Below, piece after piece: positions 1-64,000 of a stretch of DNA of 64,000 nucleotides. Numbering within the stretch: the stretch's first letter is position 1; the number at the start of each line of letters is the position of its first letter. Below the pieces are notes generated by a model, which was not told where the DNA came from, ran no database searches, and was given only the letters and a program-made list of their open reading frames with translations. Source of the DNA: a virus. The stretch spans positions 64,001 to 128,000 of the IMG/VR virus record IMGVR_UViG_3300031519_006853, one strand, 5' to 3'. The position numbers were made by a program, and so were the translations under genes.

Positions 1-23
1 TAAATAATAAAACAAAATAAAAA

Positions 24-698
24 ATGAAGACAACAGTAAATGAATATTTTGATAAAGTATTTTTAATAAATTTAAAGACACAGACTGAAAAGTTAGAATT
101 ATCTAAGAAACATCTTAGTAAGTATAACATTGAATTTGAAGTCTATGAAGCCTTGAATTGTGTAGTTGGAATTCCAGAAGATCATCCGAATAAACCTGTT
201 GTAGGTTTTTTAACAAATAAACCTGGTGCATTTGGTTGTTTAATGAGTCACTTAGGTGTTGTAAAAATTGCTAAAGAAAGAGGATATAAAAGAATATTAG
301 TTCTTGAAGATGATGTAGTATTAAGTAAAGATTTTTTAACTTTATTTTCAGAAAAAGTAAAAGACGTACCAAATGATTGGAAATTATTTTATTTAGGAGG
401 GAGCGGTCATACCGGTAGTGGAATTGATAAATTAACTAAAGTAACTGAAAATATTAGTAAAACAGTAGGTACATATACCACAGGGTCTTATGGTATTGAT
501 TCTTCTGCATATGATATAATTCTTAATGATCATAAAGTTCCACCAGGTAGGCCAATAGATCAATATTATATTGCATTTCAAAATAGATACCCCTCGTATG
601 TAACTCGCCCTAATATTGCTTGGCAAAGAGAAGGTATTAGTATGATTGCTCATGGGTGTTATAGAGATTATAGAGGATTTATGAAAGAAATAGATTAA
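24..698 (+). CDS. GT25-family glycosyltransferase
   Basis: FLINL N-terminus, GAFGCLMSH and ILVLEDDV motifs typical of GT25. Confidence 0.85.
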   Translation: MKTTVNEYFDKVFLINLKTQTEKLELSKKHLSKYNIEFEVYEALNCVVGIPEDHPNKPVVGFLTNKPGAFGCLMSHLGVVKIAKERGYKRILVLEDDVVLSKDFLTLFSEKVKDVPNDWKLFYLGGSGHTGSGIDKLTKVTENISKTVGTYTTGSYGIDSSAYDIILNDHKVPPGRPIDQYYIAFQNRYPSYVTRPNIAWQREGISMIAHGCYRDYRGFMKEID

Positions 699-699
699 G

Positions 700-1248
700 A
701 TGAAAATGAAAATAGATTTTATAATACCTACACTGTACCGCGATACCTTAGGAAGAGCTATTTCTTCGATTGAAGCAGAAAACATTGATCATAATTTACT
801 TATAAGTGGAAAATTTAAAGATGGGAGTGGTGTAAAGAATAGAAATAACAGTCTCGAAAAGGTTAAGGATAGTGATTGGATTATATTTTTGGATGATGAT
901 GATTGGTTACTTAGAGGCTTTAGTAAAGAATTGGATAGTGAATATGACATCGTAGTTTTGAGAATGTTGCAAAACTATAATGATCCTTATTTTCCACCTA
1001 AGTTAATACCACCTTATCATATTAAGCCAGAAGAATTAAACTATGGGTTATGTGGATGTAACATAGCAGTTAAAACTTCATTTTATCTTAAACATAAAAT
1101 AGAAGTAAAGAATGCAAAAAATCCAGACTTTGATTTTTTAGAAAGGTTATTAAAAGAAACAGATAAAGTTAAAATAACTCCGGGTATATATTATATGGCT
1201 CCTTTAGGTGGTTATAATAAAATTAAACCTGACGGTAAAAAAACATAA
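700..1248 (+). CDS. GT-A (GT2-like) glycosyltransferase
   Basis: IDFIIPTL start, WIIFLDDDD DxD motif. Confidence 0.65.
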   Translation: MKMKIDFIIPTLYRDTLGRAISSIEAENIDHNLLISGKFKDGSGVKNRNNSLEKVKDSDWIIFLDDDDWLLRGFSKELDSEYDIVVLRMLQNYNDPYFPPKLIPPYHIKPEELNYGLCGCNIAVKTSFYLKHKIEVKNAKNPDFDFLERLLKETDKVKITPGIYYMAPLGGYNKIKPDGKKT

Positions 1249-1254
1249 TAAGAA

Positions 1255-1860
1255 ATGATAATAACTGCATATAATGATATGATACCATCTAATGTTGTTG
1301 ATGGGCAAAGAAAAATATTTGAAAAGTTTGGAGAAAAGATTATTCAAATTAAACCAGCAACTTGGGGAGGGCATGCTCATACTTTAGATGAATGGATAAA
1401 AAATAATGAATGGGATCATTTAATTGTTTTAGATATAGATTGCATACCTCTTAATAAAGATGTAATAAAAGATGCAAGAGAATGGATTCAAAATAACTTA
1501 GGACTTTATTCAGTTGCACAGAATCCTAATCATATACCTAATGCAATTGATTATGCAAGCCCTGCATTTATAGCATTTTCTAAAAAAACATATGAAGAGT
1601 TAGGGAATCCTAGTTTTCAAGGATCTAATCAACCGCCTTGGGATGTAGGTGGTGAGTTTACTTATAAAGCTTTAGAAAAAAATCTACCTATTAAGTTAAT
1701 GTATCCTAGTGAAGTAGAAATTCCTAAATGGAAATTAGCTAATGGGAGTATGTTTGGTATAGGAACAACTTATGATAATAAAGTATACCATCATTTTGAA
1801 GGAAGAAGATTTAATCATAATAATATTATGAATCGCAAAATAAAATCTATATTAGGATGA
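1255..1860 (+). CDS. putative GT-A-fold glycosyltransferase
   Basis: LIVLDIDCIP DxD motif; glycan-cluster context. Confidence 0.5.
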   Translation: MIITAYNDMIPSNVVDGQRKIFEKFGEKIIQIKPATWGGHAHTLDEWIKNNEWDHLIVLDIDCIPLNKDVIKDAREWIQNNLGLYSVAQNPNHIPNAIDYASPAFIAFSKKTYEELGNPSFQGSNQPPWDVGGEFTYKALEKNLPIKLMYPSEVEIPKWKLANGSMFGIGTTYDNKVYHHFEGRRFNHNNIMNRKIKSILG

Positions 1861-3188
1861 GGGATTTTAATCAATGCCACGTAGGGCCTCATATACAATT
1901 TTTTGGAAAGGCTTTTATGAAAAGATGGAACTTTATCCCTTATACTGATGGGAATAAGCCAGTAGTTTTTTTTGGTATAAACAGACAACATGAATTAATT
2001 AATAATCACAAAGGTCCTAAAATAATTATTACTTCTGGTCCAGAGGATTTACCTGATTGGAATATACTTAAGAATAGAAAAAATCTTTTTCTTTTAAGTA
2101 GTGTAGATAAATTAAATAAGTCTATACCTTCAGATGTTATATTTAAGAGAGAAATGATTGAGATGAAGGATTTTTCGATGTTTAAGCCTAATGTCCTAGG
2201 TAATAAAATTTATGCTTATACAGGAACTCATTCTTGGTCTGTTAATCATTATCTTAAAAATGAATTACAAAAATATCTTCCGTATGAATTAATTTATAAA
2301 ACACATAATAGTGTTAATGATTATTATGATTTAAAATATCTCAAAGAAAATTATTATGACAAATCTTTTATGTGTATTAATTTACATGCTGGATTTGGCA
2401 TGACAACAGTAAGAGAATTGGCTTTAATGGGAAGAAAGGTTGCAATGAATCCTATTAATTATACACACTCCTTTGGTAAAGCTTGTTTACCCTTTGAATT
2501 AAATCATCCTACTAACGGCTTGGTTAATATTATAAAAAAAGAAGCCAAAAAGATTGGTACAATTCAACCTAGTATTAATTTACATACCCAAAATAATGAT
2601 AAATGGTTGTATTTAGATTATTATGTAAACAATAATACAATAAAACCATATAAAAATAAAAATAAAAATACCGTGAAACTTAAAAATTTAGGAAAATATA
2701 ATATTATAGCAGATGATGTTATTATTGAAGATGGCGTAAAGATTGGAAATTTTAATACTATAGCAAGTGGGACAATAATTAAAAAAGGAGCAGTGATTGG
2801 TAATTATTGCGAAATAGGTAAAAATAATGTTATTGGGGAAAATTCTATTTTACAAGGTAGAATTAGAACTGCAAGTGGTTGTATTTTTGAAAAAAATGTA
2901 ACTACTAAATATGGTACTATTTTAACCTCAGATGTATTGTTAAAAGAAGGGTGTTTTTTAGGACCTCATACCATTACGCTAGGATCTACTCATGAAAGAA
3001 TAACCAAGCATGGTACAATTATTGGTAAAAATACTTATATAGGTGCCGGATCCAAAATAGCAGCCGATACTAAAATAGGTGATGATATTGTGATAGGTGC
3101 TTTAGGTTTTGTAAATAAAGATTTAACTACTCCGGGTATATATGCAGGATTACCTGTCAAATTTATTAAGAAAAATAAAAAGAAATAA
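1857..3188 (+). CDS. fusion: unknown N-terminal domain plus C-terminal hexapeptide-repeat acyltransferase
   Basis: C-terminal [IV]GxNxxI repeats ending in GIYAGLPVKFIK. Confidence 0.7.
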   Translation: MRDFNQCHVGPHIQFFGKAFMKRWNFIPYTDGNKPVVFFGINRQHELINNHKGPKIIITSGPEDLPDWNILKNRKNLFLLSSVDKLNKSIPSDVIFKREMIEMKDFSMFKPNVLGNKIYAYTGTHSWSVNHYLKNELQKYLPYELIYKTHNSVNDYYDLKYLKENYYDKSFMCINLHAGFGMTTVRELALMGRKVAMNPINYTHSFGKACLPFELNHPTNGLVNIIKKEAKKIGTIQPSINLHTQNNDKWLYLDYYVNNNTIKPYKNKNKNTVKLKNLGKYNIIADDVIIEDGVKIGNFNTIASGTIIKKGAVIGNYCEIGKNNVIGENSILQGRIRTASGCIFEKNVTTKYGTILTSDVLLKEGCFLGPHTITLGSTHERITKHGTIIGKNTYIGAGSKIAADTKIGDDIVIGALGFVNKDLTTPGIYAGLPVKFIKKNKKK

Positions 3189-3715
3189 TGGAAATACTTC
3201 CAATGAGAACTCCGGCTAATACTAAAGGCCTAAAAGAATTAATATCTTCACTACCATCAAATTTGGTAATGTCTGAAATAGGGTGTTATGCAGGTCTTAG
3301 TACTAAAATTTTTATGGAATCAGGTAAAGTAAAAACTCTTTATGCTATTGATATTTGGGAAGATGTCTTAAATTTATTTAAAAGCAAATGGAAAGATCAT
3401 AATTTTAAAGCAGTAGAAGCTGAGTTTGATAAAAACCTAAAAGGCTTTAATGTAGTAAAATTAAAAATGAATGCTAAAGAAGCACAAGATCATTTACCAC
3501 AATTAGATTTTGCTTATATTGATGGAAATCATCATTATGAATATGTTAAGGAAGATATACAAATTTGTTTAAAAAAAATAAAGAATGATGGAATAATAAG
3601 TGGTCATGATTACTGTGAAGAATCACCAGGCGTCATAAAAGCTGTTAATGAAATGTTTGGTAAACCTGATAAAGTATTTTCAGATGCAAGCTGGATCGTA
3701 AAGTTAAAAAAATGA
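3188..3715 (+). CDS. class I SAM-dependent methyltransferase (Methyltransf_24-like)
   Basis: EIGCYAGLST, YIDGNHHYEYVKED, ISGHDY. Confidence 0.85.
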   Translation: MEILPMRTPANTKGLKELISSLPSNLVMSEIGCYAGLSTKIFMESGKVKTLYAIDIWEDVLNLFKSKWKDHNFKAVEAEFDKNLKGFNVVKLKMNAKEAQDHLPQLDFAYIDGNHHYEYVKEDIQICLKKIKNDGIISGHDYCEESPGVIKAVNEMFGKPDKVFSDASWIVKLKK

Positions 3716-4410
3716 AAAGTTTAAAAGATAAGTGGATGACCACATTTTATGGCATGGATTGGTATAAGATAAATTCTATAACTGATCTTGCTAATATACA
3801 AGGACCTGCTCTAATTGAATATGTTATTGATGTTAATAAATATAGAGAAATAGAAAAAGTACAAGAATTAGGCTTTACTTTAGTTGAAACAGATATAGAA
3901 TTTGAAACTTTAATTGATCATGACAGAGGATCTCTCCCTAATATTAGAATAGCAAATGAAAATGATTTAGGAGCTATTTTAGAAATAACAAAGGAGTGTT
4001 ATTCTTCTCATAATAAATTTTATAATAGATTTAGAAACAAATCTTTTTTTACAGAAAAGCAAGCAGAAGATTATTATAAAAATAGTGTTATTAATAATTA
4101 TGAAGGAGAAAATATAATTAAAGTTGTAGTAGAAGATAACGAAGGTATTTGCGCCTATTATATTATAAAGAAACTGGAAAGTCTAGAACTATATGGAAAA
4201 TATAAAGGCATTATTGCAGGAGTATCTGCTAGGGCAAGAGGTAAAAATCTACATGTAGAAATGCAAAACAAAATAACTGAATTAATTAAAGAACCTTATA
4301 TAACAGTAAATAGAACACAATTAGGAAACTATAGAGTAATAGGAAATCATTTAAAAGATAGAAGACAATTATCTAAAATTGAACATTATTTTTATAAAAA
4401 AATAAAATAA
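3712..4410 (+). CDS. GNAT acetyltransferase, WecD/RffC-like
   Basis: IRIANENDLGAI, GVSARARGKNL acetyl-CoA loop, TQLGN; adjacent to an aminotransferase. Confidence 0.65.
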   Translation: MKSLKDKWMTTFYGMDWYKINSITDLANIQGPALIEYVIDVNKYREIEKVQELGFTLVETDIEFETLIDHDRGSLPNIRIANENDLGAILEITKECYSSHNKFYNRFRNKSFFTEKQAEDYYKNSVINNYEGENIIKVVVEDNEGICAYYIIKKLESLELYGKYKGIIAGVSARARGKNLHVEMQNKITELIKEPYITVNRTQLGNYRVIGNHLKDRRQLSKIEHYFYKKIK

Positions 4411-4412
4411 GT

Positions 4413-5045
4413 ATGCCAATTAAAAAACATAGCCCTTATAAAATAGTAAGTATGTTTGAAGAAGAGCTCTCTGAATATACCGGCGCTAAATATGTAGTAG
4501 CAGTTGACAGCTGCACTAATGCTTTATTTTTAGTTTGTAAGTATTTACAAGTTAAAGAAGTTACTATCCCATCACAAACATATCTTTCAGTTCCTATGAG
4601 CATAATACATGCCGGTGGAAATATAATTTTTGATAAATCAGCAAAATCTAATCATTGGAAAGGCATATATCAATTAAAACCCTATCCTATATATGATGCA
4701 GCAAAAAGATTTACATCTAACATGTATATTAAAGAATCCTTTATGTGTTTATCTTTTCATATTAAAAAATTATTAAATATTGGTAAAGGTGGTGCTATTT
4801 TAACTGATAACAAAGAAGCCTATGAATGGTTTAAAAAAGCAAGGTATGAAGGTAGGAGTGAAAAGTTTTATAAAGAAGACAGTATTGAAACTTTAGGTTG
4901 GAATATGTATATGACTCCACAACAAGCAGCTCACGGTTTATGTTTAATGCAAAATCATCCAATCAACGCAGAAGATCAGGGAGAGCATAATGGTTATCGT
5001 GACTTAACTGAATTTCCAGTTTTTAAAAAATATAAAACTATATAA
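4413..5045 (+). CDS. short DegT/DnrJ/EryC1/StrS sugar aminotransferase
   Basis: VAVDSCTNAL, YDAA, SFHIKK (Schiff-base Lys), GKGGAILTD, LGWNMYM; only 210 aa. Confidence 0.85.
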   Translation: MPIKKHSPYKIVSMFEEELSEYTGAKYVVAVDSCTNALFLVCKYLQVKEVTIPSQTYLSVPMSIIHAGGNIIFDKSAKSNHWKGIYQLKPYPIYDAAKRFTSNMYIKESFMCLSFHIKKLLNIGKGGAILTDNKEAYEWFKKARYEGRSEKFYKEDSIETLGWNMYMTPQQAAHGLCLMQNHPINAEDQGEHNGYRDLTEFPVFKKYKTI

Positions 5046-5710
5046 TGGAAGAATCAATTAAAGAATTAATACAAAAAGAAATACAGGCAATAGGAAATAT
5101 ACCTGTTGATTTTAGTTTTGAATTAGCTGTTAATAAAATTAAAATGAAAGTTCATAGTTTAAGTAAGTGTGGAAAGGTTGTAATTTCAGGTATGGGTAAG
5201 GCTGGTCAAATAGGTTTAAACATTTCAACAACCTTATGTTCTACTGGAACTCCTTCTGTTTATTTACATCCTAGTGAAGCACAGCATGGAGACTTAGGAA
5301 TACTTCAACAGAATGATGTTCTTATTCTTTTATCAAACTCTGGTAAGACTAGAGAAATATTAGAATTAATTGAATTATCTAAAAACATGTATCCTCATAT
5401 TAGTATTATCTGTATAACTGGTAAAAAAGATAGCCCATTAGCAAAGGCATCAGATATAGTTTTACACACTGGTGATGCTGATGAAATTTGCCCGCTAGGA
5501 TTAACACCAACAATATCAACAACACTAATGACAGTAATCGGTGATATCTTAGTTGTAGAATTAATGAAGAAGATTAACTTTTCAAAAAAGGAATATTCTA
5601 AAAGACATCATAGTGGTTATTTAGGACAGAAAAGCAAAGAGGACACTAAGCATCCACCAGGAAGTTTGTTAAATGAACTTCCACCAAACGATTATCAAAT
5701 GGGAAATTAA
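5045..5710 (+). CDS. kdsD: arabinose-5-phosphate isomerase, SIS domain only (no CBS pair)
   Basis: GMGKAG, HPSEAQHGDLG, SNSGKTRE, EICPLGLTPTISTT. Confidence 0.9.
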   Translation: MEESIKELIQKEIQAIGNIPVDFSFELAVNKIKMKVHSLSKCGKVVISGMGKAGQIGLNISTTLCSTGTPSVYLHPSEAQHGDLGILQQNDVLILLSNSGKTREILELIELSKNMYPHISIICITGKKDSPLAKASDIVLHTGDADEICPLGLTPTISTTLMTVIGDILVVELMKKINFSKKEYSKRHHSGYLGQKSKEDTKHPPGSLLNELPPNDYQMGN

Positions 5711-6417
5711 TGAAAACAATAATTATTATACCTGCAAGATGGGAATCAACTAGATTACCAGGGAAGCCTTTAGCTATGATTGGTGATAAGCCAATGATAC
5801 AACATACTTGGGAAAGGGCATGCGAATCTAATGCTGATGAGGTTATTATTGCATGTGATAGTAAAATTGTATATGATGCTGCTACTAAATTTGGGGCTAA
5901 AGTTATATGGACTCCTGGTGCAGATACAGGAACTGAAAGAGTAATAGGTGTTCAAAAAATTGAGGCTGCTGATTTTATTATTAATGTTCAAGGCGATGAA
6001 CCCTTTATTAATCCTAATGATATTAATGAAGTAATTAAAATTGTTCATAATCATCCAGATAAAGTAGCAACAATGTCAACAGATTTAACAAGTAATGAAG
6101 GAAAGGATCCTAATGTTGTTAAAGCAATACGAAATGCAATAGGTTTAGTTGGAATGTTTACTAGGAGTTCTATTTACATGAAAACTAATTTTGCATATAA
6201 GCATATTGGTTTATACGGCTATAGTGCTAAAGTACTAAACAAAATATCTGCATTAAAACCTTCAGAAAGTTCTATTAAAGACTCACTAGAGCAATTAACT
6301 TGGATGGACAATAATATACCTATTGTTGCAGGTTGGACATCTTACAAGTCATTAGGCGTTGACACAAAAGAAGATTTAAAAAATGCTAATGACTTTTATA
6401 AAACTATTCATAATTAA
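5710..6417 (+). CDS. kdsB: CMP-Kdo synthetase
   Basis: IPARWESTRLPGKPL, TGTER, INVQGDEP, HIGLYGY, SLEQL, GVDT. Confidence 0.92.
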   Translation: MKTIIIIPARWESTRLPGKPLAMIGDKPMIQHTWERACESNADEVIIACDSKIVYDAATKFGAKVIWTPGADTGTERVIGVQKIEAADFIINVQGDEPFINPNDINEVIKIVHNHPDKVATMSTDLTSNEGKDPNVVKAIRNAIGLVGMFTRSSIYMKTNFAYKHIGLYGYSAKVLNKISALKPSESSIKDSLEQLTWMDNNIPIVAGWTSYKSLGVDTKEDLKNANDFYKTIHN

Positions 6418-6426
6418 TCCATATAA
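6401..6426 (+). promoter_or_regulatory. class II motif AAAC-N17-TATAA
   Basis: AAAC-N15-CATATAA. Confidence 0.55.
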
Positions 6427-6450
6427 TAATAAATAATAAGTATACTTTAA

Positions 6451-7458
6451 ATGAAGAGGAAAATAGTATTGTATGGCGGATATTCCGACAATGAGTATAA
6501 TGCAGAAACAGTATATGATACTAAAGGATGCGGTGGTAGTGAAATAGCGTTAATCAAGCTAGCTGAAAATTTAGCCAAAGACAAACGCAATGAAGTTGTA
6601 GTCTCTTCTAGTATGATTATAGAAGGAACATTTAAAGGCATACTTCACCTAAATAAGAAGAGCCTAAATAACTATCTAAATAACAACGAAGTTGACATTG
6701 CTATAGTGTCTAGGTATATCCATTACGTCCTTGATCACAAGTTGGCCAAGAAAAACTATTTATGGCTACATGACTATCAACCTCATTCATGGTGGAATGG
6801 AAAACAATTTAATCCAGAAGTCCTAGGTAATTTGTTTCCTTTATTTGATAAGGTAGTGTGCGTTAGTGATTGGCAAGCAGGTGTTCAAATTAGTAGATAT
6901 GGGGAACATGTCAAAGAGTTTCTAACCACCATACACAACGGAGTCGATCAGTCTAATTTTCCTAAAGAAATAGACACTTCTTTAAAGCAATCTGGTAAAA
7001 TAGTTTTTAATTGCAGAACTAGCGGGCTTCAGAATGCCGTTGACTGGTTTAATGAATACAAAAAACACAATCAAAACGCAGAGCTCCATGTCTTTGCACA
7101 AGAAGCTGGTTTACAACACGTGGCCGGTGACTTGACAGGAGTTTTTGATAGAGGTAGAGTTTCTAATATAGAAATGATAAATGAACTCGTAACCGCTGAG
7201 ATATGGATTAATTCAAGCACAGTGCCTGAAACGTTTTGTATATCTTCAGTAGAAGCTCAGCTTTGCAAGTGCATACCTGTTATAATGCCACAAGCCGGCA
7301 TGTTAGAAATAACACCACATTACAATGATGTAAAAAGTCATAACATTGACTTTACAACTAGACAAATAGAAGAAAACTATAAATCAGCATTAGATTTCAC
7401 ATGGGAACGAAATGCTAAAGAGTTTAATGTGTTAATAAATAAAAAATATAATGTTTAA
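6451..7458 (+). CDS. GT4-like (GT-B) glycosyltransferase
   Basis: GGSEIA, VCVSDWQ, IHNGVD, ETFCISSVEA (ExF..E) motif. Confidence 0.8.
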   Translation: MKRKIVLYGGYSDNEYNAETVYDTKGCGGSEIALIKLAENLAKDKRNEVVVSSSMIIEGTFKGILHLNKKSLNNYLNNNEVDIAIVSRYIHYVLDHKLAKKNYLWLHDYQPHSWWNGKQFNPEVLGNLFPLFDKVVCVSDWQAGVQISRYGEHVKEFLTTIHNGVDQSNFPKEIDTSLKQSGKIVFNCRTSGLQNAVDWFNEYKKHNQNAELHVFAQEAGLQHVAGDLTGVFDRGRVSNIEMINELVTAEIWINSSTVPETFCISSVEAQLCKCIPVIMPQAGMLEITPHYNDVKSHNIDFTTRQIEENYKSALDFTWERNAKEFNVLINKKYNV

Positions 7459-7690
7459 AATACTTAAAAAAATTAGAGCTTGGTTTTTGCCAAAGCATGA
7501 AGGTGAATTTTCATATTCACCAGAAGGTTTTGTTATGGCTAGGCGATGGGCAAAAAATCAACCTCATCCTAAATTACCAGATCACCCAACCCAATCATTA
7601 TGGAACTATGTAGAGAGTAATTGGATTGATTCAGAATATAAATTAAATGAAATCAATAAAGTTAAAACAAATAAGAATAAAAGTATATAA
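7451..7690 (+). CDS. hypothetical protein
   Basis: ORF tightly coupled to neighbours. Confidence 0.6.
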   Translation: MFKILKKIRAWFLPKHEGEFSYSPEGFVMARRWAKNQPHPKLPDHPTQSLWNYVESNWIDSEYKLNEINKVKTNKNKSI

Positions 7691-7695
7691 TTAAT

Positions 7696-7959
7696 ATGGA
7701 AGGTCAAAAAATGAATGTAGATATTGATTCAACACAAGAAATAGTTTGTGATGAGTGTGGTCATAACGTGTTTAGGCCAGGATTCTTCTTAAGAAAGATA
7801 AGTAGGTTTGTATCACCAGATGGCCAAGATAGGTTATTACCTTTAGATACAATGGAATGTAGTAAATGTGGAAATATTAATAAAGAATTTCAGGCAGCAA
7901 CGCCTAAAGTAAAAACAAAAACAAAAACTAATAATTTAAAAGATGGCAAAGACAATTAA
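7696..7959 (+). CDS. zinc-ribbon protein
   Basis: CDECG ... CSKCG. Confidence 0.7.
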   Translation: MEGQKMNVDIDSTQEIVCDECGHNVFRPGFFLRKISRFVSPDGQDRLLPLDTMECSKCGNINKEFQAATPKVKTKTKTNNLKDGKDN

Positions 7960-8647
7960 AATGGATAGAAACAATAAAGAGTCATACGATAATCAAATCG
8001 ATGCTTCTGTGGGTTCTAAAGAAGAACAACAACAATTAAAGGATGAATTATATACTCCTAAGGGAAATACTCATATAAAACCTGATCCTCGAAAGATGAG
8101 TGAAATTATTACTGATAAGAAAGCTGCATTAAAACTTAATGAAGATTTACTTAGAAATCTTCAGAAAAATGAGTATGATATTCCAATGGCAAAAGCTAAG
8201 CTTTATAAGCAACTTATGAAGTTTTTAGAAAAAGATGCTGAATGGGGTCATACTACTGCGACAGGTTTAGTAATGTTATATTCTAATCTTAAAGAAAATT
8301 CTAAAGCAGTTCAGTCTAAAGACTGGGACGGTATTGTTAAATTAAGAGGTACAAGTATTACTATCCTATGGACAATGGTAACATCAATGAAAGGTAAAGG
8401 ATTCTTTGAAGCTAGAAATTTTATTGAGTTAATGGCTGAATTTGGACAAGATCTTTCTACTGTAGTTCAAAAGGTTCATCAAGATAACCAAGCACTTAGA
8501 GATAATCACGTAAAGTTATCAGAATTAGATAAAGAAGTTAATCATCCTGATGTTATTCTTGATGTATCAATTGATGAATATAATAAAGCTGAAGATGAAC
8601 TTAATCAATTAATGGATGAAGTTGATCCAGTAGTAGAAACAGTTTAA
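7943..8647 (+). CDS. hypothetical helical protein
   Basis: 234-aa ORF in operon. Confidence 0.65.
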   Translation: MAKTIKMDRNNKESYDNQIDASVGSKEEQQQLKDELYTPKGNTHIKPDPRKMSEIITDKKAALKLNEDLLRNLQKNEYDIPMAKAKLYKQLMKFLEKDAEWGHTTATGLVMLYSNLKENSKAVQSKDWDGIVKLRGTSITILWTMVTSMKGKGFFEARNFIELMAEFGQDLSTVVQKVHQDNQALRDNHVKLSELDKEVNHPDVILDVSIDEYNKAEDELNQLMDEVDPVVETV

Positions 8648-8648
8648 T

Positions 8649-8897
8649 ATGGGATTCCACAGAAGACATATAGATAATGATCAAGTTATCAGATTTTATA
8701 ATGACGGTGGAGTAGAAAGAATAAGAAGTTGGTATACACGAGGAGTGGATGCTTTAATTACAGAAACCGGCCTGGCATCACAGGTCGGTTCTATTCTTTC
8801 AGATGATGAATGGAGACAAATAGGAACTGTTCGCCAAGATGAAGAAATCATCAAAATAATTCAACAACATTTAGGAGTAGAAGACATTAAAAAATAA
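8649..8897 (+). CDS. hypothetical protein
   Basis: ORF in operon. Confidence 0.6.
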   Translation: MGFHRRHIDNDQVIRFYNDGGVERIRSWYTRGVDALITETGLASQVGSILSDDEWRQIGTVRQDEEIIKIIQQHLGVEDIKK

Positions 8898-8939
8898 CTC
8901 CATCCTTGTTGAATAAATAAAGAAAACAAACTGTTTAAC

Positions 8940-9998
8940 ATGGAACATATTAAAGACTACAAATTATTTAAAGAGTCTCTAAATACCGAAGTACTCAATG
9001 AGGCTTTTAGTTCAGGTATCTTAAGAGATTTATCTAGCCAAAGTAGAGGCAAATGGGGTGGCAACTTAGCCAAAGACATGCAAAAATATGCAAGTCTTGC
9101 TCTAGACAAAATTTCGGATTCGGATTTTACTACAACTTCACCAGAAGCTTATTGGAAAGGTGGCGATGCAAAGAACCCTAACAAAATAGGATTCTTTGTT
9201 GATGATGATCCAGGATTTATTAAATGGGCAAAGGCAAACAAAAAATACTTACCAGGAGATTTAACATTAGGTAACATTTCAAAATATGGAATAGTATTAT
9301 CTGTTGTAAGAGGTGGTGCTGGGATGTGGCATGGATTTGCTACTGATAGAGGTGGTTCTTATAGTAGACATAGAAAAGGTACTGAAGAAAGATATGGACT
9401 TCTTGCAAAAGAATATGATACTAACGGAGTTTACAGAGGCTATGAAGGCAAAAATGTTGTTGCTAAAGTAACAAGGAAAAATCTTATTGATATTGCAACT
9501 CGTGTTTATGTATTAGACTTAGATAGTTTAAGAGATAAGTATGATGTAAGCGGTTTAACTAGTGATCGTGCCAATGCTAAATCAGGTGCAACTGCGTTAA
9601 AGGATGCTAAAACTATTAAAAAAGAAAATCAAGCAAGGTATGATGCTATCTTAACCGATAGAGCTGCAATGACTGATGTTGATAAATCAGTTAAAGATTC
9701 TATTGAATTATTAAATCAACATATATCCGATGCATTAAAAGATGGTACTATGGATAAATTTGGAAACCTTACTATTGGTGAAGATCCAAGAGGAAGAAGT
9801 ATTAAGATAACTGATGGCGCTAATTACATTAAAAATCTTTTAGATGATTACCAAAGATATAAGGATTATGAAAGACAAGATAAAGAAGCAAAAGCTGATG
9901 GTAGAGAAGATAACTGGCATGCAAGAGAAATAAAGAATTATGCTAAAAGAATTCAAGATAGAGCTAGAGCAGTAAAGGCTAAAAATTATGCTTGGTAA
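8940..9998 (+). CDS. putative virion-internal protein with CTS-like leader
   Basis: MEHIKDYKLFKESLNTEVLNE|A leader. Confidence 0.6.
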   Translation: MEHIKDYKLFKESLNTEVLNEAFSSGILRDLSSQSRGKWGGNLAKDMQKYASLALDKISDSDFTTTSPEAYWKGGDAKNPNKIGFFVDDDPGFIKWAKANKKYLPGDLTLGNISKYGIVLSVVRGGAGMWHGFATDRGGSYSRHRKGTEERYGLLAKEYDTNGVYRGYEGKNVVAKVTRKNLIDIATRVYVLDLDSLRDKYDVSGLTSDRANAKSGATALKDAKTIKKENQARYDAILTDRAAMTDVDKSVKDSIELLNQHISDALKDGTMDKFGNLTIGEDPRGRSIKITDGANYIKNLLDDYQRYKDYERQDKEAKADGREDNWHAREIKNYAKRIQDRARAVKAKNYAW

Positions 9999-10000
9999 TT

Positions 10001-11803
10001 ATGAAACATATAAAAGAATATTTATCATTTAGAGACTCTTTAAATGAAGGACCAGGAAAGGGTTACTATATTGAAGTAGCTGTCCGAGATGCTAGAAAGG
10101 CTTTAGCAATTTTAGATGACATGTATCGTAAGAAGTTTGATATTAATGGAAGTAATGTTTATTACTTTAAGGATGAAGACATGGCATATGATGCTAAGAT
10201 GGATTTAGCAGCCAGAGATATAGAAATTGTTGATACTAATATTGAAGAATCATTAGATGAAAAGGCAGGTCCATGCTGGGATGGTTATAAAATAGGATCT
10301 CCTAAAACAAAGATATCTTCTCAAAGTGGTAAAAGAGTTAATAATTGTGTTCCTATAGATGAAGAAGTTAATGAAAAATTAGCTCGAGGATTAAAACCCT
10401 TATTGAAATTAGGTTCAACTATTACTAAGAAGACTGGTGAAGATGCATTACTAGATTTATCTGATAAGTTTGATAGTATAGATGATGAATATGCTGGAAC
10501 TATAGCAAGCCATTTAGATATGGCTATTGAATTAATGCAAGATGGTTATTCAGGAGATGCTACTAAAAAATTAAAGCAATTTAATAAAGCATGTAAAGAT
10601 GTTCTTAGTGGAAAGGAAGTTGGTTCAGCTTTTGAAAACGTTAATGAAGCAACATATAACTCAAAGAATCATATAGGAGATACTTCTGATGGGCAAGGTT
10701 CTAATGCTGAGATTTATAAAAAAGGAAAAGGATATTATGTAGTTGTTAGTGGAGAAGTTGATTATGATTTTACTGCAAAAAATGACAAAGAGTTATTACA
10801 AAAGTTAAAAGATAATGAATTTGATTCTACTGATATATTAGAAGTTAATGAAGGCAACTTTGATGATATTTTAGATTTAGTTAAATCTTTACATTTTGAA
10901 ATAGATCCTAAGGTTGCTAAGGAAAAGAAAATTGAACTTGGTAAAAGACAAGGCGAATATTCATTAAGAAAACAAATTGAAGGTGGAGAATATTCATTAA
11001 GAAGATTTAGAAAGGAAATTAAATACGACAAAACTGGTAAAGATCTTGGTATATTTAGACCTGGTAGTTATATGGCTGCTACTTCTACAGCAGGAGACGG
11101 TCCACATAGGAAGGCCGTTGCAAAGATTAAATGGAATCAAAAGAAATATGACCAATGGTTAGAAGATGTTGCATCAAATGATGGTTGGAAGAATGCTTTC
11201 GATATGGCACAAAATGCTAAACAAGAACCAGGGTTAATTTCTTGGGTTAAGAAAACGTTTAGAGTTCCTGATCCAATGCAAAGAATACAGTGGGATATTG
11301 AATCATTTGCAGAATCAGTTGATGAATCTGCAATGTCTGAACTTGATATATTAGCAAAGGAGGCAAAAGACTTTAAGGCATTTACAAAAGAAGTATTTAA
11401 AGAATTTAAAAATTTACCAAAAAAGGCAGATACTTTAAAATGGTTAGAAGAATTATATAACGATGCAATAAATGAAGCAGAAAAAGCTGAAGGTGATCGT
11501 AGTAAATTATCAGCTGACATTGAAAAAGCATTAAAGGATAAGGCTACCGAGAGTGGCGTACCTATTGGATTATTAAGATTAGTAATGAGAAGAGGTTTGG
11601 ATGCTTGGAACAGTAGTCATCGTGCAGGTGTACCACAAGTAGCTTGGGGTTATGCTCGTGTAAATGCATTCTTAGAAAAAGGTAAAGGAACTTGGGGTAA
11701 GGCTGATGCTGATATTGCAAAAGAAGTTAGAGATGAAGGCAAGGCTGGTAAACTACCAATTAAAAATCCTTCTGAATTTACCAAAAAAGAAAGAGAAGCA
11801 TAA
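10001..11803 (+). CDS. putative head-processed polyprotein (7 modules)
   Basis: MKHIKEYLSFRDSLNE leader; internal SLDE, EVNE, NVNE, EVNE, SVDE, AINE linkers; PCWDGY..NCVP and RGLDAW..H..WGYARVNAF modules resemble small T4-like phage domains. Confidence 0.65.
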   Translation: MKHIKEYLSFRDSLNEGPGKGYYIEVAVRDARKALAILDDMYRKKFDINGSNVYYFKDEDMAYDAKMDLAARDIEIVDTNIEESLDEKAGPCWDGYKIGSPKTKISSQSGKRVNNCVPIDEEVNEKLARGLKPLLKLGSTITKKTGEDALLDLSDKFDSIDDEYAGTIASHLDMAIELMQDGYSGDATKKLKQFNKACKDVLSGKEVGSAFENVNEATYNSKNHIGDTSDGQGSNAEIYKKGKGYYVVVSGEVDYDFTAKNDKELLQKLKDNEFDSTDILEVNEGNFDDILDLVKSLHFEIDPKVAKEKKIELGKRQGEYSLRKQIEGGEYSLRRFRKEIKYDKTGKDLGIFRPGSYMAATSTAGDGPHRKAVAKIKWNQKKYDQWLEDVASNDGWKNAFDMAQNAKQEPGLISWVKKTFRVPDPMQRIQWDIESFAESVDESAMSELDILAKEAKDFKAFTKEVFKEFKNLPKKADTLKWLEELYNDAINEAEKAEGDRSKLSADIEKALKDKATESGVPIGLLRLVMRRGLDAWNSSHRAGVPQVAWGYARVNAFLEKGKGTWGKADADIAKEVRDEGKAGKLPIKNPSEFTKKEREA

Positions 11804-12348
11804 TGAAATTTATAAAAGGCTTTACTGATTTTAAAAATGTATCTGAAGAACTTAAATATCATGTAGATAATGGTATAGGTTTAGATGATAGTGTTTTTCG
11901 TTTAGGATCTGATGCTCATAGTAAATTATTTGAAGAAGCTAAACAATATTGGGATAAAGGAAATCTAGTATTAAAAGGTAAAAGCGGATTTATGGCTAAG
12001 AACCTTGATGTAGGTAAAGAAGCTATTTATAAAGATCGTAAATCAGGCAGAACTAAAAAAGTTAAACTTGATTCACCAGAAAGAGGCGGCAATAGAAAAT
12101 TTATTGTTTATCGTGATGGCGGAAGAACTGATAAAGAAACAGGAAAGATTGTTGCAAAGAAGATTGAATGGGGAGATCCTAACTTATCTGTAAAGAATGA
12201 TGATCCTGGTGCAGCTGCTAGTTTTTGGGCAAGACATCAATGTGATCAAAAGAAAAAGATGGATCCAAATAAAGCAGGCTTTTGGGCATGCTATGGACCA
12301 AGTCTATTTGGAAAGCAATTAGGATTAAAGAGTACTAATCCTTGGTAA
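11803..12348 (+). CDS. putative virion-internal protein with CTS-like leader
   Basis: MKFIKGFTDFKNVSE leader; GDPNL..SFWARHQC..AGFWAC resembles a widespread phage domain. Confidence 0.6.
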   Translation: MKFIKGFTDFKNVSEELKYHVDNGIGLDDSVFRLGSDAHSKLFEEAKQYWDKGNLVLKGKSGFMAKNLDVGKEAIYKDRKSGRTKKVKLDSPERGGNRKFIVYRDGGRTDKETGKIVAKKIEWGDPNLSVKNDDPGAAASFWARHQCDQKKKMDPNKAGFWACYGPSLFGKQLGLKSTNPW

Positions 12349-12375
12349 GTAATATATAAAAAAATAATATACACA

Positions 12376-13470
12376 ATGAAACATTTACAAAGAATAGATG
12401 AAGCTGTTGGTACAATCTTAGAAAGAAGAGCTTCGGCCGAATCTTTACTTAAAGGTGTAGCTAAAGGCGATTCAACTGAAGTAGAGGGAATTAAAATGTC
12501 TAAAGATATGGCTGATGCTTATTTAGACTGGTTAAGGTTATCAACTTATGGTAAGAAATTTGGAGCATTACCATTTTATAAATTATTTTCAGCTTCGTTT
12601 AATTGGGGTATAGAAAGATATATTGGTAAAGATTTAAAAGCTGAACTTAAAGAACTTAAAGCCAAGGCTAAATCAATGAAAGAGGCTAACGAGATTAATG
12701 AAAAAACTTCTTTAGGAAAACTTTCAAAGTTAATAGATAAAGCAGTAAAGAAAGCTGATGTTCCATTAAGCTATGCTAGAGAATATATTAGTTCTTTAGA
12801 AGATATGGCAAAAAGAAATTCTAAAAAGTTCTTTAAAGATTATAATAATTTTAGTGAAGATGATTTTATCGAGGATGTTGAATATAACATGGCTAATGAA
12901 AATAAAGTAAATGAAGCTAAAGATTTTGAACCTCATATGATGTATGATCCTGAAACTGGTGATGAATATGAAGCTGAAAAACCAGAAGATCATGAGAGAA
13001 TGGCTAAACTAGGTTATGTTCATGAAAAACCAGAAAGCGTTGATGAGGCTAGGTTTGTAAAAGATTTTAACACGCGTGTTTTGGATGCAAAAACAAAAGA
13101 GGAAGTTTTAAAACTTTATCCAAATGCAGAATTCTTTATTGGTAAATCAGACCACTTCTTTGGAGAATTAGATGCTAACTTATTCTTTAAAGCATATTAT
13201 ACAAAAGGGCAAAAAGAATTTAGAATAAAATCAGTTTATTCTGAGAAAAATAAAAACTATGTTCATTTATTTAATGAATCATTAAATGAAGCCGCTCCTC
13301 GAATAAAAACGAGTAAAGAAGAAGCAAGCTTATTAGATTTAAGAGATCAAGTTAGATATGCACAAAAGGGTGGATCTGCTAGCAGATATGCAAAAGACTT
13401 TGAAAAAGCAAAGAAAAAGGCTTTAAGTGCATTAGGAGATATGATAACATATATAAAAATAGGAGTATAA
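12376..13470 (+). CDS. putative head-processed polyprotein
   Basis: MKHLQRIDE|A; internal EINE, KVNE|A, SVDE|A, SLNE|A. Confidence 0.6.
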   Translation: MKHLQRIDEAVGTILERRASAESLLKGVAKGDSTEVEGIKMSKDMADAYLDWLRLSTYGKKFGALPFYKLFSASFNWGIERYIGKDLKAELKELKAKAKSMKEANEINEKTSLGKLSKLIDKAVKKADVPLSYAREYISSLEDMAKRNSKKFFKDYNNFSEDDFIEDVEYNMANENKVNEAKDFEPHMMYDPETGDEYEAEKPEDHERMAKLGYVHEKPESVDEARFVKDFNTRVLDAKTKEEVLKLYPNAEFFIGKSDHFFGELDANLFFKAYYTKGQKEFRIKSVYSEKNKNYVHLFNESLNEAAPRIKTSKEEASLLDLRDQVRYAQKGGSASRYAKDFEKAKKKALSALGDMITYIKIGV

Positions 13471-13475
13471 TAATT

Positions 13476-14051
13476 ATGAAAAACTTTAGAACATACGGAG
13501 AATTTATTACCGAAGCTTATTCTGATGAAGATAGAAAGGCAATGGCAGAAAAAGGATTTGCCTTATCTGATGGGAGTTTTCCTATCGCTAATTTAGAAGA
13601 TCTTAAGAATGCAATCCAAGCTTACGGTAGAGCAAAGGATCAAGCAAAGGCTGCTAAGTTTATTGTAAAGAGAGCAAAAGCATTAGGTGCTGAAGATCTT
13701 GTTCCTGATACAGATGATTTTCAAAAGTCATTAGATGAAGTTGCTGTTGGGTCTGCTATACATGATGTATCTACTGAGCTTCCTGCTAAAACTATTGCAT
13801 TTCCTGTAGAGGATGATGAAGAAGCAAACGGATCTATTACTGAAGGAACTGATATTGGTTCATGGAATCAAGGCGGACTTAAAGGAAAGGAAAATGTTTT
13901 AATAACTACCTTTGTTGGTCCTAAAGATGTTGAAGATTTTGGCCTAGGTAGAAAATGCATGCAAATAAATGTAGGAATGAAATATGTTTCATTAAATCCT
14001 GCTGATATTGTAGAGTTAAAAGATATTCTTAAATCTTATAAAGTAAAGTAA
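13476..14051 (+). CDS. putative virion-internal protein with CTS-like leader
   Basis: MKNFRTYGEFITE|A resembles the T4 IPII/IPIII CTS MKTYQEFIAE; DGSFPIANLEDLKNAIQAYGRA module. Confidence 0.65.
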   Translation: MKNFRTYGEFITEAYSDEDRKAMAEKGFALSDGSFPIANLEDLKNAIQAYGRAKDQAKAAKFIVKRAKALGAEDLVPDTDDFQKSLDEVAVGSAIHDVSTELPAKTIAFPVEDDEEANGSITEGTDIGSWNQGGLKGKENVLITTFVGPKDVEDFGLGRKCMQINVGMKYVSLNPADIVELKDILKSYKVK

Positions 14052-14389
14052 TGGGTTGCGGTTGTAATAACTGTAAGTGTGGCAAAGAAGCCAACGATGA
14101 ACTCATAGAACAAATAGAAGATCAAACTAAACCTTTTATTCAAGAAGAGTATTCTATAAATACTGTACTTAGGCATTTTGATCCATCTGCCCCTAATCAT
14201 TTATATAAATGGCATGCCGATGATGAAGATCGTTGGATTGAGTCTTTAAATGAAAACGATTGGAAATTTCAATTTGATGACGAATTACCTCAGTCATTAG
14301 AACCAATGAAGATTATACAAATACCTAAAGGCGTTATACATCGCCTAATTAAAGGTACTTCTAAATTAAGTATTTCTATTAAGTCTTAG
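14051..14389 (+). CDS. small cupin-like protein with Cys-rich N-terminus
   Basis: WHADDEDR...IPKGVIHRLIKG; MGCGCNNCKCG. Confidence 0.55.
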   Translation: MGCGCNNCKCGKEANDELIEQIEDQTKPFIQEEYSINTVLRHFDPSAPNHLYKWHADDEDRWIESLNENDWKFQFDDELPQSLEPMKIIQIPKGVIHRLIKGTSKLSISIKS

Positions 14390-14392
14390 CTT

Positions 14393-14418
14393 AAACCAAT
14401 TTTTATTTCGCAGTATAA
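14393..14418 (+). promoter_or_regulatory. class II motif
   Basis: AAAC-N15-AGTATAA. Confidence 0.45.
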
Positions 14419-14440
14419 TTAATATACATTAACAACCACT

Positions 14441-14470
14441 TTCAGAAAGTAATGTTTTTTGTTATATTTA
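14441..14470 (+). promoter_or_regulatory. class I core only (TTCAGA-N15-TTATATTTA)
   Basis: upstream of clpC. Confidence 0.6.
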
Positions 14471-14489
14471 AATTATACTAAATAAAATT

Positions 14490-16514
14490 ATGGGAGAAAT
14501 TTATCCAGAGGAAGAACAACAAGAAAAGAAGCCGAGGTTTAAAAAGCAGACATTAGTGTTAGATACTTATGGTACTAATCTAAGCAAGTCAGCTATAGAA
14601 GGTAAATTAGATCCAGTCATTGGACGAACCGATGAAATACTTAGAGTTATACAAATTCTAGGAAGGCGTAGAAAAAACAATCCAGTTTTGGTTGGTGAAC
14701 CAGGTGTAGGTAAAACTGCAATCGTAGAAGGTTTAGCATTAAAAATGGTAGAAGGAAATGTTCCTGTATCACTACAAGGCAAAATCATTTATACTTTAGA
14801 ATTATCAACAATCGTTGCAGGTACAAAATACCGTGGCCAGTTTGAGGAACGGATGAAAAGTATTGTTGATGAATTAATTCTTAATCCACATATCATTGTT
14901 TTTATTGATGAATTACATACTCTCGTTGGAGCCGGTGGTTCTACAGGATCATTGGATGCATCAAATATTATTAAGCCAGCTTTAGCAAGAGGGGAAATTA
15001 GATGTATAGGTGCAACTACTTTTGATGAATTTAGAGAAAACATTGAAGATGATGGCGCATTAGATAGAAGATTCCAAAAGGTTGTAGTAAATCCTCCAAC
15101 ATTAGAAGAAACAATTGAAATACTTTCAATGATTAGGCATAAGTATGAAGAACACCATAGTGTATCATATTCAGATGAAGTTATTAATTTAATTGTTAAG
15201 CTTGCTGATCGTTATATTATGGATAGGTTCTTTCCTGATAAAGCAGTAGATATATTAGATGAGGTAGGATCTTATAAGCATTTAATTAACATGAAAATTC
15301 CACAAGGGATAAAATCATTAGAAGAAAAATTAGTTCAAAAGGAAAATGCTAAAAGAAAGGCAGTGTCTCGCCAACTTTATGAAGTAGCTGCAAAGGAAAG
15401 AGATGCATGTTTAACCCTTAAAGAAAGAATTAAGCATGATCTTGCTGAATGGAAAGAACAAATGGCAGTTAATCAATTAGAAATAACTGAAGATGATGTA
15501 TTAAAGGTTGTATCTAAATCAACAGGTGTACCGATAGAAAAAATATCTGATAAAGAAAACAAAAATTTATTAGGTCTTAATAAACATCTATCATCTAGAG
15601 TTATAGGACAAGAAGAAGCTGTTAATAAAATAGCAGTAACTGTTCAAAGAAACCGAGTAGGTATTAGAAAAAGAAACCGAACAATGGGTAACTTTATTTT
15701 CTTAGGTCCTACTGGTGTTGGTAAAACTCAATTAGCAAAAGAATTAACAGAATATCTTTTTAATAGTGAAGATTCATTAATTAGAGTTGATATGTCTGAA
15801 TACATGGAACCGCATTCTATTTCTAAATTAATTGGAGCACCTCCTGGTTATGTAGGTTTTGAAGGTGGTGGTTTTTTAACAGAGCAGGTAAAGAGAAAAC
15901 CACATTCAGTTATATTATTTGACGAGATAGAAAAAGCTCATCCAGAGGTCTTTAATGTACTTCTACAAATGTTAGATGATGGGCAGTTAACTGATTCTTT
16001 AGGCAGGACTGTTGATTTTAGAAATTGTTTAGTAATTCTTACATCAAATACAGGATCTAGAAAATTACAAGACTTTGGCCAAGGGATAGGATTTGAAAGT
16101 TCTTCTAAGATGGTTAATCAAGTTGAAGAAGAAAAAACTATTTTAAGAAAGGCTCTTAAAAACAAATTCTCACCAGAATTTTTAAATAGAATTGATGAGG
16201 TTGTAGTATTTAATAGATTAACGGAAGATAATGTAATGGATATTTTAACTAAAGAATGTAAAGAACTTGCATTAAACTTAGAAGAAGTAGGAAATTATAT
16301 TTTTAAAATATCTAAAGGCGCTAAAACAATAATACTTAATCAAGGATATGATCCTAAGTATGGAGCAAGACCTTTACGTAGAACCGTTGAAAGATTAATT
16401 GAAAATAAGATATCTGAATTTATTCTTAAAGGAGATTTAAAAGAAGGTGGTACGATTAATGTTAAAAGTACAAAAGGCGAATTAATAATTGATATAACAA
16501 ACATAAAAGAATAA
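14490..16514 (+). CDS. clpC: ClpC/ClpA-type AAA+ unfoldase lacking the N-terminal Clp-repeat domain
   Basis: Walker A motifs GEPGVGKT and [11 protein letters not shown]-like middle domain, IGF loop (GIGFE), YGARPLRR. Confidence 0.9.
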
Positions 16515-17182
16515 TGAATTACGGAAAAGAATTTCAGAAGTATGCAATGAGTGATCATAATGTTAGCTCATCTAAGTTAAATTATTATGAGAAGCAAATT
16601 GAATCATCAATGACTCCTTATATTTTAGAGGAGAGAGAATTAAGAGCAACACAAATGGATATCTTTTCAAGGTTAATGATGGATAGATTACTTTGGGTTG
16701 CTGGGCCAGTTAATGATGGTATGTCAACAGTTGTTCAGGCTCAACTAATGTTCCTAGATAGTGTAGAGAAAAAAGATATCACAATGCATATTGATTCTCC
16801 AGGAGGTTCTGTTAAATCAGGACTCTCTATGGTAGATGTTATGGATTATATTAAATCAGATATAAGAACAGTCAATACAGGCATGGCTGCATCTATGGGA
16901 TCAGTTTTACTAGGTGCAGGAACACGGGGTAAAAGAAGTTCACTAAAACATTCAACAACAATGTTACATCAATCATCAGGAGGGTTTAGTGGAAATATAC
17001 AAGATGCTGAAATTGATATGAAAGAATGGAAAAAGATTAATAATACTCTTTTTAAATTACTCGGATCATATTGTGGTAAAAAACCAGAAAAAGTAGCAAA
17101 GGATGCAACTAGAGATTTTTGGTTAAATGCTGAGGAGGCTGTAAAGTACGGAATTATTGATGAGATAATAGGAGTTAAATAA
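16514..17182 (+). CDS. clpP: ATP-dependent Clp protease proteolytic subunit
   Basis: DSPGGSV, GMAASMGS, MLHQ, RDFW catalytic motifs; Bacteroidota-like N-terminal extension. Confidence 0.95.
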   Translation: MNYGKEFQKYAMSDHNVSSSKLNYYEKQIESSMTPYILEERELRATQMDIFSRLMMDRLLWVAGPVNDGMSTVVQAQLMFLDSVEKKDITMHIDSPGGSVKSGLSMVDVMDYIKSDIRTVNTGMAASMGSVLLGAGTRGKRSSLKHSTTMLHQSSGGFSGNIQDAEIDMKEWKKINNTLFKLLGSYCGKKPEKVAKDATRDFWLNAEEAVKYGIIDEIIGVK

Positions 17183-17192
17183 ATAACAATAT

Positions 17193-17218
17193 AAACAATT
17201 TTTTATAATTACATATAA
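17193..17218 (+). promoter_or_regulatory. class II motif
   Basis: AAAC-N15-CATATAA. Confidence 0.55.
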
Positions 17219-17234
17219 AAATAAAGTAAAAATT

Positions 17235-18515
17235 ATGAGCAAAACTATTAACATTGAGGAATGGGATAAGCTTTCAAAAAAGAAACGAAAAGAAGTCACT
17301 AAAATTATATTTACAGGAACTAAAAAAGTAAGTGATGTAAAGGATAGGCCAAGTATGGCTTTTGCTACTATGTGTAAAAACGAGGAGCATTGTATAGGTG
17401 TTACGTTAGCACATGCTGGTAAACATTGTGACTATGTAGTAGTAGCTGATAATGGTTCTACTGATGGTACATTTGATGCAGTAAGAAAATTCTTTGATGA
17501 ATCAGGGTTACCTGGCTCATGGCATGTTGATCCTTGGGATGGTTATGCAATTAATAAAACAAAGATGTTATCTTATGTAAAAGATAAAACTGAATACCTT
17601 TTACATTTAGATGCTGATGATCGTGTTTCTGAGGATTTTTATTTTACTCATTCAGATGCTGGGAGCGATTACTATATTATGACAATGCATCGTGGAAACT
17701 CTACATGGAAAGCTACAGTAGTTTATAAAAATGATCTTGTATGGAGATTTTTAGGAACTGCTCATACAATTGTTAAAGCTGATAAAGAAAATTTAATTCA
17801 AGGAGATCTTAGTGAAAGAGGATATTGTAATTGTGATGGGATTGGATCACGTGCATTTGACCCTAGGAAATATTGGTATGATGGTGAAAGGTTAACAAAA
17901 CAATTTTGGGATTGTTTAGCAGATGATCCTGAAGGTTTATTAACAAGATCTGCGTTTTATGCAGGCCAGAGTTATATGGATTACCGAGTAGACGGTTGCA
18001 CAGAAAAAGCTTTACAATGGTATAGGTTATTTTTAAAATTTAAAGATACTTGGATTGAAGAACAGTTTGAAGCTCAGATGAGATTAAGTAGAATCATAAT
18101 GAGATTAGAAGATCATGAAGACAGGTTCTATGAAATTAAAAATGAAATGGATAAAGCAATTGCTATATTTGGTGATAGGGCTGAGCCTTATTATTTCTTT
18201 GGAGAATATTGCTGCAAACAAAATAGACATGATTTAGCATACGAATATTTAAAGAAAGCAACAGAATGCAACTTAGACCATGCTGAAAGTAATTATAATT
18301 TATTTGTTAATAGAACAGTTTATGGTATTCATATTAATGATTGGCTTTCTGTAGCATGTTATTGGACAAACCGAGTAGAAGAAGGTAAAAGTTATATAAA
18401 TGAAATTTTAGAAAATGCTGATCATTGTAAAACATTTAAAAACTCACTCCCTCATTATAAAAGAAATTTAGAACATTTTAATAATTTAGAAAAACGGTTA
18501 AATAATGAAAACTAG
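17235..18515 (+). CDS. GT2 glycosyltransferase with C-terminal TPR-like repeats
   Basis: MCKNEE, DNGSTDGT, LHLDADD; RSAFYAGQSY, RAEPYY helical repeats. Confidence 0.8.
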   Translation: MSKTINIEEWDKLSKKKRKEVTKIIFTGTKKVSDVKDRPSMAFATMCKNEEHCIGVTLAHAGKHCDYVVVADNGSTDGTFDAVRKFFDESGLPGSWHVDPWDGYAINKTKMLSYVKDKTEYLLHLDADDRVSEDFYFTHSDAGSDYYIMTMHRGNSTWKATVVYKNDLVWRFLGTAHTIVKADKENLIQGDLSERGYCNCDGIGSRAFDPRKYWYDGERLTKQFWDCLADDPEGLLTRSAFYAGQSYMDYRVDGCTEKALQWYRLFLKFKDTWIEEQFEAQMRLSRIIMRLEDHEDRFYEIKNEMDKAIAIFGDRAEPYYFFGEYCCKQNRHDLAYEYLKKATECNLDHAESNYNLFVNRTVYGIHINDWLSVACYWTNRVEEGKSYINEILENADHCKTFKNSLPHYKRNLEHFNNLEKRLNNEN

Positions 18516-19314
18516 ATCTCAATTAACTTCAGGCTTTTCTTTAAGTTTACATGATACGTATATAAAGGCAAAGCCTTATCCACATATTTCTATCGATAAT
18601 TTTATACCTATTGAGGATATAAGATTATGTGTTAATGAAATGAAAAACTTTCCAAACTGGGGATATGATAAAGGTAATGAGCATTTCCAAAACAAAAAAT
18701 ACTTTTATCCTTGGCGTGAAATTGAAACTATCTTAGGTCCTACTAGCGATATCGCTGATACTGTTGAAACACTTTCAACTAAGGCCCCTGTATGCTGGAA
18801 GTGGCTTAGCTATTTTAATTCAGAAGATTTTATTAAAATTTTAGAAAACTTAACTGGAATAAAAGATCTTATGCCAGATCTAGGTTTTTCAGGTGGTGGT
18901 ATGCATATGATACAATCAGGTGGAAAATTATCAATTCATAGTGATTTTAACAAACATCCTTATGGTTTAGGTTGGAGAAGAATTAATTTATTAGTTTATT
19001 TAAATGAAGATTGGCAAAAAGAATGGGGTGGAACTTTACAGATTTGGAATAAAGATATGTCTGAAATGGTTTCTGAATTTCAACCGTATGCAGGTAAAGC
19101 TATTATTTTTAATACAACTGATGATGCACTACATGGTCACCCTGACCCTCTAAATTCACCAGAATACATAGCACGGCATTCATTTGCATTATATTATTTT
19201 ACTAAAGATAGACCCGAGCATGAAAAATCAGATTTTATTGGTGCCCAATGGTATGACAAAGGAAATCCGTTAAGTGTACAAGAACAAGAAAATAGAGAAC
19301 AACAAAATGCATAA
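18505..19314 (+). CDS. 2OG-Fe(II) oxygenase
   Basis: IHSDFN (HxD), RINLLVYLN, WGGTL, LHGHP, RHSFALYY. Confidence 0.88.
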   Translation: MKTRSQLTSGFSLSLHDTYIKAKPYPHISIDNFIPIEDIRLCVNEMKNFPNWGYDKGNEHFQNKKYFYPWREIETILGPTSDIADTVETLSTKAPVCWKWLSYFNSEDFIKILENLTGIKDLMPDLGFSGGGMHMIQSGGKLSIHSDFNKHPYGLGWRRINLLVYLNEDWQKEWGGTLQIWNKDMSEMVSEFQPYAGKAIIFNTTDDALHGHPDPLNSPEYIARHSFALYYFTKDRPEHEKSDFIGAQWYDKGNPLSVQEQENREQQNA

Positions 19315-20551
19315 AGTAGATAAATTAATTATAGGAGGCGGTATTACTGGATTATCAACAGCCGCCTTTTTAGGAAAAGATTCAGATTACTTAGTTCTTG
19401 AAGGTGCAAATGAATTAGGTGGGTATTGTAAAACTACCAAAAGAAATGGATTTGTTTGGGATTACAGTGGGCATTTCTTTCATTTTAGGAATGATGAAAT
19501 AAAAAAGTATATGATGTCAGAAATGGCATGTGAAGTTGTAACAGTTAAAAAAATAACAGATATAGATTATAAGGGTACTGTTATAGATTTTCCTTTTCAA
19601 TATAACGTTCATCAATTACCAAAGAAAGATTTCTTAGAATGTTTAAGAGACATGTATTACTTAGGTGATATAGACAATGAAAATTTTAAATCATTTGTAA
19701 ATTCTACATCAGGTAAAGCAATTGCTGAAAAATTTCTAATACCTTACAATGAAAAATTATATGCATGTGATCTTAATAAATTAGATGCAGATGCAATGGG
19801 TAGATTTTTTCCAAAGCCAATTAAGTTTGATGAACTTATGGAAAAGATAACAGTTCCTAATGATTATGAATCTTATAATGGAACATTCATTTATCCAGTA
19901 GACGGTAGCTTTGAATTTATTAAATCTATATTAAAACGAGTAGATGAAAATAAAATATGGTTAAATTCCAAAGCTAATAAAATTGACTCTAATAAAAAAA
20001 TAGTTTATACAGATAAAGGGGAAGTTCATTATAATACTTTAATTAGTACAATGCCATTCAATAAAATATTACCTATGGTTTCAGATAATTCTACTTCAGA
20101 ATTATCATCAAATAAAGTAGCAGTATTTAATTTAGGTTTTGATAAAGGTACGGATATAAAAACTCACTGGAGATATTTCCCTGGTAATGAAATATTTTAT
20201 CGTATAGGTTTTTATAATAATATACTAGGTACAGATAAATTAAGCTTATATGTAGAGGTTGGCGCAAAGAGTAATGAACTATTAGAAGAGAAAGTATTAT
20301 TAAATCAAATTCTAAAAGATCTTAAACAAAATGGTATAATAACAGATCATAATTTAATAGATCATCAATTTATTGTTATGGATCCTGCTTATGTTCATAT
20401 AACTACAGAGAGCGAAAAAACTTATAAAACATTTTGTAAAGATTTTAATAAAAAAGGAATATATTCTATTGGAAGGTATGGGTCATGGACTTATTGTTCT
20501 ATTGAAGATAATATTATACAAGCAAAAGAATTAATTAATAAAATTAAATAA
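19307..20551 (+). CDS. FAD-dependent oxidoreductase (UGM/protoporphyrinogen-oxidase-like)
   Basis: IIGGGITGLS, LGGYC, YSGHFFH, IGRYGSW; start moved to MHKVDK. Confidence 0.8.
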   Translation: MHKVDKLIIGGGITGLSTAAFLGKDSDYLVLEGANELGGYCKTTKRNGFVWDYSGHFFHFRNDEIKKYMMSEMACEVVTVKKITDIDYKGTVIDFPFQYNVHQLPKKDFLECLRDMYYLGDIDNENFKSFVNSTSGKAIAEKFLIPYNEKLYACDLNKLDADAMGRFFPKPIKFDELMEKITVPNDYESYNGTFIYPVDGSFEFIKSILKRVDENKIWLNSKANKIDSNKKIVYTDKGEVHYNTLISTMPFNKILPMVSDNSTSELSSNKVAVFNLGFDKGTDIKTHWRYFPGNEIFYRIGFYNNILGTDKLSLYVEVGAKSNELLEEKVLLNQILKDLKQNGIITDHNLIDHQFIVMDPAYVHITTESEKTYKTFCKDFNKKGIYSIGRYGSWTYCSIEDNIIQAKELINKIK

Positions 20552-20552
20552 T

Positions 20553-20936
20553 ATGAATTATCACGAAGATGATAGAGCACAGCGATTATTGAATGTATTT
20601 CCGGTAGGAGAAGGTCAAATTAATGTATCTTATATAAATTCAACTGAGCATATTGTAGCTTGGCATAAACATGAAAAACAAACTGATTACTGGATTTGTA
20701 TTAAAGGTAGTTTAAAAGTAGGATGGGCAACAGAAAAAGACGGTTGTGAATTTAAATATCTTTCTGATAAAAATCCACAAGTATTAGAAATACCCCCAGG
20801 AATATATCACGGTTATAAAGCGTTGGAACCAGGAACTATATTAGCATACTATGTTACAAGAAAATATGATCCAACGGATGAGCACAGGGCAGATGTAGGC
20901 CATTTTGGAGAAGAGTGGAAAGCTGAAAATAAATAA
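20553..20936 (+). CDS. RmlC-like cupin (dTDP-sugar epimerase/isomerase)
   Basis: AWHKHEKQTDYW, IPPGIYHGYKAL, YDPTDE. Confidence 0.75.
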   Translation: MNYHEDDRAQRLLNVFPVGEGQINVSYINSTEHIVAWHKHEKQTDYWICIKGSLKVGWATEKDGCEFKYLSDKNPQVLEIPPGIYHGYKALEPGTILAYYVTRKYDPTDEHRADVGHFGEEWKAENK

Positions 20937-21012
20937 TGATTAAAAAATTAATATTCTTAATAAGACTTAAGCTTGCAAAAAGAAAAAGAAAATCAGTATG
21001 GGATCTGTAATT

Positions 21013-21597
21013 ATGAGTAAGAAACATTTAGTAGTAATAGGGCATCCTGATAGAGAGTCATTTTGTTATAATGGAATATTCAAAACCATTACAAAAGAAC
21101 TTGAAGATAACAACGAAACCTTTGAGGTTATCGATGTGTATGAGGATAAGTTACATAGAAATAGAGAAGTATTAATTGAAGAATATAAGAAATTAATTAC
21201 CTGGTCAACTCATATTTACTTTGTATCACCTGTATGGTGGTTTAGGATGACACCTAAGATGGAAACATTCTTTGATGAGGTTCTTACGCCAGGGTTCGCA
21301 TATAAGTTTGTACCAATAAAAGGAATGTATGCTTATCCAAAACCATTTTTGAGTGATAAGAAAGTTAGAACATACATTACACACGGAGCTCCAATGTTAC
21401 CAGTAATTACGCTATATTTTAATTCAGTTAAACTAAGATTAGTAATGGGAGTGTACTCATTTGTATTTGGTTGGAAGTTGAGTAGGTGGAGAAAAACAAA
21501 ACAATTCTGGTCTGTACCATTTGTATCACACAAGAAACGACAGAAATATTTAAGAGTAGTAGAAAAAGATATAAGAAAAGATCTTAAAAAAGTATAA
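21013..21597 (+). CDS. flavodoxin-fold NAD(P)H quinone oxidoreductase
   Basis: VVIGHPDRESF, SPVWWFRM, FFDEVLTPGFAY. Confidence 0.85.
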   Translation: MSKKHLVVIGHPDRESFCYNGIFKTITKELEDNNETFEVIDVYEDKLHRNREVLIEEYKKLITWSTHIYFVSPVWWFRMTPKMETFFDEVLTPGFAYKFVPIKGMYAYPKPFLSDKKVRTYITHGAPMLPVITLYFNSVKLRLVMGVYSFVFGWKLSRWRKTKQFWSVPFVSHKKRQKYLRVVEKDIRKDLKKV

Positions 21598-21598
21598 C

Positions 21599-21826
21599 AT
21601 GAAAAAGTTTATTACATTCTTTTTAATATGGTATAGTCAACAAATGGCAATACCTTTTTGGGTAATAGGGCATGTACATTTACATTTTGCTACATGGCAT
21701 GATGCATATGAATATAGTTTATCAATATTCTTGCATTTAATGGTTGCAGTAGGATTTTGGATAGATTGGAAACAAAATGGAAAACAAAAACAAAAAAATA
21801 CATATAAAAATAAAATAACTAATTAA
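21599..21826 (+). CDS. small membrane protein
   Basis: hydrophobic 75-aa ORF. Confidence 0.55.
   Translation: MKKFITFFLIWYSQQMAIPFWVIGHVHLHFATWHDAYEYSLSIFLHLMVAVGFWIDWKQNGKQKQKNTYKNKITN
21782..21807 (+). promoter_or_regulatory. class II motif
   Basis: AAAC-N15-CATATAA. Confidence 0.5.
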
Positions 21827-21827
21827 G

Positions 21828-22808
21828 ATGGATTATAATCATAAAAGTTTACATAAAGATATTTTTGGCTATATTGACAGTATACAAAATTTAGAACAAG
21901 ATTTATTTACAATTACTTGCTGGTATAGTTTTACAGATGATAGGAAAATAAAAGAATTAAGAATTAAAGAAGATAACGTAGAATATCTAGATACGGCTTT
22001 TAGTATACCAAGACAAGATGTTGTTAAATATTATAATAATGCAAATCTTATTAATTGCGGAAATATATTAGTAATTAGAACTAAAAATACTAAAATTACA
22101 ATACAAGCTAAGAGTAATAATGTTTGGTATGATATTAATGAAATAGATTTAACTAAGTACGTTGCTGTCCTTAATCCTAAATTTAATAAAGTAAATGATA
22201 AAGTACCTACTCTAATAGCAATTGATGATTTTTATACATATCCTGATGAGGTAAGAAAAATGGCATTAAATCTGGATTATGCTCCTAGCCAATATCATAA
22301 AGGGAAAAGAACTAAGTCTAAATTAGTTATTGAAGGTACAAAGGAAAAACTAGAAAAAGTCCTAGGTAAAAAAATTACCAATTGGACAGAAACACATGCT
22401 CACTGTGGTGTATTTCAACACTGTACACCAATAGATCCTATTGTTTATCATTATGATGGCCAAAGCCATGCAGCAGTTGTATTTTTAACACCCAATGCAC
22501 CAGTTACAACAGGCACTTCTTTCTTTAGGCATAAATCATTGCATTGGTTAGATAAAGCACCAGTCATAGGAGAGAATGATATTAAATCTCAATCACAAAT
22601 AACAGAAATAGAAGCTAAATTTATAGGAACAGAACACGATGATTTTTTAGATGGTACTAAATGGGAAGAAATTGATAGAATAGGAAATAAGTATAATCGT
22701 TTAGCAATATGGGATGCTAAATTAATTCATGCAGCTACTCAATACTTTGGTAAAAATTTAAACGACTCAAGATTATTCCACATGTTTTTCTTTGATATAG
22801 AACAATAA
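21828..22808 (+). CDS. 2OG-Fe(II) oxygenase-like (DUF6445-like) with N-terminal extension
   Basis: IDDFY.YPDEVR, HYD, YNRLAIWDAKLIHAA, RLFHMFFF. Confidence 0.7.
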   Translation: MDYNHKSLHKDIFGYIDSIQNLEQDLFTITCWYSFTDDRKIKELRIKEDNVEYLDTAFSIPRQDVVKYYNNANLINCGNILVIRTKNTKITIQAKSNNVWYDINEIDLTKYVAVLNPKFNKVNDKVPTLIAIDDFYTYPDEVRKMALNLDYAPSQYHKGKRTKSKLVIEGTKEKLEKVLGKKITNWTETHAHCGVFQHCTPIDPIVYHYDGQSHAAVVFLTPNAPVTTGTSFFRHKSLHWLDKAPVIGENDIKSQSQITEIEAKFIGTEHDDFLDGTKWEEIDRIGNKYNRLAIWDAKLIHAATQYFGKNLNDSRLFHMFFFDIEQ

Positions 22809-22809
22809 T

Positions 22810-24009
22810 ATGAAATTAAGTATAATTACACCAACACACAAGCTAACATATATTCATGAATTATATGAATCTATTAAAAAGCAAACATACTCTGATTGGG
22901 AGTGGGTTATTTATCTAAATGGCAAAGCTAAGAAAAAAGAATTATTAAATGAAATTCTTAATGATGATAGGGTTAGCATTTATGAAGATAGAAAAAAGCA
23001 TAAGCATAGTACCAATGTAGGTTATTTAAAAAATAAAGCATTTCTATTAGGTAAAGGTGAGATTTTACTGGAAGTAGATCATGATGATTTAATTACGCCT
23101 GATTGTTTATATGAAGTAGCTAAAGCATTTAAAGAAAATCCTAATGCTGGTTTTGCATATAGTCATACTGCTATAATTCAGAAAGATAATATACCTTATA
23201 ATCCAGCATTTGGTTGGACTACCCCTTATCAAATTGAATGGGAAGGTAAAAAATATTGGTCCAACAGTTCATTTGAACCTTGTGCCGGGATGGCATCTCT
23301 TATTGGTTTTGGCCCAGATCATATTAGATGTTGGAGAAAATCTATTTATCATTCAGTAGGAGGTCATAATCCAGAACTTTCTATTTTAGATGATCAAGAA
23401 TTATTTATGAGAACATATATGATTACTGATTTTTATGAAATAGGAAAATGTCTTTATTTATATAGAGTTCATGGTGATAATACTTGGTTAGAAAGAAACG
23501 CTGCTATACAGAAAGGTACTAAAGAATTACAAATAGAATGGCAAGAAAAGTTAGCTACGTTGGATGCTCAAAGAAAAAATCTAAAAATAATTAATTTATT
23601 AAATGTTGATTTTGATATTCACAAACCTTGGCCATTAAAAGATAACTCTGTAGGTGTCATTAAAGCTTCACATGTTATACAATTAATTGAAGACAAGGAA
23701 TTTGCTATGAGTGAAATGTATCGTGTGTTAGATGATAAAGGCTGGGCTTTTGTTGAAGTACCTTCAACTGATGGTAGAGGGGCCCACCAAGATCCTAGGC
23801 ATAAAAGCTTTTGGAATGAAAATAGTTTTTGGTATTGGACAAAGAAAACTCATGCAAGTTTCATTAATACAAATGTAAAGTTTCAAAACATGGCAAGTGG
23901 TACAAGTTTCCCTAGTAAATTTTTTGAAGATAACAAAATATCATGCACATGGATTTATTTAAGAGCAGTAAAATCAAATTCTAAACGACCAGGACTATAC
24001 GAATTTTAA
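22810..24009 (+). CDS. GT2 glycosyltransferase fused to a methyltransferase-like C-terminus
   Basis: LSIITPTH, EVDHDD; C-terminal SHVIQ..EMYRVL..VEVPS..DPRH. Confidence 0.75.
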   Translation: MKLSIITPTHKLTYIHELYESIKKQTYSDWEWVIYLNGKAKKKELLNEILNDDRVSIYEDRKKHKHSTNVGYLKNKAFLLGKGEILLEVDHDDLITPDCLYEVAKAFKENPNAGFAYSHTAIIQKDNIPYNPAFGWTTPYQIEWEGKKYWSNSSFEPCAGMASLIGFGPDHIRCWRKSIYHSVGGHNPELSILDDQELFMRTYMITDFYEIGKCLYLYRVHGDNTWLERNAAIQKGTKELQIEWQEKLATLDAQRKNLKIINLLNVDFDIHKPWPLKDNSVGVIKASHVIQLIEDKEFAMSEMYRVLDDKGWAFVEVPSTDGRGAHQDPRHKSFWNENSFWYWTKKTHASFINTNVKFQNMASGTSFPSKFFEDNKISCTWIYLRAVKSNSKRPGLYEF

Positions 24010-24021
24010 ATAAAAAGAAAT

Positions 24022-24639
24022 ATGAAATTTAAAGATACTATTGGAATATTTAATAATGCATTCTCGGCAGAAGAATGCCAAGCAATTATAGATGGGCATA
24101 CTTATGCATCAGACCGAGAATTTACTAGTGAAGGAGGGTACGGCGTGTTAGAGGGTCATAAAAAATCTAGAGATTATGATATAATTCGAAGCGAAAGACC
24201 AGAAGATAAAGAATTAGTTGACTTAATAGCCAATAAATTTAATAGATTTAATATGGAATATTTAAGAGACTTTGCTCCGTATGATGAATTTAATACAGAT
24301 AATTTATTAAATGGTCAAACATATTATCCATTATTTCAAATACAACATTATCTTAAAGGATTAGGCCACTTTAATTCTTTTCATTTAGAAAACCATGATG
24401 TTGTATCATCTAAAAGATTATTTGTTTTTATTCTTTATCTTAATGATGTAAGTGAAGGTGGAGAAACTGCGTTTTATTTTAAAGAAGATGGTGAGGATGA
24501 TTTTTTTAAAGTTAAACCAGAAGTAGGTAAATTAATAATTCATCCAGCTTCATGGCCGTATGTTCATAAAGGACATAAACCTGAATCAGATGATAAGTAC
24601 ATATTAACTACATGGTTATGCTATATGGATAATAATTAA
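24022..24639 (+). CDS. 2OG-Fe(II) oxygenase, prolyl-4-hydroxylase-like
   Basis: FHLE, FILYLNDVSEGGETAF, WPYVHKG, KYILTTW. Confidence 0.85.
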   Translation: MKFKDTIGIFNNAFSAEECQAIIDGHTYASDREFTSEGGYGVLEGHKKSRDYDIIRSERPEDKELVDLIANKFNRFNMEYLRDFAPYDEFNTDNLLNGQTYYPLFQIQHYLKGLGHFNSFHLENHDVVSSKRLFVFILYLNDVSEGGETAFYFKEDGEDDFFKVKPEVGKLIIHPASWPYVHKGHKPESDDKYILTTWLCYMDNN

Positions 24640-24648
24640 GAAATTACT

Positions 24649-24678
24649 TTCAGATGATCATATTTTTTGTTATATTTA
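24649..24678 (+). promoter_or_regulatory. class I core only
   Basis: TTCAGA-N15-TTATATTTA upstream of uvsE. Confidence 0.6.
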
Positions 24679-24694
24679 AATTAAATACCAATAT

Positions 24695-25675
24695 ATGAAT
24701 CCAAAGACTCAACTAGGTTACTGCTGTATTAATTTAAATTTACGACAAATACCGATTACTGTTAATAGAACATGTAGAAAGGCAACGTTTCAATCTGGTG
24801 GACTACCTCATGTAAGCAACCTTGCATTACAAAATATCAGAGATCTTGTAGAAATTATTAAATGGAATGAAAAGAATGGATTTAAAGTCTATCGCATGTC
24901 ATCAAACATGTTTCCGTGGATGTCAGAGTATGAACTTAAAGATTTACCAGATTACCAAAAAATATCTACAATTCTAAAAGGTGCAGGTAGGCTTGCTATT
25001 AAATATGGACAACGACTCAGTTTCCACCCTGGCCCTTTTAATGTTCTAGGATCTCCGAATCCTGTATTGGTTACTAAAACTACAAAGGAACTTAATCAAA
25101 CGGCAGAAATTATGGATATTATGGGATTAGAGCAATCTAATCATTATCCTATTAATATTCACTGCAATGGAGTTTATGGTGACAAGAAGGCTACATTACA
25201 AAGGTGGTCTGATAATTACAAAAACCTTTCAGTATCAGCTCAAGCAAGATTAGTTGTAGAGAATGATGATAAAGCATCTATGTATTCTGTAAAGGATTTA
25301 TATGATGGCATCTTCTCTGAAGTAAAGGTACCTATTACTTTTGATTTTCATCACCACAGATTTCAACCTGGTGACTTATCTGAACAAGAAGCATTTGAAT
25401 TGGCAATGACTACATGGCAATATCATAATGTAAAACCATTATTTCATTATTCATCATGCCGAAGAACATTCGAGGATCCAGGTTGTAAGGCACAAGCCCA
25501 TGCTGATTTCATATACGAACAGATTAATGATTACGGTCATGCCGTAGACATAGAAGTAGAGGCTAAAGCTAAGGAAGTGGCCGTCTTAAAATATAAAGAT
25601 GATACAGATTCATTGTTAGAATCTTATTTACCTTTTGATGTACATATTGATAATCAATTAGTACTAGAAGTTTAA
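24695..25675 (+). CDS. uvsE: UV-damage endonuclease
   Basis: LGYCCIN, YRMSS, LSFHPG, IHCNG, VENDD, FDFHHH, HYSS, HAD, EVEAK. Confidence 0.93.
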   Translation: MNPKTQLGYCCINLNLRQIPITVNRTCRKATFQSGGLPHVSNLALQNIRDLVEIIKWNEKNGFKVYRMSSNMFPWMSEYELKDLPDYQKISTILKGAGRLAIKYGQRLSFHPGPFNVLGSPNPVLVTKTTKELNQTAEIMDIMGLEQSNHYPINIHCNGVYGDKKATLQRWSDNYKNLSVSAQARLVVENDDKASMYSVKDLYDGIFSEVKVPITFDFHHHRFQPGDLSEQEAFELAMTTWQYHNVKPLFHYSSCRRTFEDPGCKAQAHADFIYEQINDYGHAVDIEVEAKAKEVAVLKYKDDTDSLLESYLPFDVHIDNQLVLEV

Positions 25676-25691
25676 TTTTAAAAAAAATAAC

Positions 25692-25985
25692 ATGATTAAA
25701 ATTGTTAAAGAAAAACCAATTAAAAGTAGCACCTCAGTTGAAGGTATATTAGTACAAGTAACTGGTGGCCAATGGTATGGAATTACTACGTTTAGACCTG
25801 CAAGAAATCCTTGGTTAGGTAGAGCTAGTAAATCAACTACAACAGGAAGAATGGAATTTACCAGCGGTAGTGAAACATTTCAACAAGCTTATAAAGAAAA
25901 ACCAACCTTTGAAGAATTAAAAGAAACTTTAATGGCTGTGCTAAATGGAGCTGAACCTGTTAAATATAAAATTAATTACAATTAA
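25692..25985 (+). CDS. hypothetical protein
   Basis: ORF in operon. Confidence 0.55.
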   Translation: MIKIVKEKPIKSSTSVEGILVQVTGGQWYGITTFRPARNPWLGRASKSTTTGRMEFTSGSETFQQAYKEKPTFEELKETLMAVLNGAEPVKYKINYN

Positions 25986-26149
25986 TGGGGAGTATAATGG
26001 AAATATTTGCATTGCTCTTTATTATATTTTTGAGCTTTGTTTTTCATTGTGTTGTCTATGAAGATGACTATGTTAAAAAATGGTATTGGAAAGTATTAAT
26101 AGGTGGTGGTATATTAGCTCTAACTTTTGCTGCTGTTATGGGATATTAA
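25985..26149 (+). CDS. small membrane protein (not in ORF track)
   Basis: MGSIMEIFALL...AVMGY; two hydrophobic segments. Confidence 0.45.
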   Translation: MGSIMEIFALLFIIFLSFVFHCVVYEDDYVKKWYWKVLIGGGILALTFAAVMGY

Positions 26150-26246
26150 ATTGTTAATAACTTTTTGAAAATAACATGAAACTATGGTTCAAAACCAATA
26201 AAAATTGATTATATTTATACTATATTAATAAACAAACTAAAACTAT
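26149..26246 (+). promoter_or_regulatory. class I (early-type) element, copy 1/9
   Basis: ATTGTTAATAACTTTT..AAATAAC..TTGATTATATTTATA. Confidence 0.75.
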
Positions 26247-26432
26247 ATGAAAAAGAACGGAGATAACCTTAATGGAACAGTTGAATTTTATTATCAACAA
26301 TATATGAAAAGTTATGTATCTTTAAATCTAGAATTTTCTGAGTTTATTGCGAGCAAACTTCGATGTACTGAGCACCATGCGGTACAAGTAATAAAAACAT
26401 GGAAAAATAACAAACAACTAATAAACGCATAG
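26247..26432 (+). CDS. hypothetical protein (early module)
   Basis: directly follows the repeated promoter element. Confidence 0.6.
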   Translation: MKKNGDNLNGTVEFYYQQYMKSYVSLNLEFSEFIASKLRCTEHHAVQVIKTWKNNKQLINA

Positions 26433-26433
26433 T

Positions 26434-26622
26434 ATGAAAAAAGCAATTGGAAATTTTATAGTAGAATTATCAGGCGAAAGCTTAATGATTAAAAATCAAA
26501 AAGGTGATTTGTTAAAAGCAGAATCAGTTAAGCCGTTCGAATCAGATGATAAGTTTAAAGAACTATGTACTAATTTAGAAGCAAAGATAGCAGATAGAAA
26601 AGCAAAAGGTTTATCTGTATAA
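26434..26622 (+). CDS. hypothetical protein
   Basis: coupled ORF. Confidence 0.6.
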   Translation: MKKAIGNFIVELSGESLMIKNQKGDLLKAESVKPFESDDKFKELCTNLEAKIADRKAKGLSV

Positions 26623-26634
26623 AAAATTAAACAC

Positions 26635-26749
26635 GGAGGGTTAGCCAAGTGGTAACGGCGCCATATCTTCTAAGGATTGAAAAGCAATGCTAGCTGCGTA
26701 AAGTAAATCTTAGGTATGGAAATCGGGAGTTCGATTCTCCCACCCACCA
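26635..26749 (+). ncRNA. tRNA-like RNA with a 42-nt insertion in the anticodon loop
   Basis: acceptor GGAGGGT/ACCCACC, D-arm GCCAAGTGGTAACGGC, stem CCATA/TATGG, T-arm GGGAG-TTCGATT-CTCCC. Confidence 0.75.
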
Positions 26750-26750
26750 G

Positions 26751-26828
26751 CTCTTAGATAGGTTAACAACCGAACAACGAGGCGTCAAATCTCACGCCTA
26801 CAAACCGAAAGGCTGAGTCTAAGTGGAG
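26751..26828 (+). ncRNA. putative structured RNA 3' of the tRNA-like gene
   Basis: CTTAGA/TCTAAG closing stem, AGGCGT/ACGCCT hairpin, CC-GAAA-GG tetraloop. Confidence 0.4.
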
Positions 26829-26847
26829 TATTAACGTAAAACGGAAT

Positions 26848-27147
26848 ATGGCAAAAATTAAATTAGAATCACATATGGGTATAGCCTTTTCAACAATAGG
26901 CGGTCAAAAATACCTATTCCCAGGATGGATCCCAGTCGAGGATCATATATCATTTAATGATGTTGAGGTTACAAATCCTTATGCAAATCAAAAATCAGAG
27001 ACTTATACAATTACTGGATCAAGAGGCGATAAATATACTGTAACAAACCGAAATGGCAAATTCTCATGTGATTGTCCTGCTGGTAAATTTAGAGGAACTT
27101 GTAAACATTCAACCCAAGTTCAAAAAGAACTCAACTTAGTTGAATAA
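26848..27147 (+). CDS. SWIM zinc-finger protein
   Basis: FSCDCPAGKFRGTCKH. Confidence 0.75.
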   Translation: MAKIKLESHMGIAFSTIGGQKYLFPGWIPVEDHISFNDVEVTNPYANQKSETYTITGSRGDKYTVTNRNGKFSCDCPAGKFRGTCKHSTQVQKELNLVE

Positions 27148-27169
27148 ATAAAGAAAATAATACACAATT

Positions 27170-28204
27170 ATGCAAGGAGTATACGGAATAATAAAAACAG
27201 ATGATGCTACAGTACCCGTAGCAAATTCTAGTGTTGAATATAACAGAGATACTGATTTAGGTATTACCTTTAATACTCAACACGATTCTTCAGAACCAGG
27301 AAAAATACCAACTCCACCAGCTGGAACAACTGGAACAGTAAGTACTGTTACACCAGGATCTGGTTATACATTAGGAGAAGGTAAAACATTAGTACAGACT
27401 TCATCTACTGGTACAGGTACAGGTTTAAGAATAGCAACATCAATTGTTGAAAGTGGCGGAATATTAAAAGCAGGAAGTACGGTTAGTGTTACTGCTGGTT
27501 TTCAAACTTTTCAAAATAACCTATTAAAGAATTATACAAATTTACCAGCAGACCCATATACTTGGACAAGAAATACGGCATCTGGTGCTGCAGTAGTTGG
27601 TGGAACTACAACAGCAATTACATCAACAGGTGGATCTGGAACAGGTGCAACATTCCTAGTAACAGTTGCTACAGGGACAGTTACTAATATTACAATTAGT
27701 GATGTAGGTTCAGGATATGCAGTTGGAGATATAGTTACACTTACTGTAGCAAACTTACAAACTGCACTGAATGTTATAAATGGTAATAATGCCACAGTAA
27801 CACAAGGAGATATAAAATTAACATTAACAGCTGACAATATTTTTGGCGGTATTGGTAATGTTTCTCAAGTTAGAATTTTAACACCAGGTAAAGGTCATGC
27901 TGTAGGTGATGTTATTACATTTAAAGAAGAAGGTACAGATAATGTCGGTACAGGTTCAGTTGCTGTTGCAACATTACAAACATTAGGTGGAACTGTTATA
28001 AGTGCAACTGCACAAAATAAAACTTATCCTGCTGCAATTAGATATTCAGGTGCAGCGGCCGCTGTCATAAATGTTTTAGATTTGAACGGTACACTTGTTT
28101 CATTAGGAACAGTTCAACCTGGGCAACTAATACCATATTCATTTAGTCAAGTAGAAGGTACTACGCCAGCAGTAATTGGAACAGTGCAAGTATTATATAA
28201 GTAA
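27170..28204 (+). CDS. Thr/Gly/Val-rich putative structural (tail/baseplate-associated) protein
   Basis: three GSG[YH]xxG[DE] repeats (PGSGYTLGE, GSGYAVGD, GKGHAVGD). Confidence 0.55.
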   Translation: MQGVYGIIKTDDATVPVANSSVEYNRDTDLGITFNTQHDSSEPGKIPTPPAGTTGTVSTVTPGSGYTLGEGKTLVQTSSTGTGTGLRIATSIVESGGILKAGSTVSVTAGFQTFQNNLLKNYTNLPADPYTWTRNTASGAAVVGGTTTAITSTGGSGTGATFLVTVATGTVTNITISDVGSGYAVGDIVTLTVANLQTALNVINGNNATVTQGDIKLTLTADNIFGGIGNVSQVRILTPGKGHAVGDVITFKEEGTDNVGTGSVAVATLQTLGGTVISATAQNKTYPAAIRYSGAAAAVINVLDLNGTLVSLGTVQPGQLIPYSFSQVEGTTPAVIGTVQVLYK

Positions 28205-28226
28205 AAATAAATAAATTAATTTTAAG

Positions 28227-28415
28227 ATGGAAAAAGCAAAAGAATTATTTGGAAAAGTAGTAAGTTGGATTGACTCAAAAGGTTTCTCTGCTTTATTATC
28301 ATTAGGTATAGGCGTAGGTCTATGGATATTTGGTTACAAGATATATGCTGGAATTGCATTCGGTGTATTCTTAACTAGAAACTGGGATCTCCTTAGAGGA
28401 TGGATCAAGAAATAA
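28227..28415 (+). CDS. small membrane protein
   Basis: two hydrophobic helices. Confidence 0.55.
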   Translation: MEKAKELFGKVVSWIDSKGFSALLSLGIGVGLWIFGYKIYAGIAFGVFLTRNWDLLRGWIKK

Positions 28416-28428
28416 TTGAAATCAATAC

Positions 28429-28462
28429 ATCATCTCAGTACATTTTTTGTTACTGGGATGAT
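28429..28462. other. 12-bp intergenic hairpin
   Basis: ATCATCTCAGTA / TACTGGGATGAT; no U-tract. Confidence 0.5.
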
Positions 28463-28486
28463 TATAGTATTAAATAAAACAAACTT

Positions 28487-29389
28487 ATGAAATATATTAA
28501 AAGTTTAGATGAAAACTTTATAACCGAAGGGGCTGAATTAAATGAAGCAGTAAATGCATCAGGATATCTCAAAGCCGGTAAATTAGGTGTCAATGACCAA
28601 TTCTTAGGAAGAAGGTCTTTAGCGTGGACATTATCAGTTGATCTAGGATTAAAAGCAACTGATGAATATGTTGGCCCATGGTTAGGATTTGATCATGTAT
28701 CAATGTATGCTATTGGTAAAAAAGGAGGAACTATTTTAGATAATGCGTTAACTAATAAATATACTTATGAAGAATTAAAAGCAGCTGCTGCAAAATTTTT
28801 AGGTATTAAAGAATCTGTTGATGTTAATGAAGCTGTGTCTAGATCTGATAAAGCAGTTAAAGATTTAGAAAAGCAAGGTTCTCAAATTGATTACTTAGAA
28901 GATGCTGATTCTGAAACTAAAAAGATTTGGAAAAAGTCTGGTGTTAATACTGATGATGAAAATACAATCATTCTTTATTCTTATGTTAACGACTCATGGC
29001 CTGAAACTAAAAAGATATTAAAAAAACACAGTGTAGATTTTAAAGAGTTAGAAGATCCTAATTCTGCTGGTGAATCTTTTATTGTATTTGTAAATGAATC
29101 AATTGATCTTAATGAAGCAAAGAAATTTAAACCAGGAGATATGTGGTCAAATGATTTTGACTATGATGGTATGATGAAGTATGCTCTAACTGTAAATCAT
29201 AAGACTCCAATTAAAACCCTTACTAAATTACATGATTCAGCAACCGATGTAAATTATCATACTCCTTTTAGAGGTTTAGGTAATGCAATTGATTGGATAA
29301 CTGATGATGGTGTTAATTCACAAGAAGGTAAAGACTTTATGAAACAATTTCATAATGATATTAAGGCTGAAATAAAAACAATGAGGTAA
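28487..29389 (+). CDS. putative head-processed polyprotein
   Basis: MKYIKSLDENFITE|GAELNE|A; ESVDVNE|A; ESIDLNE|A. Confidence 0.6.
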   Translation: MKYIKSLDENFITEGAELNEAVNASGYLKAGKLGVNDQFLGRRSLAWTLSVDLGLKATDEYVGPWLGFDHVSMYAIGKKGGTILDNALTNKYTYEELKAAAAKFLGIKESVDVNEAVSRSDKAVKDLEKQGSQIDYLEDADSETKKIWKKSGVNTDDENTIILYSYVNDSWPETKKILKKHSVDFKELEDPNSAGESFIVFVNESIDLNEAKKFKPGDMWSNDFDYDGMMKYALTVNHKTPIKTLTKLHDSATDVNYHTPFRGLGNAIDWITDDGVNSQEGKDFMKQFHNDIKAEIKTMR

Positions 29390-31074
29390 TGAAATATATT
29401 AAATTATTTGAAAAATTTACCAAGGAATACCAAAGTAAGATAGACCTTAAAGATTTTAAGAAAATCAAAAAAGGATCTATGATTCAATATATGGGCGGTG
29501 CCGTTGAGGTTGTAGATAATAATGGCTATGTATTAAAATTAAAAGATGATGACGGTAAAATCTTTACTGTTAATAAATCCCAATTTGATCATGGCGGTAG
29601 AATATCAGAAGTGTCTGATGGAAAGAAAAAGGAAAAGGAAGAAGAATTCCATCCTGATATGATGTATGAAGCTGAAAAATATATTACTAGTAAATATAAA
29701 ATAGGTGATAAAATTAAAACAGGATTTGGTGAATGGGAAGTAATTGAAACGGACTATGCACCTAACAAGAGTTTTATAGGTTCATTTATATTTAAAGGAA
29801 AGGATATGAAAAGAGTAAACATACCTAATCCTCCTAAGACTAATAAGAATGCAGTAGGTTATAAAGTTACTGATGGTGACAAATATCCTATTATAGGTTT
29901 CTTATATCAATATAAAGATATAACTAAACTTGCAACTGTTGGTGTTGATGAATCAGTTAATGAATTAAAAAGAACATTAGTATCTGGTACAATGTCTGGT
30001 TCTACACAATCTTTAGAAGATAGAAAATATGAATTAAAGAAAGATGCTAAAGGCGCTACTATTGGAAACTTTTCAAATGTAACACTCCCTAAAGGAACTA
30101 TTATTTATAATTTACCCGGTGGAGTATTTGCTGATCATTTTTCTCTAAAGAACAAATATGCAAGCAGATCATCACAAGGCCCACAATATTTTGATAAACC
30201 AACCTTTAAAGGTATAATGATTAAACAAACACCTGCTGTCTTATCATACATTGAAAAGAACAGTAAAGTTTTAGAATCATTTGATACAGAAATAGTTAAC
30301 GAAGCTAGTGATCAACAAAGATTAACTCATTTAAGAAAATTTGGAATTGCACCTAATAACCAACCACAGAATGGTGCTTATATAAAACAAGTAGCAAAAC
30401 CTGGAAAATTCTTCGTGGATTGGAAAGATGCTTTTGATCTAGGTGATGTTGCATTAGAGTTTGTAAAATCTGTAGGTAGTATTTCTGAGTTTGATATTAT
30501 TGATCTTAAAACAATGAAACGCACAGGTGAACAATTAGATGTTAAGAAAGGTCAATTAGGAAATTTAAGAACTACTTACGGTGTTAGAGTTAATGAATCA
30601 GTGGAATTAGATGAAGCCGCAAAACCTTATAAGAAAGGGCAGAGAGTTGATTATCAATTAGATCATAAAGGTGGAGTTGGTAAATTTGCTGATGCAATGT
30701 CAAAATCTAAAAACATTGAATCTGGAGTTATTAAAAAAAGAACTAAAGGATTTGCTGGTACTTTTAAATATGAACTTACTAGTGGTCTAGAATTATACGG
30801 TTCTGAGATTGTAGGTTTAACTGAATCTTCATCTAAAGACGGTGGAGATAAGTCAAATGGTAACTCTCATCATGATGATCATACTGATAATACAGTAGCA
30901 CAACATTGGAAAGATATTTATGGAGAAGAATTCCATTCAAAATATCCAGCAGTTGCTAAAATTATTAAACAAAGAAACATTAAAGATAAAAGAGAACTAA
31001 GTAGAATATGGGATGAAACTTATGGTGAAAACTTTGAAGAGCAATATCCTGCATTATACAATAAATTAGATTAA
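29389..31074 (+). CDS. putative head-processed polyprotein
   Basis: MKYIKLFEKF leader; ESVNE, EIVNE|A, ESVELDE|A, GLTE|S. Confidence 0.6.
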   Translation: MKYIKLFEKFTKEYQSKIDLKDFKKIKKGSMIQYMGGAVEVVDNNGYVLKLKDDDGKIFTVNKSQFDHGGRISEVSDGKKKEKEEEFHPDMMYEAEKYITSKYKIGDKIKTGFGEWEVIETDYAPNKSFIGSFIFKGKDMKRVNIPNPPKTNKNAVGYKVTDGDKYPIIGFLYQYKDITKLATVGVDESVNELKRTLVSGTMSGSTQSLEDRKYELKKDAKGATIGNFSNVTLPKGTIIYNLPGGVFADHFSLKNKYASRSSQGPQYFDKPTFKGIMIKQTPAVLSYIEKNSKVLESFDTEIVNEASDQQRLTHLRKFGIAPNNQPQNGAYIKQVAKPGKFFVDWKDAFDLGDVALEFVKSVGSISEFDIIDLKTMKRTGEQLDVKKGQLGNLRTTYGVRVNESVELDEAAKPYKKGQRVDYQLDHKGGVGKFADAMSKSKNIESGVIKKRTKGFAGTFKYELTSGLELYGSEIVGLTESSSKDGGDKSNGNSHHDDHTDNTVAQHWKDIYGEEFHSKYPAVAKIIKQRNIKDKRELSRIWDETYGENFEEQYPALYNKLD

Positions 31075-31078
31075 AGCT

Positions 31079-31831
31079 ATGAAACATATTAAAACATTTG
31101 ATTCTATTAATGAAGCTAAAAGAGCTGGTCTTTCTAAAGAAGAAACTCTAAAAGTGGCACAGAAATTTGCAAAAGCTTTATCAAAAGTAGATGGTGTAAA
31201 GGTTACAGTTAGTAAAGGTCATGAAGAAGATTCATTTGATTTAGATTATGATGGTGAAGAATACGATGGTGGTTCATATAATATTAATGATGATGGTTCA
31301 GTAGTTAATATGGCAGTTAGACATCCTAAAACAAAAGTATCACCAACTTATGGTAACATTGATGATGATGTTGCTACAATTATAAAGACTATTAAGAAGT
31401 TACCTAAGATGTTAGGTGAAGGTACTGTTATTGATTTAAGATTAGTTAATGAAAATGTTAATGATGAAATTGAAATGGCATTAACTAACTGGTTAAATAC
31501 TTTAGCTGATGGCGATCCTGTTAAAGTTACAGATCTTTATTTAGACAACGGTGTTTTACTAGGAACAGTTGCTGAAGATATTAAACAAGGACATACTGAA
31601 ATATTATCTTATTTTGAAATGTTCGTAACTAAAAATCCTATAGGAAGTGTAGATACTTTTATTTTACAAAACTTTGGTGATGTATGTATCTCTGATGGTA
31701 CTTATACATTTGAATTAGATGGAGAAGATGGCCAAAGAACTTCTGTAGCTGCAAGATACACGTATGTTTGGAAAAAAGAAAATGATAAGTGGATGATCGC
31801 AACTCACCATTCATCTGTTAATCCTAAATAA
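31079..31831 (+). CDS. CTS-like leader, unknown module and C-terminal SnoaL/NTF2 (COG4875-like, iota-CA-like) domain
   Basis: MKHIKTFDSINE|A; W...L..GDP..V..LY....VLLGTV...YF..F; ARYTYVW; HHSSVNP. Confidence 0.75.
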   Translation: MKHIKTFDSINEAKRAGLSKEETLKVAQKFAKALSKVDGVKVTVSKGHEEDSFDLDYDGEEYDGGSYNINDDGSVVNMAVRHPKTKVSPTYGNIDDDVATIIKTIKKLPKMLGEGTVIDLRLVNENVNDEIEMALTNWLNTLADGDPVKVTDLYLDNGVLLGTVAEDIKQGHTEILSYFEMFVTKNPIGSVDTFILQNFGDVCISDGTYTFELDGEDGQRTSVAARYTYVWKKENDKWMIATHHSSVNPK

Positions 31832-31832
31832 T

Positions 31833-32159
31833 ATGAAATACATTAAACCACTTAACGAAGGAAGACCTATGTTCCAAGATACTCCTAATGAGTTAGCTTA
31901 TTTAGATTTTAAAAAATGGGCATATAAGAACAGAGGCAAAATCAAAAAAGAACTTACTGGTATTACAGACGGTACTAAACTATTCATTGCCTTAAGACAG
32001 GTATGGATGGATTGGGCAAACAAGAATGCTAAGGAATGGAGTTATTTACATTCAACTGATGTTGCAAGAAAAGATTTTGGCAGAGCCTTAGCGGTAATGT
32101 TAAAAACAGATGATCTTATTATTAAAAAATCAGGAAATAAATTAATAGACTTAAAATAA
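31833..32159 (+). CDS. putative virion-internal protein
   Basis: MKYIKPLNE|G leader. Confidence 0.55.
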   Translation: MKYIKPLNEGRPMFQDTPNELAYLDFKKWAYKNRGKIKKELTGITDGTKLFIALRQVWMDWANKNAKEWSYLHSTDVARKDFGRALAVMLKTDDLIIKKSGNKLIDLK

Positions 32160-32174
32160 ATAAAAACAAAAACA

Positions 32175-32687
32175 ATGAAAAAACTATTTACACTTTTATT
32201 AGCAGCTACACTATTTGTTGCTTGTAATAATACTAAAAAATCAGAAGGAGACTTAAAGTCAGATTCTGTTACTTCATCTTTAAATGTTATTAATAAAACA
32301 GATATGGATCTTTATGTTAACTGTTCATTCTGTGTTGATGTAGTAAATGATACCACTTTAGTAAAATCTAATTCATCTTACTTATTACAATCGAATAATC
32401 ATAAAGCTGATGGTACTATTTTTACAATCGGTATACACGGACCTAAAGATGGTTGTGATAGCTTAGCTGTAAATCCTTCAGGGTGGGGTGGTCAACTTCC
32501 AGTAGGATATGGTTATTGGGAAGGTTCTGCTCATGTTACAACTCAACCTGAACAGGGTAATGCAAACCCAACAGCAAAAGTACCTGACTATGATGGAAAT
32601 TGGATATTTGAATATTCATTTAAAGATGGAAGCCATAATGCACAAGTATTTGATGAGGTAACTATTACTACTAAATGTACTAAATAA
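32175..32687 (+). CDS. lipoprotein
   Basis: MKK, hydrophobic stretch, LFVA|C lipobox. Confidence 0.75.
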   Translation: MKKLFTLLLAATLFVACNNTKKSEGDLKSDSVTSSLNVINKTDMDLYVNCSFCVDVVNDTTLVKSNSSYLLQSNNHKADGTIFTIGIHGPKDGCDSLAVNPSGWGGQLPVGYGYWEGSAHVTTQPEQGNANPTAKVPDYDGNWIFEYSFKDGSHNAQVFDEVTITTKCTK

Positions 32688-32689
32688 CT

Positions 32690-33259
32690 ATGAAAAACAT
32701 ACCTTCATTTAAAGAATTTAATAATCAACAACTTGTAAAAGAATCATATGATCTTTTAGAAGGTAGTGTAAGCTATGAAGATCTTAACGATATTTTAAAT
32801 GAAGGTCTGTTTTCATTTATAAAAGGTATCTTTATTAACCCAGGGCAAAAAAGAAAGCTAAGAAAATTAGGAGATCAATTATTTAAAATAAAAGTTCAGA
32901 TTCAAAAATTAGATATAGAGCAAAACGATATTGACAAAGCAGAAGAAGAGCTTAAATCTAAAGATTCTAATTATACGGCAGATCCTGTATTATCGGTAGC
33001 AGTAAATGCAGAAGAAAAGAAAAAGCAAGCCTTACAAAATAAGGAAGGTATTATTATAGATCAAATGGATGCTATAGCTGGTGATAATCAAACTTTAACT
33101 AAATATGTTAATAAAGTTAAATTAGAAGTTAGGATGAAAGCTAATGAAGCTACTATTAAAATAGCTGATGATGAAATGGGAAGAATTCTAAAAAAGATAC
33201 AAACAAAAGATGCTAAAGAAATTCAAAAACTGGATAAAGACTTGGGTAAAGCTGCATAA
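32690..33259 (+). CDS. coiled-coil protein with CTS-like leader
   Basis: MKNIPSFKEF...ILNE|G. Confidence 0.55.
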   Translation: MKNIPSFKEFNNQQLVKESYDLLEGSVSYEDLNDILNEGLFSFIKGIFINPGQKRKLRKLGDQLFKIKVQIQKLDIEQNDIDKAEEELKSKDSNYTADPVLSVAVNAEEKKKQALQNKEGIIIDQMDAIAGDNQTLTKYVNKVKLEVRMKANEATIKIADDEMGRILKKIQTKDAKEIQKLDKDLGKAA

Positions 33260-33301
33260 AGAAGATCCTTATGATAATTGGTATCCTGATAGATAATGTA
33301 T

Positions 33302-33325
33302 AAAAGCTGGCTAACGCTGGCTTTT
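33302..33325 (+). terminator. putative intrinsic terminator
   Basis: AAAAGCTGGC-TAAC-GCTGGCTTTT after the structural cluster. Confidence 0.55.
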
Positions 33326-33626
33326 GTAGTTTTTGGTAACAATTAATTAACAATTAATTAATATACAAAGGATAAACTTTTAGTTATTTTCTCTATAAAT
33401 ATTATATGGAAACAACAACTAAGATTGATATCTCACCGGTACTTTATATAGCTTTAATGATTATAGTGTTTATACTTGGTCTTTAGTATAACTCTCTTCT
33501 AGATGGGAGATATCTAAATACATATATACATATGTCTAAATCATTATATGATGCTAGCCCCTCTCTATCTTCTTTATAGATTGTTTTAAAGCCACCTCTG
33601 TCTGTTAACTAATAAAATTATGTGTA

Positions 33627-33652
33627 AAACAAATTTCATTTCTTACATATAA
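33627..33652 (+). promoter_or_regulatory. class II motif
   Basis: AAAC-N15-CATATAA. Confidence 0.55.
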
Positions 33653-33671
33653 TAATAAATTAGTTTTTATT

Positions 33672-34151
33672 ATGGACCAAAATAAAGGAAAGATTGGATT
33701 TACTGCTGGTAACTTTGATATAGTTCACCCAGGTTACATCTATACATTTGAATCAGCAAAAAAAGAATGCGATTATTTTATGGTGTTTTTACACGCTGAT
33801 CCTTCAGAAACAAGAAATACTAAATATAAACCAGTAATACCATTACATGAAAGATATAAGACTCTAATGGCATTAAGAGATGTTGATGAAGTAGTTACTT
33901 ATGAATCAGAAGAAGACTTATTACATCTTATTGAATTTTTTAAACCTGATGTTAGAATTTTAGGTGATGATTATATTGGTAAGAGATTCACAGGAGATCA
34001 TTTACCTATTGAAGTAGTTTATACGACAAGAAGTCATGGTTGGTCAACAACTAAATTAAAGAACATGATTACAAGAATGACTATAAAACAAAATCCTAGT
34101 GTTATTCATGATGATGATTTAAACGATGTTGCTAATTTAGGTAGAGATTAA
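33672..34151 (+). CDS. cytidylyltransferase (TagD/RfaE-like)
   Basis: TAGNFDIVHPGY, GDDY, WSTTKL. Confidence 0.88.
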   Translation: MDQNKGKIGFTAGNFDIVHPGYIYTFESAKKECDYFMVFLHADPSETRNTKYKPVIPLHERYKTLMALRDVDEVVTYESEEDLLHLIEFFKPDVRILGDDYIGKRFTGDHLPIEVVYTTRSHGWSTTKLKNMITRMTIKQNPSVIHDDDLNDVANLGRD

Positions 34152-34154
34152 GAT

Positions 34155-35099
34155 ATGAGAATAATTGTAACAGGAGGATATGGATTTATTGGATCAGCAT
34201 TTGTAAATTATGTTAGATCAAAGCATCTTGGTGAAGATACTGAAATATTAGTTGTAGATAAATTAACTTATGCAGCAGATGCAAGTAATGTTAATGTACC
34301 TAATATAGATTTTCTTCATAGAGATATCTGCGATGTAACAGCAGAAGAATTAGGAGAGTATGATTATTTAGTACACTTTGCTGCTGAGAGTCATGTAGAT
34401 AATTCTATAACAAATGGCAAACCTTTTATTAGAACAAATGTTGAAGGAACTTTTAATCTTTTAGAATGCGCAAGGCAAAACAAAAGCTTAAAGAAATTTA
34501 TTCATATTTCAACTGATGAGGTTTATGGAGATATGGATGATCCTAAATATAATTCAATTATAGGTATTAAGAAAAAGGCAGATGAAAAGGATTCCTTAGA
34601 AGGTTCTTCTTATTACTCTGCAACGAAAGCTTCATCAGACTTATTAGTCTTAGCTGCTAATAGAACTTTTGGATTACCTTACATAATTACTAGGACTTGT
34701 AATAATTATGGATCACACCAACATAAAGAAAAGTTTTTACCAACTATCATTAGATCAATTAAAGAAGGTAAAGAAATTCCAGTTTATGGTGATGGTAAAA
34801 ATGTTAGAGAATGGATTGATGTTAAAGATAATGTACAACAATTATATAGTTTAATGCTATCAGATTTAACAAATGAAATATTTAATATAGGAACAGGTGA
34901 AACTTATACTAATTTAGATATTGTTGGAATGATTGGGGCCATTATGAAAAAACCTGTAAAATTTAAATTTGTAAAAGATAGGCTAGGTCATGATAAAAGG
35001 TACGCATTAAATTCTAATAAATTAAATCAATACGGTTTTGTTGATGAATACAAAACGTTAAGCAACTTCTTAAAAGAAGAAATTAAAAAATTAAACTAA
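34155..35099 (+). CDS. rfbB: dTDP-glucose 4,6-dehydratase
   Basis: TGGYGFIGS, HFAAESHVDNSI, ISTDEVYG, YSATK, CNNYG, DRLGHDKRY. Confidence 0.95.
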   Translation: MRIIVTGGYGFIGSAFVNYVRSKHLGEDTEILVVDKLTYAADASNVNVPNIDFLHRDICDVTAEELGEYDYLVHFAAESHVDNSITNGKPFIRTNVEGTFNLLECARQNKSLKKFIHISTDEVYGDMDDPKYNSIIGIKKKADEKDSLEGSSYYSATKASSDLLVLAANRTFGLPYIITRTCNNYGSHQHKEKFLPTIIRSIKEGKEIPVYGDGKNVREWIDVKDNVQQLYSLMLSDLTNEIFNIGTGETYTNLDIVGMIGAIMKKPVKFKFVKDRLGHDKRYALNSNKLNQYGFVDEYKTLSNFLKEEIKKLN

Positions 35100-35365
35100 T
35101 GGATGAATATTTAGATCAAGCAATTTATAACTCTTACCAAATATTAACTGGATGGATGACAATGGATCAGGTTATAGAGCATTTAGAAATAAGAGGCAAG
35201 GAAGTAGCAGATCCTGAAGATGTATCCATAATACCAGTTTTCTTTATTCCGCCTGGTGAAGAAGCTGACAGTGAACAAATAGACACAATGATATCGCATT
35301 TTGAAGATATGGAATGTTATGAAGAATGCGGTGAATTATTAAAATTAAAAAACAAACAAAAATGA
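35099..35365 (+). CDS. small protein with UVR-like C-terminal motif
   Basis: HFEDMECYEECGELLKLK. Confidence 0.55.
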   Translation: MDEYLDQAIYNSYQILTGWMTMDQVIEHLEIRGKEVADPEDVSIIPVFFIPPGEEADSEQIDTMISHFEDMECYEECGELLKLKNKQK

Positions 35366-35651
35366 AAACAAAGAAACAAGAAATGAAAAATTTCCTATTA
35401 AATCATAAAGGAAATAAGTACAAAGCAAATAACATAGTAAGCTTACTATGGAAATTAGCAACAGGGAAAAAAAGTAAATAAGAATGAACATTTGGATTTT
35501 AACAGGAATAATTATATTTGTAGCTGTATGGGTTTGGATTGGTTATGAGCTTATCAATGCTCCTTTAATGCCAGATGATTTTGAATTAAAAGAAGAAGAC
35601 ATTTGGCCATTAGATGAAAGGCCTGAACTTAATGAAGAAGAATAAATTTAT

Positions 35652-36920
35652 ATGAAATACGATTTTATAGAAATAGGAACTAGTGATTTTGATACTCTAT
35701 TAGAAACTACTACCAATAAAATTGGTATTTCTATAGAACCTTTAAAATATTATTTAGATAGTTTACCTAATAATGATAAAGTAATTAAAGTTAATTGTGC
35801 TATTAGTGATTCTAATTTTGAAACTGATATTTTTTGGGTTTCTCCTAGTGATATAGAAAAATATAATTTACCAAATTGGTTAAGAGGATGTAATTCTATT
35901 ATATCTTCTCATCCTTCTGTTGTAAAAATCCTTGAAAACACTAATCTCTTAGAAATATATAAAACTTCTAAATGCAAGTGTATTACTTGGTCAACATTAA
36001 TTTCTATATACGATATAACCTCAGTAGATTTATTAAAAATAGATACTGAAGGTCATGATTGTAAAATAATTCAAAACATTTTAATATCCAATGCAATACT
36101 TCCTAATGAAATATTATTTGAACATAATGTTTTAACTAGTGAAAGTGAATTTAAAGATACTATGGATTTATTAAATAAAAAAGGATATTATGAAGTTGAA
36201 AGAGGAGTTGATACTATTAAAGTCAAAAAAATGAAAGTATTAATTTTAGGTGATGGCCTTTTAGGTAATGAAATAAAGAAGCAAACCCAATGGGATTCTA
36301 TTAGTAGAAAAACTCATACATTTGACTTTTGTGATATTACTTCAGTTTATAAGTACTTAAAAGATTATGATGTAATATTAAATTGCATTGCTAACACAGA
36401 TACTTATTCAGATAATAAAGAAGATCACTGGGGAGTAAATTATAAAGCAGTTAGCAGATTGACAGATTGGTGCAGTGAAAATAATAAAAAGCTTGTTCAT
36501 ATTTCCACAGATTTTGTTTATGCAAACTCTACAGGATCTGCTAGTGAAGATAATGTTCCTGTTCATGCTAATAATTGGTATTCATATACAAAACTTTTAG
36601 CAGACGGTTATATTGAACTTAAAGGTAAAGATTACTTAATTATAAGAACATCATTTAAACCTAAACCTTTTCCTTATGATACAGCATTTATAGATCTTAT
36701 AGGAAACTGTGATTATGTTGATGTAATTGCATCAGGGATTATAAATTTAATTAATAAAAAAGCAACAGGGTTATATAATGTTGGTACTGAAATGAAAAGT
36801 ATATATGATTTGGCAAAGGAAACTAAACCAGATGTAAAGAGTGGCTTATCTAGAGGATGGATGCCACAAGATACAAGAATGAACTGTAATAAATTTAAAA
36901 ATGCCAACAAAGAAAATTAG
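35652..36920 (+). CDS. FkbM-like methyltransferase fused to RmlD-like reductase
   Basis: FIEIGTSDF..LLKIDTEGHD; second domain MKVLILGDGLLG..HISTDFVY..YSYTK from 36231. Confidence 0.8.
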   Translation: MKYDFIEIGTSDFDTLLETTTNKIGISIEPLKYYLDSLPNNDKVIKVNCAISDSNFETDIFWVSPSDIEKYNLPNWLRGCNSIISSHPSVVKILENTNLLEIYKTSKCKCITWSTLISIYDITSVDLLKIDTEGHDCKIIQNILISNAILPNEILFEHNVLTSESEFKDTMDLLNKKGYYEVERGVDTIKVKKMKVLILGDGLLGNEIKKQTQWDSISRKTHTFDFCDITSVYKYLKDYDVILNCIANTDTYSDNKEDHWGVNYKAVSRLTDWCSENNKKLVHISTDFVYANSTGSASEDNVPVHANNWYSYTKLLADGYIELKGKDYLIIRTSFKPKPFPYDTAFIDLIGNCDYVDVIASGIINLINKKATGLYNVGTEMKSIYDLAKETKPDVKSGLSRGWMPQDTRMNCNKFKNANKEN

Positions 36921-37215
36921 ACAAGAACTTAAAGAAGCAAATCCAAAAGAAGTAAGCTATGCAGTATTTGAAAACTTCTTCTTTGGTTTAAGTGGAGCAA
37001 TGATAGTTCCGTTTATTGCTTTAAGAATGGATATAGCAGTGCTCATAGGTTATATGGTACATTACTTTTATATAAGTAAAGTTATTAATAGACCAAAGTA
37101 CACAACAAGTTTAGCCAAGTTTATTTTATTTCCTATTCCTACGGCGTTAGGTGCATTTATAGGATATAAGATAGCTTACTGGGTTTCACAATACCTAACA
37201 CAATACATACAATGA
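36901..37215 (+). CDS. membrane protein
   Basis: three hydrophobic segments. Confidence 0.6.
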   Translation: MPTKKIRQELKEANPKEVSYAVFENFFFGLSGAMIVPFIALRMDIAVLIGYMVHYFYISKVINRPKYTTSLAKFILFPIPTALGAFIGYKIAYWVSQYLTQYIQ

Positions 37216-38228
37216 CAAAAGAAGAACAAGATTTTACAATCGATGAAAGATATCAGGAGTTGCTTCAAACTATTTTAGATTTTGGAATAGAAAAGAAAGA
37301 TAGAACTGGGACTGGTACAAAATCAATATTTGGATATACAATAAGGCATGATATGACTCAAGGATTTCCTTTGTTAACTACAAAGAAGATAGCTTATAAG
37401 TCAATGATAACAGAATTAAGATGGTTCTTAAAGGGAGATACAAATATTAAGTACTTAGTTGATAATAACTGTAACATTTGGAATGGCGATGCTTATAAGA
37501 AATATCATCAAGCATTTCCTAAAACCGAAATGTTATCCCAAGAACAATTCATTAACTTGATTAAAACAAATGATGAGTTTGCAGATAAGTGGGGTGACCT
37601 AGGCCCAATCTATGGAAAGCAATGGAGAAGATGGGATGCAGAGAGTGGTGAGGCATACAAAGATCAGATGAAGGATTTACTTAATGATATTAAAACTAAT
37701 CCTGATTCACGTAGGTTAATGGTATCAGCATGGAATCCTGGTGAATTATATAAGATGACTTTACCACCTTGTCATTATGGATTTCAAATTTATACAACTG
37801 AATTAACTCTAAAGGAGAGACAAGAAGAATTTTGTCATAGGTTAGGTAAAGATATTAGTTTTGCAAAAAACCTAGAGCATTTAGATTTAGATAAAGATAA
37901 TGTTCCTAAAAGAAAAATATCATTAATGTGGAATCAAAGATCCGTTGATGTATTTTTAGGGTTGCCCTTTAATATTGCAAGTTATGCATTGCTTCTTGCG
38001 TTAATAGGAAGAGAAGTAAATATGGTACCTGATCAATTAATTGGTAATTTAGGAGATACTCATTTATACCTTAATCATTTAGAACAAGCAAAAGAACAAC
38101 TTAAAAGAGAACCTATAATGTTACCTGAGATTGATTTATTAAATGTAGATATTTTGAATGGAGAGTTTGGATATGCTCTTATAGGTTATGAAAGTCATCC
38201 AAGTATTAAAGCACAATTAAGTAATTAA
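37212..38228 (+). CDS. thyA: thymidylate synthase
   Basis: DRTGTGT, ELRWFL, YGKQWR, SRRLMVSAWNP, LPPCH, QRSVDVFLGLPFNIASY. Confidence 0.97.
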   Translation: MTKEEQDFTIDERYQELLQTILDFGIEKKDRTGTGTKSIFGYTIRHDMTQGFPLLTTKKIAYKSMITELRWFLKGDTNIKYLVDNNCNIWNGDAYKKYHQAFPKTEMLSQEQFINLIKTNDEFADKWGDLGPIYGKQWRRWDAESGEAYKDQMKDLLNDIKTNPDSRRLMVSAWNPGELYKMTLPPCHYGFQIYTTELTLKERQEEFCHRLGKDISFAKNLEHLDLDKDNVPKRKISLMWNQRSVDVFLGLPFNIASYALLLALIGREVNMVPDQLIGNLGDTHLYLNHLEQAKEQLKREPIMLPEIDLLNVDILNGEFGYALIGYESHPSIKAQLSN

Positions 38229-38230
38229 GA

Positions 38231-38392
38231 ATGAAAAAGATAGCAATAATTGGTGGCCTTAGTTTAATGACAGCTGGGTCAACTTATATGATATGGCATC
38301 CAAAGACTGCCCAATTTAATTTAAATCCAAACACGTTAGCAATTGCAACTGGTGGATTTTTTGTAGGACTAGGTTTAACATATAGATTTTGA
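38231..38392 (+). CDS. small membrane protein (not in ORF track)
   Basis: MKKIAIIGG...GLTYRF. Confidence 0.45.
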   Translation: MKKIAIIGGLSLMTAGSTYMIWHPKTAQFNLNPNTLAIATGGFFVGLGLTYRF

Positions 38393-38652
38393 AAGACAAG
38401 AAAAGAAATAGAATTATAGAGAGAGATAGGCAATTGACTACATGGGAACGTTTAGCTACAAGGATTGGTTATTTAGGAGCAGGGTTATTAATTGCAGGCC
38501 AATGGACATTGGAACCTGTATTATTTGTAATAGGATTTACTTGTGTTACTATACAAGTTACTGTTAGGAAGCAGTGGAATTTAGTTGTCCTACAATTAAA
38601 CGGATTAATTGCATGGACTGTCCATTTTATTAATAGCTTATCAACATCATGA
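38389..38652 (+). CDS. small membrane protein
   Basis: hydrophobic ORF. Confidence 0.5.
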   Translation: MKDKKRNRIIERDRQLTTWERLATRIGYLGAGLLIAGQWTLEPVLFVIGFTCVTIQVTVRKQWNLVVLQLNGLIAWTVHFINSLSTS

Positions 38653-38912
38653 AATTTAGAACAGGTAAATACGCAGGATTAACAATAGATCATGTTAGAC
38701 AAATAGCACCGTGGTATATTCAATGGGTTCGTGAAAATCGACCAGAGATGTTAAAGGAAAGAACAGCTAAACCTAAAGCAGTTAAGACTACTCAACCATA
38801 CAAACCGTATGCAGGTATTAAACCTAACTATGATTTTTTACCAGACAAACCTGCACCATATCTTGCATCACCCGAAGAAGCATTCGGTATGAACTTTCCA
38901 AAACCGTTATGA
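38649..38912 (+). CDS. protein with GKY.G..I..V...P.YI.W motif (DUF3820/ExoX C-terminal-like)
   Basis: MKFRTGKYAGLTIDHVRQIAPWYIQW. Confidence 0.55.
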   Translation: MKFRTGKYAGLTIDHVRQIAPWYIQWVRENRPEMLKERTAKPKAVKTTQPYKPYAGIKPNYDFLPDKPAPYLASPEEAFGMNFPKPL

Positions 38913-39304
38913 AAAAGAAATATCCAGATGCTGTAGTTTATAATACTAAGACAGGTGAATTTGATGCAAAGATAAAACCTTATCCAACATCAGTGAGCGC
39001 ACCTAGCTTTAAACCTATTAAAGTAGATAAAGGTGATAGTATTAGAGCAAATAAATATTTTGAGTCTAGGATGGCTGAAATTAAAGAAGAGTATAAAAAA
39101 TTAGTAGATGAATATAATTGGACTAGTTTGGTATATGAATCAACATATAACTTTCAGCCTATTATAGGAGAATGTTATTATTTGTATCAAAACAAAGACA
39201 AGAATTTATTTCTAAGCTTGATTGCACCTAATGAGTGGAATATGGAATACTTAGGAACATTTAAATTACTTACAAATGGTAAATGGGAAAAATTAAACAG
39301 CTAA
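38909..39304 (+). CDS. DUF2452-like protein (Bacteroidota family)
   Basis: PYPTSVSAPSF..YNFQPIIGECYYLY..LSLIAPNEW. Confidence 0.75.
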   Translation: MKKKYPDAVVYNTKTGEFDAKIKPYPTSVSAPSFKPIKVDKGDSIRANKYFESRMAEIKEEYKKLVDEYNWTSLVYESTYNFQPIIGECYYLYQNKDKNLFLSLIAPNEWNMEYLGTFKLLTNGKWEKLNS

Positions 39305-39315
39305 ACAAAGAAAAG

Positions 39316-39993
39316 ATGGGGGTAAATCAGAAAAAAGAAATTATTAACCACTTAATTAAAACTAATAATTTTACAAAATATTTAGAAATTGGGGTATACA
39401 TCCCCAGTGATAACTTTGACTTAATTAATGTCACAACCAAACATTCAGTTGATCCATGTGTTGAATTTGAAACTGATAATGTAGATTATAAATATACATC
39501 AGATGATTTCTTCTCTTATTTAGAAAATGATAAATTAGAATTACCTTCTGATTATAAATGGGATGTTATATTCATAGATGGGTTACACATTTCTACACAA
39601 GTAGATAGAGATTTTAATAATGCATTTAATCATTTATCAGAAAATGGATTTATTTTAATTCATGATGCTAATCCTCCTACATTATGGCATGCTAGGGAAG
39701 ATTATCTTGTTGATGGTGTACAAGCCCCTTGGAATGGTACAGTTTGGAAAGCTATATACAAACTTAATGCACTAAGATCTGATTTAGTAGTTCATACTGT
39801 TGGGGGCGAAGGGGCAGAAGGTTATATTAAAGGTGTTGGTGATTGTGATTGGGGTTTATCTGTAATTCATAGAGGAGAACAGGAATGTTGTGAATTTAAC
39901 AATCCTTTTTATGAATATAGAAAATTTGAAGAAAATAGAAAAAGTCATTTGAATACAATTAATATAGAACAATTTTATCAAATGTACCCATAA
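39316..39993 (+). CDS. class I SAM-dependent methyltransferase
   Basis: YLEIGV, DVIFIDGLH, ILIHDANP, WNGTVWKA. Confidence 0.85.
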   Translation: MGVNQKKEIINHLIKTNNFTKYLEIGVYIPSDNFDLINVTTKHSVDPCVEFETDNVDYKYTSDDFFSYLENDKLELPSDYKWDVIFIDGLHISTQVDRDFNNAFNHLSENGFILIHDANPPTLWHAREDYLVDGVQAPWNGTVWKAIYKLNALRSDLVVHTVGGEGAEGYIKGVGDCDWGLSVIHRGEQECCEFNNPFYEYRKFEENRKSHLNTINIEQFYQMYP

Positions 39994-41048
39994 TGAAATT
40001 ATTTTTAGCACTTTTAACCAACCACAGGGTTGATAAATTAAAAAGATTAATAAGGAGCGTACAACTCCAATACCCTGAAGAAACAATTGAAATCAATCCT
40101 GTTATTGTAGTGAATACACTTACTGATAGTTACTACCAAGAAGTATTAGAAGCTAATTTGCCATTTAAGGTAATTAGAACTGAAAGTAATGGTAAACCTG
40201 GAAAGGGTAAGAACTCATGCTTGGATCTTTTTCTAGAAAGTGATTGTGATTTCATTACACAAATCGATGGTGATGATTTCCTATACCCCACGTTTCTAAA
40301 TTCTATTGCAAACCATGTTAATCATTACCCAAATATAGATGTGCTAGGTAGAATACCCTTGGATTATATAGCAAAACATAAACCAACTGGAGGTTATACG
40401 TTTATGGCAGATGAAGAAACATATGCTTCTGTTTGGGGGATCTCTATATGCAATTTTGGAGAAAGATATCCTTCCAGAGGAAATTGGCTAGATGAAGGAT
40501 TTCCAGCTCTTGGTACAAGACTTATGCTACAAAGTAGAAAGAGTGCTGAGGTTAAGATGCATGAAGATATCGGAGTTAGAGAAGATCATGTTTATTGTAT
40601 GCAGCTCTTATCAGAACACATTAAAGGAAACCTCGGATTCTATTTAAGCACCTCAAGTGATTTTTCAATAATAGATAAAAGTTTAGAAGACAATATACAG
40701 TCTAAGTTTCAAGAAGACGATGAGTTAGTAGAGCTTTTAAGAAATAAGATGCTTTCGTATGTTTCAGAAAACCGTTCCAGTCTTACTGAGCTGCCCTTAA
40801 TATTTAAAAGTCTTTTGATTAATCAATATGAAAAAGAAGAATTTGTAAAAAATATATACCAAGTGATGAAGCTACAAACCGAAGACTACGAACAACTATT
40901 AGATAGGATTAAAGTAATAAGTAATGTAATAGATAATAATCTTCAGCAACACCCAGTTGCTAAAATACATACTAACATTAAAGACCACATATCAGCAGCC
41001 GTTGATGAATTATATAAAGCAGCAGAGATAGTTAAGAAAAACTGTTAA
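39993..41048 (+). CDS. GT-A-fold glycosyltransferase
   Basis: SNGKPGKGKNS, TQIDGDDFL. Confidence 0.65.
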   Translation: MKLFLALLTNHRVDKLKRLIRSVQLQYPEETIEINPVIVVNTLTDSYYQEVLEANLPFKVIRTESNGKPGKGKNSCLDLFLESDCDFITQIDGDDFLYPTFLNSIANHVNHYPNIDVLGRIPLDYIAKHKPTGGYTFMADEETYASVWGISICNFGERYPSRGNWLDEGFPALGTRLMLQSRKSAEVKMHEDIGVREDHVYCMQLLSEHIKGNLGFYLSTSSDFSIIDKSLEDNIQSKFQEDDELVELLRNKMLSYVSENRSSLTELPLIFKSLLINQYEKEEFVKNIYQVMKLQTEDYEQLLDRIKVISNVIDNNLQQHPVAKIHTNIKDHISAAVDELYKAAEIVKKNC

Positions 41049-41057
41049 AAACTGTTA

Positions 41058-41157
41058 AATTGTTAATAACTTTTTAAAATAACTACGAAAGTATGGCCGG
41101 AATCGCATAGAATTGATTATATTTATATTATAAATAATTAATTAAAACAAAACGGAA
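41058..41157 (+). promoter_or_regulatory. class I element, copy 2/9
   Basis: same motif. Confidence 0.75.
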
Positions 41158-41619
41158 ATGGCAACAATTACAGAACACAGATCAGAATTAGGAAACGGAT
41201 TTTCAATCACTCAACAAGTAAAAGGTAAGCAATACAAATTTCATGCTCATAACCACGGATTATGCTGGGATAAGGAATATGACTACCAAGTTATTACAAA
41301 ATGCCAAGCTGGGTTTTTTACTGTATCAACAGGAAAATCTAAACTAAGTCATATTGTTACAGGTTATAAGACAAACAAATTACATACTGTACAACTTAAA
41401 AATGATAATGGTTTTTATCTAACTGCTCTTGCAATAAAAGGTGGTAAATTCTATTTAATAGATAAAGAAATCCTAGAATGTTTAACAGTAGGAGATATTC
41501 ATTCTAACTTTCCTGCAATGGCTGATCATAATCATTGGAAAAACATCGGTTCTAAAACATGGGCAGATCCAGCATACGGAATGTTAGTTAACTCCACAGT
41601 GGAATTTCAAAATTGTTAA
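41158..41619 (+). CDS. hypothetical protein (early module)
   Basis: follows the repeated promoter element. Confidence 0.65.
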   Translation: MATITEHRSELGNGFSITQQVKGKQYKFHAHNHGLCWDKEYDYQVITKCQAGFFTVSTGKSKLSHIVTGYKTNKLHTVQLKNDNGFYLTALAIKGGKFYLIDKEILECLTVGDIHSNFPAMADHNHWKNIGSKTWADPAYGMLVNSTVEFQNC

Positions 41620-41713
41620 TAACTTTTTAAAAATAACTGTCTAAGTATGGCCAGAATCGCATAGAAATGATTATATTTATATTAATAATAACAATAACAA
41701 AAACGGAAACATT
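41611..41713 (+). promoter_or_regulatory. class I element, copy 3/9
   Basis: same motif. Confidence 0.75.
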
Positions 41714-42064
41714 ATGAACAACGCATTTGAAACTAAAGCAAATTACAAGGAGTCAGTAACAGTATTAAGAACTCAGATTAAATCTCTGAAAAGTTTGGTT
41801 AAATGTTGCAAAGAAGAACGTGCAACTATCAAACCTATTATAGATGAAAAGGTAAATATGCTGAAGTACATATCAGGTTTGAAATCATGGAACTTTAATT
41901 TTGAAGGTGGTGGTTGGAATTCTAATGTTGCTAAGACCAAAGAAGAATCAATTAAGAAGGCAAAGAAAATGTATAATGCAAGTAAACATACTCAGGTTTC
42001 TGAAACTAGTTTCCGAGTTGCTACTGATGCTGATACAAAAAACTTATTATCGTTATTTTACTAA
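41714..42064 (+). CDS. hypothetical protein (early module)
   Basis: follows the repeated promoter element. Confidence 0.65.
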   Translation: MNNAFETKANYKESVTVLRTQIKSLKSLVKCCKEERATIKPIIDEKVNMLKYISGLKSWNFNFEGGGWNSNVAKTKEESIKKAKKMYNASKHTQVSETSFRVATDADTKNLLSLFY

Positions 42065-42157
42065 TTGTTAATAACTTTTTGAAAATAACAAGAATTTATA
42101 GTTCAGAATCACAAAAAAAGTATTATATTTATACTATAATTAAAAAACGGAAATAAT
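42063..42157 (+). promoter_or_regulatory. class I element, copy 4/9
   Basis: same motif. Confidence 0.75.
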
Positions 42158-43036
42158 ATGAAAAAAGTTCAAAAAATCAAATCAAGGCTAACTCAGATTA
42201 GCAATGTCAAATATGAGAAAGGTTTATTCGAGGCTCATAAAACAAATACACCATTAGACGGATTATTTAGTATTGATGGCGGAGTTCCAAAAGCAACTAA
42301 CTGGATGGTAGTTGGAGATCCTGGTGTTGGTAAATCTACTGTAACACTAGATATTATTGCAAATGCAAAAAAGACTGGATCTAAAGTACTATTCATCTCA
42401 GCTGAAATGAACCAGGTGGATCTTTACCTTTATGTTAAAAGGTATCCTAAGTTCGGAGAATTAGATATATTCTTTCCACAAGAAATAGAAGACAATGAGG
42501 ATCCGAAACAAGTATTAGAAGAAATACTAAATGAAGGCTATGATATAGTTTTAATAGATTCATTTGTTGAACTACAAGAAACAATCCGAGAATCAGGCAG
42601 AATGACCAGAAACAGTTCAGAAAAATACTTATTGGATTTAATGTACAAACAAAACCTAGGAGCTAATAAAGCTAAATGCTTTACATCATTCCTTAATATA
42701 CAACAAGTAAATAAAGGTGGAACATTTGTAGGATCCAACAAACTGAAACATATGACTACTGGTATGATGGAGATAAGGTTCGTAGATGAAAGGGATCAGG
42801 AGGAAAGGTATGTTACCTTTAGTAAAAACCGTCGCGGTCATGTCGGGAAGCAAATGTACTTCGATCTCTCTGCTAGTGGTAATGTAACATATGATACTGA
42901 AAGGTTCAAGAAAGCTGAAGGATTAAAACAATTAAAGAAAGCTGAAAAAGAAAAAATCAAAAAATCAGGTTTACAATTCGATGCTCTATTCGGATTAGAT
43001 AAAGATCAAGAAGAAGGTGAAACAACGAATAAATAA
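42158..43036 (+). CDS. RecA-superfamily ATPase (RadA/Sms/KaiC-like)
   Basis: GDPGVGKS, FISAE, VLIDS, LKHM, KNRRG. Confidence 0.85.
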   Translation: MKKVQKIKSRLTQISNVKYEKGLFEAHKTNTPLDGLFSIDGGVPKATNWMVVGDPGVGKSTVTLDIIANAKKTGSKVLFISAEMNQVDLYLYVKRYPKFGELDIFFPQEIEDNEDPKQVLEEILNEGYDIVLIDSFVELQETIRESGRMTRNSSEKYLLDLMYKQNLGANKAKCFTSFLNIQQVNKGGTFVGSNKLKHMTTGMMEIRFVDERDQEERYVTFSKNRRGHVGKQMYFDLSASGNVTYDTERFKKAEGLKQLKKAEKEKIKKSGLQFDALFGLDKDQEEGETTNK

Positions 43037-43149
43037 ATTGTTAATAACTTTAGAAAAATAACTTATATTTATAGTTCAGAAACAGTAAAAATTGATTATA
43101 TTTATACTATATTAATTAAACAAATAACAAAAACAAAAAAGTAAAAATT
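43036..43149 (+). promoter_or_regulatory. class I element, copy 5/9
   Basis: same motif. Confidence 0.75.
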
Positions 43150-44307
43150 ATGAAAGAATTAACTACATTATCGCCAACTGCATTCGCCGCCCGTAAAGCC
43201 GAAGCTGTTAGGAACGAAGTAATGAGAAAAGAAATCAGTTTATCTGAGTTCAATGTAATCGACAATACTCATATCGAGGTTGACGGAGTAAAAATAGAAT
43301 TAACACCATTTGCCTTCAAAAGGTTATTAGGTAGGTTAAGAATACCAACGGCATTTGCTAAAAGGTTCGAAACAGGATTTGGTTCTGATGGACTACAACA
43401 ATTAGTACAGATGATGAAAACTATGAAATCATCTAAGAATGATCAAACTGTAACTCTATTGGTTGATCCAAGAGCAAAGAAAGTTACTAACATATTACCT
43501 GCAGGTTATGCAAGTATTAGTAATGAAGCATTCATTGATTTTGCTGAAGGGTATATCAATCAATACGGATTAGAGGTTAAGGACTTCGGTTCAGATCCAA
43601 ACGGTGGAGCTACAATTAACTGTGTATCTCCTAACTCTGTCTTTTCTGTTCCAGGAATGTCGGATGAAGTATTTAATACTGGTGTAACATTCAGAAATAC
43701 CCCAACCAGAGGATTAGAAGTATCGCCTTATCTAAACCGATTAGTTTGCTCAAATGGTATGTCATCAACATCATTCTCTGAAACATACGGTTTACATGAA
43801 CTAACTGATAAATCAATTAGAGAATTTAATGATCATATGATTAACATGGCATCTACAGGATTTCAACCTGTAGGATTAGCTGACAAAATTAAAATGGCAA
43901 ATAACACTGATGCATCAATTGCTGAAGTACAACGCGCAATGTCCGCTATGTTATCAACTGATAAAAAAATTGATTTTGATTACATGCAAAGGTACTTACC
44001 AATTAACCGAGTTATGAAAGCATACTCTGATATTGGAGCTGAACCATCTACCTTTACTACAAAGCAATTACAAAATGCTAAATCAGGTTTATCAATCTGG
44101 GAAGTAGTAAACGGTATAACAAACTTTGCATCCAATGATGAAAAATACAATATAGATGATCACAAAACTGGTAATCTAATGGTATCAGCTGGAAACCTTT
44201 TAATGAAAAAGAATTTTGATACTGAAGCTCTGATTCAATTTGATCCATTTGCAAATAAGCAATTGCTAAATGAAAATGAATCTGCTCGCCTAATGGGACA
44301 AGCATAA
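43150..44307 (+). CDS. DUF932-like protein
   Basis: LNRLVCSNGM motif. Confidence 0.55.
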   Translation: MKELTTLSPTAFAARKAEAVRNEVMRKEISLSEFNVIDNTHIEVDGVKIELTPFAFKRLLGRLRIPTAFAKRFETGFGSDGLQQLVQMMKTMKSSKNDQTVTLLVDPRAKKVTNILPAGYASISNEAFIDFAEGYINQYGLEVKDFGSDPNGGATINCVSPNSVFSVPGMSDEVFNTGVTFRNTPTRGLEVSPYLNRLVCSNGMSSTSFSETYGLHELTDKSIREFNDHMINMASTGFQPVGLADKIKMANNTDASIAEVQRAMSAMLSTDKKIDFDYMQRYLPINRVMKAYSDIGAEPSTFTTKQLQNAKSGLSIWEVVNGITNFASNDEKYNIDDHKTGNLMVSAGNLLMKKNFDTEALIQFDPFANKQLLNENESARLMGQA

Positions 44308-44377
44308 TATCCCAATCAACCAAAGGATGAGGTTAGTAGTTTAGATTTCCGTTTATCTACTAATCAAAAATCCACCG

Positions 44378-44414
44378 AAGGCATCTGGGTAACATTACTC
44401 AGGTGCCTTTTTTT
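44378..44414 (+). terminator. intrinsic terminator
   Basis: AAGGCATCTGGGT/ACTCAGGTGCCTT stem followed by a T-run. Confidence 0.8.
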
Positions 44415-44434
44415 GTTTAACCATATATACTAAA

Positions 44435-44551
44435 ATGGATCCAAAGGAAAAAGACTATATCGACAAGTACGACGACACGGAAAATTCCGAATACGATAGC
44501 ATCAGTGTACCAAAAGAAACAGAGTACAACGATGATGATTACGATTATTAA
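44435..44551 (+). CDS. 38-aa highly acidic peptide (not in ORF track)
   Basis: MDPKEKDYIDKYDDTENSEYDSISVPKETEYNDDDYDY. Confidence 0.45.
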   Translation: MDPKEKDYIDKYDDTENSEYDSISVPKETEYNDDDYDY

Positions 44552-44570
44552 CCAAACTTAAATATATCTT

Positions 44571-45425
44571 ATGAAAAACTTAATTAAATTAATCTGCATA
44601 GTAGTCTTATTTTTATCAGTAAATAGCTGTGGCGTCTCATGGCAAATACAATCAGTAAACCAAGCTGCTCAGGTAGATACTTTATATGATGTTGATGTAA
44701 TTACCTCTAGGAGACAATTAGATTGGAAAATGCAAAGAGATTGGAACTTTGCTAATAACTATTATTCTTTCCTACAACAACAAAACTACTCATTCTTTGT
44801 AGATCAATATTATAGTAATAGACTATATAGATTCGGATGGAATGGACCGCATGATTATTGGATGAATTGGCAATGGAACTGGCACTCAGGTTATAGCAAT
44901 AGTTGGATGTGGAATCAGTATCCTTATTATGGTAATTGGGGATCAAGTCAGTGGCACTATTATCAGAACTCAGGCCATTGGGGATACTCTCAAATTTATG
45001 GTCCAAGAACTCAGTATTTAGGAAATGTATATGGTAGTCGATATGGTCGTAGATCCTCAAATAGATCTCCCCTGTTTAATTCTAATTCTAGTAGATCTAG
45101 TATATTATTAGACTCAAAGGTCAGCACATCTGAAAGTCGCACATATAATCTAAATACAGCGTCACCAATACAAAATTCAATTATCCGTAACAACTCTAAA
45201 CCACGTGTGCTACCAAACTCAAAACCACCAATAGTCAACAACAAACCTGTAATAATCAACAAACCAATTATTCGTAATAACAACAGGCCAGTAATCAACA
45301 ATAGTAATAGCAAGCCAAGGATCAATAATTCCAGCTCTCGCCCTAATTTTAATCGACCAGTTAGTAGACCAAGTGTTCCAAAAACAAACAGTAATACTAA
45401 TAGAAAAGGCAAGAACCCTAGATAG
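44571..45425 (+). CDS. lipoprotein with W/Y-rich core and N/S/R/P low-complexity tail
   Basis: signal peptide with VNS|C lipobox; NNxPVI repeats. Confidence 0.7.
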   Translation: MKNLIKLICIVVLFLSVNSCGVSWQIQSVNQAAQVDTLYDVDVITSRRQLDWKMQRDWNFANNYYSFLQQQNYSFFVDQYYSNRLYRFGWNGPHDYWMNWQWNWHSGYSNSWMWNQYPYYGNWGSSQWHYYQNSGHWGYSQIYGPRTQYLGNVYGSRYGRRSSNRSPLFNSNSSRSSILLDSKVSTSESRTYNLNTASPIQNSIIRNNSKPRVLPNSKPPIVNNKPVIINKPIIRNNNRPVINNSNSKPRINNSSSRPNFNRPVSRPSVPKTNSNTNRKGKNPR

Positions 45426-45843
45426 ATCTGTATATACCTCTGAGCAATCGCGTATACTAGTAATACCATAATATCGGGTAGTATCTCATATTCCTTTCAG
45501 TACTATCAGTTAATCCGTTCCGGGAGTCCGATACGCTGAAACTGGCTCATGACTTACAGTTCCAGAGTACTGTGATATATACTAGCTTAAATGGTCCTTT
45601 TCTGTACTCCTGTGATAACCTTTTATCTACTCTAAGTACTCTCATTAACTGTAAGTACACTCAAACGGCCTTTCCAGTGGTCAATGTCTAGTTGAGAAAT
45701 CCAAATCATTCGGCACATGCTAACACCTGACCTAGGCCTCCAGAATCCTACCGAGCTGAATCTGTACTCTGAAGAATCACCAAGATGTACTCATATAGCT
45801 ATAATACTGTACTTAGACAGGAAATACCCTGGTTGAGCGAAGC
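45426..45843. other. non-coding island rich in GTAC
   Basis: 8 GTAC between 45500 and 45812; no ORF >=60 aa across 45470-45784. Confidence 0.6.
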
Positions 45844-45940
45844 AATTGTTAATAACTTTTTGAAAATAACTGCCTGGTTATGGCTACAATCGCATAGAAT
45901 TGATTATATTTATATTATAATAATTAAAACAAACGGAAAT
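45844..45940 (+). promoter_or_regulatory. class I element, copy 6/9
   Basis: same motif. Confidence 0.75.
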
Positions 45941-46333
45941 ATGAAAATTCAAAATTTTGCAAAAGGTAATCTACAAACCCTTAGAGTAGACATGGACAAA
46001 GCACTACAATCAGTTGCTAAGAAATACGGTATTACAATCCACGCTGGTAACGCTAGCTTCAGTGGTAACGAATGTACCTTCAAAGTTAAATGCAATACAG
46101 TAGGATCTGATGGTACTGCTATTACTAGGGAAGCTACTAACTGGGATCGCTATAAAGGACTCCACGGTATGGATCATCTAAATGTTGGTGATACTATTAC
46201 TATCCAAGGTTCTCCTTATATACTAACAGGATTTAATAGTAGAGCAAGAAAGGCTCCTATTAATTTTAAGAACTCAGCAGGCTCTGGTTATAAATGTTCA
46301 GTAAGAATGTTACTAATGGAAAACTCTAAATAA
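45941..46333 (+). CDS. hypothetical protein (early module)
   Basis: start MKIQNF follows the repeated element. Confidence 0.65.
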   Translation: MKIQNFAKGNLQTLRVDMDKALQSVAKKYGITIHAGNASFSGNECTFKVKCNTVGSDGTAITREATNWDRYKGLHGMDHLNVGDTITIQGSPYILTGFNSRARKAPINFKNSAGSGYKCSVRMLLMENSK

Positions 46334-46334
46334 T

Positions 46335-46592
46335 ATGGCAATGAATCTACAGTATATTTCGGAAGAATCGGTACAACAATTTATAGATGGAATGGATGAG
46401 GTTACAACTGAATCTCTTCTAGAAGATCCAGGAGTTGAGGAACTACTAACTGGCTCTGTACCTCCACAAATACAGGAGCACGATAATCCTCTTGGTACTA
46501 TAGAATCCTTTCTACAACTTTTTATAGATCGTGAGGAATATGAGATTTGTGCTAAACTGGTCGAGGTACATCCAGAGCTATGCAAAAACTAG
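46335..46592 (+). CDS. small acidic protein with UVR-like motif
   Basis: FIDREEYEICAKL. Confidence 0.55.
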   Translation: MAMNLQYISEESVQQFIDGMDEVTTESLLEDPGVEELLTGSVPPQIQEHDNPLGTIESFLQLFIDREEYEICAKLVEVHPELCKN

Positions 46593-47310
46593 GCAAAATA
46601 TGATGTAAAAACACTCCTTTTTAGGGTGCTAATACCAGGTCTTCTAGACAGCCGCTCTAGAGGGCCTATATTAGTGTGTTATTTGGGCACTATTTGGGCA
46701 TATATAGCCTATATAGAGCGTCCAGTATCGTCAACTATCGTCTAGACCGCCCTATATACACCCTCTAGAGCACTAATATAGCCTATATGGCACCCTATTG
46801 TCCGCTCGAGTCAGCTACATGCCGCTAGTATCGTCATATATAGGTATATAGGGTCCATAGACTGCTATAGCCGCTAACCTCACGCCACAGACCAAAATAG
46901 CCTGCTACGACCACCACAGCACTAAAACAACTACTAAATCATCAATAACCCTAGTACGGTCTAGACAGGCTATAGGGCTCGCTGGACCACCCTAGCAAGC
47001 AACTACCATAGTATAGCAACAAGACAAGCAACTAGCTATATAGTAGACTAGTGGTAGTGGTAGCCATGTGGTAGTGGTCAACCAGGCAATGGTAGCAAGA
47101 GAGCAATAAAGTGAATCTTTCTCTTAAGGTGTATTTTTCTCTTGGGAATCTAGAGGTCTACTGGGCGCATGACTTTTACTAGTCCAGAAATTTCCAGCCA
47201 GAAAAAAGAGCTAGTCCAGATATGTGAACCGATTGCTATGTCTATTCGGATCATTTCTAGTCTGGAAAAAATTGGGCCCGAAAAAAATATGACTAAATAA
47301 ACTCTTACTA
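46593..47310. repeat. GC-richer non-coding island with palindromes and nested inverted repeats
   Basis: 6 TCTAGA, about 15 CTAG, CCCTATATAC/GTATATAGGG, ACTACCA/TGGTAGT, CTAGTC[CT][AG]GA x3. Confidence 0.75.
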
Positions 47311-47314
47311 CACT

Positions 47315-47344
47315 TTCAGTTACCTACAGGACTTGTTATAATTA
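47315..47344 (+). promoter_or_regulatory. class I core only
   Basis: TTCAGT-N15-TTATAATTA. Confidence 0.55.
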
Positions 47345-47370
47345 TATTAAACAATAACTAATAAAAGACT

Positions 47371-47529
47371 ATGTACGAAGCACTCACTCAAAACTCAACT
47401 GACTTAACAAGTATCTCTCATACCCTCGAAGCTATCAGTCTATCGTTGCAACTCCTAGTATACATGGGGATCTGTATTACGGTAGTATACACTGGTAACA
47501 AAATTAATAATTGGACTAAGAAGGCATAA
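47371..47529 (+). CDS. small membrane protein (not in ORF track)
   Basis: MYEALTQN..., follows a core promoter motif. Confidence 0.4.
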   Translation: MYEALTQNSTDLTSISHTLEAISLSLQLLVYMGICITVVYTGNKINNWTKKA

Positions 47530-47531
47530 GC

Positions 47532-47915
47532 ATGAAACTATTATACTGTAATACCTGCAGGGACATCGTGAAACTATCAAGAACTACCAGAACTTGCCAA
47601 TGCGGCGCGACTGGTGGACACTATAAGGAAGACGGATTAAACGCGATCTATTACGGTCCTGCTATTCCATTAGGTTTCGCTAACTCTAGTTTCCGTGATG
47701 CTCGAGATAATCAACCTGAGTTTGGTATGGGTACTGTCTACAACGCATTTGTTATTCCGAAGGTCTGTCCGACTATGGAACATGTAGATCTATTAGATTA
47801 TACAGAAGTTTTTGATATTGAGGAAGATGAGTACAGTGTTGATATTATGATGGCAAGAGCTGAGGATGAAAGAAAACAACGTAAACTTAGAAATGTATTT
47901 AAAGATGAAGACTAA
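47532..47915 (+). CDS. zinc-ribbon protein
   Basis: YCNTC...TCQCG. Confidence 0.65.
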   Translation: MKLLYCNTCRDIVKLSRTTRTCQCGATGGHYKEDGLNAIYYGPAIPLGFANSSFRDARDNQPEFGMGTVYNAFVIPKVCPTMEHVDLLDYTEVFDIEEDEYSVDIMMARAEDERKQRKLRNVFKDED

Positions 47916-48126
47916 AGTAATTAAATTTTGTGAAGGTTGCTTATACGGCGTAGGATATGGATTTATGATTGCAATGGGACTACTGATTATTTGTAGTATC
48001 TCATTTGCTTTCTATAATTTGTTCTTAGAGCTGTTTAGTTAACTATGTGCTTTCAGAGTATAAAATGTGCGACAGATGTGCGACCGCCCTATAAAGAATG
48101 CAAGTATTAATAATAAATATAGAAAT

Positions 48127-48303
48127 ATGAATAAATGGAATAAGATAAAAAAAGAAGGCTGGCTAGCTTGTATGTTAGTGGGCATCTCTTTATTGACATG
48201 GGCAATTAGCCAAGGGGAATGTTTTACTGGACATATACCTTTAGCATGTTTACTCCTCATCTTTGGGGTGGCGGCAGAAACTTCTAATACTAAAGGAGAA
48301 TGA
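48127..48303 (+). CDS. small membrane protein
   Basis: hydrophobic; start moved to MNKW. Confidence 0.4.
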   Translation: MNKWNKIKKEGWLACMLVGISLLTWAISQGECFTGHIPLACLLLIFGVAAETSNTKGE

Positions 48304-48469
48304 ATAATACACTAACTGAAATAGAACAAATAGAACAAGTACTAACTGAAGCACATGCATATAATCTTAGATCTGAGGTTAAGGCAACAGCTGAGGCATT
48401 TATATTAGATGATCAACATTTAAGTAAAATCGCAGCTTACAACATGGCTTATATACAATGGGTGGAATA

Positions 48470-48661
48470 ATGGCAACAATTAATATAATAGCAATTTACT
48501 TATTATGCGGAGTTATATTTTCTGCAGGTTTTGAATACTTAATGAAAAGGATGGGTACTCCTGACCGAGAAAACACTACAAATTACCAGAGAGTTGTTTG
48601 GATTACTATATGGCCTTATTGTATATTCAAATTTTTCATGGGATATACAGGAAATGATTAA
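48470..48661 (+). CDS. small membrane protein
   Basis: hydrophobic; WITIWP. Confidence 0.5.
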   Translation: MATINIIAIYLLCGVIFSAGFEYLMKRMGTPDRENTTNYQRVVWITIWPYCIFKFFMGYTGND

Positions 48662-48676
48662 TAAAATATATTAGAA

Positions 48677-48928
48677 ATGAGTAGATACAATTCAAGAATG
48701 CATGGAGTAACAGAAGACAACGTACATGTTGATCTTAATTGGGGTTTTGATGATGTACTAGGTTATTGGTATGACATTATAGAAACAAGAGATGGTGAGC
48801 AAACTATTATAGAAGATTGGTCATCAACAGTAAACGGTGGAACTCGTAGTACAATGCTAGAATTTTTAATAAAGTATAATTGCCCAAAAGAACATCGTAG
48901 CATGGTAGCATTAGATATGGCATTTTAA
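48677..48928 (+). CDS. hypothetical protein
   Basis: ORF. Confidence 0.55.
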   Translation: MSRYNSRMHGVTEDNVHVDLNWGFDDVLGYWYDIIETRDGEQTIIEDWSSTVNGGTRSTMLEFLIKYNCPKEHRSMVALDMAF

Positions 48929-48937
48929 ATAATGAAT

Positions 48938-49022
48938 GCCGCTGTGATGGAATTGGTAGACATGACAGACTTAAAATCTGTTGAGCTGAAAGCTCGTGGC
49001 GGTTCGAGTCCGCCCAGCGGTA
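48938..49022 (+). tRNA. tRNA-Leu(UAA)
   Basis: GCCGCTG/CAGCGGT, ACAGA-CTTAAAA-TCTGT, long variable arm, GGTTCGAGTCC. Confidence 0.95.
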
Positions 49023-49040
49023 CTATAAAATAATAAAGAT

Positions 49041-49217
49041 ATGAATAAAAAACTAAATAGAGGAAACGGTTATATTGGTGGGGTCTGCCAAGGATTAGGA
49101 GAGTGGTCAGGAATACCTTCAATCTTATGGAGGGTTGGCTTTCTATTTTTTATACCAGCAGCTTTTTGGATATATGTTACATTGTGGATTTTTATTGAAA
49201 AAGACTTTCAGAATTAA
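49041..49217 (+). CDS. pspC: PspC-domain membrane protein (not in ORF track)
   Basis: GYIGGVCQGLGEWSGIPSILWRVGF..YVTLWIFI. Confidence 0.8.
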   Translation: MNKKLNRGNGYIGGVCQGLGEWSGIPSILWRVGFLFFIPAAFWIYVTLWIFIEKDFQN

Positions 49218-49236
49218 ACTAAATAGATTATAATTA
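49207..49236 (+). promoter_or_regulatory. class I core only
   Basis: TTCAGA-N15-TTATAATTA. Confidence 0.55.
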
Positions 49237-49264
49237 TATTATAACAATTAAACTATAAAATAAC

Positions 49265-49522
49265 ATGGCAGAATTTAAAAATGGCGATAAAGTAAAATGG
49301 ATTGTACCAATGAGTTGTGTACCTCATCCTGAAGGAAAAACTGATAGAAAGGGAGAAGTACTTCCAGTGTTCAGAGATAAAGAATTTATTGGCGAGATAA
49401 TTTCATTATGTGGTAATGGGAAAATACAAGTTAGACCTGAAGGTTTAACATGCGAACTACCAAAAGGTATACCATCTTACTATGATCAGAATATTTCAAA
49501 AAATAACTTAACACTGGTTTAG
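49265..49522 (+). CDS. hypothetical SH3/KOW-like protein
   Basis: FKNGDKVKW. Confidence 0.5.
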   Translation: MAEFKNGDKVKWIVPMSCVPHPEGKTDRKGEVLPVFRDKEFIGEIISLCGNGKIQVRPEGLTCELPKGIPSYYDQNISKNNLTLV

Positions 49523-49523
49523 T

Positions 49524-49748
49524 ATGGCTGATATTAAAGTTTTAGAAAGTAAAGAAGTTTGGTCGGCAATTACCACAGAGTATGAATTGGATATAGATGG
49601 TGAAATTACATCTATAAGAATTGCTGAAAATCCAAAGAATACAGAATTCTTTGAATGGAATGAAATTTCAGGTTGGGAAGAAGCTGATATTGATGATGGT
49701 TTAATGAAGCATGTTTATGAAGCATGGTCAAACGGAGAATTAGAATAA
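49524..49748 (+). CDS. acidic hypothetical protein
   Basis: E/D-rich 74-aa ORF. Confidence 0.55.
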   Translation: MADIKVLESKEVWSAITTEYELDIDGEITSIRIAENPKNTEFFEWNEISGWEEADIDDGLMKHVYEAWSNGELE

Positions 49749-49923
49749 TATGAATCATTTTGCAAATAACGGTAAAGAATACCTAAAAAGAATGAAAGAA
49801 AATAATAAGTATAGGCAAGGAAGATCTAAAGAACAAATGAAAGCTTCTTACATTGGAGCATTTATTTCAATAATAGGATTAGTAGTAATAGCAATCTGTC
49901 TTTTGATATTTAGATAAAGATCT

Positions 49924-50000
49924 GGACCAGTAGCTCAGCTGGATAGAGCATCGCCCTTCTAAGGCGACGGTCAAAGGTTCGAATCCTTTCTGGTTCACCA
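49924..50000 (+). tRNA. tRNA-Arg(UCU), CCA encoded
   Basis: TCGCC-CTTCTAA-GGCGA, GGTTCGAATCC, ends ACCA. Confidence 0.95.
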
Positions 50001-50005
50001 CGACT

Positions 50006-50082
50006 CGGGATGTATCTCCTCAAGCTTATACCTTGTAGAAAGAGTAATTGGTTACATATAGGTTCAAGTCCTGTCTTCCCGA
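50006..50082 (+). ncRNA. non-canonical tRNA-Ile(UAU)-like RNA lacking a D-arm in the normal position
   Basis: CGGGATG/CTTCCCG, CAAG-CTTATAC-CTTG, GTAA-TTGG-TTAC hairpin, ATAGG-TTCAAGT-CCTGT. Confidence 0.65.
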
Positions 50083-50119
50083 CCTTAACCTTATAAATAT
50101 AAAAATAAAAAACTTAAAT

Positions 50120-50311
50120 ATGCTAATAATCAAAAAAGGAGAAAAGGAATCAATCGACAAAGTATTAAAAAAATACAAAAGAAAGGTTAGAGAAACAAGA
50201 CTCCTACAAGATATTAGAGAAAGAAAAGAATTTGCAAAACCTTCCACAAAGAAAAGAAAGCAAAAATTAAAAGCAATATACCAGCAAAAATTAAGAAATG
50301 AAAGCAAATGA
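50120..50311 (+). CDS. rpsU: 30S ribosomal protein S21
   Basis: MLIIKKGEKESIDKVLKKYKRK..RERKEFAKPSTKKR. Confidence 0.9.
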   Translation: MLIIKKGEKESIDKVLKKYKRKVRETRLLQDIRERKEFAKPSTKKRKQKLKAIYQQKLRNESK

Positions 50312-50645
50312 TTTATGTTTAGATTGTGGCTTATGTTGTAATGGTACATTATGGCTAGGTGTATATGTTGAAGAATCAAAACATCATTTATTTAAAAATA
50401 TTGTAAAGAAAAAAATTAACTTTGGTCTTGCTAAGCAAGGTGGAGACGGTTGTGAACAATTAGATAATTGCAATTTATGTAAGATTTATGAAAACCGACC
50501 ATCTAACTGTAGAGAATATGAATGCGGTGTCTTAAATGAAGTCAAAAGAAATGATATATCCTTTGCATATGCAGAATTACTAATTAAAGATCTTAAGAAA
50601 AACCCACATGATGAAGAATTAATCAATCGGTTTAAAAATTGTTAA
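50298..50645 (+). CDS. YkgJ-like Fe-S/Zn cluster protein
   Basis: CLDCGLCC..C..CKIYENRPSNCREYEC. Confidence 0.85.
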   Translation: MKANDLCLDCGLCCNGTLWLGVYVEESKHHLFKNIVKKKINFGLAKQGGDGCEQLDNCNLCKIYENRPSNCREYECGVLNEVKRNDISFAYAELLIKDLKKNPHDEELINRFKNC

Positions 50646-50735
50646 TAACTTTTTGAAAATAACGTGAATTTATAGTTCAGAATCCCATTTAATTGATTAT
50701 ATTTATATTATAATAATTAAAACAAAAACGGAACT
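50637..50735 (+). promoter_or_regulatory. class I element, copy 7/9
   Basis: same motif. Confidence 0.75.
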
Positions 50736-51143
50736 ATGGCAACATTAAGAATTACAACTCAGTACTACGAAAATTACTCGGACTCTCAAACTCCACACTG
50801 GAAACCAAAAGGTGGACAAACATTTATCATCAAAGATATTGAAGGTGATATGATTATGTACTGTGATAATCTAACAGAGGTTTGTAAAAACCTTGTATCT
50901 GCAAAATCAAATGAGCATTTCAAATATGATTATAGAGATCATGAAGTTGACTTTATAGGCGATGAGGAAATCTCTGTAACCGAACTTACTAAAGAAATAA
51001 GAGATCAATTTAACGGTGATGGTAAATATGCACCGAAGGACATTCCTGGATTTGAAGGTACCTTAGATAAATTAAATGATATCACTATAATGTGTTCGGC
51101 TGACTTAGATAATGAAATGGCTAACGAATCAGAAAACATATAA
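50736..51143 (+). CDS. hypothetical protein (early module)
   Basis: follows the repeated element. Confidence 0.65.
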   Translation: MATLRITTQYYENYSDSQTPHWKPKGGQTFIIKDIEGDMIMYCDNLTEVCKNLVSAKSNEHFKYDYRDHEVDFIGDEEISVTELTKEIRDQFNGDGKYAPKDIPGFEGTLDKLNDITIMCSADLDNEMANESENI

Positions 51144-51145
51144 TT

Positions 51146-51466
51146 ATGAGTTTAGATATAACACTACAAACACCAGAAGGAATTACTGGAGATCACAACA
51201 TTACCCATAACTTAAAGAGAATGGCAATAGCCGCAGGATTCGGCCAAGAACTCTGGAGACAAGAAGAAACTGATATTCATTTTGCATCGGATCTAATTGA
51301 AATACTCGCAGTAGGTGTTGCAAGACTAAAAGGTAGACCACTTCACTACGATCAATTTAATGCAGACAATGGTTGGGGTATGAGAGAAGATTTAATTAGG
51401 TTTACTGAAGAGTTATTACAAGATTGCATATACTCACCAGACGCAGAAATACTAACTCACAGATAA
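51146..51466 (+). CDS. hypothetical phage protein
   Basis: NITHNLKRMA..FNADNGWG. Confidence 0.6.
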   Translation: MSLDITLQTPEGITGDHNITHNLKRMAIAAGFGQELWRQEETDIHFASDLIEILAVGVARLKGRPLHYDQFNADNGWGMREDLIRFTEELLQDCIYSPDAEILTHR

Positions 51467-51470
51467 AACT

Positions 51471-51683
51471 ATGATAAGAAAAAAAGAAAAACAGATGGGT
51501 CCAATGATTATAGATTTAACAGGACCAGATGGAAATGCATTTGCTCTCTTAAGTTTAGCAAACAGGCTATCCAAAAAATTTGGAGTTGAAAATCCAATAG
51601 TTGAAATGCAAAAAGGCGACTATGAGCATTTAGTAAAAGTGTTTGATAATGCATTTGGGAATTTTGTAATTTTAGAACGATAA
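51471..51683 (+). CDS. hypothetical phage protein
   Basis: IDLTGPDGNAFALL. Confidence 0.65.
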   Translation: MIRKKEKQMGPMIIDLTGPDGNAFALLSLANRLSKKFGVENPIVEMQKGDYEHLVKVFDNAFGNFVILER

Positions 51684-51790
51684 CTTATGAAAGCAATAAA
51701 AAACTATTTAAAGAAAATTGATTCGGTAGACATTGTAATGATTTTAGCAATCTGCTTATATACAACTATTATTGTAATGCAATTAATTAA

Positions 51791-52372
51791 ATGGAATTAA
51801 AAGAAGACATAACTATAGATGTTTTGGAAGAAAAGTTATGGGATCATTATTCCGAACTTCCAAACCCTTTATGGTATGCACAACAAGATAAATTAAAAGA
51901 TATGAAAAAAGACGTAGTAATATTTGACCTTGATGGTACACTTGCTCTTATTGACGATAGGAGAAAACTTGCCACCAATATAAATGGTAAAATGGATTGG
52001 GATACATTTTTTGATCCTGATAATATTAAATTAGATTTGCCTAACGATTCAGTTATTGAAATGGCAAGAACATTAGATGCTCAAGGTTTTAGTATAGTTA
52101 TTTTATCAGGCCGTAGTAAAGCAACCAAAGATGCAACAGCTGCATGGTTGGATAAACACAGTGTTCCATTTAATATAATGAAGATGAGACCGACTGGCCA
52201 TCCCTGGGCTTTTATGCCAGATGATAAGTTAAAGAAAAGTTGGTTAGATGATATATTTCCTGGTGAGAAAAAAGACCGCATCCTTTGTGTATTTGATGAT
52301 AGAACAAAAGTAGTAAATATGTGGAGAGATAATGGCTTAAGCTGTTTCCAAGTAGCACCAGGAGACTTTTAA
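51791..52372 (+). CDS. HAD phosphatase, PNKP/PseT C-terminal-like
   Basis: IFDLDGTL, LSGR, PDDKLK, VFDDR. Confidence 0.85.
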   Translation: MELKEDITIDVLEEKLWDHYSELPNPLWYAQQDKLKDMKKDVVIFDLDGTLALIDDRRKLATNINGKMDWDTFFDPDNIKLDLPNDSVIEMARTLDAQGFSIVILSGRSKATKDATAAWLDKHSVPFNIMKMRPTGHPWAFMPDDKLKKSWLDDIFPGEKKDRILCVFDDRTKVVNMWRDNGLSCFQVAPGDF

Positions 52373-52386
52373 ACTAAAATAATAAG

Positions 52387-53163
52387 ATGAACACAATAAT
52401 AGAAAATGAAAAAGTATTTGATTACTTGTTTGTCGTTGGAGATACACATGGCAACAACAAACAATTAGCAAGTCATTTGTTACCTAACTTACCAAAGGAA
52501 AGTAAGAAAGCTATACTTCATGTTGGTGATTTTGGAATGGGTTTTTCTAGCCATCTTGGGGAGTTAGATACTATGCAACACCTTGATAGGAGGTTAAAAA
52601 AGCAAAATGTATGGTTATATGTAATTAGAGGTAACCATGATAACCCCTATTATTTTGAAACTAGTAATACTAAACATGAAGAAATGGAATCTTTTTCCAA
52701 TATTATGTTAATACCAGATCACAGTATGCTTCACTTACAAACTATTGATAATAACAATGTTTGTATATATTGTTTGGGTGGTGCAGTATCAGTTGATAGA
52801 ACAAACAGAGTTCCTAGTAAGTCATACTGGTGGAATGAAATGGTTCCAGATTTACCTCAACAAGAATTAGATAAGATACCTAAAGGAATTGACATTGTAT
52901 TAACACACACTAGACCTCAAGGTATATTTCCAATAGATAAGAATGGTATTGAACACTGGTTACTTAGAGACATGGGGTTGGATCATGATTTGGGTGTTGA
53001 GTTAGGTAGAATTACTAAAGTATTTGATGCTATCAACAAAAAGAATACATGCTACACGCATTACTATGGTCATTTCCACATGAGTAATGTAGAACACTTT
53101 GGAGACATTAAACACCAACTCCTTAATATAGATGAATTAATAGAAGTTAGACTAAAACAATAG
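52387..53163 (+). CDS. calcineurin-like metallophosphoesterase
   Basis: GDTHG, HVGDFG, RGNHD, LTHT, GHFH. Confidence 0.88.
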   Translation: MNTIIENEKVFDYLFVVGDTHGNNKQLASHLLPNLPKESKKAILHVGDFGMGFSSHLGELDTMQHLDRRLKKQNVWLYVIRGNHDNPYYFETSNTKHEEMESFSNIMLIPDHSMLHLQTIDNNNVCIYCLGGAVSVDRTNRVPSKSYWWNEMVPDLPQQELDKIPKGIDIVLTHTRPQGIFPIDKNGIEHWLLRDMGLDHDLGVELGRITKVFDAINKKNTCYTHYYGHFHMSNVEHFGDIKHQLLNIDELIEVRLKQ

Positions 53164-53166
53164 AAG

Positions 53167-53215
53167 TGTAACTTATATGAAACAAAACAAGACAAAATGT
53201 AACTTATATGAAACA
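53167..53215. repeat. 18-bp direct repeat x2
   Basis: TGTAACTTATATGAAACA at 53167 and 53198. Confidence 0.8.
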
Positions 53216-53237
53216 TTAAAAAACTAAAACAATAGAT

Positions 53238-53462
53238 ATGAAAGCAACACTAACATTCGATCTAGACGATCCACAAGATGTAGAATCGCACTTACAATGT
53301 GTTAAAGCAGCTAAAATGGCTGGATTCATTTGGGAGCTTAAGCATAACTTCTGGAGGAAGTGGAAACACAATGAAGAAGACTTCACTTTAGATAACTACA
53401 AAGAAGCATTAGCAGAATTAATGGATGAACATAATATCAATGTATACGAATTGAACCAATAA
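53238..53462 (+). CDS. hypothetical phage protein
   Basis: MKATLTFDLDDP. Confidence 0.6.
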   Translation: MKATLTFDLDDPQDVESHLQCVKAAKMAGFIWELKHNFWRKWKHNEEDFTLDNYKEALAELMDEHNINVYELNQ

Positions 53463-53473
53463 ACAATAATAAG

Positions 53474-53812
53474 ATGAAAATATTACAAAAGATAGCATGG
53501 TTAACCAGAAGGTGGAATTTATCAATAAGACTATTTGACTTACAATTACATGATGGACATAACTCTTGGGGTTTTCATCTGTTAGCAATTAGACATAATC
53601 ATTCAGTATATTCATTATTAGCATTTGAATGCAGATTACCTAACGGTGGAGACATAAAGGTATTTGCAGTAGATCATGTAGATATATTATTCTTAAGACA
53701 AGTTCTTAACGACTGGGCTTGTGATTTAGAAGAAGATAATATGTGGGCTGGTAGAACTCCTACAAGGTTAGAGAAAATAGGAATAGCTTTAGTTGGTACA
53801 ATCTTTAAATAA
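53474..53812 (+). CDS. hypothetical protein
   Basis: ORF. Confidence 0.55.
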   Translation: MKILQKIAWLTRRWNLSIRLFDLQLHDGHNSWGFHLLAIRHNHSVYSLLAFECRLPNGGDIKVFAVDHVDILFLRQVLNDWACDLEEDNMWAGRTPTRLEKIGIALVGTIFK

Positions 53813-53907
53813 ATTGTTAATAACTTTTAAAAATAATTAGAGAAGTATGGCTACAATCGCGAAAAATTGATTATATTTATACTATATTAATAATTAAAAA
53901 ATAAAAC
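53812..53907 (+). promoter_or_regulatory. class I element, copy 8/9
   Basis: same motif. Confidence 0.75.
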
Positions 53908-54213
53908 ATGAGCAAGTACCAAGAACTATTACAAAACCCACCAACATTCACTGAACTTTATGATAGTGAAAATTTAAGAGAAGTTATTTTTGAACTAATT
54001 AGCTGTATGTGTGATAACAAATATACATTCAAATTAAAAAAGAATTCCGAAGGTGATTTTAAATTACATACATGCGGGTTTGCATTTAGCAATTTTTCAA
54101 TCAAAAACCCTATGCATGATATTGAATGGGAAGCTGATGATAACAATTGGGGAACTGTTGTAAATATGATCAATACCGGTACATCAAAAATTAATACTGT
54201 TAAGTGTAGATAA
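53908..54213 (+). CDS. hypothetical protein (early module)
   Basis: follows the repeated element. Confidence 0.6.
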   Translation: MSKYQELLQNPPTFTELYDSENLREVIFELISCMCDNKYTFKLKKNSEGDFKLHTCGFAFSNFSIKNPMHDIEWEADDNNWGTVVNMINTGTSKINTVKCR

Positions 54214-54755
54214 TGAATTGTACTAAATGTAAAGAAGATATTGATTCTAGGCGACTAAAAGCTTTACCACAAACTAAGGTTTGTGTAAACTGCTCAACAG
54301 AAGAGTATGTTAGTTGTGTTGATGTTATCTATCATAAAACAGGAAATACAATACAGATCATGGATAAGGAATCTGCTGATAAGATAAACAAACTTTCTAG
54401 GAGAAGCGGTTTTGGAATTATGGCAGGAATGAAAGGTAGTAGCGGTGGAGGAACCTCATCTAAAGTATTAGGGAATGTTACAGTATTTAGAATACCTACC
54501 GAAGAAGATTATCAACAGACACTAAAAAGAGTAGGTGAAATGATTGATTTTACAAGTCGTGAAAAATGTATTGCATACGTAGAGCGTCAATATGAAAGTA
54601 AGTTAATCAATTCTAAGCATTCTTTTAATCTTAAAACAATAATAGATACATTATTACCCTTGCCTAAAAAGGAAGAAGTTATTATAGATGAAACTTTAGA
54701 TGAAGAAATACTTCATACATTTAGAAACTGGAAAAACTCAAAAATATACAGATGA
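54213..54755 (+). CDS. protein with N-terminal TraR/DksA-type C4 zinc finger
   Basis: CTKCKEDIDSRRLKALPQTKVCVNC. Confidence 0.75.
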   Translation: MNCTKCKEDIDSRRLKALPQTKVCVNCSTEEYVSCVDVIYHKTGNTIQIMDKESADKINKLSRRSGFGIMAGMKGSSGGGTSSKVLGNVTVFRIPTEEDYQQTLKRVGEMIDFTSREKCIAYVERQYESKLINSKHSFNLKTIIDTLLPLPKKEEVIIDETLDEEILHTFRNWKNSKIYR

Positions 54756-55258
54756 TAAAAAATATAATAATGGTACTACCTTTTGCTCTTACCCTAACAG
54801 GATCTGAGAGTAACTATAAAGAGGATATAGAAGTTATGGACAATCTTATTATTGATATTATAGAACCAGAAGTTAACCTCATTAATGGAAAGATTGATAA
54901 CCGAGGAGAACTTATAACGGCTATGGCTTTTGTTGAAAGTGGTGGTAATCCTGCAACAATTGGAGATATTAATTTAGGAACACCTTCGGTAGGACTTTTA
55001 CAAATTAGACCTATTATGGTTAGAGAAGTAAATAGAATATTGAGAAAACAAGGATTAGATAAAAGATTTAAAAATAGTGATAGAAAATCAGCTGATAAGT
55101 CAATTGAGATGTTTAATATCTGGGCTGATGCTTATCACTTAAATAGTTCATATGAAAAGATGGCAAGAAATTGGAATGGCGGACCTAGGGGCTATAAGAA
55201 AACTGCAACTGCTCATTATTGGACTAAAGTAACAAACTATGTAACATTAAATTTATAG
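54752..55258 (+). CDS. lysozyme-like/lytic transglycosylase
   Basis: FVESGG catalytic Glu, GLLQI, RNWNGGP; N-terminal hydrophobic segment. Confidence 0.8.
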   Translation: MIKNIIMVLPFALTLTGSESNYKEDIEVMDNLIIDIIEPEVNLINGKIDNRGELITAMAFVESGGNPATIGDINLGTPSVGLLQIRPIMVREVNRILRKQGLDKRFKNSDRKSADKSIEMFNIWADAYHLNSSYEKMARNWNGGPRGYKKTATAHYWTKVTNYVTLNL

Positions 55259-55402
55259 ATGCCTAAGGATTTTATAAAATGTAGTAGATGTAAAGAAACC
55301 TTTGATAGTGGTTTTGGCTATAGGATGCATTTTGATAAGCACATAGATGAATGGTACGAATCTAAAGATAAGAAAAAATATATTAAAAAAACAACACAAT
55401 GA
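55259..55402 (+). CDS. 47-aa C2H2 zinc-finger protein (not in ORF track)
   Basis: CSRCKETFDSGFGYRMHFDKH = C-x2-C-x3-F-x8-H-x3-H. Confidence 0.65.
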   Translation: MPKDFIKCSRCKETFDSGFGYRMHFDKHIDEWYESKDKKKYIKKTTQ

Positions 55403-55845
55403 TAAAGGTAAAGGTAGTATACATGAATGGGAAAGAAACTGAATATAATGTTGAGTACCCAAAAGCATATATAGCAAAAATTATGGAAAGTGAAAATGAT
55501 CTAATGCTAGACCAAAAATCTGTAAAAGAAATTTATAAAGAAGATAAACTGATTGCTAAATTTACAAATGGATTTCTAAATGAATTGGTATTAGAAAAAC
55601 CCGAGCCTAAAAAGACTGCAGGTATGGGTAAGTACAAAGGTCATACGGTTCCAGCAGGTTGTGATGTTGGTCAACATCTAATCCCAGAAGTACAAGAGAT
55701 AGAAGATAAGATTAAAGCTGAAGAAGATTGGAATGAATACCAAGCAGAAATCTTACATGCTCAAAAAATACTAAAGGAAAACTTATGGGTAACAGATCAT
55801 ACTGGTGGTAATGTAGATTTGAATTACATTCCTAAGTCTTTATGA
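55399..55845 (+). CDS. hypothetical protein
   Basis: ORF. Confidence 0.55.
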   Translation: MIKVKVVYMNGKETEYNVEYPKAYIAKIMESENDLMLDQKSVKEIYKEDKLIAKFTNGFLNELVLEKPEPKKTAGMGKYKGHTVPAGCDVGQHLIPEVQEIEDKIKAEEDWNEYQAEILHAQKILKENLWVTDHTGGNVDLNYIPKSL

Positions 55846-56258
55846 AGAACTTTCATAAAAGGTTTAAAGTTATGTTGACCATATTCATCTCTTAAAATTT
55901 GACCTACAGCTAATGCAAAATCAGCATAAGACATTGAGTCATCTATTTTAATCATTGCTTTATCCATTGCTTTTGCTAAAGCTTCAGACTTTTTAGATTC
56001 AAATATATCAAAAGGAGGTACATGATTTTCATTTTGAGTTTTATCATCCTCATGTTCTTCTTCCCAGTGTGGACTTTTAATATCTTTATCTCTAGTAGGA
56101 TGAACATCAAATCCTTGTCTTACTGGACTATCATACGCGTTAGTATCTTTACCATCTGCTAAGTCGTCAAACATTTGTTTAAACTGGCCAACTGTACCTT
56201 TATAATGTCTAATTGTATCTTGGTCTTTTCTTGACTGATCTTCTTCCTTTGGGTCCAT
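55824..56258 (-). CDS. putative virion-internal protein
   Basis: coupled to the upstream minus-strand gene; internal VPPFDIFE|S. Confidence 0.55.
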   Translation of the reverse strand: MDPKEEDQSRKDQDTIRHYKGTVGQFKQMFDDLADGKDTNAYDSPVRQGFDVHPTRDKDIKSPHWEEEHEDDKTQNENHVPPFDIFESKKSEALAKAMDKAMIKIDDSMSYADFALAVGQILRDEYGQHNFKPFMKVLHKDLGM

Positions 56259-57157
56259 TACTTTTTATATTTTTGCTTAAGCTGATGTATTTGTGTTTGT
56301 ATCTTTAATCTTTGCAAATCCATTTTGTCAAGTGATACTCTTAATTGATAATATTGAACGGCGAAAGGATCTTCTCTATCTTGCGCAGCTCTAAATCTTT
56401 CAATGTTTTGCTGTTCTCTTCTTTTTAATCTTTCAGCTGTTTCATTTGGATTAAATTCATGTTTAGCAGCTTCGGTAACTCCATCATTACCATCCATCGT
56501 ATCGTGAACTGAATTTAGATTTTTAACTGAGTCTGAGATTTTAGAATACATCCAAGCATCTAATGTTTGACCTTGTGACATTCTATCTTTAATCATATCA
56601 GCATAATCAGCGATTCTTTCAAGATCGGTATTTGCCATTTTATTTAAACCGCCTATAGTATCTTCACCTTCAATAACTACTGATTCATTTTCCATTACAT
56701 AAACATAATCTTCACCATCTTCCTTTGCTTTCTTCTTAGCCCATTTCTGAGCATCTGGCCATGACATCCCGTTTGGAATTTGCCACTCATCAGATCCATC
56801 ACGATTATATGAGAACATCCATCCACCATATCCTTTAGGTTTCTTACCATGAGATCTTACGTATCTTTCGGTTTCAATCTTAGCGGCTTCGGTAACTGCT
56901 GATTCACTAAATAATCTCTTACCAGTGTTATCTTCTAAATGTAATAGTGCTTTAGGATACTTTTCTTGCATTACATTAAACGTTGCAGGAGCAACATCTG
57001 GTGTACTTACTGGTTCTTGGTGTATTACCTTACCATCCTGTACAACTACAATTACTGCAGGATAACTTCCCTGCTTTGCAGCCTTGTGTACTTTACGCCT
57101 AGATGCCTCATTTACACTAAAGGATTCAAATCCTGGTATTAAATCTATACTTGCCAT
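56258..57157 (-). CDS. putative head-processed polyprotein
   Basis: IPGFESFSVNE|A; ESAVTE|A; ESVVIE|G; GVTE|A. Confidence 0.6.
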   Translation of the reverse strand: MASIDLIPGFESFSVNEASRRKVHKAAKQGSYPAVIVVVQDGKVIHQEPVSTPDVAPATFNVMQEKYPKALLHLEDNTGKRLFSESAVTEAAKIETERYVRSHGKKPKGYGGWMFSYNRDGSDEWQIPNGMSWPDAQKWAKKKAKEDGEDYVYVMENESVVIEGEDTIGGLNKMANTDLERIADYADMIKDRMSQGQTLDAWMYSKISDSVKNLNSVHDTMDGNDGVTEAAKHEFNPNETAERLKRREQQNIERFRAAQDREDPFAVQYYQLRVSLDKMDLQRLKIQTQIHQLKQKYKK

Positions 57158-57158
57158 A

Positions 57159-57644
57159 TTAAAATGTTGAATTTATAATTAGTTCTTGGATCTCACTTAT
57201 TAATTGTTTCTTCTCTCTTGATCCTTTTGGATTTCTTCCGTTAATTGCACTTATGTAATTTTTGTCAATTAAATAATCTGAAATTACTGTTGCTAATACT
57301 TTTGCTCCAGATGGTTTATCTTTTCCAGCTACTTGAACCATTGCTTCATCCATAGAACCGTAGTTTTCATATGCTCTATCCATAGATTCATTTACATGCT
57401 TCTTAGCTTCTTTAAGATATGATTCAGCTGTATGATCATTATTATCATTAGTTTCATACATGTTTGCTTGTTCAGCAATATGATTTGAACATGATTCAAT
57501 AATTCCTGTAACAGGAGTCATACTATATCCAGTTTCTGGTGTTGCACCACCTAATCCAAAATTCTGGATTCCTGATTGCCCAAAACCCATAACTGCAATT
57601 TCTTCATTTACTTCGAATTTATCAAAATTTGGTATCTTACTCAT
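57159..57644 (-). CDS. putative virion-internal protein
   Basis: MSKIPNFDKFEVNE; SMDE|A. Confidence 0.55.
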   Translation of the reverse strand: MSKIPNFDKFEVNEEIAVMGFGQSGIQNFGLGGATPETGYSMTPVTGIIESCSNHIAEQANMYETNDNNDHTAESYLKEAKKHVNESMDRAYENYGSMDEAMVQVAGKDKPSGAKVLATVISDYLIDKNYISAINGRNPKGSREKKQLISEIQELIINSTF

Positions 57645-57674
57645 AATTAGTTTTATATTTGTTTATATATTTGT

Positions 57675-57701
57675 AAACAAACATTAAGTTGTTGCATATA
57701 A
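57675..57701 (+). promoter_or_regulatory. class II motif (spacer +1)
   Basis: AAAC-N16-CATATAA. Confidence 0.45.
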
Positions 57702-57715
57702 AAATAAACACAATT

Positions 57716-57901
57716 ATGTCAGAATTTTTTAGAACAGCGATGGGTCGTAAATTAATTGATGGAGATATACCTAATTTGGTAAATGTCTTAGAAAGAATTG
57801 CAACTCAATTAGAAAGAAAAAACAAATTAGAGGAAAAGAAATTTATATTAGAAGAAAAAATCCAAAGACTTACAATAAAAGAATCAAATAAAAATGGCTA
57901 A
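57716..57901 (+). CDS. hypothetical phage protein
   Basis: MSEFFRTAMGRKLIDGDIP; start moved. Confidence 0.6.
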   Translation: MSEFFRTAMGRKLIDGDIPNLVNVLERIATQLERKNKLEEKKFILEEKIQRLTIKESNKNG

Positions 57902-58160
57902 AGGGGATATTACATATAAACAATTTATTGCTCACATGGATAAGGGTAGTAAAGTTTATATGAAAAAACCTAAGTCATGGCAAAAAGTCTGGTTTTGGTG
58001 GGAGAGCAAAAAAGACAAATGGTTTTTAAATAAAGCATTTGATAAAAGAACAGATGGAAGAGTAGAACCAGAGCCTTCAGTATGGATAACTGCAAAACAA
58101 ATGGACTCTCATTTTAATTTTATGTCAAGACAAGGTTATAAATATCATATAGATGAATAA
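57894..58160 (+). CDS. hypothetical protein
   Basis: ORF. Confidence 0.55.
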   Translation: MAKGDITYKQFIAHMDKGSKVYMKKPKSWQKVWFWWESKKDKWFLNKAFDKRTDGRVEPEPSVWITAKQMDSHFNFMSRQGYKYHIDE

Positions 58161-58497
58161 ATTACTATTAGCATTTGCATTGTTCTTTACTGGGCAAGCT
58201 GCAATATGGTTTCAAACAAATGGACAATTTGTATGGCCTTGGTTTAAAAAGAATCCTTTAACAGTATCAGTTCTATTTGGTACTGCAATTAGTTACATAT
58301 TAATATATGGTACTAAGTTTATGGTTGAATACTATGATGGCTTACTATGGCCAGGTAGATTTATTGCCTTTGGGTCTGGTATTATTTCTTTTACGTTTTT
58401 AACATGGTTTTTTCTTGGTGAAGGAATTACGACTAAAACAGTAGTCTCATTATTCATAGCATGTAGTTTAATTGGTATACAACTTCTTTGGAAATAA
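58153..58497 (+). CDS. 4-TM membrane protein
   Basis: four hydrophobic helices. Confidence 0.6.
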   Translation: MNKLLLAFALFFTGQAAIWFQTNGQFVWPWFKKNPLTVSVLFGTAISYILIYGTKFMVEYYDGLLWPGRFIAFGSGIISFTFLTWFFLGEGITTKTVVSLFIACSLIGIQLLWK

Positions 58498-59324
58498 TGA
58501 AAGACCCTTATAACATATTAGGAGTAGATAAATCTTCATCAGCTGATGATATTAAAAAAGCTTATAGAAAATTAGCTAAAAAATATCACCCAGATACTAC
58601 AAATGGAAATGAAGAAAAATTTAAAGAAGCAGCTGATGCATACGAAACTTTAGGTAATACTCAAAAGAAAGCACAGTATGACCAAATGCAATCTAATCCA
58701 TTTGGTAATTTTGGAGGTGGTGATTTTAATGATAGTATGTTTGAAGATTTACTTAGAAATCAAAATTTTAGTGGGGCGTTTAATCAGAGGTATGGATATA
58801 ATACAAAGGGTAGGAATACAACAGGTGTTTTAAGAATAACTTTAGCTGATGCTTATTACGGAACAAGTAGGGATGTAAACATTGGAATGAAAACAATAAA
58901 ACTTGATATCCCACCAGGAATACGAAATGGACAAAAGCTAAGATTAAAAGGACTAGGGCAAAGAGGCCAAACTGAAGAATTAAGCGGTGATCTTATTATG
59001 AACATTGAAGTTATAAATGATACTAACTTTTTTCTAGATAATCAAGGTTTGCATACTGTTAAGAATATAAGTATGTATGATGCCATACTTGGTGGAAAGG
59101 ATTCTATTAATTGTTATGATAAAATTATATCTTTTTCAATACCAAGAGGAACTACTAATGGAAAAGTATTGAGAGTTAAAGGAAAAGGGTTTCCTGTTTA
59201 TAAACAAGAAGGTAAGTATTCAGATTTACTTATAAGTGTAATAGTTGATATTCCAACTAATTTAGATAAGGAAGATGAAATATTAATTAAAAAAATTAAA
59301 GATAAGCATAATGGAAAAGGGTAA
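58497..59324 (+). CDS. dnaJ: DnaJ-class co-chaperone (CbpA-like, no zinc finger)
   Basis: DPYNILGV, KKAYRKLAKKYHPD, G/F region, C-terminal IPPG..GQKLRLKG. Confidence 0.9.
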   Translation: MKDPYNILGVDKSSSADDIKKAYRKLAKKYHPDTTNGNEEKFKEAADAYETLGNTQKKAQYDQMQSNPFGNFGGGDFNDSMFEDLLRNQNFSGAFNQRYGYNTKGRNTTGVLRITLADAYYGTSRDVNIGMKTIKLDIPPGIRNGQKLRLKGLGQRGQTEELSGDLIMNIEVINDTNFFLDNQGLHTVKNISMYDAILGGKDSINCYDKIISFSIPRGTTNGKVLRVKGKGFPVYKQEGKYSDLLISVIVDIPTNLDKEDEILIKKIKDKHNGKG

Positions 59325-59601
59325 CGGTTTTAGTGATGATTTTATTAGAAGTCTTTTACTAACATTAGAGCAAACAGATTTTGCTGAATTTATGAAATTA
59401 TCATATCATGTAGTAATGCAGAGTCCTAGCGCAGTTTTAAAAAGAAGAGACTCTATGGAATTAAAGCTAAAAAGTATTAATGGGATGATTAAATATTTTG
59501 AAGAAACTGAAGAATATGAAAAATGTACTAATTTACAAAAATTAAAATCAATGTTATTTGTAATTCCACCAGATGATGATGATCATAAAACTTTTAATTA
59601 A
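59311..59601 (+). CDS. small protein with UVR-like motif
   Basis: YFEETEEYEKCTNLQKLK. Confidence 0.55.
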   Translation: MEKGNGFSDDFIRSLLLTLEQTDFAEFMKLSYHVVMQSPSAVLKRRDSMELKLKSINGMIKYFEETEEYEKCTNLQKLKSMLFVIPPDDDDHKTFN

Positions 59602-59613
59602 TTTTACATATAA
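59588..59613 (+). promoter_or_regulatory. class II motif
   Basis: AAAC-N15-CATATAA. Confidence 0.55.
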
Positions 59614-59630
59614 CTAATAAATCAATCAAT

Positions 59631-59801
59631 ATGAACTTTTTAGAATTTATATTTCAATCATTTTGGCATTTTATAGGATGCGTATTTCTTTTAGCTATTG
59701 TAGTTCAGTGGAAACCTTTTGTATCTTCTAGACACCAAGGTCTAACTACCAAACAATTTAATGATATATTAGAAGAGCTTAAAAAGAAAAAGAGTAAGTA
59801 A
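59631..59801 (+). CDS. small membrane protein (not in ORF track)
   Basis: MNFLEFIFQSFWHFIG. Confidence 0.5.
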   Translation: MNFLEFIFQSFWHFIGCVFLLAIVVQWKPFVSSRHQGLTTKQFNDILEELKKKKSK

Positions 59802-59808
59802 TTTTTAT

Positions 59809-59881
59809 TGTCCTATGGTGTAACTGGCAACACGTCTGTTTTTGGTACAGAAGAGTCGAGGTTCGAGCCCTTGTGGGACAA
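59809..59881 (+). tRNA. tRNA-Gln(UUG)
   Basis: TGTCCTA/TGGGACA, TCTGT-TTTTGGT-ACAGA, GGTTCGAGCCC. Confidence 0.93.
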
Positions 59882-59894
59882 CTATTTGTTTTAA

Positions 59895-59991
59895 AATTGT
59901 TAATAACTTTTTGAAAATAACGTGAATTTATAGTTCAGAACCGAGAAAATTGTATTATATTTATATTATAATAAATTAAACAAAACGGAAT
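59895..59991 (+). promoter_or_regulatory. class I element, copy 9/9
   Basis: same motif. Confidence 0.75.
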
Positions 59992-61293
59992 ATGACTGAA
60001 CTAACAAAAAACCTAAATTATCTACAATCATTTATTGATGAAATGAATGATTCATCTTCGGGTAATTACAAAATTGAAACTATTAAGAAACACTCTGATA
60101 GTAAATTTCTACAAATGATTTTTAATTATACTTATAATCCTTATAAGAAATATAATGTAACTTCAAAAAATTGTAAAAAGAATTTTGATTTACTTGGCCA
60201 TGCAAATACTTATGGTAGTATCTTTACTATATTAAATGATTTAGCAAACAGAGTTTCTACTGGGCATACTTCAATTGCAAATGTTAACAGATTTATCTTA
60301 GAAAATAAACAACATGAAACTCTTATTTATAATATTATTGATAGAGACCTTAAAATGGGTGCATCTACCAGTTCTATTAACAAAGTAATTCCAGGATGTA
60401 TACCAACATTCAAGGTTGCATTAGCAAATCCTTATAATGTAAAAAGAGTAGATTTCAAAAGTGGAGACTGGTACGGTTCTAGAAAATTAGATGGAGTTCG
60501 TTGTATTTGCCGAAAAGAAAATGATATAGTAACATTCTTTTCTAGGAGTGGTAAAGAATTTTTAACATTAGGTAATTTAGAAAATGAAATTCTAAAGATT
60601 CCAGGTAACTTTATTTTAGATGGAGAAATCTGTATGGTTGATAAAGATGGCAATGAAGATTTTCAAGGAATCATGAAACAGATTAGAAAAAAGGATCATC
60701 AAATTGAAAAACCTAAATTCTTTGTATTTGATTATTTAACCTTAGAACAATTTGATAATCAAACTGGAACTACACCATTAACATTAAGATTAAGAAATGG
60801 TTATCATAACTTACCAAATGATGTTAACTATGATATGTTAGAATTCTTACCACAAGAACAATTAACTACCGAAGAACAATTTACTGAAATGGCAAAGGCT
60901 GCTGAAGATGCAGGATTTGAAGGAATCATGGTTAGAAAGAATGTAGGCTATGAAGGTAAAAGAAGCCATAATCTACTAAAGGTTAAAAAATTCCATGATG
61001 CAGAATATACCGTCTTAGGAACTACCAATGCATTTATCCGATGGACAGAAAATGGTAAACAAGTAGAAAGAGAATGTTTAAGTAACATTACAATTGAACA
61101 TAAAGGTTGTAAAGTAAATGTAGGATCAGGATTTTCTAAAGAACAAAGAGAAATGTACTTTGATTTTCCACAGAATATTATAGGTAAGACTGTAACAATT
61201 CAATACTTTGAGGAAACTAAAAATCAAAACGGAGGATTCAGTTTAAGGTTTCCTGTATTAAAACATGTTTATACCAATGGCAGAGATTGCTAA
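59992..61293 (+). CDS. ATP-dependent DNA ligase
   Basis: RKLDGVRC (motif I), LDGEI, EGIMVR, LLKVK, LRFP. Confidence 0.95.
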   Translation: MTELTKNLNYLQSFIDEMNDSSSGNYKIETIKKHSDSKFLQMIFNYTYNPYKKYNVTSKNCKKNFDLLGHANTYGSIFTILNDLANRVSTGHTSIANVNRFILENKQHETLIYNIIDRDLKMGASTSSINKVIPGCIPTFKVALANPYNVKRVDFKSGDWYGSRKLDGVRCICRKENDIVTFFSRSGKEFLTLGNLENEILKIPGNFILDGEICMVDKDGNEDFQGIMKQIRKKDHQIEKPKFFVFDYLTLEQFDNQTGTTPLTLRLRNGYHNLPNDVNYDMLEFLPQEQLTTEEQFTEMAKAAEDAGFEGIMVRKNVGYEGKRSHNLLKVKKFHDAEYTVLGTTNAFIRWTENGKQVERECLSNITIEHKGCKVNVGSGFSKEQREMYFDFPQNIIGKTVTIQYFEETKNQNGGFSLRFPVLKHVYTNGRDC

Positions 61294-61366
61294 TCACAGA
61301 CACCTTTTAAGTACATCTAGTGAATTAATCCAACTTTGTTGATAAATAATAAAAGGAAAATTTAAA

Positions 61367-61948
61367 GTGAGGCTATTTGAAGCAAATAAAAGAAATGCAA
61401 TTACCATATTTGATGTGGATGATACTCTTGTAGTTACTCGTAGTAAAATTAAAGTTCATAATCCTAAAACTGGCTTTTCAGCTGATCTTACTCCACAAGA
61501 ATTTAATACATTTAAGACTAGACCAAATGATAAAATGGATTTTTCAGATTTTCAAAGTTTGGATATTCTTAAAGCTGGTAAAATTATTGAATGGGTTTTC
61601 TCAATATTAAAAAGAACTATACAAAAAGGTAAGGCTGTTGGTATTATAACAGCAAGAGATGATTCAAAACTTATTCAACAATTTTTGTCTCATAATGGAA
61701 TTAACATAAACCCACAATACATATTTGCTATTAATGATTCTTCATTAGGATTTAAAGGTTCTACATCAGAGAAGAAAAAGGAAGCATTTAAAAAATTCAT
61801 AGATATGGGATTTAATGATTTTACATTTTTTGATGATGATGAAGATAATATTAAATTAGCTAAGTCTTTAAGTAAAGAACCTAATATTAAAATGAAAGCT
61901 AAACTAATTAAAAGCAAATGGATTCCAAAATTCGACGACTTCAAGTAA
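61367..61948 (+). CDS. HAD-superfamily protein
   Basis: IFDVDDTL, ITAR, FFDDDEDN; GTG start. Confidence 0.75.
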   Translation: MRLFEANKRNAITIFDVDDTLVVTRSKIKVHNPKTGFSADLTPQEFNTFKTRPNDKMDFSDFQSLDILKAGKIIEWVFSILKRTIQKGKAVGIITARDDSKLIQQFLSHNGININPQYIFAINDSSLGFKGSTSEKKKEAFKKFIDMGFNDFTFFDDDEDNIKLAKSLSKEPNIKMKAKLIKSKWIPKFDDFK

Positions 61949-62391
61949 AGATAGAAACCTTTTCTAAAATTTTAGATAATATAAAAAATCTTTCCAATTC
62001 TTCAACAACCAAAGTAGGGTGCATTGCATTAAGAAAGGATTTTAGTAAAATTGCAAGCTTTGGTTATAACGGATCTTATAGTGGTGCAAATGATAATGAA
62101 AAAACAGGTACCGAAGAAGATAGTCTAATACCAGGGGAAAGTGGCTTTATTCATGCTGAGGTAAATATGATTGCTAAATTTAAAGAACATGACCCCGAAA
62201 ATTACATTGTTCTTTTAACATTGTCTCCATGTAAAATGTGTACAAAAATTCTAGTTAATGCTGGATTTAAACATGTATATTGGATTGATGATTATCGTAA
62301 CCTAGATCATTTACAAATTTTTAAACAATGTAATATTACAAATGGGCCTATATCATTACTCGCAGATGACTACCATCTAATCAAAGACTGA
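61918..62391 (+). CDS. dCMP deaminase
   Basis: KVGC, SFGYNG, HAEVN, SPCKMC. Confidence 0.9.
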   Translation: MDSKIRRLQVKIETFSKILDNIKNLSNSSTTKVGCIALRKDFSKIASFGYNGSYSGANDNEKTGTEEDSLIPGESGFIHAEVNMIAKFKEHDPENYIVLLTLSPCKMCTKILVNAGFKHVYWIDDYRNLDHLQIFKQCNITNGPISLLADDYHLIKD

Positions 62392-62416
62392 ATATATAAA
62401 AAAATAATAGATCCCA

Positions 62417-62992
62417 TTGATTTTAGAAGGAATAACATTTAAGTTAGCTTTAGACTTTTTTACCTTTTTGAAAAAAAATAAAATAACCTCTACAAGTATA
62501 AAGGTTGATTTTTTCAATAGAGTGAAACATGAATATATTGATTTTGCAGATGTTACTGCGATGGAAGTATACTACAGTACTAATTATAGTCCTCTTAATA
62601 ATTGTAACTTAGGAGATTTGGTTTCTATTTCATTTTTCTTAGCCACGAGTAATCTTTATGATTTTACAACCGAATTCAAAGCAATGGATGTTACTAATAA
62701 CCTAAAGCTTGAAACAGGTTCTGCATATGATAGACAACGAAAAGCCGGAAGACAAGTATTTATAGATAGGCAAATTCAATTAATCAAGAATGCAGTTACT
62801 GATTATGTAAAGTATTACTCAGAGTTAAAATATATTTATGTAACTGGAATTTATTCACCTTGTTATGCAGTACCAGGTTGGTCTGAAAACACATGGTATC
62901 TTAAATCTTTCCGTGAAGCATTTATTTCACCAAAGGATACTTCGCAGTTTCCATACAATGATGTAAAGATTGAGGAATTCCCCCCAAACTAA
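62417..62992 (+). CDS. hypothetical protein
   Basis: ORF after a late-type motif. Confidence 0.6.
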   Translation: MILEGITFKLALDFFTFLKKNKITSTSIKVDFFNRVKHEYIDFADVTAMEVYYSTNYSPLNNCNLGDLVSISFFLATSNLYDFTTEFKAMDVTNNLKLETGSAYDRQRKAGRQVFIDRQIQLIKNAVTDYVKYYSELKYIYVTGIYSPCYAVPGWSENTWYLKSFREAFISPKDTSQFPYNDVKIEEFPPN

Positions 62993-63033
62993 ATATATAA
63001 AGAAGAAGAATAAATAAAAAAATATTTAACTCA

Positions 63034-64000
63034 ATGGCAACGTCATTTAACCTACAAGAATATATTCTTTTCAGAACAGAAATAAAAAGAGAGCTCACCA
63101 ATAACGAGGTTGATACTAATTTTAAAATGGTAGCTAACCCATGGGAAACTACTAGAATATATGAAATAGGAAACATTGTATATCATCCTGTTATCGTGGA
63201 TGATCCTGCTACTACAGGTGAAGATCAAGTCTTAGCTTGGTGGAGAGCAAATGCAAGAACTACACAAGGTGTATTTGATACTAGTCAATGGGATATAATC
63301 GGTGGATTAGGTTCAGGTAATATTAATATACAAGGATCAGTAGGTTTTGGAAAAATTAATGTAAATTCAACTGCTGCTGCATCATTCCAAGCAGGTAATG
63401 ATGCTTTAATAACTTCAACTACACCTAATGATACTTTTAATTTTATTGCAGGGCAAGGAATGCAACTACAATATGATTTAACTTCTAAGTCAATAAAGTT
63501 AGTAAACACACTAGCTGCTAATCCAGGTGAGGTTAATGTAGGTGAAAATATTGGAACAGGAACTGGGCACCAGGATGTTTATGCTGGTAAGGTTGGTCTT
63601 AATTTACAATTTAATGGATTTCAGTCAACCAATACTGGTACAGGCGATGCATTATCTATAAGTACAAATAGTACACAAAAAAATATTGAATATAATTTTA
63701 ATGAAGGGTTAGTTGATCTTGCTGAATTAAATAGCGGAGTACCAACAATTGGTATGCTATCTGATGTATCTCCGAATGTTCCTAATCCTCAAGATATTTT
63801 ACAATGGAATGTTGGTAATGGTTTATGGACTCCAATACCATTAGGCTCATTAGGACAAGTAAATATTTATGGTAATGATGGAAGTATTGCATCAGCAGGA
63901 AGGATTGTTTCTTTAAATGGTGGGGCTGGGCAATTACAATTTAATAGGATTAATGAAGCTGGTACAGGTATACATTTTGAAAATACAGCAGCTACTCATC
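63034..64000 (+). CDS. putative tail-fibre/structural protein, truncated by the window end
   Basis: MATSFNLQEYILFRTEIKRELTNNEVDTNF; G/N/T-rich; ILQWN; no stop seen before 64000. Confidence 0.65.
   Translation, partial: MATSFNLQEYILFRTEIKRELTNNEVDTNFKMVANPWETTRIYEIGNIVYHPVIVDDPATTGEDQVLAWWRANARTTQGVFDTSQWDIIGGLGSGNINIQGSVGFGKINVNSTAAASFQAGNDALITSTTPNDTFNFIAGQGMQLQYDLTSKSIKLVNTLAANPGEVNVGENIGTGTGHQDVYAGKVGLNLQFNGFQSTNTGTGDALSISTNSTQKNIEYNFNEGLVDLAELNSGVPTIGMLSDVSPNVPNPQDILQWNVGNGLWTPIPLGSLGQVNIYGNDGSIASAGRIVSLNGGAGQLQFNRINEAGTGIHFENTAATH

Follow-up and report, generated by a model that had tools for sequence, protein, structure and literature searches.

Candidate T4-type capsid targeting leaders on twenty unrelated genes of an uncultured T4-related phage

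Read from T4 DNA, the capsid targeting sequence (CTS) of phage T4 is the 10-residue leader of the internal proteins IPII and IPIII. Its Tyr4 and Phe7 determine targeting, and processing depends on residue 8, which is hydrophobic (P3), and residue 10, which is Glu (P1) (PMC9026906). That diverse internal proteins can share only this leader is already established for the T-even phages (PMC3012670, PMC9026906), and their polymorphic internal-protein loci, clusters of diverse genes with the CTS alone in common, have been interpreted as encoding fast-evolving injected counter-defence proteins (Repoila et al. 1994, as related in PMC3012670 and PMC9026906). In phiKZ and SPN3US, many head-internal and ejection proteins are likewise cut after Glu by a T4-related prohead protease, there of the S80 family, but the titles and abstracts of the papers found mention no consensus leader of the T4 kind across the processed proteins.

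The uncultured T4 relative IMGVR_UViG_3300031519_006853 (181,663 bp, 30% GC) carries a leader that resembles the T4 type, with a Met-Lys start, on many of its genes. The window analyzed here is a stretch of 64,000 nucleotides (positions 64,001 to 128,000 of the record), and genes are named below by the position of their start codon in it unless stated otherwise. A first-pass annotation had proposed that at least 12 genes of the window share the leader and that their bodies are unrelated, and both proposals held. All 12 N-termini are present in the sequence at the coordinates in Table 1, eight further genes elsewhere in the genome bring the total to 20 (about 5,700 residues in sum), and when residues 23 onward of all 20 candidates were compared with one another by BLASTP, no pair had E < 0.01. 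Gene 10001 is listed as an open reading frame from a TTG at 9992, and its leader comes from the ATG at 10001, two bases past the upstream stop.

Table 1. Leader genes of the window and late-promoter-like motifs near them (positions in the window; residues counted from the initiating Met)
Feature	Position	Strand	Description
AATAAATAA, variant of the late-like motif	8912		upstream of leader gene 1
Leader gene 1, first of cluster 1	8940..9998	+	352 aa; hydrophobic-x-Glu ends at residues 12 and 21
Leader gene 2	10001..11803	+	600 aa; L-N-E ends at 16; DUF5824 C-terminal
Leader gene 3	11803..12348	+	181 aa; V-S-E ends at 15
Late-promoter-like motif ATATATAA	12352..12359	+	24 nt 5' of gene 12376
Leader gene 4	12376..13470	+	364 aa; short leader, no aromatic residue, I-D-E ends at 9
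Late-promoter-like motif ATATATAA	13449..13456	+	27 nt 5' of gene 13476
Leader gene 5	13476..14051	+	191 aa; I-T-E ends at 13, then Ala
Leader gene 6, first of cluster 2	28487..29389	+	300 aa; I-T-E ends at 14, L-N-E at 20
Leader gene 7	29389..31074	+	561 aa; N-terminal half of leader typical
Leader gene 8	31079..31831	+	250 aa; I-N-E ends at 12
Leader gene 9	31833..32159	+	108 aa; L-N-E ends at 9, then Gly
Leader gene 10	32690..33259	+	189 aa; V-K-E ends at 18
Leader gene 11, first of minus-strand pair	57159..57644	-	161 aa; V-N-E ends at 14
Late-promoter-like motif ATATATAA	57663..57670	-	26 nt 5' of the 57644 start
Leader gene 12	56258..57157	-	299 aa; leader 3 residues longer, V-N-E ends at 17, then Ala

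The leader typically begins with Met followed by Lys or Glu, and its length, about 10-20 residues, is variable, unlike that of T4. A hydrophobic or aromatic residue stands at position 4 (I/L/V/F/Y/M) and at position 7 (F/Y/L/I/W) in 20/20 leaders compared with 24/203 other open reading frames, a comparison that is partly circular because the candidates were chosen by resemblance. The residues used by the 20 leaders are I, L, V, F or Y at position 4 and F, Y, L or I at position 7. As in T4, the leader ends in a hydrophobic-x-Glu site, mostly followed by Ala, Gly or Ser; each of the 20 leaders has one, ending between residues 8 and 21. The site is weak in gene 29389, where the sole copy ends at residue 8, so that cleavage of this protein is uncertain; its Glu13 is replaced by Asp in an orthologue. 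In T4, Asp in place of the terminal Glu prevents cutting and leaves targeting intact. Together with 29389, the leaders of 12376 and of a gene at genome position 175985, outside the window, are the weaker, deviant members of the set, while that of 13476 is among the closest matches to the T4 leader.

Plain regular expressions lacked specificity, one of them hitting 75/223 N-termini without enrichment, and profiles were used instead. With the profile built from the 12 window leaders, eight of the nine best-ranked non-seed N-termini belonged to leader genes outside the window, and at 5.5 bits or more it matched 10/211 other N-termini compared with 11/962 internal Met-started segments (Fisher p = 0.0016). 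The leader lies at the extreme N-terminus of the precursors, and the best internal match of the leader profile in the 57,610-residue proteome scores 4.4 bits. A second profile, built from the 20 leaders of this phage alone, ranked IPI first, IPII fourth and IPIII fifth among 246 N-termini of T4 open reading frames (150 of 169 kb).

The genome also encodes a T4-like head module with portal, prohead protease, Gp23-type capsid protein, gp4 and gp2, as well as a gp55-like late sigma factor. The protease is of the gp21 type (S77; PF03420, 53 bits, with a weaker S80 match) and is 32% identical to T4 gp21 over 113 residues (E = 7e-12), with the catalytic His85 and Ser140 of T4 both matched; unlike in T4, it is fused to a scaffold-like C-terminal extension. 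Its gene lies at genome positions 18182-19903, and the protease domain occupies about the first 200 residues. The motif ATATATAA lies 17-41 nt 5' of the portal, protease, sheath, tube and baseplate genes, and also 5' of leader genes or clusters at genome positions 22041, 50058, 76376, 77476, 121644 (minus strand), 168440, 174235 and 177346.

In relatives, the leader is retained as a peptide. One tagged gene, which adjoins the capsid gene and encodes a 356-aa, K/E-rich, scaffold-like protein with further hydrophobic-x-Glu sites, has retained its leader in 14 orthologues from IMG/VR (52-92% identity), and the orthologue leaders are kept through synonymous DNA change. The 32690 orthologue in L060 has V-N-E in place of V-K-E, and a 166-kb relative carries nine adjacent genes with a near-identical leader whose synonymous codons differ. 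A degenerate DNA pattern for the leader matched at least 120 stretches in IMG/VR and was common in large contigs; among the matches listed, 139 of 167 stretches coincided with the first ATG of an open reading frame of at least 50 aa, and the residue after Glu was Ala, Ser or Gly in 84 of these 139. An S77 protease was found in each of five tested leader-pattern contigs (in a frame of 618-769 aa), one match falling below the Pfam cut-off. Arrays of tagged genes, here and in relatives, recall the polymorphic loci of the T-even phages.

In contrast to those loci, whole modules are shuffled among the tagged genes, in hundreds of metagenomic proteins. The 31079 protein consists of the leader, a folded module A, a flexible linker in which V-N-E ends at residue 125, and an NTF2/SnoaL-like domain (Pfam). 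Its AlphaFold model has pLDDT < 50 at residues 1-9 and 110-128, corresponding to the leader and the inter-module linker, and both low-confidence segments hold a hydrophobic-x-Glu site. Of its 113 homologues, 65 begin with the leader, behind which the modules occur in altered arrangements; proteins 10001, 12376 and 57157 each have an N-terminal module that was also found joined to the same NTF2 domain (P0043 for 57157), and that of 10001 reappears in metagenomic homologues joined to other modules. An internal domain of the 12376 protein (residues about 109-225) is common to other marine phage proteins that are likewise leader-started. Single-domain NTF2 homologues (139-159 aa) are without the leader, and most begin with a membrane anchor.

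The bodies differ from the T4 internal proteins, which are basic. They are larger, often acidic, multi-module and enzyme-like, with pI values from 4.3 to 9.8. Pfam and PHROGs returned nothing for most of them, including no family in either for the 8940 protein, and the ESM Atlas gave no usable match. Depletion of hydrophobic-x-Glu inside the bodies, which might indicate that they are shielded from the protease, was looked for and was not found; a single cut followed by survival of the body is thus not implied by the sequence.

Taken together, these observations make it probable that the leaders are T4-type capsid targeting sequences. This reading is supported because the T4 internal proteins are cross-recognized, the T4 targeting and processing positions are matched and the S77 protease is conserved, and because of the late-promoter-like motifs, the conservation in orthologues, the module shuffling and the co-occurrence with S77 proteases in other contigs. 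The first-pass annotation had described a portable head-loading tag. Every computational test run supported the part of this claim that concerns a T4-type CTS, of the kind removed by a gp21-type protease, on unrelated bodies, while packaging and cleavage themselves are predicted from sequence. The proteins would be made late in infection together with the head proteins, and the first ~10 residues (Met, Lys/Glu, hydrophobic or aromatic at 4 and 7) would bring them into the prohead scaffolding core. The scaffold-fused, gp21-type serine protease would then cut past the hydrophobic-x-Glu that terminates the leader, and possibly also at comparable sites in inter-module linkers. The mature bodies would be retained in the head beside the DNA and pass into the host along with it. 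As 20 tagged genes are far above the handful in T4, some of their products may be unpackaged or present in few copies.

Other explanations of the shared N-terminus were weighed against this reading. It might be no protein signal at all, reflecting instead AT-rich codon usage with selection on mRNA starts, or a first exon-like piece inherited from a common ancestor; at 30% GC, genes that start with Met-Lys and have A-rich early codons are indeed common, and roughly one in eight of the other open reading frames is likewise hydrophobic at positions 4 and 7. We regard this as very unlikely, since the peptide is kept while synonymous sites differ, the profile singles out the tested CTS proteins of T4, positions left unconstrained in the DNA pattern have strong amino-acid preferences (Ala, Ser or Gly past the Glu, among the matches listed), and the pattern with its letter order reversed had zero matches in IMG/VR. 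The leader might alternatively be a degron or adaptor tag, by which the phage's own Clp machinery would degrade or unfold the proteins at a set time. At 14490-17182, directly after cluster 1 and adjoining its five leader genes, the phage encodes a ClpC-like ATPase with two AAA domains and a G-I-G-F loop for ClpP docking, together with a full ClpP. This reading was rejected as very improbable: of at least six leader loci, just one lies close to Clp genes, T4 uses the same motif for head loading with no Clp genes annotated in 150 kb of its record, the leader terminates in a gp21-type cleavage motif, and it co-occurs with S77 proteases in five other contigs.

A further alternative accepts the tag as a route into the prohead and differs in the fate of what it brings, most tagged proteins being core or scaffold components for assembly only, degraded and expelled like T4 gp22 and so not cargo. 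The 356-aa protein beside the capsid gene, with its additional cleavage-like sites, looks the part, and such sites are undepleted in the other bodies and present in the 31079 linker. Several bodies resemble enzymes or ligand-binding folds (ATP-grasp, NTF2/SnoaL, DUF5824) and not a coiled-coil scaffold, however, and their diversity and shuffling are like those of the T4 polymorphic internal proteins and unlike a conserved scaffold, so that we consider this explanation unlikely.

The protease extension consists of nine 14-residue repeats, each containing Y-S-E-Y-[LIV]-[AG]-E. Tyr at P7, an aromatic residue at P4, a hydrophobic one at P3 and the Glu at P1 are spaced in this motif as they are in the core of the T4 leader and in many of the leaders here. 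The resemblance is limited to this seven-residue core, and the leader profile gives no score to the repeats. Tandem repeats at the DNA level were looked for in the protease gene and are absent, so the repeats are ancient and have been conserved as protein sequence. One tentative and rather doubtful extension of the CTS reading is that the tag mimics the scaffold, each leader being a single copy of the scaffold repeat that makes the same helix contacts into the core and is freed by the same cleavage. Coupled with cleavable linkers that join the shuffled modules, this would turn the head into a general loader for polyproteins of combinatorial make-up, across a very large group of big phages that are uncultured.

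Searches for related work and for a host added context. No paper was found that contains these leader strings or ties a CTS to marine, cyanobacterial or flavobacterial phages, and a literature search on phage PTm1 for virion proteomics of relatives found no primary description. The nearest cultured relatives have a capsid identity of only about 30%, and the Melnitz phages have only one domain in common. The relatives of the capsid protein are from Tenacibaculum, Flavobacterium, Chryseobacterium and Prevotella phages, but from Sphingomonas phages and cyanophages too. The closest genomic relatives of a sugar-dehydratase gene were uninformative as to host, and a Bacteroidota-type promoter pattern looked for in the genome was not enriched. 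The first-pass annotation had seen in the leader a candidate tool for protein delivery into Bacteroidota; such a tool would require a cultured phage-host pair.

In total, the leaders described here appear to place a mechanism known from T4 in a phage group that is both distant and widespread, and to apply it to a much larger cargo. If the tag operates as its T4 counterpart does, roughly one in eleven genes of this phage encodes a head-carried protein that enters the host with the DNA; these proteins are mostly of unknown function and would likely serve to take over the host or act in defence. Because hundreds of genes in large uncultured phages bear the tag, it would give a plain sequence criterion by which injected proteins could be predicted in viromes. 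A working tag would further mean that very distant T4-like phages have retained the loading signal of T4, a point relevant to how it is read.

The first-pass annotation had read a shared leader from 12 genes of the window, and all 12 leaders were found in the sequence at the starts it had assigned to them. Its description of the bodies behind them as unrelated also holds, as similarity between tagged bodies was undetectable. [quoted passage not shown] The T4 leader, whose sequence was taken from T4's own DNA, is reported to be a 10-residue CTS that is enough by itself to load foreign proteins. According to a review of T4 studies, residues 4 and 7 mainly determine targeting and residues 8 and 10 processing, and a CTS with Asp at position 10 is loaded, yet uncut (PMC9026906). 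All 20 leaders of the phage carry a hydrophobic or aromatic residue at both 4 and 7, and all 20 contain a hydrophobic-x-Glu site, ending at residues 8 to 21.

Cross-ranking in T4 provided the strongest test of the leader as a T4 signal. When 246 ORFs taken from 150 kb of the T4 genome were scored at their N-termini with a profile built only from the phage's leaders, IPI ranked first, IPII fourth and IPIII fifth; by our arithmetic, three named ORFs would all rank within the first five of 246 by chance about 4 times in a million. Second place went to the 54-aa hypothetical protein gp61.1, whose leader is almost identical to that of IPI; we know of no report of its packaging. Eight more tagged genes lie beyond the window, and a profile of the 12 leaders placed eight outside genes among the nine best non-seed N-termini of the genome. 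With this profile, high scores were enriched at true N-termini (10/211) relative to internal Met-started segments (11/962; p = 0.0016).

Coordinates of the tagged genes and associated features
Feature	Location	Strand	Description
Leader group 1	window 8940-14051		five genes
Leader group 2	window 28487-33259		five genes, interrupted by one ORF without leader
Leader group 3	window 56258-57644	-	two genes
Outside tagged genes	genome starts 22041, 50058, 168440, 172004, 174235, 175985, 177346, 177704		eight genes
Protein with weak ATP-grasp matches	genome 50058-51275 (L003:14058-15275)		tagged, 405 aa
Leaderless ORF	window 32175-32687	+	lipoprotein-type signal peptide
Cys-rich ORF	window 14051-14389	+	112 aa, between group 1 and Clp genes
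ClpC-like ATPase, ClpP	window 14490-17182	+	directly after group 1
ATATATAA examples	window 12352		
	window 13449		
	window 57663-57670	-	
Peptidase_S77 (gp21-type) protease	genome 18182-19903		573 aa, head module
Protease repeats	L001:18908-19285 (genome coordinates)		residues 243-368
Gp23-type capsid protein			642 aa, head module
gp4 (head completion), gp2 (DNA end protector), portal			head module
gp55-like late sigma factor	genome, outside window		
T4 gene 61.1	L065:18966-19130	-	hypothetical gp61.1
Leader array, other uncultured phage	L055:989-10159		

The record comprises 181,663 bp at about 30% G+C, the window being its bases 64001-128000, and a T4-type head module is encoded elsewhere in this genome. 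The closest capsid relatives are an uncultured 462-kb phage (51% identity), Prevotella Lak phages, Tenacibaculum phages PTm1 and pT24, and Sphingomonas phage PAU, with cyanophages more distant. On the basis of the head module and these relatives, we place the phage in the T4 superfamily as a distant member. A host in Bacteroidota is plausible; neither the nearest genomic relatives of a sugar-dehydratase gene nor a search for a Bacteroidota-type promoter pattern pointed to a host. The protease, which would be the enzyme that cuts the leader, matches T4 gp21 with 32% identity over 113 residues (E = 7e-12), and its His and Ser align with His85 and Ser140, the catalytic residues of gp21. Residues 1-60 of the capsid protein are near-invariant among relatives and contain four hydrophobic-x-Glu sites, the pattern expected of a propeptide. 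Adjoining the capsid gene is a tagged 356-aa K/E-rich protein, a likely scaffold, whose leader is retained in 14 IMG/VR orthologues. Given its weak ATP-grasp matches (YheCD/TTL-type; PHROG ribosomal protein S6 glutaminyl transferase), the tagged 405-aa protein could be a packaged enzyme of protein modification.

Copies of the octamer ATATATAA stand 17-41 nt upstream of the portal, protease, sheath, tube and many baseplate genes, and it also precedes leader genes or clusters, including 12376, 13476 and the minus-strand pair in the window. It occurs 46 times in the genome, in 40 cases on the plus strand; about 30 copies have a gene start 17-41 nt downstream, and most of the genes concerned are structural. 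Given this placement and the encoded gp55-like sigma factor, it looks like a late-promoter core, slightly different from the TATAAATA of T4.

Searched with a degenerate DNA pattern of the leader, IMG/VR gave at least 120 matching stretches, many in contigs of 100-480 kb; the reversed pattern gave zero matches there. Among the matches listed, some form arrays of as many as nine or ten, the match is at the first ATG of an ORF in 139 of 167, and the residue after Glu is Ala, Ser or Gly in 84 of 139. An S77 protease (frames of 618-769 aa, one below the Pfam cut-off) was present in 5/5 large leader-pattern contigs tested. In two other uncultured phages (L148, IMG/VR 3300031566_000207, and L055), nine to ten consecutive leader genes occupy 5-9 kb, and the L055 array adjoins the tail sheath gene.

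Homologues of the protein encoded at 31079 show that the tag is portable between proteins. The leader begins 65 of 113 of them, modules are rearranged among them, and its NTF2/SnoaL-like domain is joined to N-terminal modules known from the 10001, 12376 and 57157 proteins. Single-domain versions of this domain (139-159 aa) are without the leader, and most have a membrane anchor at the start. The AlphaFold model of the 31079 protein (mean pLDDT 74) has low confidence only at residues 1-9 and in the 110-128 linker, both of which hold or adjoin a hydrophobic-x-Glu site; the model agrees with an exposed tag, and possibly also with another cut between the modules.

In a 166-kb relative, nine neighbouring genes share a near-identical leader written in differing synonymous codons, which shows that selection acts on the leader peptide; this variation, together with the T4 cross-test, rules out a translation or codon artefact. 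The leader might instead be a Clp degron, as a ClpC-like ATPase with a ClpP-docking loop and then ClpP directly follow cluster 1, but this is unlikely because the remaining leader loci are far from the Clp genes and T4 uses the same motif with no Clp genes annotated in 150 kb of its record. The ATPase (ClpC/ClpA-like, 674 aa, two AAA domains, no N-domain, G-I-G-F docking loop near residue 533) and the full 222-aa ClpP form a phage-borne unfoldase-protease pair; the neighbouring Cys-rich ORF has 5 Cys in its first 10 residues and no family match. If the leader is a capsid targeting signal, the tagged bodies may survive in the head or may be degraded like scaffold; no depletion of cleavage motifs was seen in them.

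The C-terminal extension of the protease contains nine 14-residue repeats in register (consensus Y-S-E-Y-[LIV]-[AG]-E-N-L-D-K-S-I-x), each holding a cleavage-type site and resembling the leader core. They are kept in 24 relatives, and a homologue with 48% identity has a looser version of them; repeats at the DNA level were undetectable, and the leader profile gave the protease repeats no score. Since their first seven residues have the spacing of the T4 leader core and T4 gp22 also contains many I-A-E-type sites, the tag may, hypothetically, be a single copy of a scaffold repeat.

That T-even phages have varied internal proteins with only a CTS in common is already established (PMC3012670, PMC9026906). 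Among the papers searched, we found none taking this principle to marine, cyanobacterial or flavobacterial T4-like phages, and none containing the phage's leader strings. The present case stands out for how many genes are tagged, how modular they are and how widely the tag occurs.

Follow-up and report, generated by a model that had tools for sequence, protein, structure and literature searches.

Why would a phage string small, mutually unrelated protein modules into one open reading frame (ORF), and set the same short motif at every boundary between them? The question is raised by an ORF on the plus strand of a 64,000-nt stretch of viral DNA, positions 64,001 to 128,000 of IMG/VR record IMGVR_UViG_3300031519_006853 (hereafter the window). 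The ORF, referred to as the target, spans 10001..11803, with its ATG at 10001 and its stop codon at 11801-11803, and encodes 600 aa that fall into a leader and modules M1-M7. The ORF listing starts it at a TTG at 9992; the ATG at 10001 instead yields the family leader MKHIK. This leader (MKHIKEYLSFRDSLNE, 16 aa, 10001..10048) resembles the capsid-targeting sequence (CTS) of phage T4, and its end is the first predicted cut site. It is followed by M1 (10049..10261; 71 aa, pI 4.4), by the Cys-containing M2 (10262..10375; 38 aa, PCWDGYK...NCVP), which also occurs in gp18 of Methylophilales phage Melnitz, by the M3-M4 cassette (10376..10852; 477 nt, 91 + 68 aa), by M5 (10853..11326; 158 aa), the most widespread of the modules, by M6 (11327..11476; 50 aa) and finally by M7 (11477..11800; 108 aa). 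Each module boundary carries [LIV][ND]E, within joints of the form [DE]-x-[LVI]-[ND]-E. Because the [LIV][NDT]E[AGSK] sites are located at aa 14, 85, 123, 214, 282, 440 and 490, their Glu codons end at nt 10048, 10261, 10375, 10648, 10852, 11326 and 11476. The module sizes and boundary codons given in the initial annotation match the sequence exactly, and the modules are as unrelated as it had claimed, the best inter-module BLASTP E-value being a non-significant 0.015.

The sole Pfam match in the target is DUF5824 in M7 (36.4 bits against a gathering cut-off of 25 bits, residues 511-571), with homologous stretches in gp130 of Pelagibacter phage HTVC008M and in Melnitz gp18. When the 600-aa protein was compared with phages by tblastn, only its M6-M7 end was matched, in HTVC008M, Melnitz and a small number of other phages, and a megablast search with the 5.5-kb region found nothing among cultured phages. 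An AF2 model of the full-length protein has low confidence (pLDDT 45.5, pTM 0.26) except for M1, which is predicted as an alpha/beta module at a pLDDT of ~80, with confidence falling at the SLDE|K joint (the bar marks the predicted cut). M5 was modeled at a pLDDT of 71 as helical with a disordered center, and a PDB fold search with this model found no match. The modules are not uniformly basic, in contrast to the internal proteins of T4. Internal translation starts were rejected because there are no start codons at the first residues of the modules, and a 2A-like ribosome-skipping peptide was rejected for its mismatch to the consensus; 2A-type skipping is, moreover, a eukaryotic mechanism.

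Modules and joints among relatives

It had been suggested that the modules be sought in related phages, either alone or in other orders, and both arrangements are seen, with 167 distinct proteins carrying them in 34 different module orders. M5 is found next to 15 different neighbors on its upstream side and 10 on its downstream side, and both M5 and M7 also stand alone after a leader of their own, with the same first residue as in the chain (for M7 in P0212 and P0216, with identical first residues AEKAEGDRSKLS). In relatives, modules have been gained, lost, duplicated and reordered exactly at the joints: M6 is tandemly duplicated in contig L060, and M3-M4 is precisely missing from the syntenic contig L167 and from proteins P0007-P0010. 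Some chains in relatives have 15 sites. [LIV][NDT]E precedes the module start in 53/56 cases for M3, 24/26 for M1 and 33/38 for M4. For M5 and M6, 41/99 and 28/55 starts lack this canonical tripeptide, and among the commonest exceptions listed Glu still precedes the module start in most. The modules are hypervariable even between close relatives; they are independent and have been shuffled in evolution. A first fragment alignment (A1) was set aside because it was visibly misaligned, with pieces of M5 lying over M3.

Enrichment of the motif over other ORFs, also proposed at the outset as a check, was found when that check was run. The 4-residue motif reaches a density of 1.17 per 100 aa in the target versus 0.155 genome-wide, and its 3-residue core occurs 8 times versus a mean of 1.6 in composition shuffles, none of 2000 of which reach 8. 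Per 100 aa, the core density is 1.01 in leader-bearing ORFs, 1.57 in a protease-scaffold fusion (see below) and 0.385 in all other ORFs; for the bare tripeptide, enrichment in leader-bearing ORFs is only ~2.6-fold, and the leader-bearing ORFs 8940, 11803 and 31079 display none. The joint consensus is E-S-V-V-[NT]-E, then A/S/K/G, and the logo is biased also at positions that were not used in site choice (Glu at P6 in 42%, Ser at P5 in 38%, A/S/K/G at P1' in 83%). P3 is occupied by Val in 57%, Leu in 23% and Ile in 18% of the joints. In a test on ORFs of related contigs, with boundaries not defined via the motif, 29% of the C-terminal ends of local homology lay <=3 aa from a motif Glu versus 6% for random positions, so that homology breaks at the motif ~5x more often than at random. 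At the boundaries, the motif is a genuine signal that is both extended and conserved.

This conservation extends to the DNA. The joint-coding sequence in relatives is nearly fixed as GAATCAGTAGTTA[AC][TC]GAA, and GTAGTT encodes 93% of joint VV pairs versus 25% of those elsewhere, which goes beyond a codon-pair preference. In the target, the M3-M4 segment that is missing from L167 is flanked by two 12-bp direct repeats GAAGTTAATGAA, each encoding E-V-N-E on the plus strand, the left one at the M2|M3 joint (10364..10375) and the right one at the M4|M5 joint (10841..10852). Since the joint DNA is nearly fixed and these repeats surround M3-M4, the joint is, judging from its sequence, probably also an in-frame recombination site, which would render the set of modules combinatorially exchangeable. 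In-frame, repeat-mediated cassette exchange would provide a concrete mechanism for the hyperplasticity of such loci.

Leaders, the prohead protease and related ORFs

About 14 ORFs of the genome carry a leader that resembles MKTYQEFIAE and ends in hydrophobic-x-Glu (for example MKNFRTYGEFITE|A, MKHIKTFDSINE|A and MKHIKEYLSFRDSLNE|G). These leaders, of 9-21 aa and of the T4 CTS type, are followed by 1-7 small modules. In T4, MKTYQEFIAE is the CTS, and foreign proteins fused to it become packaged (PMC8442874); 10 CTS residues suffice for head targeting, and the T4 protease gp21 cuts after L/I-X-E (PMC9026906).

The gp21-like protease that the initial annotation would have had elsewhere in the genome was located outside the window, as a 573-aa ORF of the S77 (gp21) type at genome positions 18182-19903 (Peptidase_S77, PF03420; 55 bits against a cut-off of 27 bits). 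Aligned with T4 gp21 (5JBL), it keeps the GELDHP His and ISSRAAG Ser motifs, which we take to be the catalytic positions of gp21, and its match to gp21 in a PDB search is that of a divergent enzyme (24.8 bits). The P3 residue of the joints is mostly Val, as against the Leu or Ile preferred by T4 gp21. The protease continues into a fused scaffold with sites of its own, EESINE|S and LESINE|S. The capsid protein contains LINE|A, GITE|K and NLNE|S, sites that are kept in 79 relatives. NLNE|S is the predicted maturation site of the capsid protein, presumably a parallel to the delta domain of T4 gp23; a phmmer search with the capsid protein found no match among PDB sequences. In L155, from a more distant subclade, the protease-scaffold ORF keeps RVNE|S after the protease domain ahead of a different, acidic scaffold, and it added no ESVVTE-type control. 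One leader-bearing ORF, at genome position 22041, directly adjoins the capsid gene.

Leader-bearing and structural genes also have upstream elements in common. A promoter-like box, AATATATAAA, accompanies several leader-bearing ORFs and the portal, protease, sheath and tube genes, and a ATATATAA box lies 9-33 nt upstream of the portal, protease, sheath, tube and fiber genes and of six leader-bearing ORFs. In the window, ATATATAA is found on the plus strand at 12352..12359, 16 nt upstream of ORF 12376, with a second copy at 13449-13456 upstream of ORF 13476, and on the minus strand at 57663-57670, where it precedes ORF 57159..57644. The three-gene run 8940-12348, to which the target belongs, is preceded by another box, GTTGAATAAATAAAG, and not by ATATATAA. 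The T4 late promoter TATAAATA is neither enriched nor positioned in this DNA.

The first gene of that run (8940..9998, plus strand) joins a 21-aa leader (...VLNE|A) to a single 331-aa domain, and the last (11803..12348, plus strand) has a leader-like N-terminus, MKFIKGFTDF..., no canonical site and a C-terminal Cys module in common with the C-terminus of Melnitz gp18. Six further ORFs had been said to repeat the architecture of the target; it is present in them, with a strength that varies from one to the next. Most clearly it recurs, on the plus strand, in ORF 28487..29389 (300 aa; a triple leader site and three ~90-aa modules, with a tandem site VNE|SIDLNE|A), whose 6 sites were reached by 0/2000 shuffles, in ORF 29389..31074 (561 aa; 6 sites, two of them tandem, 1/2000 shuffles; one module in common with L007) and in ORF 12376..13470 (364 aa; leader and 5 modules, with Glu codons ending at 12402, 12702, 12915, 13047 and 13290), whose 5 sites were reached by 5/2000. 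ORF 13476..14051 (plus strand) begins with MKNFRTYGEFITE|A, the leader nearest to the T4 CTS, followed by 3 pieces (3 sites, ending at 13514, 13739 and 13844; 26/2000 shuffles). On the minus strand, ORF 56258..57157 (299 aa) comprises a leader and 3 modules (3 sites; 51/2000 shuffles), the first of which sits upstream of M5 or M3 in L048, L049 and L065. ORF 31079..31831 (plus strand), with a leader, a 113-aa module and a SnoaL/CaMKII-AD-like domain (PF08332, 3.5e-17), has 2 sites and is not significant alone. Beyond these six, 31833..32159 (plus strand) is a single-module form (leader MKYIKPLNE|G and 99 aa), 32690..33259 (plus strand) has a long leader-like N-terminus (38 aa, ...ILNE|G) before a 151-aa helical module, and 57159..57644 (minus strand) has the leader MSKIPNFDKFEVNE| and 2 pieces. 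The 12 leader-bearing ORFs of the window thus contain ~35 predicted pieces, from which the "dozens" of effectors envisaged earlier are an extrapolation. Only two modules could be assigned to families, DUF5824 and the SnoaL/CaMKII-AD-like domain of ORF 31079, and a Pfam scan of 10 ORFs detected no peptidase and no signature domain of polyvalent proteins.

Probable cargo polyproteins and competing explanations

Taken together, we consider it rather probable, on the strength of these sequence features, that the ORFs encode capsid-targeted cargo polyproteins of a distant, uncultured, giant marine T4-type myovirus. The leader would dock the chain into the scaffolding core, and the prohead protease would then cut behind the motif Glu, in the leader and in all joints alike, to free separate small proteins in the size range of T4 IPI*-IPIII*, which would remain in the head and exit with the DNA. 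Our best guess as to their role in the host, by analogy, is anti-defense or host take-over. The original reading of a concatemer cut at gp21-type sites is sustained in part, namely by the independence of the modules, by the real joint signal and by a gp21-type protease of the phage's own, whose fused scaffold carries the same motif, as does the predicted capsid site. If the joints are indeed cut, a whole complement of small proteins, rapidly exchangeable, would enter the head on one capsid-address tag.

Alternatively, the target could be a beads-on-a-string multidomain protein that loses at most its leader and acts as one polyvalent protein, its joints being flexible linkers or recombination scars that are never cut. 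Given the fixation of joint DNA and the repeat-flanked cassette indel, recombination alone could maintain the joint sequence; intact delivery is, moreover, known for polyvalent proteins such as the N4 virion RNA polymerase (PMC5512222), and the low-confidence AF2 model is compatible with joints that are exposed or buried. We nevertheless hold this explanation to be unlikely, because the end of the leader and the capsid and scaffold sites of the same phage match the joint, and because P1 Glu is kept even in variant joints. Furthermore, tandem double sites 4-6 aa apart recur, ORFs often stop where a joint would be (as does M5, ending ...WDIEAFA), and modules begin at an identical residue after a removable leader.

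A second possibility accepts the cuts and denies the cargo: the chains would be expendable filler of the prohead core, comparable to T4 gp22, gp67 and gp68, that is chopped up and mostly expelled and has no function in the next host. With 4-18 kDa, however, the modules approach the retained T4 internal proteins and not expelled peptides; folding is predicted for at least M1 and for parts of M5, and hypervariable, shuffled modules are unlike a size-determining scaffold. Recognizable domains also argue against filler, DUF5824 and the SnoaL-like domain here and a nucleotidyltransferase in HTVC008M gp130 and Melnitz gp18 (the motif in the latter was read by eye). We therefore regard filler as improbable, even though T4 core proteins are cut into multiple fragments that exit the head (PMC9026906), the protease-scaffold fusion has the top site density of all and most modules are without recognizable function. 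Finally, it is very improbable that these proteins are not virion-associated and that their N-termini and joints are a mobile translation-initiation/recombination cassette among paralogous accessory genes, with a coincidental likeness to protease sites: short conserved cassettes, the PeSLs, do shuffle accessory genes in T4-type phages (PMC2839356, PMC4122927), the tripeptide is short and the AT-rich genome has plentiful Asn, Glu and Val, but the leader resembles an experimentally defined CTS and its end obeys hydrophobic-x-Glu, often with Val for Leu/Ile, the unconstrained logo positions are strongly biased, six leader-bearing ORFs have the box of the portal, protease, sheath and tube genes, and one such ORF adjoins the capsid gene.

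Within the cargo-polyprotein reading, it is quite conceivable, though we propose it tentatively, that the joint plays a dual role, the peptide as a prohead-protease cut site and the near-invariant 12-18-nt DNA as an in-frame recombination site. Such a joint could give marine T4-type phages a plug-and-play cassette system with which to reshuffle the small proteins that are co-loaded behind one capsid tag and co-delivered to the host. If true, this system would generate repertoires of injected proteins combinatorially; no description of a dual-role system of this kind was found in the literature searched.

Relation to known systems

As DNA, the joint is reminiscent of PeSL cassettes and of the glycine-rich motifs of gp38 in T4-type phages, in which short conserved DNA beside variable units likewise provides recombination sites, by way of which modules are inserted, lost or replaced. 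PeSLs, however, are intergenic promoter-terminator elements that shuffle whole genes, whereas the 12-18-nt unit described here lies in frame inside an ORF and encodes a putative protease site. As a translation product with repeated short sites, the chain recalls the polyproteins that RNA viruses of eukaryotes make. This analogy is operational only: the enzyme here would be that of capsid maturation, the prohead would be the site of cleavage and the pieces would be cargo, not replication or structural proteins.

Closer in concept are the polyvalent proteins (Iyer, Burroughs, Anand, de Souza, Aravind 2017), which likewise combine many unrelated domains per polypeptide in a mosaic manner and for which delivery with the DNA and proteolytic release into units have been proposed, much as we propose here. 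Polyvalent proteins are large and contain an embedded zincin-like MPTase or other peptidase and a characteristic domain set; the present chains have no embedded peptidase, their modules measure 38-158 aa and release would be effected in trans by the prohead protease at a fixed hexapeptide joint. Several S77-type post-Glu sites per polypeptide, redundant and closely spaced as predicted here, are also known from T4 gp22, gp67 and gp68 and from head and ejection proteins of phiKZ, 201phi2-1 and SPN3US. In those proteins the additional cuts break up scaffolds or long propeptides, and a single mature product is left (PMC10052503, PMC9026906). They are conserved core components, in contrast to the permutable strings of unrelated modules seen here, and the phiKZ-like motif is S/A-X-E, as opposed to V/L/I at P3; Pfam and PHROG gave no link to phiKZ head proteins.

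The nearest counterparts are T4 IPI, IPII, IPIII and Alt. In common with them, the present proteins have a short MKTYQEFIAE-type leader that ends in hydrophobic-x-Glu and an S77 protease encoded in the same genome, and they are small, non-essential-looking and hypervariable; the single-module forms (leader + M5, leader + M7 and ORF 31833) look exactly like T4 internal proteins in style. Pfam and PHROG showed no match to internal-protein families, and no homology to IPI, IPII, IPIII or Alt was found. T4 internal proteins undergo one cut, next to the CTS (PMC8442874), whereas in the chains described here one leader would serve up to 7 modules with repeated predicted sites (15 in relatives). Judged by sequence, the target (7 predicted sites, 7 modules) and six other ORFs (2-6 predicted sites each) do not have a single-cut architecture. 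The earlier statement that this is no named system holds insofar as we found no paper on this architecture; it must be qualified insofar as T4 CTS proteins, multi-site cleavage in the T4 core, phiKZ and SPN3US and the polyvalent concept each cover a part of it.

If these ORFs are cargo polyproteins, the leader together with E-S-V-V-N/T-E joints would become a rule for predicting which proteins are delivered with the virion by thousands of uncultured T4-type phages, marine as well as freshwater, whose "hypothetical" ORFs would then include likely anti-defense and take-over factors, and T4-based delivery vectors might adopt the joint as a natural template for packaging several cargoes. Cleavage of the joints, if it occurs, would extend the T4 internal-protein paradigm of one tag, one protein and one cut to the logic of a polyprotein.

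Modules and their boundaries

The pieces into which the 600-aa ORF at window 10001-11803 (+; ATG at 10001 to stop at 11803) divides are independent modules, and this is the strongest result of our analysis. The initial annotation had placed a prohead-protease-like site at each of seven boundaries, behind a leader and between seven unrelated modules (M1 to M7), and both claims hold. The Glu codons terminate precisely at 10048, 10261, 10375, 10648, 10852, 11326 and 11476, with motif sites at aa 14-17, 85-88, 123-126, 214-217, 282-285, 440-443 and 490-493, and no similarity was found among the seven pieces. The four-residue motif [LIV][NDT]E[AGSK] occurs seven times in 600 aa as compared with 0.155 per 100 aa genome-wide; for its core tripeptide the count is eight, whereas shuffled sequences average 1.6 and none of 2000 reached eight. 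The enrichment over other ORFs on which the annotation's reading depended is likewise present, with a core density per 100 aa of 1.01 in leader-bearing ORFs and 1.57 in the protease-scaffold fusion described below versus 0.385 in the other 190 ORFs. The same layout, claimed for six further ORFs, is convincing in 12376, 28487 and 29389 (all +), moderate in 13476 and 56258(-), and in 31079 limited to a leader plus one internal site.

When viral contigs were scanned with the 600-aa protein, 67 loci were recovered whose match ends agree with the limits of modules (M5 at residues 282-440 and M3 at 123-218, for instance). Every ORF was then split at the core motif, and the resulting fragments were clustered. 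M5, represented by 29 distinct sequences, proved to have 15 different neighbours upstream and 10 downstream; partners also change for M3, M6 and M7, and M6 appears twice in one ORF. The annotation had raised the question of whether modules occur alone or reordered in related phages, and both are found: M5 and M7 stand alone, and in a wider set of database proteins, 726 of them 330-1050 aa long and 376 shorter, every one annotated as hypothetical, 167 distinct proteins contain one or more of the seven modules, in 34 different orders, including M5-M3, M3-M5, M6-M5-M7 and M2-M5-M4. Chains of 15 sites occur in relatives, in 1163 aa and in more than 1315 aa. A test chosen so as not to presuppose the motif agrees with module independence, in that 29% of local-homology ends between differently built ORFs lie no more than 3 aa from a motif Glu versus 6% for random positions.

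The predicted structure of the full-length protein is poor (pLDDT 45.5, pTM 0.26), its confident part being M1 only, whose limits match the predicted sites (residues 16 and 87). M5 is predicted to be helical with moderate confidence, and a fold search with its model returned no PDB match; M7 is DUF5824. The last module of ORF 31079 (window 31454-31828) is SnoaL/CaMKII-association-domain-like with an NTF2 fold (PF08332, 3.5e-17), and only a small number of cargo modules have a fold that can be recognised in this way. M1 (window 10049-10090) and M4 (10700-10740) have a short GKGYY[IV] motif in common (BLASTP E 0.04 over 9 aa), which may be coincidental or may reflect a small strand present in both.

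The joints and their coding DNA

Leaders closely resemble the T4 capsid targeting sequence (CTS; for example MKNFRTYGEFITE/A, the slash marking the predicted cut after Glu), and in several database relatives a leader precedes a single module in T4 style: M5 in P0201, P0222, P0234, P0236 and P0240, and M7 in P0212 and P0216. In P0216 the sequence past the leader (MKFVKEYNQFNE/AEKAEGDRSKLS) is identical to that past the internal joint DAINE/ of the 600-aa protein. M3 follows the leader in P0005 and at the related locus L004, EEVNE/ in the 600-aa protein, and ESVVTE/ or ESVVNE/ elsewhere, and many ORFs terminate at the point where the post-M5 joint would fall. The predicted mature ends of a module are therefore the same whether it is made alone or in a chain, which is what cutting at every joint would predict.

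The joint itself is an extended signal. Among 209 distinct contexts, selected by core tripeptide and proximity to a homology breakpoint only, the unconstrained positions are biased to Glu at P6 (42%, background 8%), Ser at P5 (38%, background 6%) and Val at P4 (20%), and they are followed by Ala (35%), Ser (20%), Lys (17%) or Gly (11%) at P1' and Lys (26%) at P2', giving the consensus E-S-V-V-[NT]-E/[ASKG]-K. The joints of the 600-aa protein are looser (DSLNE, ESLDE, EEVNE, ENVNE, LEVNE, ESVDE and DAINE). In relatives, the DNA coding for ESV[VI][NT]E is near-invariant, GAATCAGTAGTTA[AC][TC]GAA. Across 58 joints that link different module pairs, GTA encodes the first Val in 56, GTT the second in 51 and TCA the Ser in 49; GTAGTT encodes VV in 93% of cases at joints versus 25% elsewhere in the same ORFs, and ES dipeptides away from joints use GAATCA in 30%.

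The 12-mer GAAGTTAATGAA is common to the M2-M3 (window 10364-10375) and M4-M5 (10841-10852) joints. The syntenic contig L167, with 88-92% nucleotide identity on either side of the gap, has one copy of it and is without exactly the 477-nt M3-M4 cassette between both repeats; this pattern bears the signature of insertion or deletion through recombination between joint-coding repeats. Such probable recombination at joint-coding DNA is new here, and its nearest precedents in T4-type phages are the PeSL cassettes, which are intergenic, and the glycine-rich motifs of gp38 (PMC2839356, PMC4122927, PMC3157838).

The phage, its protease and expression context

The window covers bases 64001-128000 of a linear IMG/VR viral contig (181,663 bp, ~30% G+C, CheckV completeness ~65%) of a distant T4-type myovirus, with a portal gene (genome 16489-18135), a gp23-family capsid gene (20011-21939; PF07068, 7.8e-31) and tail sheath and tube genes. 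The closest named relatives of the capsid protein are in an uncultured 462-kb phage, Prevotella Lak phages and Tenacibaculum jumbo phages. The host is likely to belong to Bacteroidota, since one close homologue of the 600-aa protein sits in the bin of a Flavobacteriales MAG.

The gp21-like protease that the annotation expected elsewhere in the genome lies outside the window, at genome 18182-19903 (locus L001:1438-3156), as the N-terminal Peptidase_S77 domain (PF03420, 55 bits) of a 573-aa ORF. Aligned to T4 gp21 (PDB 5JBL), it keeps the GELDHP and ISSRAAG motifs, which contain what we take to be the catalytic His and Ser of gp21. The same polypeptide continues into a scaffold-like coiled-coil region of ~400 aa, whereas T4 gp21 and gp22 are encoded by separate genes. 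Sites are found in this region straight after the protease domain (ARVNE/S) and also at EESINE/S, LESINE/S and LLNE/S, and the first 46 residues of the capsid protein carry LINE/A, GITE/K and NLNE/S, all three kept in the 79 relatives examined. The scaffold-like region also carries Y-[ST]-E-Y-[IL]-[AG]-E repeats, and in a related subclade (L155) protease and scaffold are likewise fused, the scaffold there being highly acidic. In many relatives (L007, L013, L026, L044, L048-L050, L053, L062) there is a composite targeting module in which GMGxVxLP...GSGDxP is followed by a stretch of acidic residues, a stretch of Lys and then an internal MKHIKxxESFxNE leader. The beginning of this module is similar to the N-terminal arm of the mature capsid protein (SMGNATLPGNPG...ATGSGDRP), so the module may imitate a segment that docks inside the capsid.

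A promoter-like box, ATATATAA (= AATATATAAA), shows a strong strand bias (38 plus-strand and 8 minus-strand copies) and lies 9-33 nt ahead of a start codon in 24 of the plus-strand copies, the highest number for any of the 56 permutations of its letters (median 4.5). It precedes the portal, protease-scaffold, sheath, tube and a fibre-like gene, other large ORFs without a functional family match in the same genome part, and leader-bearing ORFs at window 12376, 13476 and 57644(-) (boxes at 12352-12359 and 13449-13456 on the plus and 57663-57670 on the minus strand) and at genome 168440, 174235, 177346 and 22041, the last adjoining the capsid gene. Being common to virion genes and leader-bearing ORFs, it suggests that the latter are co-expressed with the former, and it is probably the late promoter of this phage in place of the T4 TATAAATA box, for which no enrichment was found here. 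Upstream of the run 8940, 10001 and 11803 the box differs from ATATATAA.

Directly downstream of the cargo cluster are genes for a ClpA/B-type double AAA+ unfoldase (window 14490-16514; AAA_2 2e-65, ClpB_D2-small) and then ClpP (16514-17182; PF00574, 2.7e-58). Around the clusters (window 1-8000 and 17235-25675) lie many genes of the glycosyltransferase and sugar-nucleotide types, including GT2 at 17235-18515, a set consistent with DNA or surface glycosylation.

Comparison with known systems

Taken together, the initial proposal of concatenated small proteins released inside the head is supported in part, as regards independent modules and a genome encoding a protease together with capsid and scaffold sites; we infer that the putative cargo chains would be packaged, cut and ejected. 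We came across no account of this architecture in the literature searched on the capsid targeting sequence, prohead protease, polyproteins, cyanophages and marine virion proteomes.

The Cys module PCWDGYK...NCVP (window 10262-10375), a C-terminal Cys module WGD...ARHxC...GFWAC...NPW (11803-12348) and DUF5824 are found again in cultured Kyanoviridae, within large proteins that carry a leader, Melnitz gp18 (L003) and HTVC008M gp130 (L002). In gp130 they come after an N-terminal domain annotated as cytidyltransferase; gp18 is annotated as hypothetical only, and the same nucleotidyltransferase-type motif is visible in it.

The arrangement would operate in the manner of the T4 system of CTS-tagged internal proteins, in which gp21 cleaves after [LI]-X-E and ten CTS residues are enough for head targeting (PMC9026906); the T4 CTS reads MKTYQEFIAE (PMC8442874). 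The 600-aa protein has no sequence homology to the T4 internal-protein family, and it departs from the family's single cut (PMC8442874) and single module. The predicted multi-site cutting is shared with T4 core proteins and phiKZ/SPN3US head proteins, in which, however, additional cuts break up scaffolds or propeptides (PMC10052503). Polyvalent proteins have an embedded peptidase, which is missing here, but share the idea of a mosaic, delivered and processed polypeptide (PMC5512222).

Follow-up and report, generated by a model that had tools for sequence, protein, structure and literature searches.

What kind of RNA is encoded by a tRNA-shaped sequence whose anticodon arm encloses some 40 additional nucleotides? 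The sequence is located at positions 26635–26749 of a 64,000 nt stretch of viral DNA (termed the window; positions 64,001–128,000 of IMG/VR record IMGVR_UViG_3300031519_006853), and a preliminary description had presented it as a tRNA body with a 42 nt structured insertion. All positions below are those of the window unless stated otherwise. The source record is 181,663 bp in length, is approximately 65% complete, has a G+C content of approximately 30% and carries its genes on the + strand. It displays a match to the T4 Gp23 capsid family, and the entity that hosts the tRNA-shaped RNA is a large marine phage.

Default ARAGORN and an Rfam gathering scan detect three ordinary tRNAs in the window and give no call at the locus. 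With relaxed filters, the Rfam tRNA model (RF00005) matches the locus with 43.9 bits (gathering threshold 29, E-value = 3e-8) and shows a 48 nt insertion in the anticodon loop. When introns are allowed, ARAGORN reports a tRNA-Arg(tct) with a 6 bp anticodon stem, the loop CUUCUAA and a 40 nt "intron". The tRNA body, the insert and the A:A mismatch in the acceptor stem, all of which the preliminary description had proposed, are thus real. Its removal of 42 nt to give a loop UCUUAGG was arbitrary; the excision preferred by ARAGORN is the 40 nt one.

The hallmarks of RF00005 are present, i.e. acceptor, D and T arms with the conserved elbow nucleotides. A canonical 5 bp anticodon stem closing a 7 nt loop with a free U33 is absent, and an 8 bp stem encloses 43 nt. 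The A:A mismatch at acceptor pair 3:70 is common to six relatives. One acceptor mismatch, at pair 3:70, 4:69 or 5:68, is found in 26 of the 35 copies of the window's clade (columns 3–5 with 119–121 of alignment A2, see below), and the acceptor stems of a second clade (alignment A3) are perfect. An exact-pattern scan with the D and T arms of this copy gave no match.

Table 1. Features of the two-module RNA and of the open reading frame upstream of it (window positions).
Feature	Position	Strand	Remarks
62 aa open reading frame	26434–26622		element directly 3′ of it in most copies of the window's clade
tRNA-like module	26635–26749	+	Rfam tRNA 43.9 bits; ARAGORN intron mode; acceptor, D and T stems covary
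Acceptor stem	26635–26641 with 26742–26748	+	A:A mismatch at pair 3:70
D arm	26644–26659	+	
Extended anticodon arm	26661–26719	+	8 bp stem 26661–26668 with 26712–26719; RNAalifold and pair counts
5 nt bulge UCUAA	26669–26673	+	holds the nominal anticodon UCU of ARAGORN
Helix X, 5 bp	26674–26678 with 26706–26710	+	within 26674–26710; covaries
Internal loop	26679–26683 / 26700–26705	+	GAA / AGUA pattern, by eye
Apical hairpin	26684–26699	+	2 bp closing helix 26684–26685 with 26698–26699, 12 nt loop; closing pairs covary
Palindrome GCTAGC	26689–26694	+	in the 12 nt apical loop
Variable loop	26720–26724	+	
T arm	26725–26741	+	
Discriminator A	26749	+	
3′ domain, four-way junction	26750–26828	+	P1′, P2′ and P4′ covary; P3′ never varies
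P1′ closing helix	26753–26758 with 26818–26823	+	covaries, AU25/GC8 and GC30/AU4
P2′ hairpin	26761–26771	+	covaries
Joining strand	26772–26779	+	
P3′ hairpin	26780–26799	+	invariant in stem and loop
P4′ GAAA hairpin	26804–26813	+	covaries; loop always GAAA
Tail	26824–26828	+	

A relative found by way of its UvdE gene (L003) carries the same kind of gene, which ARAGORN calls Lys-CUU with a 40 nt intron. In a comparison of the window with L003, conservation is higher in the approximately 80 nt that follow the tRNA-like part than within that part. A 23 nt piece of this downstream region was used as a scan query and is found in 23 IMG/VR contigs. A query with the 12 stem positions of the central hairpin left free detects the same 23 contigs together with 91 marine metagenome stretches. 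The family comprises 116 copies, all on contigs of marine viruses or marine metagenomes, and 71 different sequences are left when copies identical over the full element are counted once. The central hairpin is identical in all copies. Each copy of the 3′ domain is immediately preceded by a tRNA-like gene whose anticodon arm is enlarged, and the domain begins at the base after the discriminator with no gap.

The distribution is confined to phages. A single chance match on a Rhizobiales contig, which has neither the hairpin nor a tRNA, was obtained from 185,579 prokaryote species genomes, and these contain no true copy. There is also no match in 50,697 isolate-phage records (megablast, blastn with the element and tblastn with a neighboring 561 aa protein). 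Rfam 15 holds no family for the downstream domain even at E-values up to 10, and the motif sequence occurs in none of the papers covered by a literature search. As far as Rfam 15 and these papers go, the family is an undescribed two-part RNA.

Alignment A2 is made up of 35 copies that belong to the window type or to the L003 type. A structure drawn by hand on this alignment has 96.5% of the cells paired, with two-sided changes at 18 pairs. Not one of 500 shuffles is as good, and slid controls are 33%–45% paired. RNAalifold, run independently on A2, arrives at this fold too, with an anticodon stem that is extended to 8 bp. The second clade (A3, 23 sequences) has the same plan with different sequences: 96% of the cells are paired, helix X and the apical stem covary, the bulge is 4–5 nt long, the discriminator varies between A, C and G, and nothing resembles a 7 nt anticodon loop. 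Covariation between relatives, which the preliminary description had named as a check, is therefore present in the insert as well as in the arms.

The anticodon stem continues for three pairs past the canonical five. These three form in all 35 sequences and show compensated changes, with counts in A2 of UA16/CG10/UG9, CG17/UA9/UG9 and UA32/AU3. As the anticodon stem runs for 8 bp, the would-be tRNA positions 32 and 33 have their pairing partners inside the supposed intron. The bulge that follows reads CUUAA (12), UUUAA (9), UCUAA (8), CUCAA (2) or UAUAA (1) in relatives, with three 8 nt variants, and UUAA or UAUAA in the other clade; the final AA is the sole part kept in all copies. Helix X shows CG18/GU17 and AU21/GU14 in A2, and AU12/GC9 and CG10/UA8 in A3. 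The internal loop may resemble a loop-E motif. The apical hairpin predicted by single-sequence minimum free energy folding has no backing from the relatives in A2 and was rejected. The pairing of CTAAG with CTTAG, by which the insert had been thought to extend the helix, can form in this copy, however the covarying register is a different one, i.e. that of the 8 bp stem and helix X. The CTAAG/CTTAG register is broken in L116 and is missing in L003-type copies.

A palindrome of at least 6 nt is present in the insert of all 71 distinct copies, e.g. GCUAGC, ACUAGU, GAGCUC and GAUAUC, and it sits in a hairpin loop in all of these but one (L128). The three core pairs of the palindrome are self-complementary in 35 of 35 A2 sequences and each changes on both sides; other clades display different palindromes at the same site. 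Approximately 47 of 71 shuffled AT-rich inserts also hold a 6 nt palindrome, thus it is the fixed position and the compensated changes, not the presence of a palindrome, that constitute the evidence. Two clades with large inserts have two hairpin loops each with the same palindrome, and the palindrome differs between these clades. A 6 nt palindrome cannot fold on itself. The simplest reading would be that the loops of different molecules pair or, in copies with two loops, that these two pair with each other, and since the sequence of the palindrome varies while its self-complementarity stays, pairing of the kissing-loop type is suggested. To our knowledge there is no tRNA-bodied example of kissing-loop self-association. 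The HIV-1 DIS, phi29 pRNA and the homo-oligomers of ROOL and GOLLD (PMC12286853), all with kissing-loop self-association, likewise display an exposed loop in which self-complementarity is conserved and the sequence is variable. They are unrelated in sequence and context to the RNA described here, whose dimerization is a prediction.

The span given in the preliminary description is too short. A domain of 79 nt that forms a four-way junction starts directly after the discriminator, and so the conserved unit reaches to about position 26828, beyond 26749. Covariation backs three of the four helices of this domain. The remaining one, the invariant P3′ hairpin, points to a partner that may be sequence-specific. 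A covariance model of the domain (R1) scores 106.7 bits on the window and detects a single copy per contig in four other carriers, and no copy in five related contigs of 167–181 kb (87%–100% complete). Applied to 80 relative loci found through UvdE and to the five contigs, R1 gives only the window, L003 and spurious matches in coding regions.

The contigs that carry the unit are 167–212 kb in length with an estimated completeness of 56%–76%, which suggests carrier genomes of approximately 280–300 kb. They appear to be fragments of genomes much larger than those of the complete 170–180 kb non-carriers. In most carrier genomes the two-module unit is part of a tRNA array, with tRNA-Arg(UCU) as its immediate upstream neighbor. 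In the window's clade the unit comes after the conserved 62 aa open reading frame, which has a conserved C-terminus, displays 84% identity in the relative L002 and is without a Pfam or PHROG match. L002 (IMGVR_UViG_3300023109_000032), whose UvdE is 94% identical, shows at positions 5840–5960 an exact empty site for the whole cassette: the leader after the 62 aa open reading frame is continued without interruption by the sequence that, in L003-type loci, flanks the element downstream. As this site lacks both parts, the tRNA-like module and the 3′ domain have been gained or lost together as one cassette.

Other features of the region were also recorded. A gene for the UV-damage endonuclease UvdE is located at positions 24695–25675 (Pfam PF03851, E-value = 7.8e-55) and has at least 596 relatives in IMG/VR. 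A 99 aa open reading frame at 26848–27147 has no Pfam match, is 82% identical in L002 and, by eye, displays a CxC...CxH pattern (SWIM-like zinc finger) near its C-terminus. A search for relatives of the neighboring protein at 27170–28204 gave none. A phage-encoded tmRNA gene is predicted by ARAGORN beside tRNA-Ala(tgc) at record positions 43184–43605, upstream of the window. The local G+C content rises to 0.35–0.39, as against approximately 0.30, at 44001–48000 and 56001–58000, and about 10 kb beyond this rise both GC and AT skew become negative; the two observations suggest an island and a short opposite-strand block. A scan for promoters and terminators gave nothing that exceeds the shuffled background. 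L003-type loci (e.g. L127 and L178) have a conserved short palindromic hairpin followed by a T run 1–40 nt past the 3′ domain, which could be the terminator of the element. This hairpin is not present after the copy in the window.

Taken as a whole, positions 26635–26828 are best explained as one non-coding RNA of approximately 194 nt, composed of two fused modules, that does not decode and from which the 40–42 nt insert is probably not removed. This reading is considered likely, with room left for the alternatives that follow. The RNA probably mimics a tRNA without decoding, and carries a conserved effector domain as its second module. A tRNA mimic, with a putative decoy function, was among the possibilities raised in the preliminary description, and the mimic fits the data: the insert is conserved and covaries, the unit exists in 116 copies and sister clades have no anticodon-like loop.

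The locus may alternatively be a true tRNA-Arg(UCU) with an intron, where a host or phage enzyme removes 40 nt (26674–26713) and the 3′ domain is a trailer. The ARAGORN call with its canonical CUUCUAA loop is in agreement with this. The bulge and the two bases that precede it make up a textbook Arg-UCU anticodon loop in the window's copy, the corresponding bases of relatives read as loops for Lys(CUU), Lys(UUU) and Ile(UAU), and the short introns predicted in Lak megaphage tRNAs provide a precedent (PMC6784885). Because the bulges of the window's clade can be read as Arg, Lys or Ile loops, a role in decoding or in display of an anticodon is possible. However the spliced product would carry a 6 bp anticodon stem, and the partners of loop positions 32 and 33, which show compensated changes, lie in the "intron". 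Pre-tRNA introns can be structured too; in this family selection keeps pairs that excision would destroy. Also absent is the bulge-helix-bulge motif, which consists of two 3 nt bulges with a 4 bp helix between them at the exon-intron borders. In the fold backed by covariation, the 5′ strand has a single bulge, of 5 nt, and the 3′ strand a single unpaired base. The bulges of other clades are 4–5 nt long and contain no anticodon, 26 of 35 copies have acceptor mismatches, and the genome already has a normal tRNA-Arg(UCU) separate from the tRNA-like gene (ARAGORN). A search of the 181 kb record for a splicing endonuclease, RtcB or an Rnl2-type ligase (PF01974, PF01139, PF09414), i.e. the ligase and endonuclease genes that the preliminary description had suggested looking for, gave no match, and neither did searches for TROVE and a CCA-adding-type enzyme; as the record is a 65% fragment, the absence of splicing and ligase genes is weak evidence. 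Contigs from marine RNA libraries are unspliced. One, from a relative, spans 26648–26812 and is uninterrupted across both the insert and the module junction, and a second, also from a relative, has a diverged but full-length insert, with contaminating DNA a possible source of both; being contigs, they do not yield starts, ends or expression levels. An intron-containing tRNA is accordingly improbable, and the suggestion of a mini-intron spliced by proteins is not borne out. A group I intron was considered separately and is ruled out: the insert is 40–42 nt long and has no Rfam intron match, and the self-splicing core of group I introns has approximately 200 nt or more.

Still less credible, to the point of near exclusion, is a decaying tRNA pseudogene or integration (att) scar. 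The mismatch in the acceptor stem and the TCTT repeat at the borders of the insert (26666 and 26708) are what such a history might leave behind. The repeat is indeed present as described, however a flanking 4-mer repeat of this kind occurs in approximately 15% of random 49-mers of the window, i.e. it is at chance level, and it is kept in only 11 of 35 relatives. Moreover decay is at odds with 116 copies and strong covariation in the insert itself, and no true copy is found in the prokaryote species genomes.

The 3′ domain could instead be a cis-acting processing element, i.e. a new self-cleaving ribozyme or a guide for a nuclease, cut after the discriminator to release a tRNA-like RNA without CCA. 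The start of the domain, which in all copies is immediately behind the discriminator, the compact junction, the GNRA loops and the invariant joining strands are consistent with this role, as are the precedent of theta ribozymes beside phage tRNAs (PMC10879173) and a CCA-adding-type gene near the element in carrier G006. However no Rfam ribozyme family matches at E-values up to 10, the topology is by inspection unlike that of HDV-like ribozymes and hatchet, and the RNA-library contig from a relative crosses the junction uncut. A processing element is thus unlikely, although it deserves to be kept in mind. Another reading, which is very improbable, is that the palindrome and the invariant hairpin act as DNA, serving as an operator for a protein, an origin or a site of recombination, and that the RNA fold is a mere by-product. 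In agreement with this, covariation is absent from the P3′ stem, the palindromes are perfect as DNA too and the unit behaves as a cassette. A palindrome that changes while it keeps its self-complementarity nevertheless fits base pairing better than one fixed DNA site, and the other helices tolerate G:U pairs throughout, a signature of RNA.

Several known RNAs display likenesses to the one described here. Species 1 (rnaC, 139 nt) and species 2 (rnaD, 119 nt) of T4 are small non-decoding RNAs of a T4-type phage, as is the case here, and rnaD and rnaC lie directly after tRNA-Arg(UCU), which is the same place as that of most copies of this family. rnaC in addition has a T arm and an acceptor-like stem. 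However there is no similarity by sequence or by model, and the position after tRNA-Arg is all that is common; the best R1 score in the T4 tRNA region is 7.4 bits and falls outside of rnaC and rnaD. The T4 RNAs also lack the invariant 3′ domain, and no palindromic apical loop has been noted in them.

YrlA-type Y RNAs (RF02553) are likewise non-decoding and have a tRNA-like module joined to a second module. The two ends of YrlA RNA are in the Ro-binding stem, and the topology is the opposite of the one found here, where the RNA has its ends at the acceptor stem and the tail. There is no RF02553 match and no Ro/TROVE gene in the 181 kb record, which is a fragment.

The tRNAs of Lak megaphages have predicted "enigmatic" introns (Devoto et al. 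2019, PMC6784885). These and the present insert are short, conserved, located in phage tRNA-shaped genes and reported by tRNA finders only in intron mode. The Lak inserts, however, are in otherwise assignable tRNAs, and one of them may itself encode a tRNA (PMC6784885). Unlike these, the insert here forms a covarying rod capped by a palindromic loop and lies in a gene to which a second domain is fused. In both cases splicing is at most a prediction. Theta (minimal HDV-like) ribozymes adjoin phage tRNAs (Kienbeck et al. 2024, PMC10879173) and are, as is the 3′ domain, structured RNAs directly 3′ of a phage tRNA-shaped gene. Theta ribozymes are a nested double pseudoknot with P1 formed from the cleavage site, whereas here the fold is a four-way junction in which the first strand pairs with the far 3′ end, and Rfam gives no match to an HDV-type ribozyme. 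In hatchet a P1 hairpin comes directly after the cleavage site and is followed by P2–P4 (PMC4604424). This topology also differs from that of the 3′ domain, and there is no Rfam match to it.

How a two-module, non-decoding RNA of this kind might function can be outlined from its anatomy. Because the first module keeps its acceptor, D and T arms, the L-shape should persist, with the anticodon arm forming a long rod (8 bp stem, 5 nt bulge, 5 bp helix and internal loop) that would expose the palindrome in its 12 nt terminal loop. The second module begins at the base after the discriminator and folds as a compact four-way junction with the invariant hairpin. The RNA would be made as its own unit or inside the tRNA array, and RNase P may trim its 5′ end by way of the tRNA body. 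The 3′ domain would remain joined, or would be removed only at the discriminator, and the RNA would then be uncharged. A gene for a PolyA_pol / CCA-adding-type nucleotidyltransferase is present in two of the four other carriers (G006, 185553–185930, which is 2.2 kb downstream of the element, and G008, 138137–138514) and none is seen in the source record or in the G007 and G009 fragments. As two of the four encode such an enzyme, maturation at the discriminator is possible.

Two molecules may then pair through their palindromic loops to give a symmetric dimer; in the two-loop clades the pairing may take place within one molecule, or multimers may be built. The complex would show a tRNA shape and the invariant domain to a conserved partner, which may be a tRNA-binding factor of the host or phage, e.g. 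a processing enzyme or a tRNA-targeting defense nuclease. The best guess is a dimerizing tRNA-shaped RNA that engages a conserved tRNA-handling factor by means of its invariant domain. A wider proposal can be offered only tentatively, and is more doubtful than the two-module reading itself: that this is a self-associating class of phage RNA built on a tRNA scaffold, with molecules joined by palindromic loops and each bearing an invariant four-way-junction domain that would be a new RNA with catalytic activity or with binding to a ligand or protein, by which marine jumbo phages capture or disarm a conserved tRNA-handling factor of the host.

The 8 bp stem and the homology of the bulge, the empty site, the clades with two loops and the comparison with T4 are the additions made by this analysis. 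A consequence for annotation is that tRNA finders in intron mode will label such genes as tRNA-Arg, tRNA-Lys or tRNA-Ile with introns. If the 3′ domain is indeed catalytic, or binds a defense nuclease, it would represent a new class of RNA. tRNA-like RNAs of phages such as species 1 and 2 of T4 are still without an explanation. The present family is rich in natural variants and covaries clearly, it forms a discrete cassette for which an empty-site relative exists, and it has a self-pairing loop and an invariant domain; because of these variants and testable features the role of non-decoding tRNA look-alikes in phages could become experimentally approachable.

Follow-up and report, generated by a model that had tools for sequence, protein, structure and literature searches.

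The window, a stretch of 64,000 nucleotides, comprises bases 64001-128000 of one linear virus record of 181,663 bp (IMG/VR, marine giant phage; CheckV 65% complete). It contains a gene-free island of ~780 bp (window 46593-47370), bounded on one side by the stop codon ending an 85-aa ORF (46335-46592) and on the other by the ATG at 47371 that opens a 52-aa ORF. The island is situated between transcription units; a terminator-like hairpin is found 5' of it in relatives, and a conserved promoter 3' of it. Its neighbourhood comprises genes for thymidylate synthase, sugar-modifying enzymes and a RecA/RadA-like ATPase, small genes without assigned function and tRNAs, and furthermore genes for a PspC-like protein, bS21, a PNKP-type phosphatase and DNA ligase. 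The ribosomal protein S21 match is located at window 50048-50311 (Pfam E = 2.3e-10).

The major capsid protein of this phage is a T4-type gp23. Its nearest deposited relatives are those of an uncultured 462-kb phage (50.6% identity) and of the Lak phages of Prevotella (36-40%), and capsid identity to Tenacibaculum phages is about 30%. Nearly all genes are encoded on the + strand, and the cumulative GC skew consequently climbs monotonically over 181 kb. A gene for a C5 cytosine DNA methyltransferase is present outside the window, at genome 2472-3380 (G000, L264; Pfam DNA_methylase, E = 1.5e-19), and a genome search for HU and for N6/N4 or Dam-type methyltransferases did not find any.

The GC content of the island is 41-46% vs 31% genome-wide, and the sharp shift in composition described in a first-pass annotation of this DNA is borne out (GC 0.44-0.46 vs 0.31 in the genome). 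That annotation also described the stretch as devoid of ORFs, which agrees with internal frames of 30-43 aa at most. It let the island extend over 46593-47310; this stretch is indeed non-coding, the true end being located 60 nt further, at 47370. CTAG occurs 14 times in 46593-47310, i.e. 19.5 per kb vs 2.15 per kb genome-wide, and the ~15 copies originally announced are reached in the richest 718-bp window (15 copies). All of the top 20 CTAG windows of the genome (20/20) overlap or adjoin the island, the strongest CTAG hot spot of the record. TCTAGA is present six times in the island, out of 50 in the record, spanning genome coordinates 110643 to 111149, and its six previously listed positions (46643, 46656, 46741, 46764, 46960 and 47149) are all exact. 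The same applies to the other repeats listed there: TATTTGGGCA is present in two copies, CCCTATATAC and GTATATAGGG form a pair (I14), CTAGTC[CT][AG]GA occurs at 47179, 47211 and 47257 (D9), and the GACCAC/GTGGTC nest and the remaining repeats were recovered as well. According to a word search of the whole 181-kb record, TATATAGCC, TATTTGGGC, GTATTTTTCTCTT and CATGACTTTT are unique to the island, and TATCGTC and similar shorter island words have a few copies elsewhere. Coordinates of the individual features are given in Table 1.

Table 1. Features of the island and of the genes directly downstream (positions in the window)
Feature	Position	Strand	Basis
5' lead, starting behind the 85-aa ORF stop codon	46593..46649	.	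sequence
Weak hairpin in the 5' lead	CACTCC 46612-46617 with GGGTG 46624-46628		sequence
First TCTAGA, out of phase with the array	46643		sequence
Phased box array, ~22 tandem units	46650..46885	.	Fourier power, palindrome enrichment, indel lengths
CA-rich tract, A+C 76% on the + strand, G 9%	46886..46955	+	composition
Conserved middle block GGTCTAGACAGGCTATAGGGC ... CAACTAGCTATA, many TAG-ending motifs	46956..47039	.	alignment
GT-rich tract	47040..47100	+	TRF, composition
Conserved 3' block, AT-richer, 37% GC	47101..47314	+	nhmmer profile
Predicted early-type promoter core: CTTTCAG (47313), spacer, TGTTATAAT (47334-47342)	47313..47345	+	invariance
52-aa gene, putative membrane-like small protein	47371..47529	+	ORF list, related loci
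127-aa Cys-rich protein (CxxC...CxC), acidic tail	47532..47915	+	alignment A1

Two further spots of the record differ from the island. The highest-GC spot of the genome (0.49; genome 129000-129700, G000, L267) falls within an ORF longer than 900 aa; it has no Rfam match and was rejected as a second island. A gene-free stretch of ~315 bp (45470-45785, GC ~0.40) is separated from the island, on its upstream side, by two genes. The idea that it duplicates the 3' block was rejected, the 12-nt word GGCxCATGACTT being all that both have in common.

The 5' half of the island is a tandem array, in which 22 consecutive units of 8-13 nt (46656-46885; mean 10.4, sd 1.2) follow one another, each composed of an AT-rich palindromic box and a GC-rich spacer. 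Boxes are of the types TCTAGA, CTATATAG, CTATAG, CTCGAG and TATTTG; most units start with CTA or TCTAGA, and many palindromes have the form CTA(TA)nTAG. Written in rows of 10-11 nt, the AT-rich boxes of this half align vertically, as do the GC-rich spacers. The array contains 32, 12 and 5 palindromic 4-, 6- and 8-mers vs shuffle means of 14.2, 3.5 and 1.0, respectively. Fourier power of the AT/GC distribution amounts to 17.8 near 10.5 bp in a 400-bp window and to 23.1 at 10.45 bp for 46670-46850, vs a genome-wide median of 1.2, a 99th percentile of 4.1 and a best site outside the island of 7.4. The array is by a wide margin the top-scoring window of the genome for 10.45-bp AT/GC periodicity. 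On the same measure, the iterons of lambda ori reach 11.9 at 11.8 bp and the strong gyrase site of Mu reaches 5-7 at 10.05-10.4 bp.

Array periodicity is present in all relatives with enough upstream DNA (37/37), with a period of 10.4-10.7 bp and a power of 16-37. In each of them (37/37), the strongest 300-bp periodic window precedes the 3' block by 470-630 nt; the power is at most 7.5 in the rest of each locus and at most 10.4 in shuffles. The divergent group of L002, L003, L005, L007, L103 and L105 shows the periodicity too, and it persists in a group whose 3' block has no more than 53-59% identity. In the phase profile of 36 sequences, AT content ranges over one turn from 0.38 to 0.75, and within the spacer G is enriched just 5' of C. 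Palindromic 6-mers are enriched in 35 relatives (mean z = 3.9), TCTAGA and TATATA being the dominant palindromes. The indels that distinguish relatives have length peaks at 10-11, 21 and 31-32 nt, i.e. the arrays gain or lose mostly whole units. Shuffling the order of the 22 units leaves the power unchanged (17.7 +/- 4.8 vs 18.2 observed), so that a tandem repeat whose units average 10.4 nt accounts completely for the periodicity; a lattice constraint beyond the distribution of unit lengths is not evident from this shuffling. The mean unit equals the helical repeat in all relatives, which is suggestive of selection for the match, with the reservation that the arrays of the relatives share ancestry and do not represent independent replicates. 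A mean spacing of 10.4-10.5 bp implies that all boxes lie on one face of the helix.

At the position of the 5' lead, the divergent L002 group possesses a clear hairpin followed by a T-run. The order of a CA-rich and then a GT-rich tract 3' of the array is kept in relatives, which likewise have GGTAGT-type runs there; in the window, the hexamer TAGTGG has ~5 copies at 47049-47078 (TRF). Columns of the middle block that separates both tracts are conserved in most of 27 aligned relatives. The 3' block is the best-conserved part of the island and occurs as a single copy in the genome; its GC content (37%) is lower than that of the array (45%) and still above the genome mean of 31%. It contains an 18-nt tandem pair (47107-47143) including the near-invariant GTATTTTTCTCTT (47131), 3' of this pair CATGACTTTT at 47168, and four CCAGA-type direct repeats at 47179, 47192, 47211 and 47257.

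The predicted promoter at the 3' end of the island reads into the 52-aa gene and is invariant in 27-52 relatives. Its TTCAG-N15-TTATA core is shared with repeated early cassettes elsewhere in the window, of which the island's promoter carries the core only. These cassettes are near-identical, ~100 bp long (AAATTGTTAATAACTTTT ... TTATATTTATA ... AAACGGAA-ATG) and precede many genes; they are located in window 41040-43155, 50630-50740, 53810-53912 and 59880-59995. The 52-aa gene always directly follows the island in related loci, and the 52-aa and 127-aa genes form a conserved pair (loci L001-L110). No credible Pfam family was detected for the 52-aa protein, its one match being under the curated cut-off of that family, and the 127-aa protein has no match in Pfam, PHROG and NCBIfam. 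AlphaFold2 returned an unusable model of the latter (7 sequences, pLDDT 41).

With the 127-aa Cys-rich protein as an anchor, 110 related loci were collected from virome and metagenome collections, and CTAG-rich DNA is found upstream of the anchor gene in related loci as well. An nhmmer nucleotide profile built from the 3' 280 nt of the island matches ~70 loci, which yield 52 distinct full-length sequences with 53-91% identity to the window. In the 500 nt upstream of the 3' block, 38 sequences that extend far enough upstream have a GC content of 41-48% and contain 5-20 CTAG, 3-6 TCTAGA and 4-18 TATAG/CTATA, and island words recur at matching places. Subgroups differ in their upstream genes and agree in having the 52-aa and 127-aa genes downstream; in 20 relatives, tRNA genes encoded on the same strand come 1.5-2.6 kb further along. 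The island is missing from loci with remoter homologues of the 127-aa protein, which are 85-126 aa long, most of them about 90 aa. Among these, two complete genomes of the wider phage group (G001 and G002, loci L229-L263; ~340 kb, direct terminal repeats, GC 35% and 26%) possess neither a CTAG hot spot nor a strong 10.5-bp periodic site.

Judged by this pattern of sequence conservation, the island is under selection and limited to one clade. Its presence in many independent assemblies shows that it is real: the first-pass annotation had allowed for an assembly artefact and for a region not conserved in close relatives, and the same site is kept in at least 52 distinct marine sequences from metagenomes and viromes. 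No match was returned when the DNA of 46400-47500 was compared with 50,697 deposited phages, nor when deposited phages were searched with the 127-aa protein. Among viral contigs, a scan for exact 15-mers produced 113 matches, nearly all of them by chance and three of them true, and a gapped-pattern scan produced five, two of which were already known.

The island shows no sign of coding for a protein or of folding as an RNA. A 43-aa ORF (47169-47300) was rejected as a small-protein gene on account of early stops in L045, L001 and L002, and its frame is broken even in relatives up to 91% identical. Lak phages read TAG as glutamine; translation with TAG = Q, an idea derived from the kinship with Lak, yields short overlapping junk frames only, and recoded coding was likewise rejected. 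Rfam has no match in 45500-48500 at E up to 1, except for a chance snoRNA-like one outside the island; covariance models of GOLLD, ROOL, group I/II introns and tmRNA gave no match, and in 20 relatives Rfam detected tRNAs only. RNAalifold gives -9.5 kcal/mol for the whole island (27 sequences, 1174 columns), -1.3 for the middle (19 sequences, 340 columns) and a weak value of about -26 on either strand for the 3' block. As a single sequence, the whole island folds mildly better than shuffles (z = -2.1 on the + strand, -2.8 on the - strand), and z of the middle part is -2.2 as RNA and -0.5 as DNA. A DNA hairpin of the CA/GT segment was rejected (z = -0.5). The best 15-bp helix (46897-46912 with 46958-46974) is paired in 61.8% of cells vs 58.9% in shuffles. 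A hairpin around the invariant ATGTCTA takes two mutually exclusive forms in different subgroups, with few compensatory changes, all in one subgroup. Across the aligned relatives neither conserved secondary structure nor covariation was detected. The long structured RNA proposed in the first-pass annotation is not supported, given no Rfam match, almost no RNAalifold consensus and a best helix no better than shuffles.

A long, weakly structured non-coding RNA is a different matter, and in our estimate a decidedly unlikely one. Such a transcript might serve as a sponge, offering ~20 UCUAGA/CUAUAUAG motifs to an RNA-binding protein, or as a long 5' leader in which boxA-like CUCUUAA elements would bring about antitermination in the early and tRNA operon. 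A sigma-70-like TAGACA-N16-TATATT at 46645-46672 could start it, but this site is not kept in all relatives. The GC content above the surroundings, the neighbouring genes all on the + strand, the tRNAs downstream and the mildly favourable fold scores on both strands are consistent with a transcript; the compensatory changes of the ATGTCTA hairpin point in the same direction, whereas its two forms exclude one another between subgroups. Furthermore, no Rfam family is present in the window or in 20 relatives, a consensus structure is almost absent, the best helix is not conserved, and palindromic boxes at the helical repeat of DNA have no obvious rationale in RNA. GOLLD and ROOL resemble the island in length (600-800 nt), in a GC content above their surroundings, in being phage-borne and in their position a few kb from tRNA genes, but the island differs from both in having no Rfam match, conserved secondary structure or covariation.

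The island probably is a cis-acting element of double-stranded DNA, i.e. a docking site for a multimeric protein. Palindromic boxes that return with every helical turn for upwards of 20 turns argue for such a site, as do the single copy, the position between transcription units and the absence of an RNA-fold or coding signal; palindromic boxes as such fit recognition of double-stranded DNA by dimers. A putative dimeric sequence-specific protein, of phage or host origin, would fill successive boxes and polymerise on one face of the helix, thereby bending or wrapping 230-350 bp into a nucleoprotein complex. This complex would then act at the strand-asymmetric CA/GT segment and at the AT-richer 3' block with its CCAGA repeats, which ends at the promoter. 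If the element is an origin, its layout would be that of an iteron-like array, followed by a region to be opened and by a promoter. Binding of a protein, wrapping of the DNA and a role as origin are what we infer from this arrangement.

Among the roles open to such a DNA site, a replication origin is favoured because of the layout, i.e. array, AT-richer block and promoter, and of the neighbourhood of DNA metabolism genes; to the reading as a whole, DNA site and replication origin taken together, we assign about even chances. In lambda ori, four 19-bp iterons are bound by the O protein, and the origins of P1 and of iteron plasmids are akin. Helix-phased tandem repeats as in iteron origins are present in the island (22 units, power 18-23 at 10.45 bp). 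Iteron origins resemble it in tandem protein-binding repeats on one helix face (binding being presumed for the island), in a flanking region that in the island is AT-richer than the array but GC-richer than the genome mean, and in a single copy per genome, and lambda ori in addition in a periodic signal on the same measure. They consist of 4-7 units of ~20 bp, whereas the island's array has ~22 units of ~10.4 bp, which are degenerate short palindromes. Unlike in iteron origins, no recognisable initiator gene is located beside the array, no DnaA box is present and the array is GC-richer than the genome. The flanking genes match neither a DNA-binding nor an initiator family, and a search of the island for DnaA boxes with at most one mismatch found none. 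Regarding the origin suggested by the first-pass annotation, the phased palindromic array fits a protein site at the DNA level, but the expected switch in GC skew is not found at the island; over the 181 kb of the 65%-complete record the skew rises monotonically without an inflection there. The lack of the island in G001 and G002 implies that it cannot be a universal type of origin for the wider phage group.

In its length, in the strength of its phasing and in its type of box, the island is unusual among phased arrays of protein-binding repeats, and its phage clade is one known from metagenomes alone. We put forward, tentatively and with clearly less confidence than the origin, that the array may represent a new DNA-organising centre, at which at least 20 dimers form a wrapped, nucleosome- or filament-like complex serving as an origin or as a genome anchor. 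If so, the island would be without a recognisable relative among known origins, centromeres and pac sites; literature searches returned no description of an element of this kind.

Centromeres of partition systems are comparable in some respects. R1 parC consists of ten 11-bp iterons bound by ParR, tubC/tubS is bound by TubR, and centromere repeats of 10-12 bp are cooperatively coated by a small dimeric protein, resulting in a curved or ring-like complex near a promoter. Type II/III centromeres would thus resemble the island, by analogy, in long runs of ~10-12-bp repeats adjoining a promoter; the island's array is twice as long as theirs. This phage carries capsid and terminase genes of the T4 type, and nothing in it points to life as a plasmid. 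In the 65%-complete record no partner gene of a partition centromere (parC, tubC, parS) was recognised: Tubulin and ParB_N have no match; StbA_N (StbA/ParM) has no match in the record either, but as it has none in any control genome, its result is uninformative.

The main rival of the origin, and on balance an unlikely one, is a large operator or insulator (super-operator) of the early and tRNA operon. A ribbon-helix-helix-like repressor or activator would coat the boxes and the CCAGA repeats, and thereby time or shield the promoter at 47313-47345, from which the tRNA operon and the genes for the 52-aa and 127-aa proteins would be read. Downstream genes and this promoter go with the island, with varying genes upstream; the same-strand tRNAs found 1.5-2.6 kb on in 20 relatives and the position of the four CCAGA repeats, 50-160 nt upstream of the promoter, agree with such a control site. 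The TAGA-type subsites of the array, spaced by one turn, may be likened to known operators of ribbon-helix-helix proteins (ParR, omega, Arc-like proteins). The core of the array, however, ends ~430 nt upstream of the promoter, and the distance between both differs by tens of bases among relatives. A size of 780 bp would be very large for a phage operator, and no regulator gene was recognised among the flanking genes.

Very little probability is given to a strong site for a DNA-wrapping topoisomerase (host gyrase) as in Mu, which would organise the supercoiling of a large genome. Gyrase sites have a 10.5-bp AT/GC periodicity in their wrapped arms, and the Mu site, gene-free and central like the island and with 10.5-bp AT/GC phasing, has a weak signal of the kind described here. 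The Mu site comprises ~130 bp with a power of 5-7 vs 18-23 in the island and is without conserved palindromic boxes; the signal of the island is three times stronger and 2-3 times longer than one gyrase footprint, and its boxes are sequence-conserved palindromes rather than merely bendable DNA. Phasing is the only feature that wrapped gyrase sites have in common with the island.

Giant phages of marine Bacteroidota-type hosts are, to our knowledge, known almost exclusively from metagenomes, and we are aware of no cis-acting DNA signal (origin, packaging or control site) that has been mapped in any of them. The island is an unusually clear candidate for such a cis element, with 780 gene-free bp in a compact genome, dozens of relatives and a helical phasing that surpasses that of textbook origins on the same measure. 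It can be used as a bait for DNA pull-downs and as a marker for this phage clade. If a binding protein is found, it might provide a new model for proteins that coat or bend long DNA.

Apart from the candidate origin, the repeats have a bearing on where sequences of this clade end. Three long virome contigs (L006, L010 and L023) stop inside the island, and 30 of 67 metagenome contig ends are situated within 600 nt upstream of the anchor gene. Such ends might indicate a genome terminus, a packaging (pac) site or a signal at which injection pauses, with rings of the small terminase or an injection-blocking factor on the phased boxes; rings of the small terminase are presumed to touch the DNA that they wrap about once in each turn, and the spacing of the boxes would suit them by analogy. 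This explanation is very improbable in our view. The contig ends are scattered over the whole island, as fits assembly breaks at repeats, and many assemblies span it unbroken; the record is without end repeats, and the island is absent from both complete relatives that have terminal repeats. In genome coordinates, the large terminase gene (31.5 kb) and the island (110.6 kb) are 79 kb apart. This distance and the lack of a single end point speak against the packaging or terminal-repeat site that the first-pass annotation had listed among its options. Similar to the island, the injection-stop region of T5 is repeat- and palindrome-rich non-coding DNA near early genes; the phage studied here is not T5-like, its gp23-type capsid protein being nearest to those of huge uncultured, Lak and Tenacibaculum phages.

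Probably, the repeat array breaks short-read assemblies of this phage clade. Scattered ends inside the island are found in L006, L010, L020, L022, L023, L037 and L050, and further contigs ending there are L059, L062, L080, L082, L091 and L107. Some of the contigs that end inside the island are 55-84 kb long.
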